Notes under the pieces: generated by a model
Database searches by the model: none
Seen by the model: the letters and a program-made list of their open reading frames with translations, nothing else
What the model was told of the DNA's origin: nothing
Made by a program: the position numbers and the translations under genes
In this document: one piece after another, positions 1 through 64,000 of the stretch
Layout of the letters: each line of letters opens with the position of its first letter
Position numbering within the stretch: the stretch's first letter is position 1
Assembly: GCA_000934665.2 (NCBI GenBank)
Contig: KZ539085.1
Span: 1-64,000, forward strand
Length of the DNA: 64,000 nt
From: Catajapyx aquilonaris
Lineage: Eukaryota
Direction of reading: 5' to 3'

Positions 1-1862
1 ACCGATGAAAATTCGAGCACATGTCATGAGGTCGCGGGAGGAAAGCTCTCCACGGCACTCGCCCAAATGCCTGCACCTGGCACACTGATTGGCGGGAGAA
101 AAAGTCGCGGACGATTCCATAACAGTCCGACAATCTTTTTGACCGTGATAGTACCAGGGGTCGAAATATTTGGATGCTAAGGTGCAATGTGCACTCCAAA
201 ATTGTTATCTGCATCCAAACTGAGCCTTGGAGGGCAAAGTATGCACTGCAGTTCCTGCTTTTTAATATGGCTAAACCCAGTAATTAAAAATTAATCATTA
301 CAAGTAATTTGCACTTCAGATGAAAGTCTTGAGTGCAAACTTAGCACTTGGACAAATATTTAAGACTCCACCCCTGCTGTACCATAAGTATTACCCAAGC
401 AACTCCCAAATTAATGCCATTAATTAATCCTGGTACAAGCCATTCCACACAATATTTCAAAATAACGAGGGGAGAGAAACAAATGGCGAACGATAACCCC
501 CAGACCCCATTTTTGACCAGTGTCCCACCCTTTTTCATGATTGAGAGAGAAGCTTGGAAATGTTTCCTTCTCCATTCTCATGGACTACTCTGCTGTGATT
601 GGCAGGAGGTGCCACTTTATGTGAGGTAAAATGGTAATGTGATGCAGGCACTATGATACCATGGAAGGGAATGTCATTCTGAATCAAAATGTCATCTGGC
701 ATTTTGTGACAAAAAACTATGCATGAGGTGCTCTAGGCCTACAAAATGTAGATATGCAGAGTTGTTAAGGCTGCACATGAGCAAAAATACGGTAGGCACA
801 TTTTTTAGAGAACTTTAGATTTTTGTGGCGGAACGCGGCGTTAACCTGGAAAAACACGAACTAGGTCACCTGCGCAAAGGTTTGGCCTTTACAATGATAC
901 CATACTCGACATGATTGCATTAAAATCGTGGACAAAAATGTGTCCGATTTTCACGCTATTTCTGCCGCCATGTTATTCAAATAGACTTTTCGAAAGCGTC
1001 GTTTTCCATTCGCCTCAACTCGTCCTAACTGTCACTTCTAGACAGAAAATGGAAAAAAGAAGAACTATTAGTGCACTTGCGCCAGATCATCTTATGCAAT
1101 TTCTATGTCGATTGAACCATTTTCGCAGCCGAACATCCCCAGAAATGTAGATATGTCGAATCTCCATTTGCTGCCCATGCATAAGCGAGTTTGTTTAGGT
1201 CATCGACAATGGCTCGCATTGTTACCGTATTTTTTTTGGTACTGCACGGCCTTAATAGCAATTTTCATAAGCAGTTATTTGTCCAAATGCATTGGATGGA
1301 TTTTCATCCCACTGCTAACATACTGCTAGCAGCCTGCTACTGCTAGTGAGGATTCTCCAGCTTTTTCATGAGGCACCATAGTTATCAGTTGTTGACAGTG
1401 GCTAGCAGTAGCTAGCAGTATGCTAGAAGTGGGATGAAGTGGGAGGGGATGTTTATTTAAGGTGCTAATCAGGTCACCATAGCAATACTTGGGTTGGTCA
1501 TTTGCCTGCCAACTGTCATTTTCCTAAATGACAGTTGGCAGGCAAATGACGGTTGGCAGGCAAATGATGGTTGGCGTTACAGGCGGACAGACAGACGACA
1601 GACAGACAGATCATAAACAGCGCTATTTATGTAGAAGATTAGAATGCATAGTAGTACCAAGAATACAAATTCTCATGCACCATGCTATTCATTTAATGTG
1701 GATTGACAAGTAATTAAAAGAAGTGATAAATTATGGTATGGGTTTCAAATTTCAAATGATGATGGATAATAATAATAATGATGATGATGATGATGATGAT
1801 CATGATGATGATGATGATGGATACCCCATGATAGGCCTCCTTGGGCCTCTTAGGGGATCATC

Positions 1863-1995
1863 CAAGGGGTTAGCAACTCCCCGGAACCGGTGTACACCCT
1901 GGCCAAGGAACCAGGTGGAACCTGCTTGGAACCGGGTGGAACCTCCCAGTTCCAGGATCTGGTGTACACTTTTTTAGGGAGTTGCTAACCCCTTG
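1863..1995. mobile_element. Short non-autonomous DNA transposon (hAT/P-type, 8-bp TSD)
   Basis: TIRs CAAGGGGTTAGCAACTCCC / GGGAGTTGCTAACCCCTTG. TSD GGATCATC at 1855-1862 and 1996-2003. Confidence 0.8.
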
Positions 1996-2018
1996 GGATC
2001 ATCATTTAATTGACCGAC

Positions 2019-2902
2019 TTTAACCCAGATATGACTGGAAAAGTTTTTGTTGAATTTTTAAGCTTTTTTTCTATTAGTTCATATTAGTTCCCAAAACACA
2101 AAAAGTGAGATAAAACATTTTTCTGGCTGCTTGTTTGCGAGAAAATTGCCGTTTCCTATAATTATGGGATGCTAGGAAAATGTAACCTAGTATGGCTATA
2201 ACAGTTGTTGATTACATTACCATGGCAACAGTGACATTCAGCAATATCCATAGTTTCATAATATCATCAATGATTGATTGTTGTCGATTGCATTACCATT
2301 GGAAACAGGCCGCGCAAAAATGGGTTGTAATTGAGTAACAATCAACAACAATCAAGGATTGTTGCAACGGTTGCCATGTTAACCAATTGGCATGTAATCT
2401 CGTTTTAATTGGATGGATTCATTAAAATACAGTTCAACAAATCATACAAAATCCACACACATACTTTACTTGTCCAAATGTGGGTGCATTTGCCTCTTAT
2501 TGTGTTCCCCCGAAGGGACGCCAGATTTCAGCACTACTCTCAGACAAGGAAAGTAAAAAATATTCCTATATTTCCACATCGACATCATCATTCATAAGTT
2601 TTCTAAGTATTACAAACAAAAAATAACTCATAATGCTAATCAACATTCGAGAATTAATTACTAATCGTCTTCGGAACGTGGAGGTGCAGCCATCATTTCC
2701 TGAGTTAAAATTCAAACACCTGTATCTTAAAAATCTGAAGCAATATTGAGCGGGTTTGAACTTGTATCGTTAGCTGGGACTCTCCTGAAGCCCCCGTCAC
2801 TACTGCCAGCTCTTTAGCAGCAGAAGAACCTGCGCAAAAAAATTTAAATGTAGCAACTGTGCAGGTGTCCCCTATAGGGGACACTCGGCTTATCTGGGTT
2901 AA
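2019..2902. mobile_element. piggyBac-type MITE (TTAA), family copy 1
   Basis: Ends TTAACCCAGAT...ATCTGGGTTAA. An inverted homologous copy spans ~18949-21190 and a partial copy starts at ~40279. Confidence 0.75.
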
Positions 2903-3657
2903 TCATTGCCTGCGCTGTGATGGATTTTGATTGTGGGAGGAAACGGGAGAACCCCTAGAAAACCCATGTGAACACAGAGAGAACCCTTCGAAACTCGATC
3001 CACATAAGTATGCTCCGTCCGACCCAGGGATCGAACTCGTGACCTTAGAGGTGGAAGGCTTTGGTGCTAACCACTACGCCACCCTGTCGCCCTCGACACA
3101 TGTTTATTTAAGGTGCTAATCAGGTCACCATAGCAATACTTGGGTTGGTGCATGCAAAAAGACATTTTTATCTGCATTTTGGTACACTTTCATATTTAAA
3201 AGCACAAATTATGAAGGAAAGAGAGCATGTTCAAAGAATATTTGGACTTCAATATTCATATCATTTCACTATCACAGTTTTCTGAGGCGATTTCAGATGA
3301 TGGAAGTTACAAAAGACTCCATGTCACAGTTACATGTTTAAATATCACAAAACACAAAATATTGTTTCGTCTAGAGGGCTATTTGGCTTATTTCAGGGGC
3401 TGAGCACCTCTACCGTAGAATGTACAAAACAGGCATTTTCTCCTGGTTATGGCTAGTAGGGCCTAACTGGCTCTATCCCTGTACCTAGGATCTATCACAT
3501 GGTAGGTGAGAGATTTGGCCATTTGGATATCAAGAATAGAAACACAACACCGGATGGGATGAGAGGACGAAGGTTCCAAGATTATTCCCAGTATATTAAC
3601 CAAGGTAGAAATTAATATCCTTCTATCTTGGACATCTCACCGTCCTAATTGCTTATT

Positions 3658-3987
3658 ATAATAATAATAATATAATCGTGGGTAATGCTTTCACCCCATC
3701 GCATGAACCTTTATTTATTTTGGTCAAGTTTCTCAACTCAAGGTGCAAGGAAACAAGGAAATTGGGTAAGGATAGGGATTTTCGGGGAGGGGACACGGGT
3801 GCAAGTGCAATGTCGTTAAACGGGTCATGTGCAGTCCCCCAGGAGGTTAGGTTCCCAGACACCTCCTTGGTCCAGGTCAGAGACCCTCCTGACGCAGGTG
3901 AAAGGAAAGTTCCCCAGGCGGGGATCGAACCTGGGGCCTTTCACTCAGCAAGCCGTGACGTTACCATCACGGCCACCACACCTCCCC
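3658..3987 (-). mobile_element. tRNA-derived SINE with (ATT)n tail
   Basis: A/B boxes GGTGGCCGTGATGG...GGTTCGATCCC on the minus strand. 14-bp TSD CCTAATTGCTTATT at 3644-3657 and 3988-4001. Confidence 0.85.
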
Positions 3988-4074
3988 CCTAATTGCTTAT
4001 TGGACTCATGGACTGTGTGTGCGGTGGTTTTCTCTTGCAGGTGTCTCAATTTGTTATTCCTCCTGGCACTTCTG

Positions 4075-4937
4075 ACAAGGGAAAGTCACCCATTGTAGAT
4101 GAAGTTGCGGAATGAAACTTGGCACAATAATAGAGGTAGGTAAGTTATTGACCAAAATGCAAACCGTTTCTGCCCAAAGCTACAAGGTCAAAAGTTATGA
4201 CATCTTGATGTCAGCCCGGACAGCTTACCATAGGAGCCAAGTTTCAGATATCGCACTCAAAAAGGCATACATTTTATTACATCATTGGAAAGGGATAATT
4301 ACTCTGATTACGAGCTATCAGCTACAAGAACTGCTAGATCGCAGCTATTTTTTAGAAAATCGCTTCTGAAGTTTTTCGCAAAAAAATAATAACGAAATTA
4401 TTTTTTATCAAATCCAGCTTATAGCCTACTCTTGGAAAATTTAGAAAATCAGGTTCTCTAATTTGTTGTAAGCCGGAAGCATAAGCCACTTGCAGATTAA
4501 ATGAAACGTTGTACATTAGCACCTGCGACTGTGTGACAATGTGATCAAATCAAAACATGTCCATACAATGAGCACATCTTACATAAAAAAAAATACCTAC
4601 CAAATAGGTAGTATACCAAATAGTAGTCCAAATGATACATGTGTGCAATGCAGGAACTTGTCGTTTATTCGATGCGCTCATTGTACAAATGTGTTTTGTT
4701 TTGAACATATAATTTAAAACATGCATAAGTGCTAATTTCCTATGCTTCTTTTTATCTGCCAGTGCTTTACCCTTCTCGCTAAGGTAAGCTGTCCAGGCTG
4801 ACATGAGAGGTCATAACTTTTGACCTTGTAACGTTGGGCCAAAACGGTTTGCATTTTGGTTAATCACTTACCTCCCTCTATTATTGTGCCAAGTTTCATT
4901 CAGCAACTCCATCTACAATGGGTGACCTTTCCTTGTG
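4075..4937. mobile_element. Non-autonomous DNA transposon with long TIRs
   Basis: ACAAGGGAAAGTCACCCATTGTAGATG... is mirrored by ...CATCTACAATGGGTGACCTTTCCTTGT. A related copy lies at ~63285-64000. Confidence 0.75.
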
Positions 4938-5187
4938 AGTCGTTAGCTGCCAGCTCTTCTCTGCTGATCTGTTCTGCCCTGCTATGTCTTCATTCCTCTG
5001 GCAGACGTTTTGGAATCTGCTGCTTCTCAGCAGGCAGACTTCTGCTTTCCCTTGCTGGTTTCTTGCTGTCTCTGAACTACCTCTCCCTGAACTTACTCTC
5101 TCTGACTAACATGCTGACTCTGAGCCTGCGATGTTTTTATAAGCCTATGAGCTGGTAGTTAGATGTTGGTGCGTTGGCAATCGCCCT

Positions 5188-6076
5188 TTAACCCTGTAGC
5201 GGGCATTGTTGTCTGAGGGCAACAATTAATTTGCGCAGGCGCCATAAGCTTCAACATTGGTCCTGGAAACCACAGTGTGGCTTGATGTCACCGTTAGTTT
5301 GTTAGCTTCCGCTGGATGACATGCAATGTCGACAATGTTACGATCGGGATATGGTATGAAGCGGAGAGTAGCCAAGGTCGTTGAAAATGGCGCGAAATTT
5401 GAATTTGCTGAAGCAGCAATTGTTTCTGGCGCTGATTAGATATAGGTGCAGATATTAAATATCCAATTGCATGTGTAACACTGCAAGAGTAGCTCTCTCG
5501 TCGCCATTTGAGGCCATTCTAATTTTGCCAGCACAATTTCATCACAATTTTTTGGCGGCGCAGGCACAATATTGCTTGAGGTTTGAGTCCTAAGTTATTG
5601 TACTATTTTTATTCGAAAACGGAAATATGTACAGATATGACCATTACTACGTTTTAAAGGCCCGGCGATTACAATTTGGACGGGAATATATATGGCCCCG
5701 AGGTCTCAAGGGGAGCCGGTAAACGAAAGGGAATCATGACCCCCCACCCCGAGCTGCATGAGACGGTGGAAGGGTGGGGGTTATGATCGCCTTTAGTTTT
5801 CTGGTCCCCTTTGCGATATGGATGCCATCTATTTATCTGATGAAATTGCAATCACCGGACCTTCAAAACTTAGCAAAGGTCATCTCTGTATGTGTTACCA
5901 TTTTTGAATAAAAAAATACTCGCCATGACTTTTGACTCACCTGGTGTAACTTCAAAGTCATTGGGTCAGAGATGACCAAAACATAATTAAAACCATCCTT
6001 ACGTCGCATATGATGAGAAAAAGGCGTTAGAATTTTTTTCTTCCCACAATCCTAAATGTGTGCAGTACAGGGTTAA
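5188..6076. mobile_element. piggyBac-type MITE with an internal foldback
   Basis: Ends TTAACCCTGTA...TACAGGGTTAA. Internal inverted repeat ~5575-5940. Confidence 0.7.
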
Positions 6077-6931
6077 TGATTGAGCAATTGTGGTGCAATT
6101 GCACAGGACATGTGGTTAGGGGGTTTCCTGAGTGTGAAGCAAACTGGACCAATAGATGATGCATTTTGGCCACATCAAGACGTAGTCAGCATCCCGTTGA
6201 ACCAGATTACGTCAGATCAGATGTCTGGGCTCACCCTCCAATGACGGAAGCGAGTGACTGGCCCTCAGGTGTGACAAGGCCTTGCGCCACAGCGGTTTCC
6301 CCTGTGTGTAGCAAAGTCCGGTGCTAACCTGGCCAATTTGTTATTCAATGAAATTTTTGGATCTGTTTTGGCCCCATTCACAGCAATATCATTTCTGGGT
6401 GTGTTCAGTAGTAATTTCAGCAACTGGGCAGGGAATGGCTAATGAGAGAGAAGTTGCATTGACACACTTGCCCCATGTACTGTAAATCACAGCCCGGACT
6501 GCTTTACAGTTGTGGCAATATACACACTTCTCTCTGTCTCTCTCTCTCTGTCTCCCGCTCCCACTTTCCACACACCCCCCCCNCCCACCCAATGTTCCCA
6601 GGAAGTGGCCAGTAGATAACTGGCCTCTCATCTGCCTAGTGGATAAGTTTATGAAGTCCAAGAGGGTATCTTGAGATGTGGTTGGGGAACTGTTTTCAGG
6701 AGTAAGAGCAGGAGCAGGGCCAACTGGAGAAAGTGAGGAGGGTGAGATTGGGCAGGGGGAAGTCAAAAGCTACTCCTCTTTGGGACAGATTGGCATACTT
6801 GCCTAAGCATGGCAATATTTCTGTATGAAAGGGTAGTCAGGGATAAAATGAGAATTTGCAAACAAACCATTCCATATAATACACAATTGCCCATGTAACT
6901 TCTGTCAGCTAATAATAATCCTTGGTTCCAG

Positions 6932-7316
6932 ATCGAGGAGTTGCAGTGCAAGTCAGAGTGTTAGCCGCAGTAACAGTGTTAGCAACGTGAGCACTAGCAG
7001 TACCAGCAGTGAGCCTAGGAGGAAGCGGAGACGGAAGTATAGGGGTGGCAGTGGAAGGGTGGAAAGTGATGGGAAGCATCGGCACCACAGCCATCGCCGC
7101 AGTGGCCACAAGCAGTCATCCAGGCGCCACAGTGGAAGCCGCAGGCATGACCCACCACGCTCCTCTCGCTCCCATTCCCATTCCTCTCATCATCACCACA
7201 CTAGCAGGCATCGCCACCGACATGGAGAGAATTCTAAAGCCTCACCAGTGCGTCACCACAGGCACAAGAGCCGACGCAAGAGGCACAGGTCATCTTCAAG
7301 CCACGACGACACATAA
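6932..7316 (+). CDS. Last coding exon of an Arg/Ser/His-rich protein (upstream exons not identified, probably left of the window)
   Basis: Acceptor TTCCAG at 6926-6931. The frame is open from the acceptor (phase 2): SRSCSASQSVSRSN...RRKRRRK...RHRHRH...SSSHDDT then TAA 7314-7316. AATAAA at 7450. Confidence 0.7.
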
Positions 7317-7578
7317 GGTTTGATCTGCCCATACCTTTATTGCCTCACATATGAAAGATCTTTAGCACCATCCTAATATATTCTTTGGCACTGTAGGTAC
7401 GAGTGGTTTTCAGCAAGGTCAAAAAAGGCACATTAAATTTCCTCATTGTAATAAATGAAAAGGCTGTTTCCTCCCATAAAAGGTCTCTGGCACTACCTCC
7501 CTTACATGTGTAATTCTAGTATATGTGTCTCCGAAATGGCTGTAATGAGGTACTTACTCAAATGTCTCTATTTAGAGG

Positions 7579-7905
7579 ATGGAAGCTGCTCCGGACGGAA
7601 CCTCCAACACTCCTCCCCCTCCCCCTCCCCTACCCCCTGCCAGTGTATCAAAAAGGAGGGGGACCAAGAGGCGGAGTGTGTCAGGACCACCCTCAATTCC
7701 GTCCGCTACTGCCAAAGGCAGGAGATCCGGTGGAGAGGGATGTAAAGAGGAGCTGAAAACACAGGGTGGTAAGGAGGAAGGGGAGGTGGAGGGAGGAGAG
7801 GACCTGCCAAAGGAGGAGGTAGAAGAACACTCCACAATGGTCCATGCTGGTCCACTGGTTCTTCCTGGTTCTGTCCTGGATGAAGTCCTCACGCACAAGA
7901 AAGCG
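7579..7905 (+). CDS. RFXAP: RFXAP-like protein, coding exon 1
   Basis: ATG in AGGATGG context. Pro-rich, basic (KRRGTKRR) and acidic segments, ending SVLDEVLTHKKA. Donor GCG|GTAACA, phase 0. Confidence 0.75.
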
Positions 7906-9431
7906 GTAACAAATATTATGTTTCCAGAAAAATAATGCCATTTGTAAACATTAGTTGCCTGGAAATTATGCATTAGGCATTAGGGGTTTCAGGTTCCATC
8001 CCCCCTATACAGAACAGTGGCCTAATACTCTGATGATTGTATGGAATGATTATGATTGGGCTCTGTTCTATTATTGCATGGATTTTCTTGGGATGATATT
8101 ATTTATTGTGTCAGAAGTCCATCATTAATGGTAGTCAAGAATAGAGCTATAAATGGAGGGCTCAGGAGAAAAACGTGTTAATCTCCAGTGGGAAATGCAA
8201 AAGTTCTCGGCCTGAATTTTTCCCCCGGAAACAAATGAAGCACAGGAGGTGTCCTTCTCTGGGTAGGTGTGGAGTACCTTCAGGAGTATTACTACTAAAT
8301 TCACGGTGCTGCCAAATGTGGAAGGCGCGATGGTTTATGGCAGGGGTCCCTTTACCTCTTCTACCTCAATAAACCCTCTTCTACCCCTCCCGACAGCCAT
8401 CCCTCCCTGGCCTGCCTTAAGGCAATTGCCACTCTTGGCAATTCAGGAGGAGTGTGCCAAGCCGGGAAATACCGTTAAGCTCTACTCCAATGCTATTTCT
8501 TCATAAGCGTTCCCTAATACTACAAAAAAGTCTAACATATTTCCAAACGTGATTTTTCAGTGGGCAGGGCCTATCCGGTATTCCACCGTGAATTCAGTAG
8601 TAGTGAATATTTTCCTGGCTGTAGAGAGCACCAGTCGCTAACAGTCAGCCTGTGAGCCCACTGCCGCATGCCAGTTAACATGTCTTACTCCCGAGACGTT
8701 CAATTCGTGCCAAAGCTACCTACCGACAGAGCTGGAAGTCTCGCAGGACATTCTGGACAACAGTGTGACAGAGAGACGAAATCTTGGTTCCTTACATACA
8801 ACGACAGCTACTACAAACCCATGAATTTTGGTCGAAATCGGAAAATATTTGTCGGAAAAGTGGTCTGAGTTGACGTGGAATGCCCCATTAGTATAAGTCA
8901 CTAAAGCACAGCAGTATGCCTGAACAGAGTGATGAGGAGTCTGCATGTCTGATGAATTAGGTGATGAGTTTGTAACACTCTGTATGCCTATAATTGAGAA
9001 AAAAATTGTCTGTGCTCATAACATACAGAGAAAAATTGTTTATTTGGACATGTCGGGTTCTCATTCAGTGCTAAAACAAGACTTGTCCACATTATACTCT
9101 ACTGTAGAATGTGTAATATGCATTGTACAAACTTCATATTCTGGTGCATGTTGACTTTGATATCATCCTATTCAACACAAAATTATCATTAGAAACATTT
9201 TTGAAACTTTCCAGGAATTCAGTTTTTCTTTGTTTTCTCGAAAGGAACAGCTCAGCTCACACAAAAAGGGGGGGAGTGAGTGGGGCCTGTTACAAACACT
9301 CAACAGCCACCCCAGAAAACTTCTCCTTCCAGTCATGTAATAATCTTAACCTTTGTTCAGCCACAGCCTCCCTGGATACCTGTGAGGTCGAGTTAAATGA
9401 AAGTGGTCCAATTCTGCATGTGCACCTTATG

Positions 9432-10225
9432 TAGGGTAAAGTGGGGCAAGTGCATAAATGGGGCAAGTGCGGCATTGCTTCTAGTGTATGACACAAGGTG
9501 GCAGGTGCTATTAAAAATCACGTAAATGTTTACGATGACCTTTGCCCACTCTGCTAAAAGTAGCGCGATCTTATCTCGTTCGTCACATTGACAAAAAATT
9601 GCTGCCAAGCTCAAGGTGGCGTGTTAACTTTTCCGGCGAGTATGCAAGTATCTTTTGCAGAATTTCTGAAGAACTTGATATTTCATGCTGCATAACTGCT
9701 CCGGCACTGTATGTAAGCGGTTAAGGTGCACTATCACGCTGTTGTTATTTCATTTTGGTGGCATAATCAGGCTGGTTTTTAAAATGGGTGATGCACTTGC
9801 CCCTAACTAGACATGGTCAGGGGCAAGTGGGTACCCAATTAATACAGGTATATGGATCAAAATGCAATATTGGAGGAATAAAGCCAGGGGTCACCAAAAG
9901 AGGCTATAAGACATCTTTTTGTGGTCACCAATGGATATTCTGCAATTGGCAACAGGCTAATTTCAAACACTGGTGTGAAAACACTTCCACATAATTCATT
10001 TAAATCAGATAATGTCAGTACTGTTAGGCAACCTGTTGCGAAGCAGGGAATGAAAGTTTGTCGTGTAAGAACTAGTTGGTGTATTTTTATTTGGAAAAAA
10101 CAGACTGACAGAGGAAGTTTGTGTTTTTGTGGCACTAGTCCTATATGCAACCTGAACAATGTTTATTACTGCGAGAGAATTCCAAAATCACACTTACCCC
10201 ATATTGCGGGGCAAGTGCAGCACTA
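9432..10225. mobile_element. Decayed pogo/Tc1-type DNA transposon fragment
   Basis: Repeated sub-terminal motif GGGGCAAGTG and its inverse CACTT(G/A)CCCC. No intact ORF. Confidence 0.45.
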
Positions 10226-10540
10226 AGCACCACTTATTTTTCGGAGCACCCATGCAGATCAATGATTTGCAATAGGTCACTTTGAAAGTCAATAAGGTAA
10301 GGTAATATTTTCAGGGGTTGAAAGTTCTGATTCATAGTAGTAGTGAAACTCAATGTTTGCCTATTCAGATCCCAAACTGAGGGAAGTACTTTCTTTTAGG
10401 GAGAGTTTCTGATAGTTTTGAAGGGAGGAAGAAATCAAAGAAAAAATTTTGCCACTCGATACGAGCCAGCTGTCTCCCCTGCAATATATATCAGCCCCCT
10501 ACAATATATATCAGCCCCCTACAATATGTTGATCTTGTAA

Positions 10541-11542
10541 TACAGGGTCATCAAAAAGAATGTCCCAATTTTAAAACCCTATAACTCGAAAACTTGTACA
10601 CATATCTTAATGATTTAAGTTTTGAAATGCTAACAAAGGTCTGAAGTTTTTGTCTTACCATAGTATGTTTCAATATGAGCTCCATTTGTCACTTGGAAAA
10701 TGCCAATACCGTAATCAGGGCCTAACCCGAAGACATGTCTGGAGTCACCATTGTGATCCTATCCCATAGGTGCTGGATGTGCCGGATCTTTTCACCATAC
10801 ATGTGTCTGCACAAAAAAAAGTCCATCGGGGTAAGATCTGCCTTCTGGGTGGGTTAAGCATTGGGGAAACTTCTCATTCAAGACTTTGCTCACTGGGAGG
10901 CTGAACAAATGAAACTTTCCTACAGCAGGTTTATTTCATAGATGAGGCTACTTTTTATTTGAATCATTGAGAACAACGTGTGTGGTGTAAAGACCAGTCA
11001 TCTTCCCGCATCTACAGGTTAGGATTGCAACGGTAACTTCAGATATGATTGAGCGGATTTGGCTCGAGACCAAATATCATCTTTTTAAATCTGCTGCGCA
11101 ACGAATGAAGCTCATATCGAAACAAACTAAGGTGAGAGTAAAGTTTTAGACATTTCTTAGCATTTCAAACCTTAAATTATTTAGATATGTCTGTGTACAA
11201 GTTTTCAAGTTATAAGGTTTTTAAAATCTATTTATTTATTTATTTATACCCCATCATTGGGAGAAACGGCGCTCCATTAGGGGGGTGGAGTACCACCATT
11301 GGATGGGACCAAGGATAGGGAAGGAAGGAAGCGGCTGTAGCCTATTATTTAGGAAGCAACCCCGGAATGATCCTGGGGGGACCATGGAAAACCACAGAAA
11401 ACCATGGTCAGGGTTGCTGGCCCCGGGATTCGAACCCAGGACATCCCAATTAGCAGTCGGGCTCCTTAACCACCACACCAACTTGCTTCAGTTGAGTTAT
11501 AGGGTTTTTTAAATTGGGGTGTTCTTTTTTGATGACCCTGTA
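10541..11542 (-). mobile_element. Defective Tc1/mariner-superfamily element
   Basis: TA-flanked TIRs CAGGGTCATCAAAAAGAA / TTCTTTTTTGATGACCCTG. Minus-strand remnant DLTPMDFF at ~10815-10840 (SPDLTPxDFFLWG motif). A SINE is inserted near the right TIR. Confidence 0.8.
11229..11490 (-). mobile_element. tRNA-Ser(GCT)-like-headed SINE with (TAAA)n tail
   Basis: Minus strand: TGGTGTGGTGGTTAAGG...GACTGCTAATTGG...GGTTCGAATCCC. The body is shared with copies at 20110, 26432 and 47390. Confidence 0.85.
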
Positions 11543-11646
11543 TACTGGCACATTGTGGAATGCGCAGTAATGCGGGAGTGGTGGTAGGAGGAAGAGGAAT
11601 GATGATGATTATGATTATGATTATGACGATCTTTATCATTTTTCAG

Positions 11647-11727
11647 GCCCTGCTGCGTAGTCCAGAAGTAGTTGCTTTTCTGCAGAAGAGGAGGAGGAAA
11701 GCAGCTTCTTTGCACATGTCTGACTGA
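11647..11727 (+). CDS. RFXAP: RFXAP-like protein, last coding exon
   Basis: Acceptor TTTTTCAG. Phase 0 reads ALLRSPEVVAFLQKRRRKAASLHMSD*. The joined motif VLDEVLTHKKAALLRSPEVVAFLQK matches the RFXAP C-terminal motif (human LLEQVLNQKRLSLLRSPEVVQFLQK, from memory). Total 135 aa. Confidence 0.8.
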   Translation, partial: ALLRSPEVVAFLQKRRRKAASLHMSD

Positions 11728-12523
11728 CTTTATTGGCTCTCTCATCAACACTGACAACTCAAGTTTTCCACCAGTTTTAATGAAATCAACGTGCCAAATT
11801 GTGATTTGACCTACTGTGTACACCAGTCCCGTTTATCTATCTCTCTAACTCCCCTTGCGTTCTTCGTTTTGGCACTTATGTTTTTTTATAGACATGAATA
11901 AGTACCATTATGTACAGTATGTGAAATCCTTCTATAGTGAATTTTTTTGGATGTGTATAAGTGAACCTGTTCTCTATGTTATTTGGAAAATGATCATTTA
12001 CATGCATAATATTATGTTAATTATATGTATGATAGGCAAGAGTTTTATTAATTTACTGGACTTCTGCAGTATTATTGTGACTTGTGGAATTTCCTGTTCA
12101 TATTATTTGATGCATAATAGTTTATAAATGTTTGTACAATACTAGTGACTTCTTGGTTATTTTTTGGCAGTGGTAGTTGTTTGAGTGGGAAGGAGCAAGC
12201 TTGGTCGTCACCGAAAGCAGCATGTTGCGTTTTTGCTGCCCCGACTTCTCGTGCAGCTGGAAACAGAACTCATGGTTATCAATAGGTGCAGACACACCTG
12301 GCAACAAAATCGCATGAAAAGTGAGCTGTGGGGAGAGGACTCGGGTTGCAGCAGGGGAAGCATACTGTCAGCTTCTGGATGTCTTCTGGTGTACTGAGCA
12401 TGATACATGCTCCCAGTTGCACCAATGTGAACCTCGTGAGCGTCAGCGACGAAAACGCCTAGTATGAACCTAGCCTTACTGTGTCACTATAATTTTGATA
12501 ATATTTTAAGTTGAATATGCTAG

Positions 12524-13564
12524 TATGAGGGGCAGTAGGAAATTAATGAGCTTTTCCATGAAGGCATTTTCCCTTAGGCATAAACATTGGTCACCATGGA
12601 GGTCATTCATGCCCAGGTGATCACAGGATATTGATACTAGAAAGTGATCCCTGCCCTGGAAGGGCTACTTCTGCTGTGACAGGAAAACATCTGTGCTGGG
12701 GAGACCATATTGGATGATGAGGCTGTTGAAAGTGCGATATGTAGCGGAAGTCCTGGGCATCAGTCTGGCTGTGATGGACGTCATCTTTCATCAACACCTT
12801 CGCCTCAGCAAAGTCTCCACCTGTTTGGTACCGCTCCGCTTCACAATCGAAGGGTAGAGAACTTGAGTTGAGATGCGACTGGCCAGCTTGAGATTTTTTT
12901 TTCCATAACAAGGGTGACTTTCTGGTACTGTTAGTGACATATGACAAAACCTGGGTTCTCCACCTCTGTCCAGCAACAAAAATCACTCCAAGCTGTGGAG
13001 ATAACCTAGTAGCTCTCCACCAAAGTTCAAAGTGTGGCAGTCCACTTCCAAGGTCATTGTGTGCACCTTCTGGGATGCAGAAGGTGTGCATATTGCTGGA
13101 CTTTCAACAAAAGTGGTGCACAATCAAAGGAGAGCACTAGCCCACATGCTCCACATGTTGTGGGAGACTTGAAGAAGAGATCCAGAAAATTACCACAAGG
13201 TGTGCCGCTTCTGCAAGACAACGCTGCTACTCACACTGCAAAGTGTTTCATTCTGACGTCTGCCTCATCTGCCCTACTCACTAGATCTGGCCCTTCCAGA
13301 CTTTTTCTTATTCCTCAATATGAATGAACAACTTCTTGGAAGGGTCCATAGACCTGACTCAAAAGTGGGAAGGAATAATATGTTGGGAGAGGGGGTTTCC
13401 AGAAACATTTTTTTTTTTTGGACTGACTAGAAAAATCAGAGACATGCTGGTCAGGGTACAGTACCAACATGAAAGAGTACTATGTTAAAAAATAAAATAT
13501 TTGTGTGCCTACTACCTGTTGTCATTCATGGAAATGCTCAGAATTACTTTCCGAAAGCCCCTTA
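12524..13564 (+). mobile_element. Defective mariner element
   Basis: TA-flanked degenerate TIRs. Frameshifted transposase remnants VTYDKTWV, LLQDNAATH and YSLDLAP/DFFL. Confidence 0.85.
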
Positions 13565-13655
13565 TCACTGAGTTAATTTCTTCTTACAATTTGAAGTTCT
13601 CAATGAAAAAACCGCAAGTAAGACTTGCTACAGTCCTCATCATGTTGCATGATAG

Positions 13656-14980
13656 TACCTTACCCAAATCCCGTAGTCTACGCACCCCAAAATAGAAGAG
13701 GGGTGGGGTGTAGCACACAAAATGTGATTAAAAATCTCAATTAAGGTTATCTTGACTTTGGAATTCATAATTATTAATAGTAACAATGGAGCTAGGATGG
13801 CACCAAAGTTAAAGTTAATTTGACAGTTAACAACTGAAACAAACATGATTAGCCTACACTTTGGACCGTGAATTTCTGTGGGGTCTGGTAATACTTGCTG
13901 TCACTATGTTAATTTGTTATGTAGCAGGACATTAATTTTAATGATGAACCTTAGGAGCCACACAAACCCAAAGACTCCATTGAAATTAATTACAAAAAAT
14001 TTGTCACTGAATTTAAAGTGTTTATATCTCGTGTACGTTTTCAGAAATTGCTACACTTTTCTGAACTACATTTAACATTGTTATTTATTAATAAATTAAA
14101 ATTTTATAATATTGTGTATTTAGACCTCAGTCCAATGTGCTACAATAAAAAATTTCAATTCAATTAATGTGAAATCGCTTTAAATAAAATGTGCAGATAA
14201 TTTCACTTCTGCAAGGCATAAAAACGTTTTAAAATTCTGTGACAATTTTTTGTTATTAATTTCAATGCAGTCTTGGGGTTTGCGTGGCCCCTCAGGTTCA
14301 TCATTGAAATTAATGTCCTGCTGTGTAACAAATTAACTTATTAGTGACAGCAAGTATTACCATACCCCACAGAAATTCACTGTCTGAAGTGTAATCATAT
14401 TTGTTTCAGTTGTTAACTGTCAAATTAACTTTAACTTTGGTGCCATCCTAGCTCGATTATTATGATTAACCCTTTGGCCCCCAGCTGTACGGCCATCGCC
14501 TAGATTTTCGCTTCTGTTAAACTTACATGTACTTCGGAAGATAAAAATAAGATATTATTTTTACCAATAATAACAGCTATACCAAGGCTATACTTACACG
14601 TTCATGCTCTACCCTATGTATATGTTTGGAACCAGTTTCCTCGTCTAGAAATCCCTAAATTAATTTCCAAAAGGATCGCGGCAGAGTATAGCTACACTTC
14701 CATTGCCTACATTTTGGTTTGCACGTACTCTGAAGATAATGATAATATGTTTTACAAATAATAACAGCTATACTTACACTTTCAGGTAAACCAGAACGTA
14801 TTTCTTGGAAACTATTTTCCTTGCCTAGAAGTCCCGAAATTAATTTCCAAAAAGATAGCTGTGAATTCCATCGCCTAGATTTTCCCTTACACATACTCTG
14901 ACGAATCACATTTTGTTTACTACCCCACCCCTCCACTTTTTTGGGGCGCAGCACATAGACTACAGGATTTGGGTAGGGTA
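13656..14980. mobile_element. Nested non-autonomous DNA elements (outer TIR pair plus inner foldback ~13774-14465)
   Basis: TACCCAAATCCCGTAGTCTA / TAGACTACAGGATTTGGGTA. Inner arms GAGCTAGGATGGCACCAAAGTTAAAG / CTTTAACTTTGGTGCCATCCTAGCTC. Confidence 0.7.
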
Positions 14981-15699
14981 TAAAGGAACTTCTGGGGCAC
15001 TGACGAGATGCTGGCGAAGGGCAGGGGCATGATGTGCTTGGTGTAAGAAGCTGATGTCAACAGGTGAGCAATATGTCTTACTTGCAGTTATTTCGTTGTT
15101 GGTGGGAACCCCTTCTCATTAAGGACAAGCCATGATGTATTTGAGATTTCTCACATTGATGCTGATTGCCTGAACATGCACTCCATAATGTAATGTAATT
15201 ATGTAAAAAAAAGAAATTTCATAAAACAGTATACTGAGAAGTTGTGAGTCATATTTAACAGTAATGGGGTGACTGGAACATGCACACGGTGTTCCTCGTC
15301 TGCCCAAGTTGATCCAGAAGATAGGAAGAGTTGATGGATTATTATCATTATTTACCTCTGGCAATATAAACAAAGTATAGCCTACTAGGGACAAGATAAC
15401 TCATTCGCTTGTGACCTTGGCAACCATAATTAGCCTCGCCCTGCTGAGTTTTTTGTATGAAATTTAGAACGATTGGTGGGGTAATATTTCCCCCCTGCTT
15501 GGTTACCAGCAAGTTACCAGCAATTACGTTAGTGCAAGTGTAAACAAACTCATCTCATTCCTGAGGTTTTAGAACATAACGCCCATCTACTTTGAAATCG
15601 AATCCTGATTCGTCGACCGTTAGGGGGCGGGGCTTAATTATGTTTGCCAAGGTCACAATAAGCCACCTCCCAAAACGTATGAGTTATCTTGTCCCTCGT

Positions 15700-16123
15700 A
15701 TAGGTGCGTGGCAATCAAAATGGTAAATGAGGACCCTTGTGCTAAGTGTGCACTGGAGTTCGAATGCAGCCCAGAAGTGACTATTCCATTATCTCCTCCA
15801 TGCCCCCTCGTCTTCTGGATCATCAATATATGATGAGCTCATGCAGAGTTTAGGTCGTCTCTGGCTTCGTCTCGGATGGAATCTCCAATAGACATATATC
15901 CACCCAGGGTAGTTCACAAAATGTATACCCATAACAGCTATAGTCCGCGCACTGCACTTTGCACATCCCCTCCTGTCATCCTGCCCGTGGGCCCGTGCGC
16001 TTCAATTAATAGGCACCAACTACTGTACAATAATAAAAATAATAAATAAAGGTCCGTGTGATATACCCCCCAGTTGGGGGTGAAAGCACTACCCCAGGAT
16101 TATGATTATTAGTATTATTATTA
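15700..16123 (+). mobile_element. Decayed tRNA-derived SINE (same family as 21272-21651)
   Basis: Shared body TGCACATCCCCTCCTGTCATCCTGCC.GTGGGCCCG and tail AAGCACTACCCCAGGATT(ATT)n. Confidence 0.7.
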
Positions 16124-17163
16124 ATCAGTTTAGTTTACATGTGACAAACATTTGCGACCCGATTATTATTATTGGCCTCGCGGGGAATCCTTACCCGCTC
16201 GCAAAGGCTTCAGTGGAATACAGTGATTCCAGTGACGATGATGTAGCCTACTGTATTAATATAAGGTAGCCTATACACCTCGCTATACACAGTTACACAC
16301 GTACACTACGGTATACTGTAGGATTTAAAAATTCTTCGAGTTACGTAAAATTCGACTTGCGCATAATGTTGTGGCACAAACTTACGCAAGTCGGGGACTG
16401 GCCTTATATTATTCTTTAATTTGGCGAAATATGCGAATTGTGTAAAGGCCAGCTGAAGGCCAGCCCTCATTTCTCGAATACAGTAGGGTGGCCAGCGGGC
16501 GGGAAACTGTGGAGTTCACAACATCCGCCGCTGCGCTGGTGGCACTGCTTGCCAGTGCTCATTTTGGTTTGGTACAGTAACAGCAAGCCTTGGTAACAGT
16601 CAGGTAACAGTACTGTACACCATACACCATAGACAGGACCATTGAGCCCATATAGTATGCGGGAGTAGGCAAAACTGGGCAGAGAGAGGTCAAACGGGAA
16701 GTCAGTTTGGGCCCAGGTTTGGGCCACATTTGGACTTACCTACAATATATTTCCCTCCACTATTCAGAGAATGTGATTGTTACGACTCTGCGAAAGCAAG
16801 TATTGTTCTATAGCGTAGCAGTTATTCAGATGCGACGCGATTTGTCTTCCAGATCGTAGTGTGCGCGCGCAGGTACCTTGGTGCTGTGGTCGCTGCGAAG
16901 AAAGGCAAAAGGGAGAGAAAAAAAAAGTGAGAGAGAGAACAGAACAGAACGGAGGGAGGTTGAGTGCTAAGTGAAAAAACGCACACACGCAGGGGGGGCG
17001 GGGGGTTGGAACATGGAGGACCCCACGGCTGTAGGCTGTACTAGGACTGCGTTCCATCTGTAAACCCAGTGAGAGTTACCAGTGTCGAGTGTTTGAGAAG
17101 CGTCAAGCGGGTGTTGCAGTGGTTGGGCTGCACCGCTTCAGTGAATGTTCTGGAGTGAGTGAC

Positions 17164-17508
17164 ATGGACCACCATCATCACCCAATTCACCACCCCCCGC
17201 CTCAGCAACAGGGGTCCCCACCGTCTGGTCCGTCGCCTCAGCCCCTGTGTCGGTATTATATGACACATGGGTCCTGTTTCTTTGGGGAAGACTGCCAGTA
17301 TCTTCACTGTGCATCTGGGGGCATGCAACATCACAATCATCATAGCCAGTCACCATCACCTGCACCCATCATGAACCATGTGGAAAACCATCTGGGCAAC
17401 AGGGGGGCAGCCAGTAGGGGGAGTATGAGCAGCCTTGATCACTTTTATGCACCCATGTCGCAGACGCAGCAAGTTCCACAGGAATCAAAGTTGGCAACCT
17501 ATCTTGCT
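17164..17508 (+). CDS. PAN3: PAN3 (PAN2-PAN3 deadenylase subunit) exon 1, CCCH zinc finger
   Basis: ATG 17164. CRYYMTHGSCFFGEDCQYLH is C-x8-C-x5-C-x3-H. Ends ESKLATYLA. Donor GCT|GTGAGT, phase 0. Confidence 0.85.
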
Positions 17509-18117
17509 GTGAGTATGCACGGTGTATTTTACCAGTTCGGCTCTTAGTTCAGGTTGAGAAACGTTGATCCAAAATGCCAAAAACCAAAGCCTCCAAAATG
17601 TGTAAGTGATTTTGAGTGCTAACGTGGTGCGCCACACAATGTAGATCTGGTGTTTGGTCTTGAATTAATCTTCTCATTGTAAGTGGTGGTGATCATGTTT
17701 GTTAAGGTATGGAACAGGTACAGAATGGATACAGAATGGGTATGTAAAGGGTGTCGAATGGGTACGGAACAGATACGGAATGGATATGGAACAGGTATGA
17801 TATGCAACCTGTTACCATGGATGTCCTCAGGTTTTGCTGTTACCATGGCAATTTTGTAGAGATATGTTATTGCCATGGTTACGTCAGCACAGTACCATGG
17901 CAACAAAGACATTCAACAATATCAACAATGTTTGGTTGTTGTTGATTACATTACCATGGAAACAGGCTGTGCATTGAATGTGTTCCCCTGCTAATTTTGA
18001 AATGTAAATGAGTAATGTTTAGGCTTAGGTCCCATCCCAAAGTTGTCACATTTTATAAGTGCAAATATGATATTTCAAAACTCGAGACACTTCCGACCTC
18101 GAGCATTTCAGATACAT

Positions 18118-18809
18118 CAGTGGTTCTCAACCTTTTCCCAGATTGTACCATTTGGCCATGACTAACAGTCTCAGGTACCCCCACGATAACATGTTTAAAA
18201 ATGATAGGTTTTAACATTTTTGACTACCTGGTGAATATTTTTAGTTGGGCAGTTTTGATAAGTTATATTTAAAGAATGCCAAGTTTTTGCCTAAACAATA
18301 TCTCCCATTGAAAATCGATATGATCAGTGGAAAATATCAAATGAAAATAACTATTTTATTGTCAAAAGAATGCAGATTTGACATTTTTATTGAAGACTGC
18401 TTGCCACGCATGCGCAGGGGAAGGCTGCCGGTCGGCGCTGCCCAGATTCAGCAGTGCTTGAATTCTGGCAGCCGTGGCGCGCGCGTGGCGGCAGCTTGTT
18501 GCCCTCCCGTTCCCCCGTTTGCGCCGGCCTAACTTTCACGCTACTCCCAGCCACACCAACATTGCCAGGGCCAGCATCAGAGGGAAGGCTAAAATGCGCC
18601 CAAAAAGAGGCCTTAACCACCCACGCAAACTCCCCTATCTCATTCTGCGGCCACATTCTAAAGGCGATCAAAAAAAAATCCTCAGTCACCTCAAAATTTC
18701 CCACATCATTTTATTTCTCCGTTGTTTTCCCTTCAGAGCTGCTCGCTTACCCCCTGAAAGTCGCGCGCATACCCCTCGGGGTACGCGTACCACAGGTTGA
18801 GAACCACCG
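18118..18809. mobile_element. hAT (Charlie/Buster-type) MITE
   Basis: TIRs CAGTGGTTCTCAACC / GGTTGAGAACCACCG. 8-bp TSD AGATACAT at 18110-18117 and 18810-18817. Confidence 0.9.
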
Positions 18810-18948
18810 AGATACATGATTCTCACACTGTAGTTGGGACTGGCAGTAAGTAAGTTACTTGAGATTCCCGAGAAATGCAGGAAATCTGCATGATGTCTTG
18901 GGCATGGGTATTGCCAACCCCTAGGTTGTGACCCAAAGTTGAGTCGCC

Positions 18949-21190
18949 TTTAACCCAGATATGCCTGTAGGGGACACCTGCACAGTTGTTGCATTATAGT
19001 TTTTTTGCGCCAGTTCTAGTTGCTAAAGAGCTGGCAGTAGTCACAAGTTCTTCATTAGAGTCACAGCTAATGATACAAGTTCAAACTTGCTCAGTATTGC
19101 TTCAGCTTTTTAAGATATAAGTGTTTGAAATTTAACTCAGGAAACAATGCAATGGCTGCACCTTCATGTTCTGAATATGATTAGTAATTAATTCTCTAAT
19201 ATTGATTAGTGTTATGAGTTATTTATTGTTTGTAATACTGAGAAAACTTATGAATGATGATGTTGATGTGGAAATATAGGCATATATTTTACTTTCCTTG
19301 GCTGAGAGTAGTGCTGAAATGAGGGGTGTGGGGGAAAAACATGATAACTGACATTTTTGAACTAAACACCTAGCAACTATGTAAAAGACATGACAAACAT
19401 TTTGGTATACTTAAAGTTCACATATCATGCACCAGACGGCAACACGGGTTACATGATAACCAACATGCCACGTTTTCAGGAACTTCCGCAAAGGGAAAAA
19501 CACGATAACTGACCCTATTTTTATATGCTTCGCATTCTTCCATTTAATACATGGTGTAACAAAGGTTTCTGTGCCGAGGGGTAAATCACTCAGAAGTTGA
19601 GCGTACAACGGACTTGACGAGTGATTAACCCCTCATCGTCTGCCGGCAGCAAGTGTCGTCGCGTCGGCCGGATTTTACACCGTGAGTAGGCCTACCCATG
19701 GCCGGCATGTAAGGGGGGGTCCACGTGCGATCCCGGATTATCTGGGGAAAGGCTGGGTGAGGTCTATCTTCGACTTCTAGATCCGGTCCAAATAGGAGCC
19801 ATGTCACTTCTCCACGCACTTCTCCCACTTACACGTACCCCCCGACCAGGCGCAGAGATCCGCCCGGTTGTAAGTAGTTGCGCTGCTTTGTGAATCCAAC
19901 TCGCAGCGCCACCCCTCCGGTGGTGAAAAGTGAACTGAACTTGCGAAGGTGTATCTGTTTGCGCTCTTTTGTGAATCCTCCCCCTGCAGTATGTCGTGTA
20001 CTGTGTATAGTGTATTGTTTATTTTGTTTATGGTGCTGACACCTGTTTTAGGGGTTATAGCAGCACTATGCAGTACGGTAGTTGACTAACCTTGTCACTG
20101 TACAGTAGTTATTTTTATTTTTATTTTTTAATTTGTACCCCGTGCTAGAGCCATGGGCCCTCTTAGTGGGGTGGGATTCCACCATATTTTTTTTATCTGG
20201 AACTCTTGCTTTCGTTTTTACTTCTCGTATATGGGGATGGGATAGGGACGGAAGGAAGCAGCTGTGGCCTATAATTACGGACACGACCCCGGAATTTTTC
20301 TGGGGAGACCATGGGAAACCACAGAAAACCACTGTCAGGGTCGGCGGCCACCGGGATTCGAACCCAGGACCTCCCGATTAGCAGTCGGATACCATATCCC
20401 CTCCGCTACCACTGCTTCGGTCATTGTACAGTAGTATTTACTACCTGTTCTACTTCCGCTGGAAAGGGAGCTTGGAAAGGGAGCTTAAAACACGTGGCTT
20501 TCAGAGGGCTTTGTGCATTCCTTCGCGGCTTATCGAGAATTAACCGGCTGGGCTCCAAGATTGAATCATACCACATGTTTGCCCAACTTGAAAATTCCCA
20601 GGTGTTGACAAAATTCGACCTATTAATAGTGAAAGTGCTGCGGAGTTCACAAAATATATTCCACTTATCGAGAAAATCGAGATATTCAAATTCGAGTTAT
20701 CGGAATTCAATTTGCATGCATATAATATGGAGAATCCACCAAGTCCGTGAATTTCGAGTTATCGGTATTCGAGTTACCGGGATTTCACTGTAATTAAAAC
20801 AAGATTACATGGCAATTGGTTAACATGGCAACCGTTGCAACAATCCTTGATTGTTGTTGATTGTGATAAATCACAACCCCTTCTTTGCACGGCCTGTTTC
20901 TGTGGTAATTCAATCGACAACAATCATTGGTGATATTATGAAACTACTGCTGTTGCTGAATGTCACTGTTGCCATGGTAATGTGATCAAAAACTATTATA
21001 GCCATAAGCCATACTTGGTTACATTTTCCTACCGTCCCATAATATTATAGGGAATGGCCATTTTCTCGCAAACAAGCATTCAGAAAAATGTTTTATCTCC
21101 ATTGTTGGGTTTTGGGAGCTAATATGAACTAATAAAAACAAAAAAAGTTCAAAAATTCGACAAAAGTTTTCCCCTGCTTATCTGGGTTAA
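18949..21190. mobile_element. piggyBac-type MITE copy 2, with nested insertions
   Basis: TTAACCCAGAT...ATCTGGGTTAA. The arms are reverse-complement matches to 2019-2902. Confidence 0.7.
20110..20424 (-). mobile_element. tRNA-Ser(GCT)-like-headed SINE
   Basis: CCGACTGCTAATCGG anticodon-like arm and GGTTCGAATCCC B box. 11-bp TSD TGTACAGTAGT at 20099-20109 and 20425-20435. Confidence 0.85.
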
Positions 21191-21271
21191 GGGTCACACA
21201 TGTTCAGGAAAAGTGATAAGAATAGAGAAAAATAGAAGAAAAAATATATGGAGATTTGTGGGGTGGTAGGG

Positions 21272-21326
<55 letters not shown>

Positions 21327-21651
21327 TCCTGGGGGTAGTGCTTGACTTTACGGTATTCAGCACAGACCTTTATTGTGTCGTCGTACAATTTTGGAACCTT
21401 TTTGCGAAGCGCCCGGGCCCACAGGCAGGATGACAGGAGGGGATGTGCAAGGTGCAGTGCAATGTCATAGCTGTGGTCATTTTGTGAACTCCCTCGGGTG
21501 GCTTAGTCTGTTGAAATACCACCCGAAGCGAAGCCAGAGATGACCCCGAACTCTGGACGAGATGAAGGGGGTGTCCCCGGGCTGGGATCAAACCCGGGAC
21601 CTTAACATCCGTGGGCGCATACGTTACCGCAGTGCTACTCCGTCTCCCCGG
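21272..21651 (-). mobile_element. tRNA-derived SINE with long (ATT)n tail
   Basis: B-box-like GGTTTGATCCC on the minus strand. (AAT)n at 21272-21322. Homologous to 15700-16123. Confidence 0.8.
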
Positions 21652-22424
21652 ATGGTGGGGATTATACTATATACAAGTTCCAAGTTCGTGGGTCACATCT
21701 TGATATCTGATATTGCCCGATAGCAGTTATTTTTTGTAGTAGTAATAGAATAGGGCACATGGTTAGGGGCACAACAAGCTACAAAAATATAACTGCTATT
21801 GGGCAATATCAGTTATCAAGAAGTGACCCACGAACTGGAACACCCTATATATCTAAAATCTAGGCAAGCATTGTACCTGTTTGAACGAGGCTCAAATTTA
21901 ACTGGACCTATCTTAACACCTCCAAGTACTCCAAGAGCATGTAGATATTGCCCAAGTGGCACTGCTACAGTGCTGGACAGGAATGGTGTAGTAATGATGG
22001 TGCCACTAGTAGTCTAATCTCTGATGTGCATTCCACATAAAATGAATAAATATCGTTTAACAGTAATTCGCAGTTGAGAGATGTCGATTGTCTATTGTTG
22101 CATCACTGTAAATATGTACCATTTATCGACACTGAATAATGGCTGCCTTGACATTACAGCCTGTAAATAATTTAGACCTGTAAATAATTTAGTCCTGAAA
22201 ATTTTTGCATGTTTTTAAAAGCAGAAAATATACTATGCTTCAAAATTCAATTCACATTTGTATCAGTTGGTTATGTCATGGACTCTCCTACAGATAGTTG
22301 GTATTCCTGAGCCTTTCAAACTGTAGTTAGCAAAAGAACCACATGCCCATCATCCCCCCACAACCCCCTGCCCATCCCATCTCTCTCATTCCTTTCTTCC
22401 TTTCCTCTCCCTCAGGTTCATCCT

Positions 22425-22936
22425 CAGGGTCCAATCCCTCAAGTTCCTGTCCAAAGGAATCTGACCCCTCAAGTTCCTGTCCAAAGGAATCTGATCCCTC
22501 AAGTACCTGTCCAAAGGAATCTGATCCCTCAAGTTCCTGTCCAAAGGAATCTGATCCCTCATGTTCCTGTCCGGCGGAATCTGATCCCTCAAGTTCCTGT
22601 CCAGCGGAATCTGATCCCTCAAGTTCCTGTCCAAAGGAATCTGATCCCTCAAGTACCTGTCCAAAGGAATCTGATCCCTCATGTGCCTGTCCAGCGGAAT
22701 CTGATCCCTCATGTTCCTGTCCAGCAGGGTGTGATCCCTCAAGTTCCTGGGCTAATATCCAGCAGAGTCCGATCCCTCAGGCTCATATCCAGGAGGGTCC
22801 GATCCCTCATGTTCCGGGGCTCATACCAGCAGGGTCCAATCCCTCAAGTTCCTGTCCGGCAGGATCTGATCCCTCAGGTTCATATCCATCAGGGTCCAAT
22901 CCCGCACCTTCCTGTCAATCAGAGTCCGATCCCTCA
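22425..22936 (+). repeat. 30-bp minisatellite (unit CCCTCAAGTTCCTGTCCAAAGGAATCTGAT)
   Basis: About 10 near-perfect units at 22436-22740, followed by more diverged units. Confidence 0.95.
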
Positions 22937-23158
22937 GTCTGGCGATACACATTGCTGGACTCAACAAACCTACCTACATGGATGGGAGGTAAGTTATGAA
23001 ATGCGTGGTATATCCGCCAACTATTGGGGCGTTTGACTCAGTACATCAGATCCAAGTAGCCTTTTTCAGAGGAAATTTGCAAAAAAAATTAGTATTGGTA
23101 ACCAATCTAGCTTTACCCATGTACAGGAACTTCAAAAAATAACAGACATGGTCTACTT

Positions 23159-24031
23159 ACAAGGGAACGGTCAGGGTCGGATACCTCCGATTTGGTTGAA
23201 ACTTGCTTGAGGGGTCATTCATGTGCGATAGACACAGTGGTGAAAGTTTTAGCTCGTAACGTCCAGCCGTTCCCGAGATATGAGCGACAGAATCATCCGA
23301 ATTTTGGCAGCGCGCATTTGCTGGGAGCCGCTCTGCCAGCTCCAAATCCCTTCTACCTTGATTCCCCCCGCCCCCTTTGCCCCCTTTCTTCCATCCCATA
23401 CCACCCCACTCCCCCCACCAACATTTTCGTTTTCCATTGTTTCTTTGCTCTGGTATTTATTATGAGACCATCAAGCTGCTTTCTTTCACTTCTGCCAACT
23501 GCGAATAAAGACGAGCTTCTGTACCTAAAATTGCGTAATGGGAAACCTATTCAGCCTTATCAAAATATGTATGGCGTTTTATAATCTCTCCTGCCCAATC
23601 CGATTGCGAATCTGTCGATATTATTTTTTAGCAAAGCTCACATTATTTAGTAAATGTGACCTGTTGACAATTATTTTGTGTTCGCGTTGGGGAGAAGTGA
23701 AAGAAAGCAGCTTGATGGTCTCATAATAAATACCGGAGCAAAGAAACAATGGAAAATGAAAATGTTGGTGGGGGAGTGGGGGATGGTGGTATGGGATGGA
23801 AGAAAGGGGGTAAAGGGGGTGGGGGGAATCAAGGTAGAAGGGATTTGGAGCTGGCAGAGCGGTTCCCGGCAAATGCGCGCGGCCAAAATTGGGATGTTTC
23901 TGTCACTCATATCTCGGGAACAGCTGAACGTTGCGAACTAAAACTTTCACCACTGTGTCTTTCGCACATGAATGACCCCTCAAGCAAGTTTCAACCAAAC
24001 CGGAGGTATCCAACGCTGACCTTTCCCTTGT
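23159..24031. mobile_element. Foldback non-autonomous DNA transposon (~330-bp arms)
   Basis: 23159-23490 is the reverse complement of ~23695-24031. This produces mirror ORFs on both strands. Confidence 0.85.
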
Positions 24032-25469
24032 TAGTTGACCAGCTGCATGACCGAATATGACAATCACTAATATTGGTTCTCTTTACCTAATGTGACTATC
24101 AAACTGCTTCCCTTGTTGGTCACTTCTGCCATTGATTGATTTATCATGGATTATCACGAACTGTATCATTTGGTATGCTATGGACTCTCCTACATCTAGT
24201 TTGTTTTCCTGAACTCGTCAAATTTTAGTATACTTGTCCAAAGAACCCCATCCCCACCCTCTCCTCACAACTCACTTGTCATTCCTTTTCCTCGTTCCTT
24301 TCTTCCTCTCCTCTCCCTCAGGGTAGCCGCAGACATTGTCGGAAACTACCATAATGACAATCTGCATTGGAGGTAAATTATGAAACACTTGGTATATCCT
24401 TGGTATATCCATCAGCGAATGGGGTGTTGGACTCACAAGCGAGGTCACAATGTTGGTGTCAGGGATTTTAATAATTCTGCCTGTGCAGCTACGGGCATTT
24501 TTGCGATAGAGCGGACATGAAGCGACGATTATTTTTTTCGTTGAATACCGCGTTTTATTACACCAGTCGGATGCTCAACATCTCTACTAAACAATGCCAA
24601 CCTTAAAATTGCCCTGTGTTGCTGTTCTTTGGCACCAGCTGCTCATACTTTCAACTGTGTGCGCCGGCGGCCTTTTTGTGTCTGGGGACACGCGCGGCTT
24701 TTGGCGCTTCTGTAAGCATTGCCATTCATTTGATCACTTCTCAAGTGAGCCTGTTGGATGCAGCTTGATGTCCTCTTTCGATTGATGTGCTTAAATTGTC
24801 ATAGGGTGATCTCTGTATGCGTCAGTTTCAGTAACTGACCAGAGTCATCCAAAAGTTTTGCTTCGTTACTAAAATTTCTCGTACACACCCTATACCAATG
24901 ATTTGGAGCGTCACACTTGCAAACCTCCGTGGGAGTCATGTAATACAGCAGTGTGCAAAGATTCAGCCAATACCATACCTTCTTGTATTTATTTGGATGG
25001 TAACGAACCAAAGCAACCACCTGCCGCCGAGCGTGCTCCCTCCGATCTCGGCTTCCAGCTCATACAGTGGGGCAGATAATAAGTAAATCTATGGCCAAAA
25101 ATGCAGAAATTTTTATGTAATGGTTTTCAATGCCGCTGATTTCAGATCTGATGTCAAAAATTCAAAATTTAAAATGGCAGATACAATGTGGCAGACAGCA
25201 TGTGCGAGAATTGGACAGATATACAGTATTAGTGTCAGAATTAGTTTCTGGGGGCATTAGAGGGCTCTGCTTTCAAATTTGATGTAAAAAGTTAGAAATC
25301 AAAGTGGCGCAATGTGTTATCCAGATATACCCTGATGCTACCTCTGATTTTTGGGGGAGGAAAGGGGAGGGATACAGCTCCAGAGGAGGGCCTGAACCAT
25401 GGTTATAGAAGACTCAGGTTAGGTCACTCCCACCCACCCCCTGCCGAGGGGTTTTGCAGAGGGTGCTCA

Positions 25470-25716
25470 CCTGAGAGCGCCATGAGACATTTCCCAGAGC
25501 AATTATGTGGCAACCCTAGCGGACTAGGCTGAACTTTATAGGTACAAAAGGGAAGCGGTACATGTGGGCCCAATATGGCCGCCGGCGCCCATGTTGGGTC
25601 CCCCAATGTAGCGCTTCCATTTTGTACCTATAAAGTTCAGTGTAGTCCGGTAGGGTCGCCACATAATTTCTCTGGGAAATGTCTCATGGCGCTCTCAGGT
25701 GAGCACCCGCTGCAAA
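25470..25716. repeat. Near-perfect inverted repeat (MITE-like)
   Basis: CCTGAGAGCGCCATGAGACATTTCCCAGAG / CTCTGGGAAATGTCTCATGGCGCTCTCAGG. Confidence 0.8.
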
Positions 25717-26431
25717 ACACCCTGTCAGGTGATAAGCCCAGAAGATAGGGGTAGTGTCCGTGGGCTGGCCCGAACTCTTCAATGGTTCTTATTTATGAAG
25801 CTGAAAACAAATTTTCACAAATCCCTCGGGTTATAAACAGTTACCTCTATTTACAATGCCACTGCAAGATGGATGGTCCGGAAGTTAATTGTCTGTAGCG
25901 GTCAAGGTGGTAGGTGGTGACAGCTAGTCTTTGGTTCTTCCCAGTCATGAGAGGCTCCCGCTTTTTATAGGCCATTAATTTAAAAATCTGCATTTATCTG
26001 AATATTTGCAGGTCTGGATTTAGTGGAAAATTGACTGAAATGACCCATTTTCAATTACCTTCATTTATAGGCATAATAAATTTTTATAGAGGGTCACATT
26101 ATGACTCCTTATACATATGCATACACGTATAATAATTATCACATGGTCTATTATTTTAATTTCAAATGGTAACGTGTCTGTGGTACTGAAGAACTTCCTT
26201 GTCTTTCACTGCCAGAGATAATTTCTGTACTTACGAGCCAAATTGTAATTTGCTGTTATAAATTTTTGAATAGACATTTATCAAAATGTTTTCCCCTCTA
26301 GTCAGTTCATAACTTCATCTGTCAGCCTGGTCCCTAAAGACTGGTGTGTAGGCAGGCAGCACCCTTTTCATACTGGGTTACATCTAACATACACAATCAT
26401 CACGGCATAGTCCCATGATGAGCCATGATGA

Positions 26432-26657
26432 CCGAAGCAGGTTGGCATGGTGGATAAGGCGTCCGACTGCTAATCGGGAGGTCCTGGGTTCGCATCCCGG
26501 GGCCAGCAACCCTGACTGTGGTTTTCTGTGGTTTTCCACGGTCTTTCTAGGATAATTCCGGGGTCGCTTCCGTATAATAGGCCACAGCCACTTCCTTCCC
26601 TATCCTTGGAGGTTGAAAGGCAATGCTGGGCCAACCTTCCTAATATCAATTATAAAA
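26432..26657 (+). mobile_element. tRNA-Ser(GCT)-like-headed SINE
   Basis: Nearly identical to 47390-47616. TSD TCCCATGATGAG at 26411-26422 and 26658-26669. Confidence 0.9.
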
Positions 26658-27409
26658 TCCCATGATGAGGTATACAGTATAGTCAGCGATGACCAGGCCA
26701 TACGACCCAGCCATCTCAATCGACCAATACATGAGAATCCTCTGATGACTGGTCAGGTGTCCTGATGTGTCTCGTTTTAATTATGTGTACGTCCTGAAGT
26801 GATAAAACAGCTCACAAATACTACCCCTGAAAAGGTTCTGAACGGCAGAAAATCGCACGCTTTGGTTCGTTACTTTTTTTGGGGGTTCGTTACCCAGGGT
26901 TTTGTTGTGCTATGATACAAAGAAAAGCAGATACCGGTACGGAAAGGTGACCAATGGATTCCTCACTCTTTTCTTCTCTAGACTCTAGAGCATCTCTATA
27001 CTGCTGCCATTACAACCACTTAGAATTCGTAGAGTTATTACGCAGTGTAACCAGGTGCAGAATTGCGTGTACTCAAAACTTCGGTTCGTTACTGTGTTTG
27101 TTCTCACTCCTGTGGCGCTATCGAATGGTATTATTTTTGTCGGATTTGTGGCAAAATTCAGTCCTATCTACCTGGAACTCGATACAAAAAAACAGACTCC
27201 CCAAAGGTTTTTCACAAGCATGGAAAATTGCAATGAAAGTTCAAAAAAAACGTCTGAACTTTGGTTTGTTACCGCAAAAAGGCCCCTATGCCTTAGTATG
27301 AACCCGTGTTGAGCGTAGGGAGAATGTGCGATACTCAAAAATTTGCGACATAAATGCTGTTAAACAAATCCTGCATAATCCATGAGAGACGAGCTTTGAG
27401 GCATTTATT

Positions 27410-27482
27410 GACCATGTGGCTCAGAGTCAATGTGCCAGACTCATAACCGTGAGATCGGTGGTTCAAGTATCTAGGGGAAGCC
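27410..27482 (+). pseudogene. Degenerate tRNA-Met-like sequence or SINE head
   Basis: TGTGGCTCAGAG...GACTCATAACC...GGTTCAAG, with a CAT-containing loop. The acceptor stem does not pair. Confidence 0.4.
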
Positions 27483-27523
27483 ATTTTTTCCCTCCCACTT
27501 ATCAATGCGGTCCTTAAGTAACA

Positions 27524-28125
27524 TACAGTAAAACTTCTATAAGTCGAATCTCCATGGGACCGGGAAAAAACTTCGAGTTATAGAAGATTCAAGTTAAAGA
27601 AGTTCGGCCTTTTTTTGAGCACATAACTCTATAAGGAAGCCGACCTTTATATTCAGCGACAAAATGTGTTCAAAACTTAAAAATAACTCTCACTATCACA
27701 CTTACAATGTTCCTTATTGTTTTGTTGTGAAAAAAATCTCTGTTATGGACATTTGCCTACTCTTAGACTCAAGGATTCAATTGTCACAATCGAGTCAAAC
27801 ACTTCTTTCGGTACGTCTGGTAGACTAAGATCAGGAAATTGAGCCTTTCTGTACATGTGGCCTACTCTTGACCCTTCGGCTGGGAAATGAGAAAATTCTC
27901 TGTACTCGCCAAATGAACTTCGACTTAGGGAGACTGAAAATGCATTGAAATCCCGTCGTAAGGCCCTGCCAGCACTTTGAGTTATGGAGAACTTTGAGTT
28001 ATAGAAATTCGAGTTAGGGAAGTTTATTTCCTATTCTTTTACATTGTGACGAACCAAGCTCATCATTTTCTTCGACTTAGAGAACTTCGACTTAGGGAAG
28101 TTCGACATATAGAAGTTTTACTGTA
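27524..28125. mobile_element. Tigger/pogo-type deletion derivative
   Basis: TA-flanked TIRs CAGTAAAACTTCTATAAGTCGAA / TTCGACATATAGAAGTTTTACTG. Minus-strand remnant QMSITEIFF resembles the Tigger C-terminus. Confidence 0.8.
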
Positions 28126-29278
28126 TGTATAATATGTAAATCACATTGAAATTATACATTTTTCCCTTTTTTTAAATTCTTATTATTACCAGTAGATGTG
28201 CATTATTCCTCCTTTTTTAGCCCTGCCTTGAAAATTCCTGTTCAGAATTGCTGTCTATTAGAAAGCTACATAAGGTGTTAAGGAATTGCTTCGACAAATT
28301 AACGAATTTGGAAGATGATGGAGCAGCACATTAGGCAGGATGATATTCATCATAGAAACAAGAGAAGCAATAAGTCAAATGACACATTGCACAACTTACA
28401 AAAGTGTTTTTTAAAAACACTGACATGGTTTTTTGTGGATCGTGACGCGGAAAACCTACCTCATGAACATTTCACAAAAATTTCCATAGGCCTACCATGT
28501 GTCAGTTTTGAATGGAACTATCCATAACGAAAGCATTTTTGCAGAAATTGGGGTGAACAATAATATTATTGATGATGGATGATTGAATGAATTTCCATGC
28601 AATTCTATTGGGAAGATGTTTCCCATTGCTGTTATATTAGAAATGAACAGGTTTGAAGGCACTTGATGAAGTTTTTTTACTTGTCTATAAAAATTGCAAG
28701 TCTGGAATTTGCATAATTTACATGTATGTGATTGCTGTAAAACATGGCAATCCTGATGCACCTTCTGTAGTTAATGTACATTAGCATATTATGTTTAAGA
28801 GCTACTACATATCTAAGAAAAACCACATTCGTGTAACATGAAATATCTGTACCTCTTCCACACCATTCTGCACCTGTTTCCTATAGTGTAAGCAGATAGA
28901 TTTGCATGGAGGACAGATTGAGCATTGGCATTCCACCTGTGCAAAGAACACTGCTAGTACATGATAGAAAAGCTTGTGAGATTAATGCAACTCAAAAAAT
29001 TGAGTATGATCTGGCATTGCTGTAAAAATTAAGATAAAAATTCCTGCACATTCCTAATTTTACCAAATGCCCATTTGAATGACAGAATGATAAGTTGCCA
29101 ACCTGTCTTTAGCAGTACAACTCGGCCTTAGGCTGAGTCACAGTAAACTTCACTGAGGTCAACAATGACAAATTAAGCGTAATCATCAGTTGTCGATATA
29201 CCTTCAGTTGTGCAACTCATTACAAGTAATACCTTGGCTGATGGTACTCTTGCTAATAATTTGACCTGTCATGCACAG

Positions 29279-29749
29279 AATCGTCAGCAAGGACCCCTAT
29301 CATCACTGGCCAGTGCCTGCTCTGTAGCCCGCCTGGGAGGTGGGGATGGAGGAGAAGAGTTAAGCCGTACCCTGACAGCACTGAGCCTGGATGGAGCCTC
29401 ATCGTCCTTGTCACTGCCCTCTCTCACCTCCCCATCTTCATCCCCTTCACCCCACCCAAGGAGGATACGACCACAAGAAATACCAGTAGTGAGCAAGCAT
29501 AACAACAATCACAACAACTGTGGCTCACCTACTGGTATGTCATATGCATCTGCAACTGCAGCAAGTGTGTACCCCATGCAACAGCCTGATGTTGGAGGTG
29601 GAGGAGATGCCCCAAACATGAGAGGGGGTATGGGTGATGGTCCTACCCAAACTTCTCCATCGATCTCACCCACACTCAGCCATAACCCACCCCATCATAT
29701 GTTGCAGCAGCATCATAGTCCAACAGAGAAACCTTTGTCAACATACCAG
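29279..29749 (+). CDS. PAN3: PAN3 exon 2 (low-complexity N-terminal region)
   Basis: Acceptor CACAG|AAT continues ESKLATYLA-NRQ. Donor CAG|GTAATA. Phases 0/0. Confidence 0.85.
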
Positions 29750-30434
29750 GTAATACTTTTATTGGAATGGTGGTTATGGATTGACCCCTTATACTGAACA
29801 TCTTCATTTTTCAACATCCATATGAGTAATCAATGGAGAGTTGGGGTTTTGTTTAGGTCAGTTGTTTGGGGGAGTGAAATCAACTAATGGTACCATCTTG
29901 AGAATGTCCTTTATACTAAAAGGAGACAGGACACACCTTTTGCAAAAAGGATCACTATTTTGGGAGCATTTATAGGAGGGTAGTGGGCAGAGGCGTGCAT
30001 TAAATTGTCAATCCATTGTTTGGCAGTGGTGGATTGTCAAACTTAACAGTGTGTGGGGGGGGGGGGGGGGGGGGNGGGGGGCTCCTTTGTTCCCAAGATG
30101 GGTAAAATGCAAATATATTCCCTCCTTTATTTGCTGCCACATTTACAACAGTAACTTCGCTAAAGGCTCTAACTCGAGCTTCCTAGATTGCACCCTAAGG
30201 CTATCTGGCTGGCATAGGAGAGGGTAAGAGTGGTAGAAGAGTTTTTGAGCAGTGGGAGGAAACAGGAGAACCCTGAGAAAAACCAAATGCGTATTGAGAG
30301 CACCTTTAAAAATTGTTTTCACATGAGAAGGTTTTTTGTCTGAATAAAAATCAATCAGCAGCACAGTTGGTAATTAAAGGCATTCAGAGAGATTGTACAG
30401 TTCATTGGACTGATGTTTTGCATGCATTTTGCAG

Positions 30435-31065
30435 GAGAATGTTGGAGGAACAACGTATTTCTTTGTTGCCGATGAGTCTTCATTGGGGCCAGGGGGAAAC
30501 GGTGGAGGTTCAGGAAGTACAGGGAGTGGAGTTTCTGGAGGAGGAGTGGTGAGAGAAGATCTTGCTCCTCCTCCCATTGTACTTCCGCAGTACACCGCTT
30601 ACCCAGGGCCACCTACACATCTCTTGGGATCCATTGTGGGAAGTGATGAGGCTGTTGGCCGTGGAGCAGGCAGTGGAGGGGTTGTGGGTGGAGGTGGAGC
30701 AGGAGGTAGTGGACATCCCAGCATCCCAGTACAAATTGCCAGTGCTTTGAAGAATAGGCGAGGAGGTGGGGGGAACCCAAGAGGAACCCAATCATCCCCC
30801 AGCAGCACTAGCTTTTTTGCCAATGAGGAGCTGCGAGGGGAAATACTTCGAGCTAGTTTGCTCCGATTAGCCAGAGCTGATCCCCAACAGTGCCCTGACC
30901 TTCCCAGTGAAGTTGATGCCTACCATGAGTTGGTACCCCTAGAGCCAGGTGGAGGATCAGTTCAAGGAATCGGCAGCAAGTCGATGACCTTTGGATACAC
31001 GACCTCGGTGTACAAGGCTACCGGCGTGAAATCAGGACTGCAATATTGCCTCAGGCGAATTCATG
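30435..31065 (+). CDS. PAN3: PAN3 exon 3
   Basis: Conserved PAN3 motifs QENVGGTTYF, LPSEVDAYHELVPLE and FGYTTSVYKA...YCLRRIHG. Acceptor TTGCAG, donor G|GTAAGA. Confidence 0.95.
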
Positions 31066-31614
31066 GTAAGATCGAGTTTAGCAAGAACATTCAGTTTGTG
31101 TTGATTGATTGCTCTTTTAATGATGATGATGATGATATAATAATATTGGGTAGGCATGAGGTAGAACATGGACCTTATTTAATGCATATGTTGAAACATC
31201 TGGAGGAGCTTGTTCTGCTGCAACTCCTTGGTCCATGGGTGCATAGGGGAGGTGCCCAGGGAGGGTACTGTAGCAAGCTTCAAGTAGATATGGACCGTTT
31301 GTATGCCAGACTTTTTTTTTTGTGGGCCATAGGCAGAGAAGGGGGTGCAAGTCAACCATTTTAGGCATTACAGGGGATAGGTCACTAATACTAAAGTCTG
31401 GTCCCCCTCTTTATCGCGTTCAGGGGGTGGAAATGCGTTTTCTGGCACCTGCAGCGATTGTCGGGATGCCTGGCATGAGTGACTACCCCCTTGGTATTGA
31501 TAATTGGTTATAGAAAGTGTTAGTAACTGCCCAGAATTTTAATTATTATGACATAAGTTAATGATAGCCATTCTTTGAGTATTATACTGTTTCCTAAACC
31601 GAAACTTTCATGTA

Positions 31615-32507
31615 TACAAGGTGTGATCCAAAATTTTCGGGATTTAGGATATACAGTGCAAACCAGTAGAGGTATGAACTTGTGGCGCTAGGGGGTGCTA
31701 GATGCATCTTTCAGCTATTAGTCTGAAAAATATCATTTTCATAGGTGCACATGTTTCTGAGTTTTGGCAGTTTTCTTGTGTTCTGCAATATTTCGAAATG
31801 GCTGATGTGATGGAGCAAAGGATTTGGGTCAAATTTTGCTTCAAGCTCAAAGAAACTTTGGCTGCAGCCCACCAAATGCTGACCAAGGCTTTTGATGAGC
31901 AAGCTGTAAACCAAGCAATAACATACAAGTAGTTTAAGCGCTCTAAAAATGGCGGACCCAGTTTGCAGCAAAATCAACTCAATGCAGATCATTTTCTTTG
32001 ACATTTGAGGAATTGTGCATAATTATGGAGTATGTTTCTTCCACATGGTGAAATTGTCAACAGGAAGTCTTACTGCGATGATTTGAGACGATTTAGGCTG
32101 AAATGGCCGGAAATGTGGGAGAACAGAGACTGATTGTTGCACCATGACAATGCGCCTGCACACACCTCATGCTTCCTGACAAAAAACAATATGACCACGG
32201 TCCCCCACCCTGCCTATTCGTTTGTCCTGGCCCAATGTGATTTCTATCTCTTTCCTAAAATGAAATTTGGGTTGAAAAGAAGACATTTTGACTCCACTAA
32301 AGAGATCTAAGCAAAATCGCAGCAGGTGCTGAACACGCTACAGTTGGCCAATTTTTTTTGGGTGCTTCCAAAAATTGGAAATTCCCTGGGATCGTTGTAT
32401 ACGAGCCCAAGGTGACTACTTTGAGGGTGATGGAGACAACTAGTCTGAAAATGAGTTTTTCACCCGGTCGTATCACCAGTTCTGAAAATTTTGGGTCACA
32501 CCTCGTA
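31615..32507 (+). mobile_element. Defective mariner element
   Basis: TA-flanked TIRs. Remnants MEQRIWVKFCFKL, LHHDNAPAH and PHPAYS...CDFYLFPKMK, with stops and deletions. Confidence 0.9.
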
Positions 32508-32928
32508 CGTTATGCTCAAATCCCGAAAACGGCCATTGGGCGAAAAAACAAAAAAAACAAAAACGGCCAGACCATAGAATGATAATTGTCAATCCATCCA
32601 TCCTGCGGAATGGATGGTTTGACATGGATCATTCTGCAGTCTGGACGGTTTTCGGGGTTTGAACCTAACATACAGGGTGTTTAAACTTTTTTTTCCGAAC
32701 AGTTATCGGAAATATTGCACTATAAGCTGCTACTTTGTAAGCAGTGATTTGCAACCGGTTTGTCGGAGGAATGGGGAAGGTTCCCTGCGAATCTTAGGTT
32801 GAAGTGGCTTACAAAGGAGCAGCTTAGTGCAATATTTCCGATAACTGTTTGGACAAAAAGTTGAAACACACTGTATACATTCATTTTTTCCCAATGTAGT
32901 ACCATGTTTGAAACATCGTGCAATTAGC

Positions 32929-33370
32929 ATTCATTCATTCATTCATTTCACTCACGGCATATTCCCATCAAGATGGGGTTACCAACTATGACCAGGTACA
33001 ATCCACCTGGCCATCTTTTACAACCAGTATAATGAATCCTCTGTTGACTGGTCAGGCCACGCAAAGGATATAATGGATAGGATGATGATGAAAAGGATGG
33101 CATTAATACATTCAGACAGGCAAACACTCGCCCAATGTACACATATAAACATACAAAAATTCATATAACAATTATGCAAAAACAACGTACATTGTCCAGC
33201 ACGTAATGGTGTGTTCGACGGGTAATGTAAACACCAGTCACCAAGGCAGACGACATCTCACCCAAAGGTGCTAGTTGACGATCGTCTCCAGGGCGATGGT
33301 GTTGACGAGAGCATGTAAATAGTCAGGAACCCACCAGACTTGCGACCACCCTCAGGGACTGCTATAGCCT
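32929..33370 (-). mobile_element. 3' end fragment of an L2/CR1-type non-LTR element
   Basis: (TGAA)n tail on the minus strand (CATT repeats at 32928-32947), preceded by a stem-loop-forming segment also found at ~26688-26757. Confidence 0.45.
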
Positions 33371-34053
33371 CAGATAGCTTTTGTAAAAATATTAGTTTCA
33401 GTGAGCTATGGCAATAAAAAATGTGGTACCCTCTACCATGTCCTTTAAAAATAATACAGATGACAATTCTGGAAGGTTCCTAGCACTTTCTGTGCCCATT
33501 TTAAGTGCAAAAATTTGCAAATTAATGTGTTTCAAGCTCATGTTTTCACAATTAATTCACCTCGATTCACTTCATATTTTAGAACTGGACTATCAATATG
33601 GGGGGGGAAGGAAAGTGACTTCATACTACTCCAACCTAGAAGCATTGAAATCCAAGGCTATCCTCTGGGATGCGGAATTGGTTTTGCATCATCATACAGA
33701 TGTTTCATCTTCTAGTTCATCGTATCATAGTTTCATTGTACTATCATGAACAACTTGGGAGAGATATTTCTCTCATCTCAGAATTATCCTCCTACACATT
33801 GCCCATTATAGGGCATGGAAGTTGAGATGGACCTCATAAAGCACACGATGTTCACCCCCTTCCCTGCTGTCCACTAAGCAGCAATGCAATTGAATAAATG
33901 ATTCTGAGCAGGAGTAGGCCAACTGGCTTCTGAGATACGATGCTGTGATCTCTGCAGTGTATGCATTTGGCTTATAAATGGTTCTAAACATGCTATAGTT
34001 AGGTATATTTATTATGTATTATGCTACTTTTCATGTGTACTTTTCTTTTGTAG

Positions 34054-34380
34054 GTTTCCGGTTAGCTACGAGCAAATGCATGGTGCTGGTAGATGTGTGG
34101 AAGCGTCTGCAGCACTCAAACTTAGTCCAGTTAAAAGAGGTGTTTACCACAAAGGCATTCGGGGACAACTCGATAGTGTTCGTATATGATTACCACCCAG
34201 GAGCAGAGACTCTTCAGGCCATCCACTTTCCAAGGCCACAGCATCAGGCCCCTCAACACCAGCACCTCAGGAACGGACTTATCTCCCCCTATGGGGGAAG
34301 TGCTGGTCAACAAGACATGGATTCAGTGCCAAGGCCATTTTCGCAGCAGAAAACGTCCCTATCACATAGGCATGGAGGAG
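34054..34380 (+). CDS. PAN3: PAN3 exon 4 (pseudokinase)
   Basis: GFRL...WKRLQHSNLVQLKEVFTTKAFGDNSIVFVYDYHPGAETL. Acceptor TTGTAG, donor G|GTCAGT. Phases 1/1. Confidence 0.95.
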
Positions 34381-34506
34381 GTCAGTTCAAGTATTTCTAA
34401 AGTTAATTTTTGAAAGCTTGGCAGATATCTGATGAGCATTTTTGGCACATCCAATGTGTCTTGTCTCAAAATTTTATCTTTACTTATATGACACTTTCTC
34501 TCACAG

Positions 34507-35149
34507 GTCTTGTGCCAGAGAATTTACTCTGGACATATGTTGTCCAACTCAGCGCGGCACTACGCACTGTTCATGCGGCAGGTCTAGCCTGCCGGACTTT
34601 AGATCCCGGGAAAGTTCTTGTAACTGGTGGTGGGAATAGGGGAGCTGGAGATAGAGCCTCAGGCAATGGCTCTGGAAAGGGTGGCTCCAGGTTGCGCCTA
34701 TGGCTAAATTGCTGTGGAATATTTGATGTGCTCACTTTTGACCCTGCCGTGTCCAATCCTTTGGCGATGATCCCACATTTCCAGCAGGAAGACTTAGTGT
34801 CGCTAGGAAAGCTAGTCTTAGCTCTTGCCTGCAACTCAGTTGTGGCTGTTCAGAGGGAGCAACTACAAACATCTCTTGATCTGGTGTCACGAAATTACTC
34901 ATCAGATCTCCGCAACTTGGTTATATACCTTTTGTCAAGTGGGCCTGGAGCTGGAATGGGAAGTGCGGCTGGAGGAACCAACCGCAGCATCAACGATATC
35001 ATGCCTATGATTGGAGCTCGGTTCTACTCACAACTGGATGCTGCGCAAGTCAGGGCAGATATGCTGGAAGCTGAGCTATCCAAGGAAGTTGAAAATGGAA
35101 GGCTCTTCCGACTGCTTTCGAAGTTAGCAGTTGTTAACGAAAGACCTGA
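34507..35149 (+). CDS. PAN3: PAN3 exon 5 (pseudokinase C-lobe and coiled coil)
   Basis: LVPENLLWTYVVQL...QQEDLVSLGKLVLALAC...IMPMIGARFY...KEVENGRLFRLLSKLAVVNERPE. Donor GA|GTGAGT. Confidence 0.95.
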
Positions 35150-36516
35150 GTGAGTTGAGGAGGGTTTATGTTTCATGGTTTTTAATTGCAATGAAATGAA
35201 GGTACAAGTCTACAGTGGAAGTGTCATCGATAGTACCTAGGTTCACACACATGTTCACGAAGTAACATCCCCATCATTAAGTGACAGTGTGTTTGAGAAG
35301 TACAATAATGTTGACGGTCTCTTATCCGTAACCCATGAGATTATAAATTTTTCAGAATTCAGAATGGTGCAAGGTTTAACATACACTGTATCATCGTACA
35401 TACCAGTAATAGATCCACCACCACTCCTACCACTCCTGCATACTGTAACCTAGCTGTGACATAGGCTACACTGCATATGTGCAGTAAAAGCACATTACCC
35501 CTAGATTTAGGATCTTGGTACAGTCCCAAGAACAAAGTTGGTTGACGCTGCAGGCCTTCTCTGACCTTCCTGTATCCGACTCAAATTAATTGGCTCTTTT
35601 TGGGCCTAGTTCACTGCTTTAGGCATGAGTTCGTCTATTTATTACCATTTATTTGATACCGTAATGGCGGGGATTGGCAGAGCATCCTGCCAAAATGGAG
35701 GGCCTGCCGTCTCCAACTTTATGCTCGGGACTGAACATCAGTGGACTTATCCGTTTGGCACAGACGCTTTTTGAAATTCAGTGTCTTACGCTCTCAGGCT
35801 TTCCGCGATCCAAGTGGAATTCCTAAGTGAGTCAGGCTGCCCAATTCATCAATGTGTAGGGACAATTTGTCATTACCATTAAGCTCATTAAGAAATGAAG
35901 CTCATTAAGCTCTTATCTCTGTGTGAGACACCTAATTCTGTGAAGGGCAGGAGCACAGTAGCCGACAGAAGGCTTATTTGATTGATTCTGCATCTCTCTG
36001 TTGGCCACTTTGGATTGGCCCACTCTGTGAGGTGTCCTTTTGGCAACAATTTGGGTAAAAGGTCTGGAAGTCAACAATGGGAGTTGAAGAACTGCCCCAA
36101 AACTATATCTGAATAGGGAGATGGACAGTCTGATGCCATCATCATGGACAGTCTGATGCCATCATCATGGTCCTGGCAACCATTGCCTTCACCTTGGGAC
36201 ATACTTGGCACCAAATGTGAACTTTGGTATACAGATGACCTTCATGAAAAAAACTTCTGGTTTTTGGAGCTTTTTTGTTTTCATAATTTCTGATAAGAGA
36301 TTGTGAACTACATTACATCTTTTAAGTAGAAATTGATTATGCTATTCTTCAATGGCTTTTAAGGAAATCACATGTCCCTAAATAGAGGGTTTTATTTTGT
36401 GAAGAACAAGAACATTGTTAGAAAAAAACCAAGGAATTTTCCTTGTAGGTATGGGTTGGAGGGCCACTGCAGAAGGCAGAGACTTGAAATTGTATTTTTG
36501 AAGCCTCACATGACTA

Positions 36517-36957
36517 GGGAGCATATACTACATAAGAGGCGCAAACATTCGATTTTTACGTCTCTCTGTTTATAGGGCGTTGCCAAGGCTGGCGGCCATC
36601 TTGAAGTGTGTGGTGCGCCAACGAGGTATAAATAGGGTACAGGCAGGCCGTCAAGGTCTGCGGGGGTCCGCCATCTTTGATGGTTTTGGCTGCCATGGCA
36701 ATACACGGCAATAACAATTCACTTACCCATTCCAATATCGAATTCAAATTTGCGTGTGTTCTTGGCGTGGAGTTGCCATGGCCGCCAAAATCATCAAAGA
36801 TGGCGAACCCTATTTTTGCCTGTACCCTATTCATACCTCGTTGGCGCACCACACACTTCAAGATGGCCGCCAGCCTTGGCAACGCCCTATAAACAGAGAG
36901 ACGTGAACATCAAAGGCGCCGACAGAAGTTTGCGCCTCTTATGTAGTATGTGCTCCC
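36517..36957. mobile_element. Foldback MITE (near-perfect ~200-bp arms)
   Basis: GGGAGCATATACTACATAAGAGGCGCAAAC / GTTTGCGCCTCTTATGTAGTATGTGCTCCC, plus inner arms. Confidence 0.85.
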
Positions 36958-38917
36958 TGACATGACATTCACAGAGCAATGCTGGTGAAAGCCCATAATT
37001 TTGTCGACGCTTCAAATGGAAGACAAGGATTTTTCCAGTCGAAAACTGGTGGGATCGCATACCTGCACATGTGATGTCATGATCAGCCAAAGTCAGCAAT
37101 GGAGCATTACCTATCTTTTTATTGGTGGCTGTTTGTTGCCTTCCACAACCATATAAGTGTGAAGAGCTGGATTAAAAGGGGTAGTGGGTGATGGCATTGG
37201 CATGCACTATGCATAGTACATCATTAGGGTAGACCAATGGTTGAAAATAATAGTGATGGGTCACTCCAGAGCTTCACTGAGGCAGTGACCCTTCCTGACA
37301 TTCAAAAATGCTTCCATAGTGGCTTGATTCCCTACCAAAATCCACCTGCTTCTAAAAATTCTAAATATTTATAATGCTGTCATTGTTGGATTATTACTTT
37401 TGACTGATGACAACACGAATAGTGGTAGGGAGGAACTCAAAAGTGGAGTCAGTGGGCAGGGCATTTTCCCCTGTATTTTAACAGGATTAACAGCATTTTT
37501 ATTGCAACCCATGTCACTATTTGGACACTAGGGACCCCACACACAATCGTGCCACATGTTTTCTCAAAAAAATTTAATAGAGACAGTGGCCCTTTAAGGT
37601 TGCAAAATGATTGTATTTGATTCTGTTGGATGCAGAAATATCTGGGCTTGGCTTGCAATACCCATTTTACTCTTGTATGTTTAAGTGAACCTCAGAAATA
37701 TTGGAAAATGTAATCCAATACAGTTGGCCCTAATTTTTGTTACAGAAATTCATGGTCACAAAAAATGGTGTTAATTTTTTGCCATGAAAAAAGGTGCTGA
37801 GTAATCGCTGAGAATTTCCTCATCCCACCTACACATGTGTATATCTGAACAAACTTTTTTTAGCATGGGCTGTAGCATTGCCACAAAATGTGACTCCCCC
37901 AGAGATCAACCATGTACGGTAACTAAAGAAATGCCCTTGTGCCTCACTTAGTCTATCTGCTCCCTCCCTGTTGCTGTACATGGTGTGGAAACACTGGCAT
38001 AACTACACAGATAAAGACAACTGCTAGAAGTTACTTCTTATTCTTAAAACCAAGTACCTGCACACCAGATATAGGGTCAACGTGTGGGCATGGATGCAGC
38101 TCTGGCACCCATCATGGAACAGTCATGTTGGCATGGTTAATTATATTATAGCAACCATGTTTTACCTCATATAGGGTGTTGCTGTTATATGCTACAATTC
38201 TGGAAAAATTTAGACAAGTGTACTCTTGGCTTCCAATCCCAGAGTATTAGGTCATGGGAATTTTCCTCCTGGTTTTTGCCAGCAAAGCCTAAATACTGGG
38301 TAACACACACACACCCACACATACATTGCATTTCTACATCAGACTACAGACCAAGGAAGAGCTAGGTCACAGCACCTGGCCTGCATTGGGCCTCCAACCT
38401 TAGTTAAAAATCAAATATCGTAGGTCTGTGCATGGATTGTCACTGTTCTCCTCCATGTTCACAGGTGATTTCCTTACATCAAGACTCCAGGACTACAATT
38501 TATTGACATTTTTAAGGGGAAATATTAAGGAGTGATTATATGCAAGGTGGTGCACTCTCCAATTTCACAATCCAAGATGGTGGAAATTGACTGGGATGGT
38601 AGACCCTCCTGATGATGTAAATAAATTCTGTGTTCAAACGGCCATGGTAGGGGCTTCCTTTGCTTTTCTTTTGTTATTTATGCGGGAGTAGGCACTATCA
38701 TGTTCAACTATAAAGCTTACAAATAAATTGCTCTGCCATTTAATGCTATGCTCTCCCATCCGCAACCAGTCCCCATGCCATCCTGTTGCCGACAAAATCA
38801 TCTCTATTATTAGTAGTGGTATGTTGTGTGCTGATTGCGGAAATGCGTTTGTAAATATTTCAACATGGAAGCGTCCATGACTTCCATGATGATTCTTACA
38901 CAGGTCATGGAAGTCTC

Positions 38918-38922
<5 letters not shown>

Positions 38923-38965
<43 letters not shown>

Positions 38966-38988
38966 NNNNNNNNNNNNNNNNNNNNNNN
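38923..38988. repeat. (CT)n microsatellite running into an assembly gap
   Basis: Seen directly. N run at 38966-38988. Confidence 0.95.
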
Positions 38989-40094
38989 CATTGCCAGTAA
39001 GGACCAATCAATCATCCCAGCCGATTTCCACCATCTTGGATTGTTGACTTGGGCAGTGCACCCCCCTGTATTATCAGCTGTAGTCTAAAGGCTGTGCCAG
39101 GGTTGAACATCTACAACAGGGATATGCAACTGGCGGACCGCGGTCCGGATCCGGACGGCGACGCAATTTTGTCCGGACCGCGACAATGTACAGGACAGTT
39201 TCAAATAGCATGATAAATTACTAATTCATGATTTTTGGGTGGAAAAGTGCTACCAATTTCATCAAATACACACCTATTCAAATCTCCCACATCTCGCCTA
39301 AGCTCATGTGACCTTGAACCCCCCAAAAATTTCGCTGCGGTGGGCTCATTCCCCGCCCTTTACGGCTTGTTCACCTTGTGCTTACGAAATGGGCCCCCCT
39401 CCGAAATTCTTCTGCCTACGCCCCTGTACAGGACATCATAAAGGGCGAAAATGTCTTAATATGCCCTGTCTTGATAGGCCCTTCTACCCTTGCTGCACAT
39501 GTTTATATTTTCGAATTTGAACCCTGTGGTACCATCTAAAATATATATATACGAGGGTCGTCCAATAAGTTCTGAGCCTGATGTTGAAAGACATGTTTGA
39601 TGGTCAAAATTTTATTAAGACTCTTCGACGTAGTCACCTTGAACCAGGATGCATTTGTCCCACCGGTGCTCCAACCTCTGTATTCCGTGTAAAAAAAAAT
39701 CTTCCTCGACCCCACCCTACCACTCATACATTGCACTTATCACCTCATTGTCACTGGAGAAGTGCATCCCACGGAGGTTTCAGGAGAATAATGATGGAGC
39801 CAGGTCTCATCTTGTGTTACGTAACGAGCCAAAAAGTGTNAATGTATTCATTATTAGTTTAGTTTTGACTTCACAATCCTTTAATTGTTAGTTACATTGT
39901 GGACAATCATTGTAGGTGTATTGTGAAATCAGAACTCTTCTAAGACTGAATACAGATTTTTGAATACATGTGTATGGGGAAAATAGGGAAATAGTCAATT
40001 CTAGGTGGGCAACCACTTTTTTCTTCTTTTTAAAATTTTTTGGCCAGTTTTTCTAGCTATTTCCCAGGAACAATAAAGCAATTCTTCATTTCAG

Positions 40095-40257
40095 GTTGAA
40101 CATGGACACCACGTGGTCCGAAACGGGGGACCGTTACCTATTGAAGCTGTTTCGAGACTACATGTTCCATTCCGTCTCTGATGATGGTCGTCCCTGGATG
40201 GACTTAGCCCATGTGATTTCCTGTCTTAACAAGTTGGATGCAGGAGTTCCTGACAAG
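40095..40257 (+). CDS. PAN3: PAN3 exon 6 (C-terminal knob domain)
   Basis: [19 protein letters not shown]...LNKLDAG. Acceptor TTTCAG, donor AAG|GTAAGA. Confidence 0.95.
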
Positions 40258-40652
40258 GTAAGACCTGTCATTAGCCCTTTAACCCAGATAAATTTTTGCT
40301 GAATTCGTGAACTTTTTTTGTTTTTATAAGTTTATATTGGTTCCCAAAACACAACAATCGAGATAAAACATTTTTCTGATGGTCGAGGCCGCGACGGTTC
40401 ACACGGCAACGGCCACGGCCAGGCCACGGCTCAGAAGTTGGCTCGCTGCTTGGCCACGGCTTGGCCTCGGCGACGGATACTGCGCGTCACTTGTTTTTCG
40501 TCGCTGCCATGACTACCGGCCACTATTACAAATGCGGGTGGCTGTTTTTAAAATATGTGCCCATCTGAACGGGTACCGTGGCCAGCCGTGGCTCCGCAAG
40601 CCGGTGCCGGGGCCGGTGCCGCGGCTAAGGTTGGCCCGTCTGGACGGCCCCA

Positions 40653-40959
40653 TACAGTGGAGCATCGATTATCCGAACAGAGTCTGCCCAGCGGGTGTTC
40701 GGATAACGATCATTTATGGAAAAAAATTGTACCGGTGTCATAGGAGCAATATGAAACTAAGAATCAGTGGTATGAACCACAAAACTGTATATTTTCTGTC
40801 ACAGGCACGTCTTAAAAATACTGTACATATACCTTACTGTCCTTACATGAAGTAGTCCTACAGTTTAGGGGAAAAAATGCCAATTTTTGCCGACCCGAAA
40901 ACATTCGGTTAACCAATGGTTCGGTTGATCGGTGTTTGGATAATCGATGCTCCACTGTA
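40653..40959. mobile_element. Tigger-type MITE
   Basis: TA-flanked TIRs CAGTGGAGCATCGATTATCC / GGATAATCGATGCTCCACTG. Confidence 0.85.
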
Positions 40960-41359
40960 CTTTACTTGTCCACATGTGGGTGCATTTGCCACTTATGTTC
41001 CCCATGGTAATATGTTCAACTCATTTTTTGCCTACTTTTATTACCAACTGAGAAATTGTGATTTGTAAATGAACTTTTTCAAACTTTAAGTGGCCAAAGA
41101 AGGCATAAAGACATTTTAAAATCGAGTTAATTTTCTACAGAAATAATAGAACGTCCGCAAGCAAGGGTTGCAGGTTGTCCTCTCAAGTCCATATTACTTG
41201 GAGTTCCCATTAGGCAAAAGTGTCATTTTCACTTTTTCATCTGGTATTATTCAGGACACCCTCACTAAAAATTGTCATGATTGCAGCAGACAACTACTAT
41301 CCCGGAAGGGAAGCTTTTCGTTTCTTTGAATAATTTGTGGTTTTAAAAATTTGGCATTA

Positions 41360-41925
41360 TACAGGGTGTTTCCTGTAACTCTGTAAAGACTTTCAGAGGT
41401 AATAGAGGGACCAAGGCAAGTATTTTTGACATAGGAGCCCATGTCCGGAAACGCCATCTAGAGGGAGTTCATAGACTAGGAACGGGTGCTCTCAGACGCG
41501 TTAGGTGAGATGCGCTAGGAGAGCGGACTGTTTTGTTGATAGATGGCCAGGTTATGGTTGCCAGGTTATGGCGTATCACGTTGTCGTAAGTAAACAACAA
41601 CATGATATGCCATAACCTGGCAACAACAGAACCGCTGTTGACTATCCATGCGTCTCCTAGGAGGCGGACTTTAGTTGCTAGATGGGTCTGTTGTTGCCAC
41701 GTTATGGCATATCGCATCGTTGGTTACTATCTGAGCGCCATTTATCAACAAAACAGTCTGCTCGCCTAGGACCTCCCTCGTGAAGCGTATGAGCGCACCT
41801 GTTCCTCGTCTATGAACCCCCTCTGGATGGCGTTTCTGGACACGGGTTCTTATGTCAGAAATACTTGTCCTGGTCCCCTCTATTACCCCTGCAAGTATTT
41901 ACAGAGTTACAGGAAACACCCTGTG
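41360..41925. mobile_element. Tc1-type foldback MITE
   Basis: CAGGGTGTTTCCTGTAACTCTGTAAA / TTTACAGAGTTACAGGAAACACCCTG, with long imperfect arms. Confidence 0.85.
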
Positions 41926-42936
41926 TACCATTCCCATAAAAACTTTTATATAAATCCATGCATCTTCCAATTTCCGTTTGGGGCTTTTCAAAATTGAAAT
42001 ATATTGCAAGTTTGCCTTTGCCTTTTCACACGATCATTTTTACAACTCAGAAAATGGGGTGGTGTGGGAAGGGCTGACTTCGCAGTTGCTTTTGAATTTT
42101 GATATTATTAGCTATAACCTCCAGTAACTTACAAGTTATTGTGCAGAGTAACAAAATTGATCCTGCAACCTTGTAGGATGTTTTTGCATTAATATAGGCT
42201 GTCTTCGCAGAGATAGTGCGTCCATGTGCGCACACACTGGAGTGAAGATTGTTCGAGCAGCCAGCCCATACTGTATATTTCATTCGTAGGTTATGGGTGC
42301 AGTTTTAGTCTTGCCCCAACGAGACGAGAAAGGCAAAAGGGCAGGACATCTGAAATCCCCCGACCTATTTGTGTTCAAAAAGATGGTGAGATCCTCTAAT
42401 GTTCTCTTTGAAACCACTTGAGGTTGATCGTGAGAGCCTTATTTCCTGACCAATTGGCTATTCCATAGCCGTAACATGCTTGGAAAAAGCCAAGCTCACT
42501 GTCCATAATCCTGGAGATGGCCCACACATGCATAAGTCACATGTTGCTCACTACCAGAAGAGACCTTGTTCACAGCATATAACTACTCGCTCCTAATGTG
42601 CTGTCAGCTCTGGTGAACGTGGGCTACATCATGTTGGACCTGTCACTTCTGCCTTGAGGGAAGAGGGGCTTGTCGGAGTGGGCTTCTTTGGCGTGGGTGA
42701 CCTTAACGTATATGCTTCTCCTCATAAGGGGGAATAGATAATATGCCCCATATAATGCAGCACAATTTTACCAGGGATGGCTTCATGTTAGGAATGCAGC
42801 AGCACATGTACGAGTACGGAATAGTAAATACAGAAGTTTCAGGACATTAATGCAATATTGACTATTAAAGTTAACATCCTTTCTCACATACAGGTGTACC
42901 AGGGCATTATTGAGTTCTTGTTTCATTTTTTTACAG

Positions 42937-43095
42937 GTGTGCCTCACTTCCAGGGATGAGAGGAGCATTCTAGTGGCTTCATTCACTGAACTAAAACACT
43001 GCCTAGATACTTCATACAGCGAGGTGATACATGCAGCCACCTCTGAGCCAAAAGGGGCCAGTGGTGCCAGTAACCCGGTGTCTTCGCCTTCTTAA
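42937..43095 (+). CDS. PAN3: PAN3 exon 7 (last)
   Basis: Acceptor TTTTACAG. VCLTSRDERSILVASFTELKHCL...SSPS* (TAA 43093-43095). The seven exons sum to 2739 nt = 912 aa plus stop. Confidence 0.92.
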   Translation: MCLTSRDERSILVASFTELKHCLDTSYSEVIHAATSEPKGASGASNPVSSPS

Positions 43096-43178
43096 GGGGA
43101 ATTAAGGATGTCAATGACTCAACATTCCCACATTTCAGGACTCCTTTAATCCCCAGACTTTTTCCCTTCCAGACAGTA

Positions 43179-43184
43179 AATAAA
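43179..43184 (+). promoter_or_regulatory. Candidate PAN3 polyadenylation signal
   Basis: AATAAA 84 nt after the stop, followed by T/GT-rich sequence. Confidence 0.55.
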
Positions 43185-44133
43185 GAAAAGTTAATTTTCT
43201 TACTGAGATTAAGTTGTTGTTATTAGCACTAGCTATGTATTACAATTCCATGCAAGACCTGGCACATCGAAATATTTCTCTCAAATGTTTCAGATGGATT
43301 TGTCATTTGTCATTTGTCAGTGATTCAACACACTAGTGAAGATGTCTTGTGTGGTTTCCGCCATTCTTTTCCACCTTTTCTTGGAATGAAAGCTAGTTAT
43401 TTGCATAAGAAAATGTTGACCTTGTATTCTCAGACTTAACATGTCATTTGAGGTAGCTTGGGGAAAATTCTCTAGTAGTATTACAATATCAAAAGAACAT
43501 ACAATTTGTTGATTAACCCTTTGTCTTCCGCGGCCATGATGGTTGCATTAGAATGCAACCACACAAAATAATGTTTTAAAATTCACTGGTATAACACCAA
43601 CGGAAATTTATTTCACTATAGAAACTAGAGTTACCTAAGGCTTTGTTCATGAATATTTGCGCCACTACGTGATATTTTCAATGGCATGACGTCATAGTCC
43701 AAAAGTCTCATTCATTGTAAACAAACACTTAGGGTTGTTTTCTCGAACAGTGGTTCAAATGTAAACCAGGTTCAAAGCCAGTGTAATCCCTGATTTGATT
43801 GTTGTTAGGCTGTTGTCAAGGGTTTAAATTGGCTTTGAACCGGGTTTACATTTGAACCACTGTTCGAGAAAACGGCCCTTACTGCACTAATTTAAATACA
43901 CATCGCTCCCTGCTGCTACTTACTTTTCACTGGGGGAAAAATCAGAACAATCTGCCAAGGGGTAGGCAAACTCCCCCGCCGCCATTTCGGTCGTAAAAGG
44001 TGTCCTCGGGGGTAGAATGCTCCGAGCTCTAGGCGGTGGCCGCATGCCACCTGAGCCGCCGTTTGTTGCACCTGGTGGCTCATTAACTCCATGTATACTA
44101 GACCTTTAAAAATTTTCACGCTGACACTTAATG

Positions 44134-45421
44134 CAGTGGTTTCCAACCTTTTACCGATTGCAACCCCATAAACATGATTCCATAAATGTGCGATCCCCCC
44201 TTTCCCCCAGTCCCCCCTACAACTACCCCCTTTCCAGAAAACATACACTCTGTCTGGTCGCAAGAATGGTTCAATTGACACAGAAATTGCACGAAAAAAA
44301 ACTTCATGATTTGGCGCAGGGCACCTAGTTTGTCTTCTTTCCATTTTCGCCCAAGAAAAATGACATTTCCAGCGAGTAGAAGTGAATGGAAAATGGCGTG
44401 GCGTTTCCGAAAAGTCAACTTGATTAACAAGGTGGAAGGAATCGCGAGATAGTAAGACTAATTTCTGAGGCTCTGAGTCCACAATTTTCATGCAGTCGTG
44501 TCGAGGATTGTACCATTTTAAAGGCCAAATCTTTGCACATGTTTGTCGAGATTAACATCTCGAGACAAAAAATTAAGTTCCCTACGAAATGTGGTGTTAC
44601 CATATTTTTACTGCTGCGCCCCCTTAATCTCGGGTATTCCCGCTGCACATCCAGCGAGAACTTCATCAATTTTCCATCTTTAAATATATTTATCTTTCAA
44701 TGTGAGATTGCAGCGCAAATCAATGAGCTGCTCTTATTCATAAGTAGAGTTTTTCCCTTGAGAACTAGCTGAAGAGATTTCGAACCTACTCTACTTCTGC
44801 TACATCAATGTCGCCAAAATATTTCTCGAAACCCTCCTTTAGTGTATTTGCAAATGTGTGGAAGTGACTCGCTCTTGAATTTTACCCCACTGCCCCCGAT
44901 ATACTCTTGCAGACGATGAAACATTTCAAATGATGATTGATCCACTTTTTTCTGGCCACCAGAGTTCGAGTTTTAATAAAAATGCCCTTATTTTTTCATG
45001 CGATGAACAAATGTTCCTTGATTTGACCCCCTGCAGAGAAGATAGTGTTGAGCACAATCAGTTCCTCAAACGTATCCGCAAAATATGCCAATTAATACAA
45101 ATTAATTTTTAATAATTTCATCTGCTTCTCCTGGATAGCTTTTTTCCTTCAAATGTAAGTGCAGCTTGATTGACTCCATAGAAAGCTCGGTAGCAGGGCC
45201 TCCGCGGATGGAGGACAGCGTGATGGCGAACATTGCCAGATATCTCTCTCCGAACTATGGCTCAAACCGTGGCTCAAACAAAACTCGTACACAGTGTTCA
45301 CTAATTGTTTATTTTTAAATTATTCATTATTGCGCATAAATTGCAAAAAAAAAGGAAGAAGAAGAAGTTGTTTAACCTAGGCCCGCGACCCTGCCCGCGA
45401 CCTACCGGTTGGAAACCACAG
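44134..45421 (-). mobile_element. Defective hAT (Buster/Charlie-type) transposon
   Basis: TIRs CAGTGGTTTCCAACC / GGTTGGAAACCACAG. 8-bp TSD ACTTAATG at 44126-44133 and 45422-45429. Broken minus-strand transposase C-terminal remnant (...DVQREYPRL...STNMCK). Confidence 0.85.
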
Positions 45422-45665
45422 ACTTAATGTTTTCATAATTCATCAGAGGGCAATCATTTAGAATTATCTCGGAAATTTACGACGGGTGGAAGCCTCCTTT
45501 AAAAACCCACGTAGATGTCGCAATAGGATGATGTCACCTCGTGCACAGCATGAGGCGGTACAGGGCTGTCTCAAGACTCAACTCGGGTTTGTAGGTCTCG
45601 GACGCTTCAGCCCCATCTTGTGCATGAATCGGAGCGAAACCAATGGTGCCAGATCCAGTGATATT

Positions 45666-45939
45666 ATTACCCCGTGCTGAAGCCATTCAGCTCGTTTTGG
45701 GGGGAGGGGAAGGTTCCCAAGGGGGGGCATCCTCGGTTTATAGTCACTCACGACTCTCTCAGATACACCAGACCTTTTCTCTGGCCCCGGGCAGCTAAGG
45801 GAGTTCAATGCTGCCCCGGCGTGTCGGGTGAAAAGCGGAAAAAGACCCGGCCAAGCAGAGGTGACGGGGGACGGGATTTGAACCCCGGCCTCCTGCTTGG
45901 CTAGCCAGCGTCGTAACCACTACACTACCACGCCTCCCT
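45666..45939 (-). mobile_element. tRNA-derived SINE
   Basis: GGTAGTGTAGTGG...GGTTCAAATCCC on the minus strand. 16-bp TSD CAGATCCAGTGATATT at 45650-45665 and 45940-45955. Confidence 0.9.
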
Positions 45940-46412
45940 CAGATCCAGTGATATTCACCTAGGGCGCTATTTTTAAACCCCCACCCAAAGAAGGCAGAAT
46001 CCAGCGGGAGACAAAGGGTTAAGAGTCCGTTCTACATTGTTTCGCCTCGGAAAACACCTCCATAGTCTTCTGTTTTCTTCCATCATTTGCCATCACCGAC
46101 TTCTAATATAAAACTTGCGTTATGGTGAGAAGAGATGCCTCTTTCGTCGGAACTGTCAAGGTGATGATGTGTGTAGCAGATCAGTGGTCTACAGTACTAT
46201 TCAGTGTACTACCTCTCATCTCTTTACATTTCATTAAGTTTACCAGCCCTCCAAAAATAGACAAAATAGTTGGAATACCAAGGCACAAAGTTGGAATTGG
46301 GACAACCAATAATGGATGATGTTCATATTTGTCACACTTTGTAGTGCAACAAATGCAAATTATTAATCAACCAGAAAATTACCTATGATGATAAATACAG
46401 TAGAATCCAGTT

Positions 46413-47096
46413 GAATGACCCAGAATGGAAAGGTCATAAGTCCATGAGACAAAATTTTACAGGGGAGACAAAAAACTGAAATGCGGCATTGTAAATTCGT
46501 CAAGGTGGTCGGACTCGCGGGAATGTTGATCTTAGTCGACATTGGCATCATGTTGAGCAGAGTTCGGTGGAAAACGCGTCATGACAGATGCGTGAGAGCG
46601 ATTTAAAGGGACGGGACTTACGTCCTTTTCATTCTGAAAGATGGCAGGATGAGAAAATCTGTGCCGTTCTGTCACATATAACATAACACAAAATAATACA
46701 TGTATTACTTTGTGTTACTTATGTTATCATGTGACAGAACGGCACAGATTTTCTCATCCTGCCATCTTTCAGAATGAAAGGGACGTAAGTCCCGTCCCTT
46801 TACTTCAACATTTTCCTGAATACATGTAGGTATTTACCGGATAATGACACGATGGACTCATGTCAGTGCATTTTCATTCCGAAGCAGCAATTTCAGCATG
46901 GAAAAGGTGTAAGTCTAGATCTTCCCCCTTTGCCATTCTGGAGGCAATTCTGACATGCTAAAATATAGCATATGGGTGGGGACTTTCGCTCCCTCTCATA
47001 CTGGATCTTATGCCCTCCATGCTGAAGAGTTTCCTTCCGCGAAAAAGTCATTTTGACCAAAAGGTGGACTTATGCCCTTTCCATTCTGGGTCATTC
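46413..47096. mobile_element. Non-autonomous DNA element with a 4-bp TSD and an internal near-perfect foldback (~46606-46801)
   Basis: TIRs GAATGACCCAGAATGGAAAGG / CCTTTCCATTCTGGGTCATTC. AGTT on both sides. Confidence 0.8.
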
Positions 47097-47389
47097 AGTT
47101 TATCCCACAGTCCCTCTCCAGCAATAAATGTGTTTTCTCATCAAATACTGTAATGCAGGCCTATTAAGCATCTGTTTTGTATTACATTAGTTAAATTTTA
47201 AACAGCTGAGTGTGGATGTAAAAGATCAATACTGAACTATTTCTTCGAAAACCATATAGTATTATACATTATTTCATGGTTTTATACACGTTTTTTGTTG
47301 TTTCATTAAGTTCCTTTGCTCCTCGGATTATCGGACCATGCCCCGGTCCCTTGGGTGACAGATAATTGGAGTTCTACTGTACTTGATGA

Positions 47390-47616
47390 GAAGCAGGTCA
47401 GCATAGTGGATAGGGCGTCCGACTGCTAATCGGGAGGTCCTGGGTTCGAATCCCGGGGCCGGCAACCCTGAAGGTGGTTTTCTCTGGTTTTCCACGGTCT
47501 TTCTAGGATAATTCCGGGGTCGCTTCCGTATTATAGGCCACAGCCGCTTCCTTCCTTCCCTATCCTTGGAGGTTGAAAGGCAATGCTGGGCCAACCTCCT
47601 TAATATCAATTATAAA
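47390..47616 (+). mobile_element. tRNA-Ser(GCT)-like-headed SINE
   Basis: TSD GTACTTGATGAGA at 47379-47391 and 47617-47629. A/B boxes intact. Confidence 0.9.
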
Positions 47617-47674
47617 GTACTTGATGAGAGAAACTTGCAGTCAAAATGATGCTGTACTTAACCCTTCATGTGTC

Positions 47675-47680
47675 TTTATT
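47675..47680 (-). promoter_or_regulatory. Candidate polyadenylation signal of the minus-strand two-ORF transcript
   Basis: TTTATT on the plus strand is AATAAA on the minus strand, ~110 nt after the ORF2 stop. Confidence 0.5.
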
Positions 47681-47788
47681 AAAACATGGTTACAAAAAGT
47701 GCTGCAAAAACGTGAGCATCAAAGGGCATGGGACGGAATATGGCTGGACGGATACAATTCTACAGATGCTCATTGTTAACTGTTGCAA

Positions 47789-48013
47789 TCAGACTGCAAA
47801 TTCCTTCTGATGTGGAATGAAAGGCTGCTGTGGGTTTGGCTGTTGCACTGGTGCCTGGTGCAAGGCCTCCATCTTCATCTCATACTTGCTGGAAGACGGT
47901 CGCCAAGGTGTGCGTGGTGGGAGACAACGATGTCCCATGGTCACCCAGGCCATCACAACGCCAATAACAAACAGGGCCACAGCAGCAATTGGAGGCCAGT
48001 AGAAGTGGAACAT
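47789..48013 (-). CDS. 74-aa small membrane protein (candidate second cistron)
   Basis: ATG in AAAC-ATG context, 2 nt after the upstream stop. Hydrophobic segment PIAAVALFVIGVVMAWVTM, Q/P-rich tail, C-terminal EFAV. Confidence 0.6.
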   Translation of the reverse strand: MFHFYWPPIAAVALFVIGVVMAWVTMGHRCLPPRTPWRPSSSKYEMKMEALHQAPVQQPNPQQPFIPHQKEFAV

Positions 48014-48015
48014 GT

Positions 48016-48148
48016 TTAATCAGTTGATGCAAAAGATGCTGAGGAACGAAGTGGACGATATGAGGTATCAGCCTTGGCAGTCAAGAGCTCCGATAGGTCC
48101 AGCGGTGTCTGCTTGTTGGGTCCTCTTATGTAGATGGGCAGAAGAAAT
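48016..48148 (-). CDS. Small single-pass membrane protein, exon 2
   Basis: Acceptor TTTATCATCAG. Phase 2 joins GNR-FLLPIYIRGPNKQTPLDLSELL...ASTD*. Total 111 aa. Confidence 0.75.
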
Positions 48149-48259
48149 CTGATGATAAAGATAAGCAATTACTTGCTTTTTAAAAACGATTATAGGCATG
48201 TGTGAGAGAAGATGGTTTGCAAATGGAAGATTGGAGTGCAAACTCTGGTATGCTCAAGT

Positions 48260-48415
48260 AGTGTTGGACATTAATAGCATCATACTGCTAGCAACATTTT
48301 CCGAAGCGGCAGAAGAACGAATCGAAGCAATGGATAATACAAGCAAGATTCGTTCTTCTGCCGCTTCGGAAAATGTCGCCAGCAGTATGACGCAATTAAT
48401 GTCCAACACTGTACA
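48260..48415. repeat. Hairpin MITE (second copy ~61735-61902)
   Basis: AGTGTTGGACAT...ATGTCCAACACT arms with an internal CCGAAGCGGCAGAAGA / TCTTCTGCCGCTTCGG pair. Confidence 0.8.
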
Positions 48416-49164
48416 ACACCTTGTAATTATAAGGTAACAGCAACACTAGCAAAATCATCCTTAAATCAATTCATGCTCATGTCAGTGGTTTTTATGGTTT
48501 ATCACATATCTACGAGGGAATAATTCATCCAACATCGATGGAATTTCTGATGCAAAATGTCATTATCATCTGGTAAAACACTGTATAATCAAGCTGAATG
48601 CATGGGGCACTTGTGACCCATTGTCTAATCACAAGACTACAGTACCTGCCAAAACATATGGAACTTGCCTGGTTTTCCCCAAGCCAAAAATTTTACTCAT
48701 TACCGGTCCATACCCACCCAGCCAGACTATTGTTCACTACGGCCATATGGAAAGATCTCTGCAATGATAATACCAGGCCATCAGAGGGTGGAAGAGTGGG
48801 GGATGATCAAATTGAAGACCTGATAGCAAAAAGGGCAGATGTCATGAAAAATGCAATTTGCAGATAGCGACGCCAAGTGGTAGTCAGTAGCAATGCGGAG
48901 GTCCCCACAAATTCCATTCCGTGAAAATGGCAGTAGTCTGGTAGAAAAACATCGACAAAGATAGTGTGTTATAATGTCACCGTGCATGGGAAGCAGGGAA
49001 GTTTTTCTTTGTTTTCTCGAAACTATCCATCATTGACATCTGCCCTTTTTGCTATCAGGTCTTCAATTATATGGGCTTGGGGTAAATCAAAGGGCTTTAT
49101 AGCACAAAAGCCTTGGAAGCCATTGTTGTGGCTAAATTATAGGCCTTATAAATGAGCATTGTGG

Positions 49165-49445
49165 TATTATTATTATTATTATTATTCTAAGAATGATTGG
49201 TTATTCCATGAGAGCCGTGTGGCCTCTTCGGGGATCCTTTTAATGCACTTTAATTTAACTTAAATTCTTGTCTTTATTCAATTCCTGTGCTGATGATGGG
49301 TTTTGATTGTGGGAGGAAATTGGAGAAAACCCCTGTAAACCCGGAGTAACTGCATCAAAACTCTTTATACATATGTAGGTCCTCTGCCTGACCCAGGGAT
49401 TGAACTGTAAGGCTCTCGCTATAACCACCATGCCACCATGCTACC
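49165..49445 (-). mobile_element. SINE with V-domain-like core, copy 2
   Basis: GGTGGCATGGTGG...AGTTCAATCCC head, TTTCCTCCCACAATCAAAA core, (AAT)n tail. Confidence 0.7.
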
Positions 49446-49551
49446 TCATGAGCATTATGGTAGTATACTCCAGATATAAGACTACAAGGACCATGGAAAT
49501 CAATATTCTAGAACTGCGGTATCTTATATCCAAATACACAGGCCATATATG

Positions 49552-49862
49552 CAGTGCCGGATTTACCCCCCTCGCCGCCCTTAGGCAGTTGAGATCCCCC
49601 CCCATTGCAGCTTTAAAATTTCATTTTCCTCGTGCGTTCTCCTAATTTTATTTTATCTACAAAAAATTATATCGTACCTTATGATGGCAGCCCTTCGGCA
49701 ATTGCCTTTTCTGCCCATAGCGGTAAATCAAGTACTCAAAAAGGTGATTTTTTTGTGACCTTGCCTTTATTTCTTATTATTGTATTTGACACAAATATTT
49801 ATTGCAACTCGCGGCCGCCCCTAGGCAAGTGTCTACTGTGCCTAATGGGAAATCCGGCGCTA
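49552..49862. mobile_element. hAT-type MITE
   Basis: TIRs CAGTGCCGGATTT / AAATCCGGCGCTA. 8-bp TSD CATATATG at 49544-49551 and 49863-49870. Confidence 0.85.
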
Positions 49863-49903
49863 CATATATGGAAGCAAGGCGGGACCAACCTCTCGAGTTG
49901 GCT

Positions 49904-50442
49904 TTAACCCTTCACTACGTAGGTGGCCGAAACACCTTTAACTACGTAGGTGGAGCCTGAGCGGCTCGAACGGTATATTTAGATCTCTGCTTATCAGCTC
50001 AATTGTTATATTGGACTTTTCACATACAGAAAGTGCAGTTCAGATAATTAGGCTTCCGAAAACGTAAAAATCACATGCTGAATCAGCATATTCCGACAGA
50101 AAAAAATTCGTAACAAGGAACAGGTCCCACCTGGAGCCGCTCAGGCTCCACCAACATAGTAAAGGGTGCTGTCGTTTTCCCTATTCAGACGCTCTCCACG
50201 AAGATAGGGAAAACGACAGCACCCTTTACTACGTAGGCGGAGCCTGAGCGGCTCCATAGGTGGGACCTGTTCCTCGTTACCAATTTTTTTCAGCCAAAGA
50301 ATGGGGACTAAAAAATTTTCTTTTTCTTTTCATGCTTAGGAAGGTTTTTGTGACAAAGTCACGGAAGGACAGGGCGATTAAAAAGTTATATGCGTTTAAA
50401 TAGTGGTTGGACCCCCTCAGGCTCCACCTACGTTAGGGTTAA
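49904..50442. mobile_element. piggyBac-type MITE with an internal inverted repeat
   Basis: TTAACCCT...AGGGTTAA. Repeated CTACGTAGGTGGAGCCTGAG motifs in both orientations. Confidence 0.75.
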
Positions 50443-50658
50443 CCAAAGCCCTTATATCTGGAGTCGACTTTATTTTTAAAATGCAATGTTACTTTCTGTT
50501 AACATGAATTGTACTATTTATTACTGTTGAACACACATGTCCACACATGTAACTTGATGGCCCACTTTGCATGCACCCCTTTATACTTGTAGGCCCATTA
50601 CTAAATTTGCATCAATCTGACCCAACACTTGTTCCCAACAGTTAAACGGGTCACCCAC

Positions 50659-50861
50659 CTGTTGCCAGTGTCCGGATTCCTCCAGTAGTGACGATGCTGA
50701 GAGCAACAGCAGCAGATGACGTTAAGCAGGATGATTGCCACGCCCAGTACGGTACAGACAGCAATCCCTGCGTAGAATCCGGTGAAGTCTCCCCACTCTC
50801 GTCCAAACAGAGGATTCAGCCGGAATTCGTTGCTGTCCAGAGGTATCACGTCGTCGGACAT
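50659..50861 (-). CDS. Small single-pass membrane protein, coding exon 1
   Basis: MSDDVIPLDSNEFRLNPLFGREWGDFTGFYAGIAVCTVLGVAIILLNVICCCCSQHRHYWRNPDTGN. One TM helix with a juxtamembrane Cys cluster. Donor AG|GTGGGT. Upstream acceptor TATTTTAG ending at 51072. Confidence 0.8.
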
Positions 50862-53800
50862 ACTCTCTCACCACACCTTCGACAATGACAATCTTTGGCT
50901 GGCGTCGTGGACCCCGCCCTTACACTTTCCCTGTCCGATAGGCACACAGGTGGCAGCACTACCTTGTTGGAATTTTACACGGCAGATGGCCTAGGAGTCA
51001 TGACTTCTTTGGTACGGGGACCCGACTGTGAAAAGTGGCATCCGTCTGTGTCACGGTCTGTGTTTATGGTCCTAAAATAGTATGTGTTTTACTGAAAAGA
51101 TGTTTTAAAATGGGTTATTTTAAGCATTGCGTGTACGGCATATTTTGGGTGCGTGTGTGCACCGATTATTGTTGATTGGAGGCTGAAAACAATGGTGACA
51201 TATGTATATTCTTGGAGAAGAAAAAGGAGCATAAGAATTCCATAATGTATGTCCGGCATGATTTGGAACATATTGAGTGATAGTTCACGGGAATATGCAG
51301 CGTGCTGGTGATTTATTCCTATTTATTCCGTCTACATGCACGATGCACGGAACGATGAATTGTTGCAATTTTGTAGTGGACACTTCACATTTTAAAAGGA
51401 ATTGCTGAACCTTATAATAGGTAAACAGAGGTTAAGTGGTAGTTTATAGTTCATTGTCCTTCAAACTCATATAGGCAGTGCAATTCCAGTGGGGAACAGA
51501 ATTGGCATGTAGTGTAGATTTTATTCCCACCATCAAAATGTACTATCGGGTTCAAATACTTTTGGCCACTCTATCCTAGTCTTGAAGCAACTATTCGCAC
51601 AGACCCCCTGTTAAGGAGGTGTATGTATGAAGGGTTGCTTCAAGACCAGGATAAAGTGGCCAAAAGTATTTGAACCCGATAGTACGTCATATATATATAT
51701 TTTTTAAATTCCGATATTCCAATGTGTGGCAGCGGACCAATAATGGCCGCCTGTACATACAGTAGAGCAACCCTGCAAATCACATAATGGAAACATTTCA
51801 TCCTGGAAGTTAGCTAACCCCTGTGCTCCTCTTGCTCTCCTTATTGCCTTCCTGCCAGGGGCTATTATACCGAATATTTTCGGAAGAACCGTATGCAAAT
51901 CATTTCCGAAATTTAAATAGGACATATTTCCCGCAAAAAATTTCGAACCATATACGGTGCACCGTATCTGTAGATTACATATCGACCCCATTTTCCCAGC
52001 CTCCTCTCCACCACTCTGCTTCCCCATCCCGGGGAGGACTTATTGATTGTTTTTGGAGGGAGGCGGGGGGGAGGGGTAGAGCAGGGNNNNNNNNNNNNNN
52101 NNNNNNNNNNNNNNNNNGGGGTAGTGGTCCAAAAAGCAGATCGGCCCATTTTACTCCCTTCCCCCCTATCCTGCTCAAATATCGTATCTCACTGAATCCA
52201 ACTCTTATGCATAATAGTTCAGCATGGTTGTGCTACATATATGGCATGACCATACATACGTCTGGAAGAAGAGACCAGGTTTTTTGGAGGCTGTTAGAAA
52301 GAGGGGTGGATGAGGGAGGCGTGTCTGGATATCCGGATGGAACCGGCTGCTGGAGAGGAAGACTGGCGATGGTGGAGGCAGGGGAGGGGGGTTGAAAAGA
52401 AGAGAGGGGGTAAAAAAAAAAGGTATTGTGGAGGTAGTGAGAGCGCATGAGCGACGCGCCCCCCCTCAGTGAGGTACAGGGAGGGGTAGGTAGTGGAGGA
52501 GGGTTTCTAAAAAAGAGAAGCAGAAGAGAATCAGGGAAGAGACGAAGAAGAGCAGCAATACTGGCAGAGGACCTGAACAGTGCAGGAGGCGAAGGCACCG
52601 GTGTTGCGGTCACCTGGCCGATCCTAAGATCAGCAACATCCGCATCTGACCGGCGTGACTTACATCCACCTGAAGAAGGAAGAGGAGCAACGACCCACGA
52701 GGATTTTTAGGTGAGACACCTGACAGTTTGGGGGGATACCCCGAATTAATATTTCGAATTATAGACAATCAAACACTGCAATGCAGGTGGAAAAATGTGC
52801 ATTACAGATATCCATGCATGATATGTATCCGAATATTTTGAAGCAGGTGACATATGCATCTCGATATGTATCAACCCGGATGATACGGGAGCTGTGGGAA
52901 GGTGGGGAGGCGGGAAGTGGGAGGGGGTGAGTTGAGGGGAGTGGCGTAGGGAGGGAAGGGTGTGGTGGTAGGAGGGGTAAGTTGAGCAGTGGGAGGGAGA
53001 CGAGGTAGGTAGAGGAAGTAGGGGGTGTGTAGTCAAGAAGTGGGTGAATGTTGATAAGAAAGGTGTAGAGGTTATGTGGACATGAGTGGGGAGAATAACA
53101 TATGAGGTAGTTGGATGAAAGGTTGGCCTCGGTGGGTGATGTTGTTCAGACCCTGCCGTTTGATCTTTCTGAAGCGGGTACTTTACAAAAACACTATTAA
53201 AGATACGTAAAATATTCGACAACCGACGAATATGTGGGACTTTCATTGACAGAGTAGAGTCATGGGAAAAGGAAAAGCGACTCTCTATTTTAATCCTGCT
53301 TAGACACCCATTTTTCCCAGCGATGTACGACATGTCAGACACCATCATTGTAGAAGTCGACATTATATGTATGTGCTTGAATGGCTTCAACCTCTGTTGT
53401 CGTGGTGGGTGGCCCTTGTGTTTCTCCCATGATCCCAAAGTCCCTTCCGGCTTGGGAGACCCTGCCAGTAGACGAACATTTCCCAGCATAATTAGTGGGT
53501 TCTCTCTTACGGAACAGTAATCAGATTATGCAATAGTGAATATATGGAATATTGCATACCATATGTAAAAGGTTTTTAATCAATTTCATCAGCTATAAAA
53601 TAAACGTATATTTAAACCTTCAATAGTATTTACACGTTGTTAGTAGTGACCGACTATGTACAGTAGCCTTCCGTTGCCGTAAATATAGTTTAATTTGAAA
53701 CTTCATTTTATGTAAGTCATACGAGTTACGGCATAGTAACTATGCGATACAGTATTTAAAAATAGCTGACGTGAAGGCAATTTTTGCAGCCGCAATGTTA

Positions 53801-56800
53801 TGGGTAGGTTATGTGTTACAACGAATCGTATTGAAGGGTGAATGAACTAGGAGGCCACCTGGGCGGTTCGTAATTACTTGACCCAAAGCAAGTCGAACAT
53901 AATGGGGTGCGACATAAAAAGCTTACATTACATATCACGAACTTACTGGTCCTGATGTACAGAGTTGACGGGAAATGGTTGCATGGAGCAAAGTAAGAGA
54001 ACAATGTAGAGGCACGATTTTTTTGTGTACTATCCAAATGGCGAAAATTGCTTCGAAAAATTATTTGTGGAGTGTACTGTATACGACAGCACACACCACG
54101 AAAAGAATGCCTATAGGAATATCATGGCCACTTTTCAGCGCTGTGTATACAAGGTTACTGCCCTTCATTCTTAGGTGTTTTATCATTTTGTCTTATTTTG
54201 TGCTATTCTTCTTTTCCCAACGACTTTGTGCTTGTATACACTCCTATAGCATTCATAGATACTATTATGTTGAAGTGTTGATGTCTACAGTATAATGTAT
54301 ATATCGTCAGAAATGATTGCCTCACTATTTCATGCACTTACATTTTCTACATGCCTTAAGTCCGGGAATCGCCTGCCTCCATTCTGACCCTTTATTTTGC
54401 GGAATCTTGTAATTTAACACTCGCGGTTACGTAGGTATACACCAATTTGTATATCCTGTGACGTGCCTTAGGCTACCCCTAGGTAGCAAAGCTCCGTTTT
54501 CCCGCGGAAAAACTTACTCACGAAATTAATTATGTTCTGAGATCAATTCATTACCTTCAAGACCCACAGATAAGACGATTGATGATATAACCTTGGTCAA
54601 TATGCAAGCTTCTCAATGATTTACGAGGTTAGTGATTCCATTCGTCCTGTTCACGAATTACCCCCCTTTCACATGCTTAGCCACCTATCCGTACTGTACA
54701 GTCAAAATGACTGTTGACAGAAGACTGGAACGAGCAAAGAATAATAATAATAATGATTCGTGGCTAGTTCGAAAAGTTTGATAATGAGTACCGGTATATT
54801 TTTATTTGTGAATTTTCTATGGAGGTGTTATGGATCGAGGTAAGGCGACCTACTTTTGATAATGATACGGGCATTCTGGACGTGACCAAGCAAAATACCG
54901 GAAAGTGCATTGGGCCGAGAATCGAACACAGGACTCACAGCACGAAAGCTGGATGTCTCATTAAAATGCGCCCAGATGTCTCTATGCGACAAAGATATAC
55001 TGTTAAGTATGGTTAAGTTATCGCTTTCTCTCAATCTGGTTTTTATTTTGAAATGTACATTAATGTAGTGGGTATTCATGGGAAGTTTTCGTAATAAAAT
55101 CGGTCTACTTTAACCCACTCGAGTATGGCAATATGCAAAATGAGGAATGCATGGGCAATTTGCACAAACACAAAACCATGCAGATTTAATTGAAAGAACA
55201 TGCAGGGCCGGTACTTGACCTCTGCCATCGAGCTGGGTGCTCGTGTGCATCAAATATTCAGTAGGCGTATAAGTGGGTAGAATGCAATGCGTAAAGTGGC
55301 CTGAATCTACCACTTACGCGTTTCCCATAACACAGTGGTGCTGTAGTCAAATGTTCGAAAATGCAATCATTACCAACTTTCATGACAAGGCGATAAATTA
55401 ATAACACGTCATAAATTACAACCACATCAACAGATTAATTATCATGTGAATTGTGAATTAACCTTTTTGGTATTTAGCACTACAAGATTTCTTCTCCGTT
55501 TTTTATATCCTCGGAGAGAGGGCAATTGAAATACCATAAAAAGGTAATAGTCACTTTTATAGGGAGTATTTTCGTCACAATTCAAGTGGAAAATTTTGTT
55601 TCTATGGGTAGTTATTGGCTTGAAACGTCCCTTTCCACTCGCCCCTCTAGTGTTGACCTTGCCAGTGACCACAGCCACTTTGGCTTTTGGGGACGTTTGG
55701 GTAAATGCTCTTGGGTGTTATAAAGATTATTATCAACAAAGGCAGCTGGAAGCCCCAAGACTCGGAGGGTGAAGCCGATGGAGTACAGTATAGGGAGACT
55801 TGTCAAATTCTGTGAGATACTGTATAACAAGTGCGTAAATGTATTTTGAATAATGAAATTACATTGAAAAACATATCAGAATATTGTCATTCATATCAGA
55901 ATATTGTCATTCATTTCAGTTAGGCCATTTTCATGTAAATCGATTTACAAATCATAACAAAATGTTACTTGTTGATTGACACTTGTACACGTATTTGTCG
56001 AAGAAGTTTGTAACGGGGTTGTTATCTGATGATCTGGAAAATTAATCGTAGCCTGACGTTTACGAGCGAGGGGAGGAGCCTATACTGTACTGTACGGGGT
56101 TGTCCACAGTTCATGTGGAGGGTAGAGGGAGGGAGAAAAAATAAATAAATCACGAGCCAATTCAAAGATAAACAACCTGTTTGAAGCAACAATCCGGACC
56201 CTGGTCAACGTGTCGTAAACTGGAGTAAACAATCCATAACTTATCCCCTGGCACCTCCAGTGTTTTAGTGTGGAATTGGACACGCCACTACCCTGAATAA
56301 TAAATGAACAGTATACCCAGTATTTCTGGCGTGTGAGCCACTGTTACAGTAACTGTTTGTATATAGGCCTGCAGTCTTAAAGTTTAATCAAAATGCCAAC
56401 ACAAATGCGAGGGAGGGGAATCTCATTTTAATTGAATTACAGTCACGCCAGCACTTAGGAAAACAACAACTGATTCGATTTGGCAAGACCGGATTTTTCA
56501 TGTACCCAATTTCTCTTCGAAAAACATATCATGATAACATCTGTTTGCCAGTGGCAACATTCCCCGTATTTGGCAAACAGGTTTTATAACCAGTGTAAAT
56601 CAGGCCTAAAATAAATTGTCCCTATTGTATTGTTGAAGTCAGATCGTGACCCTCGGAAAAAGAAGAAGGGCTGTAAATGGCCTGGGGGTATAGGCGGCTA
56701 CAGATAAGCTGGGCCCATCCTAATGACCTGCCTCGGGCATAAGTAGGGAATGAAGTGGTCCTTATAAAAATAATCCCGGAACTTTTTCAGGATGTCCCGT

Positions 56801-58131
56801 TTTGTATTTTTGACAGCAAATATGAAACATTAGGTGTTGAAAAGCTATATTTAAATATGTGATTCGCGCCCTGCATGTCACAAATAGATCCAGCATTATC
56901 TTAGATTTTTAACTATTACCAAGAGTTACCTCGTGTAATAAATTCTTGGAAAGGTCTGCCTAGCCGGGAATAACGTGACCGTTTGTAGACAGACAGTCGA
57001 GGGCCTGGATTAGGGCCAAGACGAATTAAGTGTTGAGTTTGAGTCCCAGAAGAGACAGTCACATGACGGTCCCCTACAGAAGATAATATCTGTCTGGCAA
57101 AAGAGTCTGGAAGTCGCCTGTTAGGATAATTATTTTGTAGCATGCAACCGTCCAACCAAGAAGAACCTCACAGTGTGTTGAGCACTGGCAGGGTCATGAC
57201 TAGGAAGTCTTAGAATCAATGAACTTTAGAATGGCTAATAACTTGGACAACCTAAGATGTTATGAAAGAAATTTCAGCAGAAGAACACCACTATGATCTA
57301 ACTTCCTAGGCGTACATAATGATGCTCCATTTAACGGACTGTCTTATTCCCTTGATAAGCCAATGGAGACCACTTGTGCAGCAGTGAAGAGCGTTTCCAA
57401 GAAATGTTCCAGCGTACTTCACAAATTATTACTTAAGTGGCCATCCATTAATTACGTGCGTAGGTTATGGAGTGGGTTGGATGGCGCCACATGCTTTGTA
57501 CACTCCAACAGATTGAGGTGGCCCTTACAAATTATTGAATTGAAGCGATATGTTGAAGAAAAGAATCTGAGGTTTAAATTTGCTATACCTCAAGAAGAAA
57601 AAACTCAAGGAAGAAAGCATAAAATACTTCAGCCATGTTTTTAAAAACAGTCCTACTTAAAACAATCTCCAGAAACAAAACAGCATTAAACCTGAATATA
57701 ACCTAAGTGATAAACCCAAGTCCAATTCAACCTTGAATTTTTGTAAGGGGGCTTGTGGCTCTTTTGTAGTCTGCGGTGTGTCTTATATTCTTACTGATTT
57801 TTTGAGCCTCGTGAGAACAAGAGGGCTGTAGTGTATGAAATGCATAAAGGTACACCAAAAGCAGGGGAGAAGTTGTAATATGCAGAAAAATTATTGTAGT
57901 CTACTTGTAATATATCAACAGCCCCTGTATTTTCTTCTGCACCAGCACTCTCACCAAAAACCACAAGCACCAGCACCAGCACTGAAGGAAGCTGCAGACA
58001 GCAGCCCAAAACAAGCCAAGATAAATAGGCAGAAGCAGCGTGCACGTCATCACCTTGCTCGCCCTTGCCTCACCCACTGTCCTGCTGACCTGACCTGACC
58101 TCAATTTCTCACAGCAAGTGACTGGACAAGC

Positions 58132-58231
58132 ATGAGGGTCTCCCTGCTGGTCGTATTGGCCGCCATGGCACTCGTCACATTCCTCCAAGCACCCGCTGCC
58201 CATGCTGCTTCCAATGACAAGCCTACAAAAG
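58132..58231 (+). CDS. Pleiotrophin/midkine (miple)-like secreted protein, exon 1 (signal peptide)
   Basis: MRVSLLVVLAAMALVTFLQAPAAHA is a typical signal peptide. Donor AAAG|GTTTCT, phase 1. Confidence 0.75.
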
Positions 58232-59389
58232 GTTTCTATCCACTGCATGCTCACTCTCCCTTTTATTATTTTGTCATTAAGGTATGTGCATGTTTCAGAA
58301 TTGGCTCACATCCATATAGGTGAAAATTTCAGTTCGTCACCTCACCTTCCAATTTTGCATGTAGTTTTGAATATCATTGCAAATCCTCTTAAATAACATT
58401 TCCAATGGTGTATATAACTAACTGCTATGTGTAGATGAGGTGACAGGAGCGAATGAAAATGAGCATCTGTGAGAATTTTACCGTAATGTCTGCACACAAG
58501 CTATAGTCTGAAACACGTGGCATATTTTTCTTATTGATATCTACATATGCTGCTCTTGATCAGCACTCTCTAGCAGTTGGGGTGGAAAAGGAAGTGGCAG
58601 AGAATGAAGTTGGGTTGATAGGGACGGCTGAGAGATATGTAGCTAAGTGATTACTTCCTGGTGCAGTCCAAATGGCAGTGATGGATCATTTTGGACCAGC
58701 TAAATGACATGCATTCATTTGGCCCTTGACAATGGCTGATCCATCAATGTAGATGAGTAATTTTGTTAAAATTTAATTGTGGCTTTTGAAGTTCAGAAAG
58801 TCAGTTTCCTGCCTGGGTTTTACATACTGATACTATTGCAACAAGTAACAGCATCCTCTTTTCATTTAACAAATACACAGTCTTGGCTTTCCATCTAATA
58901 ATTATTTGAACTCTGATTTAATCTGTCTAATATTAGCTTCATTTGCCTTCAGTCAGTGTACATTAAATTTAACCAGCCATCACTGCATCACCCTATGGAA
59001 TTTAGATTAGAAAGCCCACCTATGCAAAATGAAAACTGGCAAGATGGATAGTTGGCAGGGGATCCAATGATAGGTGGTGATGTGGGAAAATTAGTCCTAT
59101 TACAGTGTTGTTACCTCTGGTGCAGTGCTAGATTGCATGAAAACTTGCACATAATCAATCCAAATATTTTCAGCTTGTCGCTACCGTAAGGGTCAGTGGA
59201 CAGCATGTGACCCTACAACCAAAACAAGGTCACGTACCTTGACTTTGAAGGCGGGTGACAAGGCAACATGTGAGCCAACCCGCACGCTCACCAAAGAGTG
59301 CAGCAAAGGTATGTATGTGAATGTCATTTTCAGAAATTATTTTTAGATGCACTGACCTGTGACCTTGGACATCTCCCTCTCTAACCCAG

Positions 59390-59554
59390 CGTGCCGCTAC
59401 GAGAAGGGCGCCTGGGGCCCCTGCGATCCCCAAGGTCAAATGACCCGCGTGGACCACCTGAAGAACTCTTCAGATCAGGGATGCGGCCCCACTCGCCAAA
59501 TTACAAAGCGATGCTCCAGCCAAGGCTCCCAGAGGCAGAATCGCAAGAATCAGG
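59390..59554 (+). CDS. Pleiotrophin/midkine-like protein, exon 2 (PTN/MK C-terminal-type domain)
   Basis: Branch-like CTAAC plus CAG acceptor. CRYEKGAWGPCD...MTRVDHLK...CGPTRQITKRC matches the CxYxxxxWxxCD...C...C pattern of the family. Confidence 0.85.
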
Positions 59555-60211
59555 GCGAGTAATTTTTTGCTCTTGCCACAGGCCACAATATGGCCACTCA
59601 ATAACCTGAAATGCATGAATTACTTGCAGCCCACATGAAAGATGGGTATAAGTTTGCAAATCTATCTTGCAGTTGCAACATATAGGTCCATTATGTCGGT
59701 TGATATCAATCACTGTGTCAATGAATTGGCGGTGATCCCACTATATTCCCAAAAAAAGGACACAGCTGTGATTCTCATGGTTTATTATTACTCATATATT
59801 AGCGCATTCTCTCTCTCACTCTCACTATAATGACTGTACACTGATTATGGAATGAGTGATCTATTGCTGGCTCATGTTAAAAGTTCACCTGGTTCTCTAT
59901 GGTGGAATGGGGTCTAGACAAAGTCTACTCAACTTTTGAGTCCCATGATTGCTGATGCGTTGCTTTAAACAGTTTCAAACAGTGAAACAACCACATCGAC
60001 TGTGTAAGGCATGTAGACTTGGCCTAATATCCTTTCTCCCTTTAGAGATTCAGGCTAACTCAATGAGTAGCTAACATGATTTGGGAGTTAAATGGGTGAT
60101 GAGTGGTTATTATGTTTGGGAACTTCATTAATGTATATGTACAATTATTGTATTTGGGGGGAGGCAGTCTAAGTACCGAGAGACTTCCATTCTTAAATGT
60201 CTCATTTGCAG

Positions 60212-60258
60212 GCGGACGCCGCAACAAGAACCGCGCTGGCTCTTCAGGAGCAGCCTGA
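60212..60258 (+). CDS. Pleiotrophin/midkine-like protein, exon 3 (basic tail)
   Basis: Acceptor TTTGCAG. Phase 1 gives GGRRNKNRAGSSGAA*. AATAAA at ~60403 and ~60564. Total 103 aa. Confidence 0.6.
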
Positions 60259-60941
60259 GCGGGGACGCAGATCCACAATGGGGGGAGGATGGGGGAGAGT
60301 GGGGAGGCGAGTGGGGTGGGGTGTGGGAAGGGGCAGAGGGAAGCAGAGCAGGAGGAGAGAGCAGCAGAATCACACAGCATGTGAAGGAGGAAGCAAATGA
60401 AGAATAAATAAATAAGGGGACAGGGATGAAATACTCTGCTCCCCACCCTTCTCTCTCCAAACTCTCACCTCCACTGCCCTTTCCTACTGCCCACCTTCCC
60501 TTCCCTCTTTCCCCATCCCCCATTTTCTTCTCTCTCTCATGTGTAGCAGCAGCCTGCAGGAAAAATAAAAACTCCCTACAACCTGACCACCACCTCTCTC
60601 ATTCATTTTTTGGTCCTTATTGTCACTCAGTTGGCACCAGGCAGTGTTGGCAGCACTAGTTCACTCACATGGCGCGGGTTTTCGTTGGGCTGGAGGATGG
60701 AATGGCTATTGGGGGAAAAGCCTATGCATACAACAGCCTGTTGCCATGTGCACACCAGTCCCTTTGCCATATACAGAGAAGAACTTGGCAGTATTGCATG
60801 CACATCCAGTTTCTTCACCAGTCATACCGTCATGATTTTTACATACTCCCTTTAAATATCTCTTTCACACAATGGCTGTGCAACCAAGCTGGATATCGAT
60901 CAGTGTTAACATGCTGTTATAACATAGGCCTTGTCTGGCTT

Positions 60942-61510
60942 TCATTTGAGGTCTAGTTCATCTGGACTGTCCAACTGGAATGGGGTGGATGTCCTCCGCT
61001 GCTGGTGCTCCTGGATGGAACAGTCTGACACCCGCAGGGTGATCCGGTGTGACCCTGGCGGCGAGTGCCGCAATGTCCCATTGTGGCGCTGAGTTGGGGA
61101 CAATCTGGGTGAAGGGGGGCCAGGGACAAATATTCTGAGTGGGTTGGGTGATGGAGATGAAGGGGAGGCTGGAACAGGTGTGGCATCACCATCCTCTTCA
61201 TTTTTGAGGTCATTGCACTCAGCCTGTGAGCGTGACAGAACAGACACATCAGCAGTTGAGGTGGCAGAAGTGGCAGCCAGTGACACTCTGGAACCTCCTC
61301 CACCTGCCCTGCTGGCTCCTCGGCTTCCTCCACCCCACCTGCCTGTACTTCCTCCACCACTACTGCTGCCTCCCATTCCACTTCCTCCTCTTACAACATC
61401 AGAGGGCCACGAGGCACTCTCATCATCCTCCAGGCTGGCAGCATCAAGTGAGGACATGGATGTCCGGGCACCTCCCCAACTGTGGTTCGACACTCGCAGG
61501 CCTCCATCAC
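60942..61510 (-). CDS. Last exon of an unidentified minus-strand gene (Ser/Gly/Pro-rich C-terminus)
   Basis: Acceptor CTCCTGTTTAG. ~189 open codons DGGLRVSNHSWGGARTSMSSLDAASLEDDE...SPDELDLK*. GC-rich with coding-like composition. Confidence 0.6.
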
Positions 61511-61599
61511 CTAAACAGGAGTACAGAACACAACTGGTGTTTCATTATGGGACAACTTGTACATGTTTCTAGTGCAATCAGACAAGAGGAACATCTGTA

Positions 61600-62003
61600 T
61601 ACAGGGTGTTCCAAGTATATTAGTACTTGTAGTTACGGGAAATTTCGCTTGAAGCTTTTTTTTTTTTTGTAACTTGTTGCGCCCTGATCCAGGTGCCTTA
61701 TTCTATAGCCACCGCTACATTCGACCATCTTATAGTACAGTGTTGGACATAAATCGAGGCATATTGCTAGCGACATTTTCCGAAGTGGCAGAAGACGGAA
61801 TCGAAGATAAGGATACTGCAAGCCAGGTGAGAAAGATTCCTTCTTCTGCCGCTTCGGAAAATGTCGCAGGCAGTATGCCTCGATTAATGTCCAACACTGT
61901 ACTGAGGCACCTGGATCGTGGTGCAACAAGCTACACAAAAAAAACTACTTCGGACAATATTAGTGATTACTAAAAACGACCCACAAACTTTTGGAACACC
62001 CTG
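61600..62003. mobile_element. Tc1-type MITE with a nested hairpin element
   Basis: TACAGGGTGTTCCAA / TTGGAACACCCTG. Confidence 0.75.
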
Positions 62004-62614
62004 GATATTAAGGATAATAACTGGAATGTTGTGTAATCCATGATTTGGACAGCATACAGTTCATTGATATTTACAAACATTCCACAAAATATTATGTTCA
62101 GTTTATTATAGAGGGACAATTATTATAAAAGCCCTCATTCTTTCGAGGGATATCATGCTGCTTCACCAAGTAGGTGGAATTATGTTTTAAAAATGAAACT
62201 ATAAATTACTGTTCATCTGACCACATTTCCTCCTCCTCCGTAAAGCAAGTTTATATGGACTTTTTCACCCTTAAAAAGTGAACTACAAATATTTCATATG
62301 AAGAAGCAGTGCTAACCAACATTCGAATGAGCAATGCAGTCTATTCACACCTATAAGGCATCACTGACCAACTGTCTTATCTTAATGCCACTCACCACCT
62401 CAACCTAAGCATGAAAACTGATAAGGTCATAAATTGCTCAAGAAGGCATAGAGGTACAATGTCACATGGTAGGGATGGAAAGTGTTATCCCAAGACATGA
62501 CAACTCCATGCCCTCACCCAACATTCAATGTGTTCAGGTTGGTGTGAGGGGGTGGTATTAATAAGCACATTTGGCAATTCAGGAAACCCTTAGTTGAGTC
62601 ATGTGATACCAGAG

Positions 62615-63111
62615 TTAACCCTCGGACGGTGACGTGGGCACTTTTTGTGACCAACGACCCTTTTTTTGCTATAACTTGACAAATTTAGGACATTCGAGAT
62701 TCATCTTTGAGAACATTTTCGTTTGACTATTTCTGTGATGAATGAAGTTTAGTTTAAATTTTTTGAGCAAATAGCGCGACCAGGAAAAAATAAATTAGAC
62801 GGAAATGCGTAGTTGGGGCCTGACCAAGGTCCGGTCTGGCGGCTCCCGGTGGCATCCCAGGCCGCCAAGGGGTGGAATCCCCCTACCCCCGGGAATTGGC
62901 CCAGACTGATTTTCTTTCCGATTTTTTTCTGATCGCACTATTTTCTCAAAAAATGTAAACTGTCGTAGAAGGAATCACACTATGATTGTCTCAAAGGTGA
63001 AGCCCGAATGTGGTATATTTCGCCAGATGTAACAAAAAATATGGCTTGGTCACAAAAAGTGCCCACGTCACCGGAGAGCGAACATTTCGCACGTCACCGT
63101 CTGAGGGTTAA
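62615..63111. mobile_element. piggyBac-type MITE
   Basis: TTAACCCTCGGACGGTGACGTG / CACGTCACCGTCTGAGGGTTAA. Confidence 0.85.
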
Positions 63112-63284
63112 CCTTGCCCACCTGAGCCAAGCAGTTTAGTTACAAGCACAGGTGAGGGAGGGCAACTCAATGGAGGTCAGAGCTGCCTTATGAGCTTCAA
63201 TGGGTTATACCCTATTTACTCAAATCTAATGAGTAAAACACACTTTTTCTCCTTCGAAAATATTGAAAAAAATAGGGTACATCT

Positions 63285-64000
63285 TACAAGGGAACTGTAA
63301 AGTGTTGTCAACGGAGTTGCTGAATAAAACTTGACACAATAATATAGGCAGGTAAGTTATTAAACAAAATGCAAACCGTTTCTGTGGAACAATACAAGGT
63401 CAAAAGCTATGACCTCTCGAACTCAGTCCGGACAGCTTACCTTACGAGCAGAGTTTCAGATGTCGCACTTAAAGAAGCAGACATTTTATTGCATCACTGG
63501 AAAGGGATAATTACTCTGATTACAACGAGCTAAATTGCTAGATCACAGCCATATTTGAAACAATCGCTTTTGAATTTTTCAGAGAAAACAAACTATACAG
63601 AAATTATTTTCTCTCAAATTATGCGCCCGATTTGCATCACATCCATCTTATAGCTCCTGGAAAATTCCGATGATGGAACACATTGTTACAAACAGTTGTA
63701 GGTGCTAATTCATTTCATCTGCAGGTGGTTTATGTTTCTGGCTTACGACAAAATAGGGAACTTGATATTCTGAATTTTCCAAGAGCTACTTGTATAAGCT
63801 GGATTTGACGCCAATCGGGCACGTAATTTGAGAGAAAATTATTTTTGTCTTTATTTCCCGAAAAAATTCAGAAGCGACTCTTTCAAACATGGCTGAGAAC
63901 TAGCAATTTAGCTCGTTGTAATCAGAGTAATTATCCCTTTCCAGTGATGCAATAAAATGTCTGCTTTTTTGAGTGCGACATCTGAAACTTTGCTCGTAAG
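63285..64000. mobile_element. Long-TIR DNA element related to 4075-4937, truncated by the window end
   Basis: Shared AAATGCAAACCGTTTCTG...TACAAGGTCAAAAG and GGAAAGGGATAATTACTCTGATTAC. The inverted arm is visible at 63780-64000. Confidence 0.8.

What the first reader, a model, noticed from the sequence alone, without database searches (positions are those of the whole stretch)
6932..11727. Candidate dicistronic locus: RS-rich ORF stop spliced 4 nt upstream of the RFXAP-like start
Seen: the RS/His-rich exon stops at TAA 7314-7316. A donor-like TAAG|GTTTGA follows 1 nt later, and an acceptor TTTAG (7575) sits 3 nt before the RFXAP-like ATG (7579). Splicing gives ...TAA-G-AGG-ATG. There is almost no room for a separate promoter, and an AATAAA at 7450 inside this intron could give a monocistronic isoform. 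The RFXAP frame is also open back into the RS exon (ATGs at ~7069, 7147, 7222) but closed by TGA at 6988-6990. Inference: a dicistronic mRNA using re-initiation or an overlapping start, switched by intronic polyadenylation.
Basis: partly seen in the sequence, partly recalled or inferred. Interest (0 to 1): 0.75.

Follow-up and report, generated by a model that had tools for sequence, protein, structure and literature searches.

The report
RFXAP-like gene behind SR-type exon
A small gene with an RFXAP-type motif starts 262 bases after the last coding exon of an arginine/serine-rich gene in an arthropod genome, and one RNA-like contig begins exactly at the proposed splice acceptor, but nothing yet shows that the two genes share a messenger RNA.

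Summary
The RS/His-rich frame 6933-7316 has no Met, so it must be a downstream exon. No earlier exon of its gene is recognisable in 1-6931.

The downstream gene has two coding exons, 7579-7905 and 11647-11727 (135 aa). It resembles RFXAP only in a C-terminal helix motif.

The proposed donor and acceptor are ordinary by a crude score, each at about the 81st percentile of all GT or AG in the window.

One public run (X1, behaves like a transcript assembly) gives a 513-nt contig. Its first letter is 7576, the base after the predicted acceptor AG, and it leaves the genome at the predicted donor 7905|7906. It carries no letters of the RS exon and no spliced leader. So 7317->7576 cannot be the only entry into this exon.

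My best reading (0.45) is that 7575|7576 is a real 3' splice site fed by a leader exon from further upstream.

This is a known kind of arrangement in arthropods and of modest interest.

The parts
6932..7316 (+). Last coding exon of an unidentified RS/His-rich (SR-related) gene. The frame runs from 6933, has no Met, and stops at TAA 7314-7316.
   Evidence: Translation and the ORF list. Acceptor ttccag|A read (82.7th percentile). No Pfam or PDB match.
7318..7323 (+). It is weak.
   Evidence: score 2.79, 81.2th percentile of 3687 GT. Better donors lie nearby at 7397 (96.2), 7248 (91.7) and 6987 (96.2).
7248..7253 (+). Internal donor-like site CCA|GTGCGT inside the RS exon. It would join the RS frame in phase to 7576. 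The last exon base is A.
   Evidence: Hypothetical; no RNA evidence.
7432..7455 (+). Poly(A) signals ATTAAA 7432 and AATAAA 7450, followed by a T-rich stretch. This is the probable 3' end of the RS-gene mRNA, about 120 nt before the acceptor.
   Evidence: sequence.
7318..7575 (+). 258-nt spacer or candidate intron. It holds 7 ATGs, six of which open 64-96-codon out-of-frame ORFs running over the RFXAP start if retained.
7551..7575 (+). 3' splice site region. It has a TACTTAC branch-point-like heptamer (A at 7556, 19 nt before the AG), then a pyrimidine-rich run and TTTAG.
   Evidence: Sequence. Acceptor score at the 81.5th percentile. The contig starts at the next base.
7576..7905 (+). RFXAP-like exon 1. 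ATG at 7579 in a strong context (A at -3, G at +4), then 109 codons. Donor GCG|GTAACA.
   Evidence: X1 contig record 3 (513 nt, depth 37) lies on 7576-7904 with 0 mismatches and then leaves the genome.
7906..11646 (+). Intron of the RFXAP-like gene. It contains a transposon-like element with inverted ends at 10540-11543.
   Evidence: Exon 2 acceptor at the 99.1th percentile.
11647..11727 (+). RFXAP-like exon 2 (26 codons plus TGA) carrying the LLRSPEVV-FLQK motif.
   Evidence: Pfam PF15289 positions 92-113 of 122, E 8.3e-4, 20 bits. The only PDB hit is RFXAP chain 2kw3_C, 12 of 16 identical, E 0.022.

Best explanation
There are two separate coding units on the + strand.

The first is the terminal coding exon of an SR-related gene (6932-7316). 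Its earlier exons lie beyond the window start. Its mRNA probably ends after AATAAA 7450.

The second is a 135-codon, two-exon RFXAP-like gene (7579-7905 and 11647-11727).

I think 7575|7576 is a genuine 3' splice site. On this reading the RFXAP-like coding exon is reached by cis-splicing of one or more leader exons transcribed from further upstream, within or ahead of the SR gene. That removes the ATG-laden 258-nt spacer and puts the strong-context ATG 3 nt into the exon, where ordinary scanning can use it. The pair would then be overlapping or shared-promoter genes, with a mainly monocistronic RFXAP-like mRNA.

Shown:
- the exon boundary or RNA start at 7576
- the donor at 7905|7906
- the two ORFs
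- the motif match to RFXAP

Inferred:
- that 7576 is an acceptor rather than a start
- the existence and place of the leader exon
- the poly(A) site
For: -: record 3 of X1 (513 nt, depth 37) maps with its letter 1 at 7576 and 0 mismatches to 7904. 184 further letters lie elsewhere, so it is spliced at the predicted donor.
- X1 behaves as a transcript assembly. Record 7 (3064 nt) likewise follows PAN3 exon 1 from 16918 to 17508 and leaves at CTG|GTGAGT.
- The base before 7576 is the G of an AG. That AG is preceded by a pyrimidine-rich run and a TACTTAC heptamer 19 nt upstream.
- A start that close to the ATG would leave a leader of only a few bases.
- Any unspliced leader reaching beyond 7562 would carry up to 7 upstream ATGs. 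One is GAA-ATG-G at 7536, opening a 69-codon overlapping ORF.
[quoted passage not shown] A contig end at a splice junction therefore fits a graph branch, meaning more than one sequence upstream of 7576.
Against: - No leader exon was seen, and no joint into 7576 is listed.
- The acceptor score is only average.
- A graph branch at exactly 7576 needs two upstream partners that differ in their last base. About four in five exons end in G (recalled), as does the genome at 7575.
- Only one run, of unrecorded library type, was available.
Confidence: 0.45

Rival explanations
1. Ordinary tandem genes. The RFXAP-like gene has its own promoter in the spacer just after the SR gene's poly(A) site. Transcription starts within about a dozen bases of 7576, giving a very short leader.
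For: - The contig starts at 7576 with nothing upstream, as a dead end at a true 5' end would.
- TTAGA at 7572-7576 loosely resembles an initiator, and a TATATG lies at 7520.
- A poly(A) signal for the upstream gene lies at 7450.
Against: - A 3-14 nt leader is rare and poorly translated (established knowledge).
- The start coincides to the base with an AG behind a pyrimidine tract and a branch-like heptamer.
- No clear core-promoter motif sits at the right spacing. TATATG is 40-55 nt upstream, and no DPE match lies at +28 (read).
- A start further upstream would add strong upstream ATGs.
Confidence: 0.3
2. The SR-gene transcript is spliced 7317->7576, giving a dicistronic mRNA with a 4-nt gap between stop and start. 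RFXAP-like is translated by re-initiation or a similar route, and polyadenylation at about 7470 gives the monocistronic SR mRNA.
For: - All motifs are present.
- The acceptor side fits the contig start.
- 2.5% of D. melanogaster gene models are polycistronic, and some switch by upstream poly(A) sites or alternative splices (passages of PMC4528330).
- Earlier unchecked notes of this scan report several RNA-backed polycistronic loci in this same genome.
Against: - The donor AAG|GTTTGA is weak (T at +3 and +4; 81st percentile).
- If this were the only junction, the contig would run on into the RS exon or carry 30 of its letters. If the only other route were unspliced RNA, both would end in AG and the contig would start at 7574. 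It starts at 7576 (assembly method).
- Re-initiation after a long ORF is inefficient without special signals (established knowledge).
- The three ATGs of the RS exon lie in the RFXAP frame and would intercept leaky scanning.
Confidence: 0.12
3. One gene with two 3' ends. An internal donor in the RS exon (7247|7248, or 6986|6987) is spliced in phase to 7576. That gives an SR-domain protein ending in the RFXAP-like domain. Reading through the donor gives the short form ending at TAA 7314 with poly(A) near 7470, a composite terminal exon.
For:
- Their last exon bases (A, C) differ from the genomic G at 7575. A graph branch at exactly 7576 requires such a difference.
- X1 holds 0.61 of 104 sampled words of 6932-7905, close to the 0.62 expected if it held 6932-7247 plus 7576-7905. 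This is my arithmetic and a weak hint.
Against: - No junction was seen.
- In-phase GT sites are simply valine codons in an RS frame (5 of them).
- ATG 7579 has a strong start context and opens a self-sufficient ORF.
- Other coverage patterns give the same word share.
Confidence: 0.08
4. Operon-type unit resolved by spliced-leader trans-splicing at 7576, as in nematodes or tunicates.
For: AATAAA lies 120 nt upstream of a 3' splice site that sits right before the ATG. This geometry is typical of nematode operons (recalled).
Against: - The contig begins at its letter 1 on 7576 with no non-genomic leader letters. A leader shorter than 31 nt would be carried whole, and a longer one in part.
- Earlier notes place the genome among arthropods, probably hexapods. 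Spliced-leader trans-splicing is not known there (recalled).
Confidence: 0.02

Closest known systems
Drosophila melanogaster dicistronic loci as catalogued by FlyBase (Crosby et al. 2015, PMC4528330; passages read)
   Same: Two unrelated same-strand coding regions in an arthropod lie very close together. Monocistronic forms could arise from an upstream poly(A) site or alternative splicing, both described there.
   Different: - No processed RNA spanning both ORFs is shown here.
- The upstream ORF belongs to a long SR-type protein, not a small peptide.
- The short gap would exist only after removal of a 258-nt intron.
FlyBase gene pairs that share a promoter and 5' non-coding exons (130 genes; PMC4528330)
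   Same: The downstream gene's first coding exon is entered through a 3' splice site just before its ATG. There is little room for a promoter of its own.
   Different: The shared or upstream leader exon has not been found. It may lie outside the window.
Human RFXAP, C-terminal RFX5-binding segment (PDB 2KW3 chain C; Pfam PF15289)
   Same: Exon 2 carries the LLRSPEVV-FLQK helix motif, 12 of 16 residues identical to chain residues 28-43. RFXAP is the top hit in both Pfam and PDB.
   Different: - The protein is only 135 aa.
- The rest of the 122-position Pfam domain is not detected.
- The score is below Pfam's cut-off (20 vs 26.1 bits).
- The host is an arthropod without MHC class II (recalled).
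Nematode or tunicate operons with spliced-leader trans-splicing
   Same: A poly(A) signal lies about 120 nt upstream of the downstream gene's 3' splice site.
   Different: No leader letters are on the contig, and the taxon is not known to trans-splice.

Membership tests
Dicistronic mRNA locus (FlyBase sense) | A processed transcript that contains both complete coding regions | tested here: inconclusive
   the one contig on the RFXAP-like exon starts at 7576 and carries no RS-exon letters.
Dicistronic mRNA locus (FlyBase sense) | No independent transcription start for the downstream cistron, or one used only in alternative transcripts | not testable with these tools
   Needs CAGE or 5' RACE. 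Contigs cannot show a start (tool text).
Dicistronic mRNA locus (FlyBase sense) | Gene pair and spacing conserved in related species | tested here: inconclusive
   No relatives were retrievable. Searches had 0 scored hits, one search gave 2 probable low-complexity hits, searches found nothing, and no genome is held.
RFXAP (Pfam PF15289, RFXA_RFXANK_bdg) | Domain match at or above Pfam's gathering score | tested here: not met
   Exon 2 alone scores 20 bits, E 8.3e-4, against a cut-off of 26.1. Exon 1 and its tail gave 0 families. The joined protein was not submitted, so the whole-protein score is unknown.
RFXAP (Pfam PF15289, RFXA_RFXANK_bdg) | C-terminal helix that binds RFX5 (segment solved in 2KW3 chain C) | tested here: met
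   the only PDB hit is RFXAP, with 12 of 16 identical over chain residues 28-43, E 0.022.
Spliced-leader trans-spliced operon | Non-genomic common leader at the 5' end of the downstream mRNA | tested here: not met
   the record maps from its first letter at 7576, with no loose 5' letters.
Shared-promoter / shared 5' non-coding exon gene pair | A 5' exon used by both genes and spliced to each gene's own coding exons | not testable with these tools
   No upstream exon is recognisable in 1-6931. It needs reads or the assembly graph.

The most novel reading that the evidence does not exclude
The SR-gene mRNA is spliced one base after its stop codon to three bases before the RFXAP-like start, leaving a 4-nt gap. 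Ribosomes that finish a long SR-protein ORF re-initiate on the RFXAP-like ORF. Use of the poly(A) site inside that intron decides whether the second protein can be made at all. That would be a splice- and polyadenylation-gated termination-reinitiation unit in an animal.
Probability: 0.1. Interest if true: 0.55.

Novelty: new member of a known kind. Interest (0 to 1): 0.3.

Why it matters
If the two genes share a transcription unit, expression of an RFXAP-like factor would be tied to that of a splicing-type SR protein. The factor sits in an animal without MHC class II, so its role there is unknown.

If the 4-nt stop-start junction were real, it would be a natural test case for re-initiation after a long ORF.

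As things stand, the locus mainly adds one more closely packed arthropod gene pair to a class already catalogued in Drosophila. It also provides a gene model for a short arthropod protein carrying the RFX5-binding helix motif of RFXAP.

Tried and rejected
- RNA holders: no RNA holder was listed. The single run X1 has no recorded library type. I treat it as transcript-like only because two of its contigs leave the genome at donor sites.
- Coverage: the bin 6671-7337 showed depth 0, and the bin 7338-8004 is accounted for by record 3 alone. This is no finding, because a filter drops records. X1 holds 0.61 of 104 sampled words of 6932-7905, while record 3 can explain at most about 0.32. Further X1 contigs therefore overlap 6932-7575 unseen.
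- Exon joint: the expected joint 7905->11647 was not listed. One joint was dropped at a repeat and may be this one, but that is not shown.
- Protein searches all came back empty. RFXAP-like exon 1 at near lengths: 116 candidates, none scored. RS exon against longer proteins: 1463 candidates, none. The 63-codon ORF ending in exon 2 against longer proteins: 15 candidates, none.
- The exhaustive HMMER search of exon 1 gave 2 hits, one a 2343-aa protein with 10 stretches. These are probably low-complexity matches, and I did not inspect them. The Atlas gave nothing.
- RS exon identity: no Pfam or PDB match. There is no further RS-rich 20-residue window in 1-6931 on either strand.
- Pfam scans upstream of the RS exon. 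Of 185 ORFs of at least 75 codons, I scanned 150. The 35 left out to fit the cap were picked by hand: mostly frames overlapping or antisense to the RS and RFXAP exons, ORFs with N runs, and minus-strand ORFs beyond about 48 kb. I also scanned 70 smaller + strand ORFs in 1-6931. Upstream of the RS exon these found only a Tc5-transposase remnant.
- No whole genome is held. Earlier findings near this place, in relatives, or by sequence: none.
- Rfam and tRNA scans found nothing in the locus.
- Literature: 'RFXAP' with 'bicistronic' gave 3 papers, none relevant by listing. 'RFXAP', 'invertebrates' and 'ortholog' gave 0. 'RFXAP', 'RFXANK', 'Drosophila' and 'evolution' gave 8, none on arthropod RFXAP by listing.
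Full report
**Observation**

The window is animal DNA with long introns and many repeats. Earlier unchecked notes of this scan call the genome an arthropod, probably a hexapod.

- RS exon: after the acceptor ttccag|A at 6931|6932, the frame from 6933 runs 127 codons of Ser/Arg/His-rich sequence to TAA 7314-7316. It has no Met, so it must be a downstream exon of a spliced gene.
- Proposed splice sites: GT follows at 7318 (AAG|GTTTGA), and TTTAG ends at 7575.
- Start codon: ATG is at 7579, with A at -3 and G at +4.
- RFXAP-like ORF: it is open for 109 codons to GCG|GTAACA at 7905|7906. It resumes after a strong acceptor at 11646|11647 for 26 codons to TGA 11725-11727.
- Poly(A) signals: ATTAAA 7432 and AATAAA 7450 lie in the spacer.
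TGA is at 6988-6990, and ATGs at 7069, 7147 and 7222 are in phase with 7579.

**Is it more than chance?**

The splice motifs are not.
- 544 of 3084 stop triplets (17.6%) have a GT starting within 3 nt. 375 of 1416 ATGs (26.5%) have an AG in the preceding 6 nt.
- On a crude weight matrix built from recalled frequencies, the donor is at the 81.2th percentile of 3687 GT. The acceptor is at the 81.5th percentile of 3805 AG.
- Stronger donor-like sites lie close by: 7397 (96.2), 6987 (96.2) and 7248 (91.7).
- For comparison, the RS exon's own acceptor scores 82.7, the RFXAP-like exon 1 donor 89.7 and the exon 2 acceptor 99.1.

The unusual part is the 262-nt distance between two same-strand coding units. 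The RFXAP-like intron is 3.7 kb, and the next gene starts 5.2 kb further on.

**What the genes are**

- Exon 2 matches Pfam PF15289 (RFXA_RFXANK_bdg) at positions 92-113 of 122, with E 8.3e-4 and 20 bits. That is below the 26.1-bit cut-off.
- Its only PDB hit is RFXAP chain 2kw3_C, 12 of 16 residues identical over LLRSPEVV-FLQK, E 0.022.
- Exon 1 and its tail match nothing.
- The protein therefore shares the RFX5-binding helix of RFXAP. It is not shown to be a full family member. I could not score the joined protein.
- The RS exon matches nothing, and no other exon of its gene is recognisable in 1-6931. Only a Tc5 transposase remnant at 4520-4714 turned up there.
- Downstream on the same strand lies PAN3. 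It has a CCCH finger in 17035-17544 and pseudokinase exons at 34407-35150, 40057-40299 and 42862-43092. The PDB hit 4bwp_A has E 1.3e-25.

**RNA evidence**

One run search and one laying were allowed.

The search returned a single run, X1: coded, library type not on record, 32 million letters of Logan contigs. It holds 0.61 of 104 sampled words of 6932-7905.

Laid on 1-20000, it behaves like a transcript assembly.
- Record 7 (3064 nt) follows PAN3 exon 1 from 16918 to 17508 without mismatch and leaves the genome at CTG|GTGAGT.
- Record 3 (513 nt, depth 37) lies on 7576-7904 with its letters 1-329 and no mismatch. Its other 184 letters lie elsewhere.
- The donor at 7905|7906 is thus used, and the RNA contig begins exactly at the base after the predicted acceptor AG.
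- No joint into 7576 and no loose 5' letters are reported.

**What the contig start means**

Logan contigs come from k=31 unitigs with single-copy words discarded. [quoted passage not shown] A contig end is then either a dead end or a branch. The following points are my inference from that method.

- If 7317->7576 were the only way into the exon, the contig would run on into the RS exon or begin with 30 of its letters. It does neither.
- If the two ways in were that junction and unspliced RNA, both end in AG and the shared contig would begin at 7574. It begins at 7576.
- A spliced leader would leave non-genomic letters at the contig's 5' end. There are none.

Two possibilities remain. One is a branch between partners whose last bases differ. 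The other is a true 5' end within a few bases of 7576.

**Weighing acceptor against start**

For an acceptor:
- The start coincides to the base with an AG.
- A pyrimidine-rich run and a TACTTAC heptamer precede it, with the heptamer's A 19 nt upstream.
- Any unspliced leader would be heavily loaded with ATGs. There are seven in 7318-7578. Six of them open 64-96-codon out-of-frame ORFs across the start, including one in a strong context at 7536.

For a start:
- A dead end is the simplest reading of a contig end.
- A poly(A) signal for the upstream gene sits 120 nt before it.
- TTAGA at 7572-7576 loosely resembles an initiator.

Against a start:
- The leader would be only 3-14 nt.
- No core-promoter motif sits at proper spacing.

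I put an acceptor fed from upstream at roughly 0.65 in total and an own start at 0.30.

**Which upstream partner?**

This is unknown. I split the acceptor case as follows.
- 0.45: a leader exon from further upstream, that is a shared or overlapping transcription unit. This is a class with 130 genes in D. melanogaster.
- 0.08: an in-phase internal donor of the RS exon, at 7247|7248 or 6986|6987. This would make an SR-RFXAP fusion with the TAA form as a composite terminal exon.

The internal donors end in A and C, which fits the differing-last-base requirement. The word share of 0.61 is also close to the 0.62 expected for 6932-7247 plus 7576-7905. Both hints are weak, and in-phase GTs in an RS frame are just valine codons.

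**Comparison with known systems**

Polycistronic mRNAs are established in insects.
- D. melanogaster has 159 dicistronic pairs, covering 2.5% of gene models.
- Stop-start distances range from -34 to 319 nt for obligate cases.
- Monocistronic alternatives arise by downstream promoters, upstream poly(A) sites or alternative splices (passages of PMC4528330).

Earlier notes of this scan, unchecked by me, report several RNA-backed polycistronic loci in this same genome. That raises the prior but is not evidence for this locus.

- a long upstream ORF
- a spacer cut to 4 nt by splicing
- an intronic poly(A) switch

**Verdict**

- The sequence observations are correct.
- The acceptor at 7575|7576 gains real though not conclusive support.
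- The dicistronic reading is untested and somewhat disfavoured as the main route.
- The locus is most likely an overlapping or closely packed gene pair of a known arthropod kind.
- The assembly-graph neighbours of the 513-nt contig, or a handful of long reads, would settle it.

Noticed in passing
window 16918-43092 (+): A PAN3 gene follows the RFXAP-like gene on the same strand. X1 contig record 7 covers its first exon 16918-17508, with ATG near 17165 and a CCCH finger. Pseudokinase exons lie at 34407-35150, 40057-40299 and 42862-43092.
   Followed up: partly
window 10540-11543: A transposon-like element with nested inverted repeats (arms 10540-10576/11507-11543, 10569-10602/11192-11225, 10600-10689/11101-11190) sits in the RFXAP-like intron. 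A tRNA-end-like insert lies at about 11225-11500. X1 depth there is very high (417 and 2686 in the two bins), so the family is abundant in RNA or DNA of that run.
   Followed up: partly
window 4520-4714 (+): A remnant of a Tc5-type transposase C-terminal domain (PF04236, E 3.2e-7) is the only Pfam hit upstream of the RS exon.
   Followed up: no
window 6140-6345 and 6598-6612: Seen by eye: a cluster of promoter-type motifs 600-800 nt upstream of the RS exon. It has three CCAAT, one TACGTCA, and ACGGAAGC and CAGGAAGTG ETS-like sites. It could be a start region for a leader exon feeding 7576 or 6932. No statistics or RNA support obtained.
   Followed up: no
window 7069, 7147, 7222: The only three ATGs in the 385-nt RS exon all lie in the one frame that continues into the RFXAP-like ORF after a 7317->7576 join. 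The chance of all three sharing one frame is about 1 in 9, so this is probably compositional.
   Followed up: partly
window 22311-23033 (+): A 241-codon open frame inside the PAN3 span gives a Pfam whole-sequence hit to Myb_CC_LHEQLE (E 1.7e-9) with no single stretch passing. It is probably a low-complexity His/Gln-rich PAN3 exon.
   Followed up: no
window 47393-47464 (+), 20343-20415 (-), 26441-26508 (+): Three Rfam tRNA matches (40.4, 33.6 and 30.9 bits). They are either tRNA genes or tRNA-derived SINE heads.
   Followed up: no

Follow-up and report, generated by a model that had tools for sequence, protein, structure and literature searches.

Does one spliced mRNA at this locus of Catajapyx aquilonaris encode two small membrane proteins, and how would the second of them be translated? 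The sequence-only reading of the window, which is the whole stretch of 64,000 nucleotides analysed here, had proposed a dicistronic transcript of this kind. The locus was examined through its transcript, its conservation, its protein family and its start codons. The best explanation overall, and a probable one, is an arthropod orthologue of würmchen with a two-cistron mRNA, from which ORF2 would most likely be translated by leaky scanning.

Locus Structure and Transcript Evidence

The features of the locus are listed in Table 1. The spliced ORF1 had two exons and 111 aa. One strongly hydrophobic stretch of 19 residues was present in each ORF. ORF1 and ORF2 of the window showed no mutual similarity, and no paralogue of either was found within the 64-kb window. 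The ORF1 intron carried MITE-like palindromes (inverted repeats).

Table 1. Positions of the features of the two-cistron locus in the window.
Feature	Position	Strand	Details
5′ UTR, 56 nt to contig end	50862..50917	(-)	Contig starts at 50917; 0 ATG
ORF1 (Wrm1-like) coding exon 1	50659..50861	(-)	ATG 50861-50859; in-frame TGA 9 nt before ATG; exon end 50659; acidic N-terminus, transmembrane helix, juxtamembrane CCCC, YWRNPDTGN motif
Intron, 2510 nt, GT..AG	48149..50658	(-)	GT next to exon 1 end; acceptor AG 48150-48149; contig joint 48148/50659
ORF1 coding exon 2 with TAA stop	48016..48148	(-)	Exon from 48148; TAA 48018-48016; FLLP...PLDLSEL motif
Intercistronic spacer AC, 2 nt	48014..48015	(-)	Read from sequence
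ORF2 (Wrm2-like), 74 aa, with TGA stop	47789..48013	(-)	ATG 48013-48011; TGA 47791-47789; contig covers 48013-47829; MFHFYWPPI N-terminus, transmembrane helix, then basic, then Pro/Gln-rich tail
First AATAAA, presumed polyadenylation signal	47675..47680	(-)	109 nt past ORF2 stop; outside contig cover

X1, of unrecorded library type, was the only public sequencing run matching the stretch. The X1 contig (579 nt, depth 154) spanned 50917-50659 and 48148-47829 with 0 mismatches and 0 gaps. The contig skipped 2510 nt, whose plus-strand ends CT..AC correspond to GT..AG on the minus strand; the proposed splice from 50659 to 48148 was thus seen in the contig. The contig ran past the whole of ORF1 and reached 185 nt into ORF2. 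It ended 40 nt short of the ORF2 stop and thus left the 3′ end and the final 13 ORF2 codons uncovered; contig cover was absent at 47640-47828 and over most of the intron. An ATTAAA variant at 48020-48015 overlapped the ORF1 stop, and the contig read through it.

The layout given by the sequence-only reading was confirmed. The coordinates, 111 aa, CCCC cluster and single hydrophobic helix of ORF1 were all present. ORF2 started 2 nt past the ORF1 stop in the same exon and in an AAAC context, with 74 aa and its own hydrophobic stretch, and the first AATAAA (47680-47675) lay downstream of it. The dicistronic transcript also stood, with one contig spanning both ORFs and the pair conserved in a second species.

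Conservation of the ORF Pair

The ORF2 query returned five loci, and the only true relative was L001, a leafhopper-like spliced contig. The other four (L002-L005) were pattern artefacts that contained stops or matched the hydrophobic stretch alone. L001 was the sole second species compared at the DNA level. It carried both complete ORFs in the same order as the window and had no intron at the GNR site. Its ORF1 homologue at 159-512 had 50% identity over 82 aa (E 7.4e-27), and its ORF2 homologue at 565-735, with 56 aa, had 51% identity over 47 aa (E 1.6e-12). The intercistronic spacer of L001 was 52 nt. The tight spacing expected from the 2 nt of the window was therefore not conserved.

The first nine codons of ORF2 encoded identical residues in the window and L001, and all four nucleotide differences among them were synonymous. 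For codons 1-27, dN was 0.31 and dS was 1.55. This agreed with the prediction that an ORF2 homologue with dN below dS would follow the ORF1 homologue on one contig. Over the whole aligned ORF2, pN was 0.405 and pS was 0.754, similar to ORF1 (pN 0.377, pS 0.791). The identities at codon positions 1, 2 and 3 of ORF2 were 0.63, 0.81 and 0.52. The Smith-Waterman score was 124 in the ORF2 frame, a value that 5000 shuffles never attained, and no other frame pair exceeded 64. When the 376-nt 3′ region was dinucleotide-shuffled 5000 times, 10% of the shuffles had an ATG ORF of at least 74 codons; the length of ORF2 by itself is within chance. Judged by its codon substitutions, ORF2 is under purifying selection between the window and the distant second species L001.

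The C-terminus of ORF2 was VSYA in L001 and EFAV in the window, and the alignment was lost after about residue 47. EFAV, proposed as a possible PDZ ligand, is thus not conserved, and that suggestion does not stand.

Identity of the Two Proteins

The ORF1 profile matched 110 proteins at E<=1e-3, 71 of them at E<=1e-10. The named matches covered Hemiptera, Hymenoptera, Diptera, Coleoptera, and Ephemeroptera. Two of the RefSeq proteins were named “uncharacterized protein wrm1”: those of Planococcus citri (profile E 1.1e-27; blastp with window ORF1 E 4.6e-22) and Cloeon dipterum (profile E 2.2e-22; blastp E 3.5e-26). By homology to these two proteins and their NCBI wrm1 names, the upstream cistron is identified as a Wrm1 homologue, a predicted single-pass membrane protein. 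The identity with the known würmchen (wrm1/wrm2) gene had been missed by the sequence-only reading. The ...KRES[DE][ILF] C-terminal tail, present in most insect members of the family, was lacking in window ORF1. A hidden downstream exon with this tail was rejected: the sole hit of regular-expression and tblastn searches was HSRESD at 46525-46508, an internal chance match that no stop follows. HQKEFAV at the end of window ORF2 faintly resembles the Wrm1 tail HKRESDL, which was also judged to be chance.

ORF1 of L001 clustered at >=90% with XP_054275686.1 of Macrosteles quadrilineatus, a RefSeq “uncharacterized protein”, and neither window ORF2 nor L001 ORF2 was present in a collection of 15 billion proteins. 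The forecast that gene predictors would half miss the pair proved correct in this respect. A k-mer search of 5.8 billion clusters gave no ORF2 relative. Pfam gave nothing at or near the cut-offs for either ORF of the window or of L001. The homologous-protein search, set to near and longer lengths with ORF1 exon 1 and to near lengths with ORF2, gave no match. In the ESM Atlas, ORF1 exon 1 had only generic small-transmembrane look-alikes, the best at 0.95 in an unnamed arthropod cluster, and L001 ORF2 had no score above 0.86. The ORF2 alignment gave no further loci in genome contigs or viral contigs, and the ORF1 alignment gave nothing in viral contigs. With the ORF1 alignment, two bacterial MAGs among the genome contigs (L006 and L007) gave 19-residue chance matches.

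Passages of PMC11475943 describe Drosophila würmchen1/2 as bicistronic, with Wrm1 a 162-aa septate-junction transmembrane protein and Wrm2 a transmembrane microprotein of 57 aa, the loss of which causes larval lethality. The original source is Königsmann et al. (Dev Biol 2020, 463:53), as cited in PMC11475943, PMC8006247, and PMC13240139. According to these passages from reviews, fly genetics shows that both würmchen products are needed, at septate junctions and the apical membrane. The passages mentioning würmchen did not state the cistron order in the fly, and in them no discussion of conservation beyond flies or of the translation mechanism was found.

The locus resembles würmchen in having one mRNA for two small transmembrane proteins, the upstream-type protein belonging to the RefSeq wrm1 family. 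The second protein is a transmembrane microprotein of 57 aa in the fly and a predicted one of 56 aa in L001 and 74 aa in the window, with a single hydrophobic helix in the ORF2 of each of the latter two. The locus differs in that window ORF1 has 111 aa versus 162 aa in the fly and no ...KRES[DE][ILF] end, while window ORF2 is longer than that of the fly, with an unrelated Pro/Gln-rich tail, and the spacer is just 2 nt. Taken together, the locus is very probably a würmchen-type bicistronic gene. From position, size, and topology, not from sequence comparison, we infer orthology between ORF2 and fly Wrm2. Since the locus is related to bicistronic würmchen, the two-protein reading holds and the arrangement is already known. 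Complex prediction with the Wrm1-like and Wrm2-like proteins of L001, run without alignments or controls, returned a score of 0.00 and no answer, which is neutral on binding.

ATG Distribution and Start Contexts

In the window, the 335 nt that separate the two starts contained 0 ATG, against a dinucleotide-shuffle mean of 5.9 (P=0.0004). The corresponding 403 nt of L001 contained one ATG, against a shuffle mean of 5.3 (P=0.011). This lone ATG opened a 24-codon ORF that ended 316 nt ahead of ORF2. ATG density was ordinary in ORF2 (5 in 222 nt) and the 3′ UTR (5 in 149 nt).

Internal Met made up 6 of 1953 residues (0.3%) in 15 full-length Wrm1 proteins, which are not phylogenetically independent; 10 of the 15 had none and five had some. 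P0010, from a cluster with stingless-bee proteins, had two internal Met close to its C-terminus. The Met content of the PAN3 ORF pieces in the same window was 20/867 (2.3%). With the protein held fixed, avoidance of out-of-frame ATG was marginal (P=0.05-0.06 in the window and 0.20-0.21 in L001), so the ATG desert mostly reflects Met scarcity.

The ORF1 start contexts were gagagtATGT in the window and tgaagaATGT in L001; those of ORF2 were ttaaacATGT and ctcatcATGT. A was present at -3 in all four starts, and the ORF1 start is therefore not obviously weak in either species. The contrast between the ORF1 and ORF2 starts was confined to positions -2 and -1. In this comparison of the four starts with one another, the AAAC form was found only at window ORF2.

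Proposed Translation of ORF2

We infer that ORF2 is translated in this species. One capped, spliced mRNA would carry both cistrons. The first would give a Wrm1-like single-pass membrane protein of 111 aa, whose fly counterpart is a core septate-junction component, and the second a Wrm2-like transmembrane microprotein of 74 aa. Some 40S subunits would bypass the ORF1 AUG, meet no AUG in any frame for 335 nt, and initiate at the ORF2 AUG in its AAAC context. According to passages of PMC11892635, bicistrons translated by leaky scanning are marked by AUG depletion ahead of ORF2. On this sequence pattern, leaky scanning is the likelier main mechanism, at a somewhat lower confidence than the gene's identity.

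The sequence-only reading had pointed to termination-reinitiation instead, in which translation of ORF1 would end at the TAA and the 40S subunit would stay on the mRNA and restart at the ATG 2 nt on. The 2-nt stop-start gap of the window suits this route, as do the internal Met codons near the ORF1 end of P0010, which would give very short ORFs after which reinitiation is plausible, and excerpts of PMC11892635 indicate that reinitiation would also select against AUGs near the stop. Against it, the tight spacing was lost in L001, the ATG desert covers all of ORF1 and not just its end, and the upstream ORF is long (111-117 codons). Reinitiation after an ORF of this length is inefficient without a dedicated cis-element. 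The variable spacing, the ATG-free upstream cistron, and the Met-poor Wrm1 thus favour leaky scanning, and reinitiation is unlikely. Slightly less likely again is a separate monocistronic mRNA as the main source of ORF2, started perhaps at a promoter inside the 2.5-kb intron, with the bicistronic RNA minor or untranslated for ORF2. Many dicistronic loci in Drosophila also have monocistronic isoforms, and only 45 of 159 annotated pairs appear to be exclusively dicistronic, according to a section of PMC4528330. In both species, though, a spliced contig carries both ORFs, and the ORF2 start lies 2 nt past the ORF1 stop inside one exon in the window; the conserved ATG desert and the Met avoidance of ORF1 would be purposeless if ORF2 had its own transcript.

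That the gene is wrm1-like but monocistronic, with ORF2 open in its 3′ UTR only by chance, is close to refuted. The frequency of equally long ORFs in shuffles of the region would allow it, and ORF2 had no family, Atlas, or protein-database match. These points are opposed by the conservation in L001, with only synonymous N-terminal changes and an in-frame score that no shuffle reached, and by the size and topology, which match the second würmchen cistron as described in passages of PMC11475943. An ORF1-ORF2 fusion by -1 frameshift or readthrough was rejected on the ORF2-frame TGA 9 nt before its ATG and on the L001 spacer; no canonical slippery heptamer was found on reading the ORF1/ORF2 junction. 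Leaky scanning of a würmchen-type mRNA is accordingly retained as the preferred reading.

Two known systems can be compared with leaky scanning at this locus. For the Drosophila bicistronic smORF gene sloth1/sloth2 (human SMIM4/C12orf73), sections of PMC9681215 report leaky scanning by reporter assay and a 5-nt spacer. As described there, two small transmembrane peptides come from one transcript with a spacer close to the 2 nt seen here, the downstream start context is better than the upstream one, and leaky scanning is the supported mechanism. The sloth proteins are paralogues in mitochondrial complex III assembly, whereas the window ORFs are mutually dissimilar and epithelial junctions are where the fly homologue acts; the mechanism comes from a reporter assay for sloth1/2 and from sequence patterns for the window. 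Green-algal leaky-scanning bicistronic loci, in the passages available from PMC7896298 and PMC11892635, likewise show AUG depletion over the 5′ UTR, ORF1, and the inter-ORF region, a small ORF1, and conserved pairs. They belong to a different kingdom with unrelated genes, and their ORF1 Kozak-like contexts are measurably weak, unlike the A at -3 here.

Evolution and Significance

A wider evolutionary reading is offered only tentatively. Würmchen might be an ancient bicistronic mRNA, with a range that takes in at least mayflies, hemipterans, and flies, and perhaps crustacean-grade arthropods. What the downstream protein needs might then have acted on the amino-acid sequence of Wrm1 over hundreds of millions of years, Wrm1 avoiding methionine so that scanning ribosomes reach Wrm2, and the locus would have been remodelled in this lineage with a shift of the docking role. 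In this remodelling, Wrm1 may have lost its ...KRES[DE][ILF] end, the spacer may have shrunk to 2 nt, and Wrm2 may have gained a longer tail ending in EFAV. A class I PDZ ligand has S or T, any residue, and a hydrophobic end, and KRES[DE][ILF] fits this rule. With the Wrm1 tail lost and a Wrm2 tail ending in EFAV gained, docking to the junction scaffold may have passed from Wrm1 to Wrm2.

The gene is a further member of the known würmchen arrangement and opens no new kind of system. A reading of raw sequence can spot a real dicistronic smORF gene, which now has a name. Across insects, Wrm1 orthologues carry the label “uncharacterized protein”, and none of the collections searched contains the Wrm2-type cistron; a microprotein family essential in the fly is thus uncalled outside Drosophila. 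The ATG-free upstream cistron, together with family-wide Met scarcity, provides a cheap, testable argument for synthesis of the second protein, and is an example of a translation mechanism constraining protein composition.

Locus structure and transcript

The locus was read on the minus strand, and every position proposed in the sequence-only reading for ORF1 (the Wrm1-like upstream cistron), its splice, ORF2 (the downstream cistron) and the first AATAAA 3' of ORF2 was reproduced. The spliced ORF1 encodes 111 aa. Each ORF contained one strongly hydrophobic 19-residue stretch, and the CCCC cluster of ORF1 lay directly after the helix, consistent with the membrane features described from the sequence. 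A variant of this signal, ATTAAA, overlaps the stop of ORF1.

Positions of features in the window
Feature	Position	Strand	Remark
ORF1 start	50861	(-)	in-frame TGA 9 nt upstream
ORF1 exon 1 end	50659	(-)	GT follows
Intron acceptor AG	48150-48149	(-)	exon 2 from 48148
ORF1 stop TAA	48018-48016	(-)	spacer AC next
ORF2	start 48013, TGA at 47791-47789	(-)	74 codons
First AATAAA	47680-47675	(-)	
MITE-like palindrome in locus intron	48260-48410		arms 64 nt, 94% complementarity
MITE-like palindrome in locus intron	48810-49068		arms 35 nt, 100% complementarity
MITE-like palindrome in locus intron	50132-50256		arms 53 nt, 94% complementarity
Segment just 3' of gene	47420-47603		word depth ~8900 in run X1
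PAN3 gene (poly(A)-nuclease subunit)	17035-35150	(+)	two Pfam domains
PAN3 CCCH zinc finger	17035-17544	(+)	PF00642, E 5.6e-6
Pan3 pseudokinase domain start	34407-35150	(+)	PF18101, E 1e-14
Arg/Ser-rich and Pro-rich open frames	6852-7313, 7576-7932	(+)	other junction (7316/7579) of the sequence-only reading; no Pfam match

The only public run containing this stretch (X1, library type not on record) was compared over 46500-52000. It gave one 579-nt contig (depth 154, 0 mismatches, 0 gaps), in which 50917-50659 was joined straight to 48148 and continued to 47829. Since this contig skips a 2510-nt segment bounded by GT..AG on the minus strand, the predicted 50659->48148 splice is real. The single assembled contig held the entire ORF1 and the initial 185 nt of ORF2, and passed through the junction ATTAAA. 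It stopped 40 nt short of the ORF2 stop; therefore, the mRNA 3' end lies outside its cover. Copies related to the intron palindromes were abundant in X1. The segment just 3' of the gene, with a depth far exceeding that of the gene, is an abundant and probably transcribed repeat.

Coding status of ORF2

The length of ORF2 alone was within chance expectation: when the 376 nt 3' of the ORF1 stop were dinucleotide-shuffled 5000 times, 10% of the shuffles contained an ATG ORF of at least 74 codons. ORF2 had no match in Pfam, a k-mer protein search or the ESM Atlas, and no paralogue of either ORF was found in the 64-kb window. When metagenome contigs were scanned with ORF2, five loci were retrieved, four of which were artefacts that contained stops or matched the hydrophobic stretch only.

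The fifth, L001, is a leafhopper-like contig of 1218 nt. It carries an ORF1 homologue at 159-512 (117 aa; 50% identity over 82 aa, E 7.4e-27), in which the GNR site is uninterrupted by an intron, and an ORF2 homologue in another frame at 565-735 (56 aa; 51% over 47 aa, E 1.6e-12). ORF2 residues 1-9, MFHFYWPPI, were the same in the window and L001, with four codon-position differences, all synonymous. Over ORF2 codons 1-27, dN was 0.31 and dS 1.55; full-alignment pN/pS was 0.405/0.754 for ORF2 and 0.377/0.791 for ORF1. Identity at the three codon positions of ORF2 was 0.63, 0.81 and 0.52. The in-frame ORF2 alignment scored 124, versus at most 64 for other frame pairs; this score was reached in 0 of 5000 shuffles, and the best score was 70 with the hydrophobic block shuffled in place. 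Because of the L001 homologue, the synonymous changes and the in-frame score, ORF2 is, on comparative sequence evidence, a protein-coding cistron retained 3' of ORF1 in two distant species.

Thus an ORF2 homologue after ORF1 on the same contig with dN below dS, which the sequence-only reading had named as a check together with conserved stop-start spacing, was found in L001; the spacing was not conserved (2 nt in the window versus 52 nt in L001). The suggested PDZ ligand EFAV was not conserved either, since the ORF2 tails were unalignable past about residue 47 and L001 ORF2 ends in VSYA. The central proposal of one transcript with two small membrane-protein cistrons was supported by the X1 contig and the conservation in L001.

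Wrm1 family and identity of the locus

The ORF1 profile (alignment A1) was searched against 1.84 billion representatives and matched 110 proteins at E<=1e-3, 71 of them at E<=1e-10. Names were looked up for 20 of the 110 and covered aphids, a mealybug, stingless bees, a chalcid wasp, midges, beetles and mayflies; almost all carried the label uncharacterized or hypothetical. In RefSeq, two entries bore the name 'uncharacterized protein wrm1', one from Planococcus citri (XP_065218263.1) and one from Cloeon dipterum (XP_065350775.1). Among those looked up, the nearest named relative of window ORF1 was a protein of Ephemera danica, a mayfly (59% over 69 aa). At 90%, L001 ORF1 clustered with a leafhopper protein labelled 'uncharacterized protein' (XP_054275686.1, Macrosteles quadrilineatus). 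The 15-billion-protein collection contained neither the window nor the L001 sequence of ORF2.

P0007, a protein of the same 90% cluster from a genomic contig, diverged from the family straight after ...NTG, as did many exon-1-only gene calls among the family matches examined. Across insects, therefore, an intron occupies this site or a position no more than a few codons away, and L001 is a spliced form.

The primary paper on würmchen is that of Königsmann et al. (Dev Biol 2020). The name wrm1 stands for würmchen 1. A review describes Drosophila würmchen1/2 as bicistronic and reports that loss of Wrm2, a transmembrane microprotein of 57 aa, is larval lethal (PMC11475943); the same length is given elsewhere (PMC13240139), and Würmchen is listed among the core components of septate junctions, without a known domain (PMC8006247). 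Because the ORF1 family includes wrm1-named proteins and würmchen1/2 is bicistronic, the window locus is a würmchen-type gene. We infer that ORF2 corresponds to Wrm2 on three grounds: ORF2 adjoins a wrm1 orthologue, it is of a fitting length (56 aa in L001) and it has a single helix.

Proposed route of ORF2 translation

The feature common to the window and L001 was an ATG desert, not the spacing. In the window, ATG was absent in all frames from the 335 nt between the ORF1 start codon and the ORF2 ATG (shuffle mean 5.9, P=0.0004), and likewise from the observed 56-nt 5' UTR. L001 had one ATG in 403 nt between starts (shuffle mean 5.3, P=0.011), opening an ORF of 24 codons that terminates 316 nt upstream of ORF2. 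ATG density was normal in ORF2 and the 3' UTR. The desert stems mostly from the scarcity of Met in the protein itself: internal Met made up 6 of 1953 residues over 15 full-length Wrm1-family proteins (none in 10 of the 15), compared with 2.3% in PAN3 ORF pieces of the window. In the ORF2 proteins, Met accounted for 5 of 74 residues (window) and 4 of 56 (L001). With the protein held fixed, out-of-frame ATG avoidance was marginal (P ~0.05-0.06 in the window, ~0.2 in L001).

Leaky scanning, in which ribosomes would bypass the ORF1 AUG and initiate at the ORF2 AUG, is the moderately favoured route, because of this desert and two published precedents. AUG depletion 5' of ORF2, common to the window locus and green-algal leaky-scanning bicistrons, is a described signature of the latter (PMC11892635), and a reporter assay demonstrated leaky scanning for fly sloth1/2, with a spacer of 5 nt versus 2 nt in the window (PMC9681215). 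The start context in the window is AAAC for ORF2, and A at -3 followed by GT for ORF1. Termination-reinitiation, which the sequence-only reading had drawn from the tight spacing, is compatible with leaky scanning but improbable, the spacing being unconserved; in P0010, a family protein whose cluster contains stingless-bee proteins, Met codons lie very close to the end of ORF1, where they would open minimal ORFs of a kind compatible with reinitiation.

Two short upstream ATGs were observed at 141-179 of L001, one opening an ORF of 4 codons and the second an ORF of 9 codons, which overlaps the start of ORF1 and could divert ribosomes beyond ORF1 to ORF2.

Apparent junction remodelling and novelty

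A C-terminal ...E[YF]xEL.KRES[DE][ILF] was conserved in most insect Wrm1 proteins (family alignment A3). The KRES[DE][ILF] end fits the class I PDZ-ligand rule, and as a putative ligand it would be in keeping with a protein of septate junctions. The motif is absent from window ORF1, which ends where mayflies align ...ASYSES...; a search for an exon encoding it downstream of ORF1 found none. Window ORF2 exceeds that of L001 by 18 aa. Together with the short spacer, these differences look like junction compaction in this lineage.

The locus is an additional member of an already published gene kind. The available portions of the literature naming würmchen did not discuss a non-Drosophila second cistron, Met/ATG scarcity or junction remodelling. 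What may be new is the second cistron, unannotated outside Drosophila, the ATG-free and methionine-poor upstream cistron, and the remodelled junction specific to this lineage.
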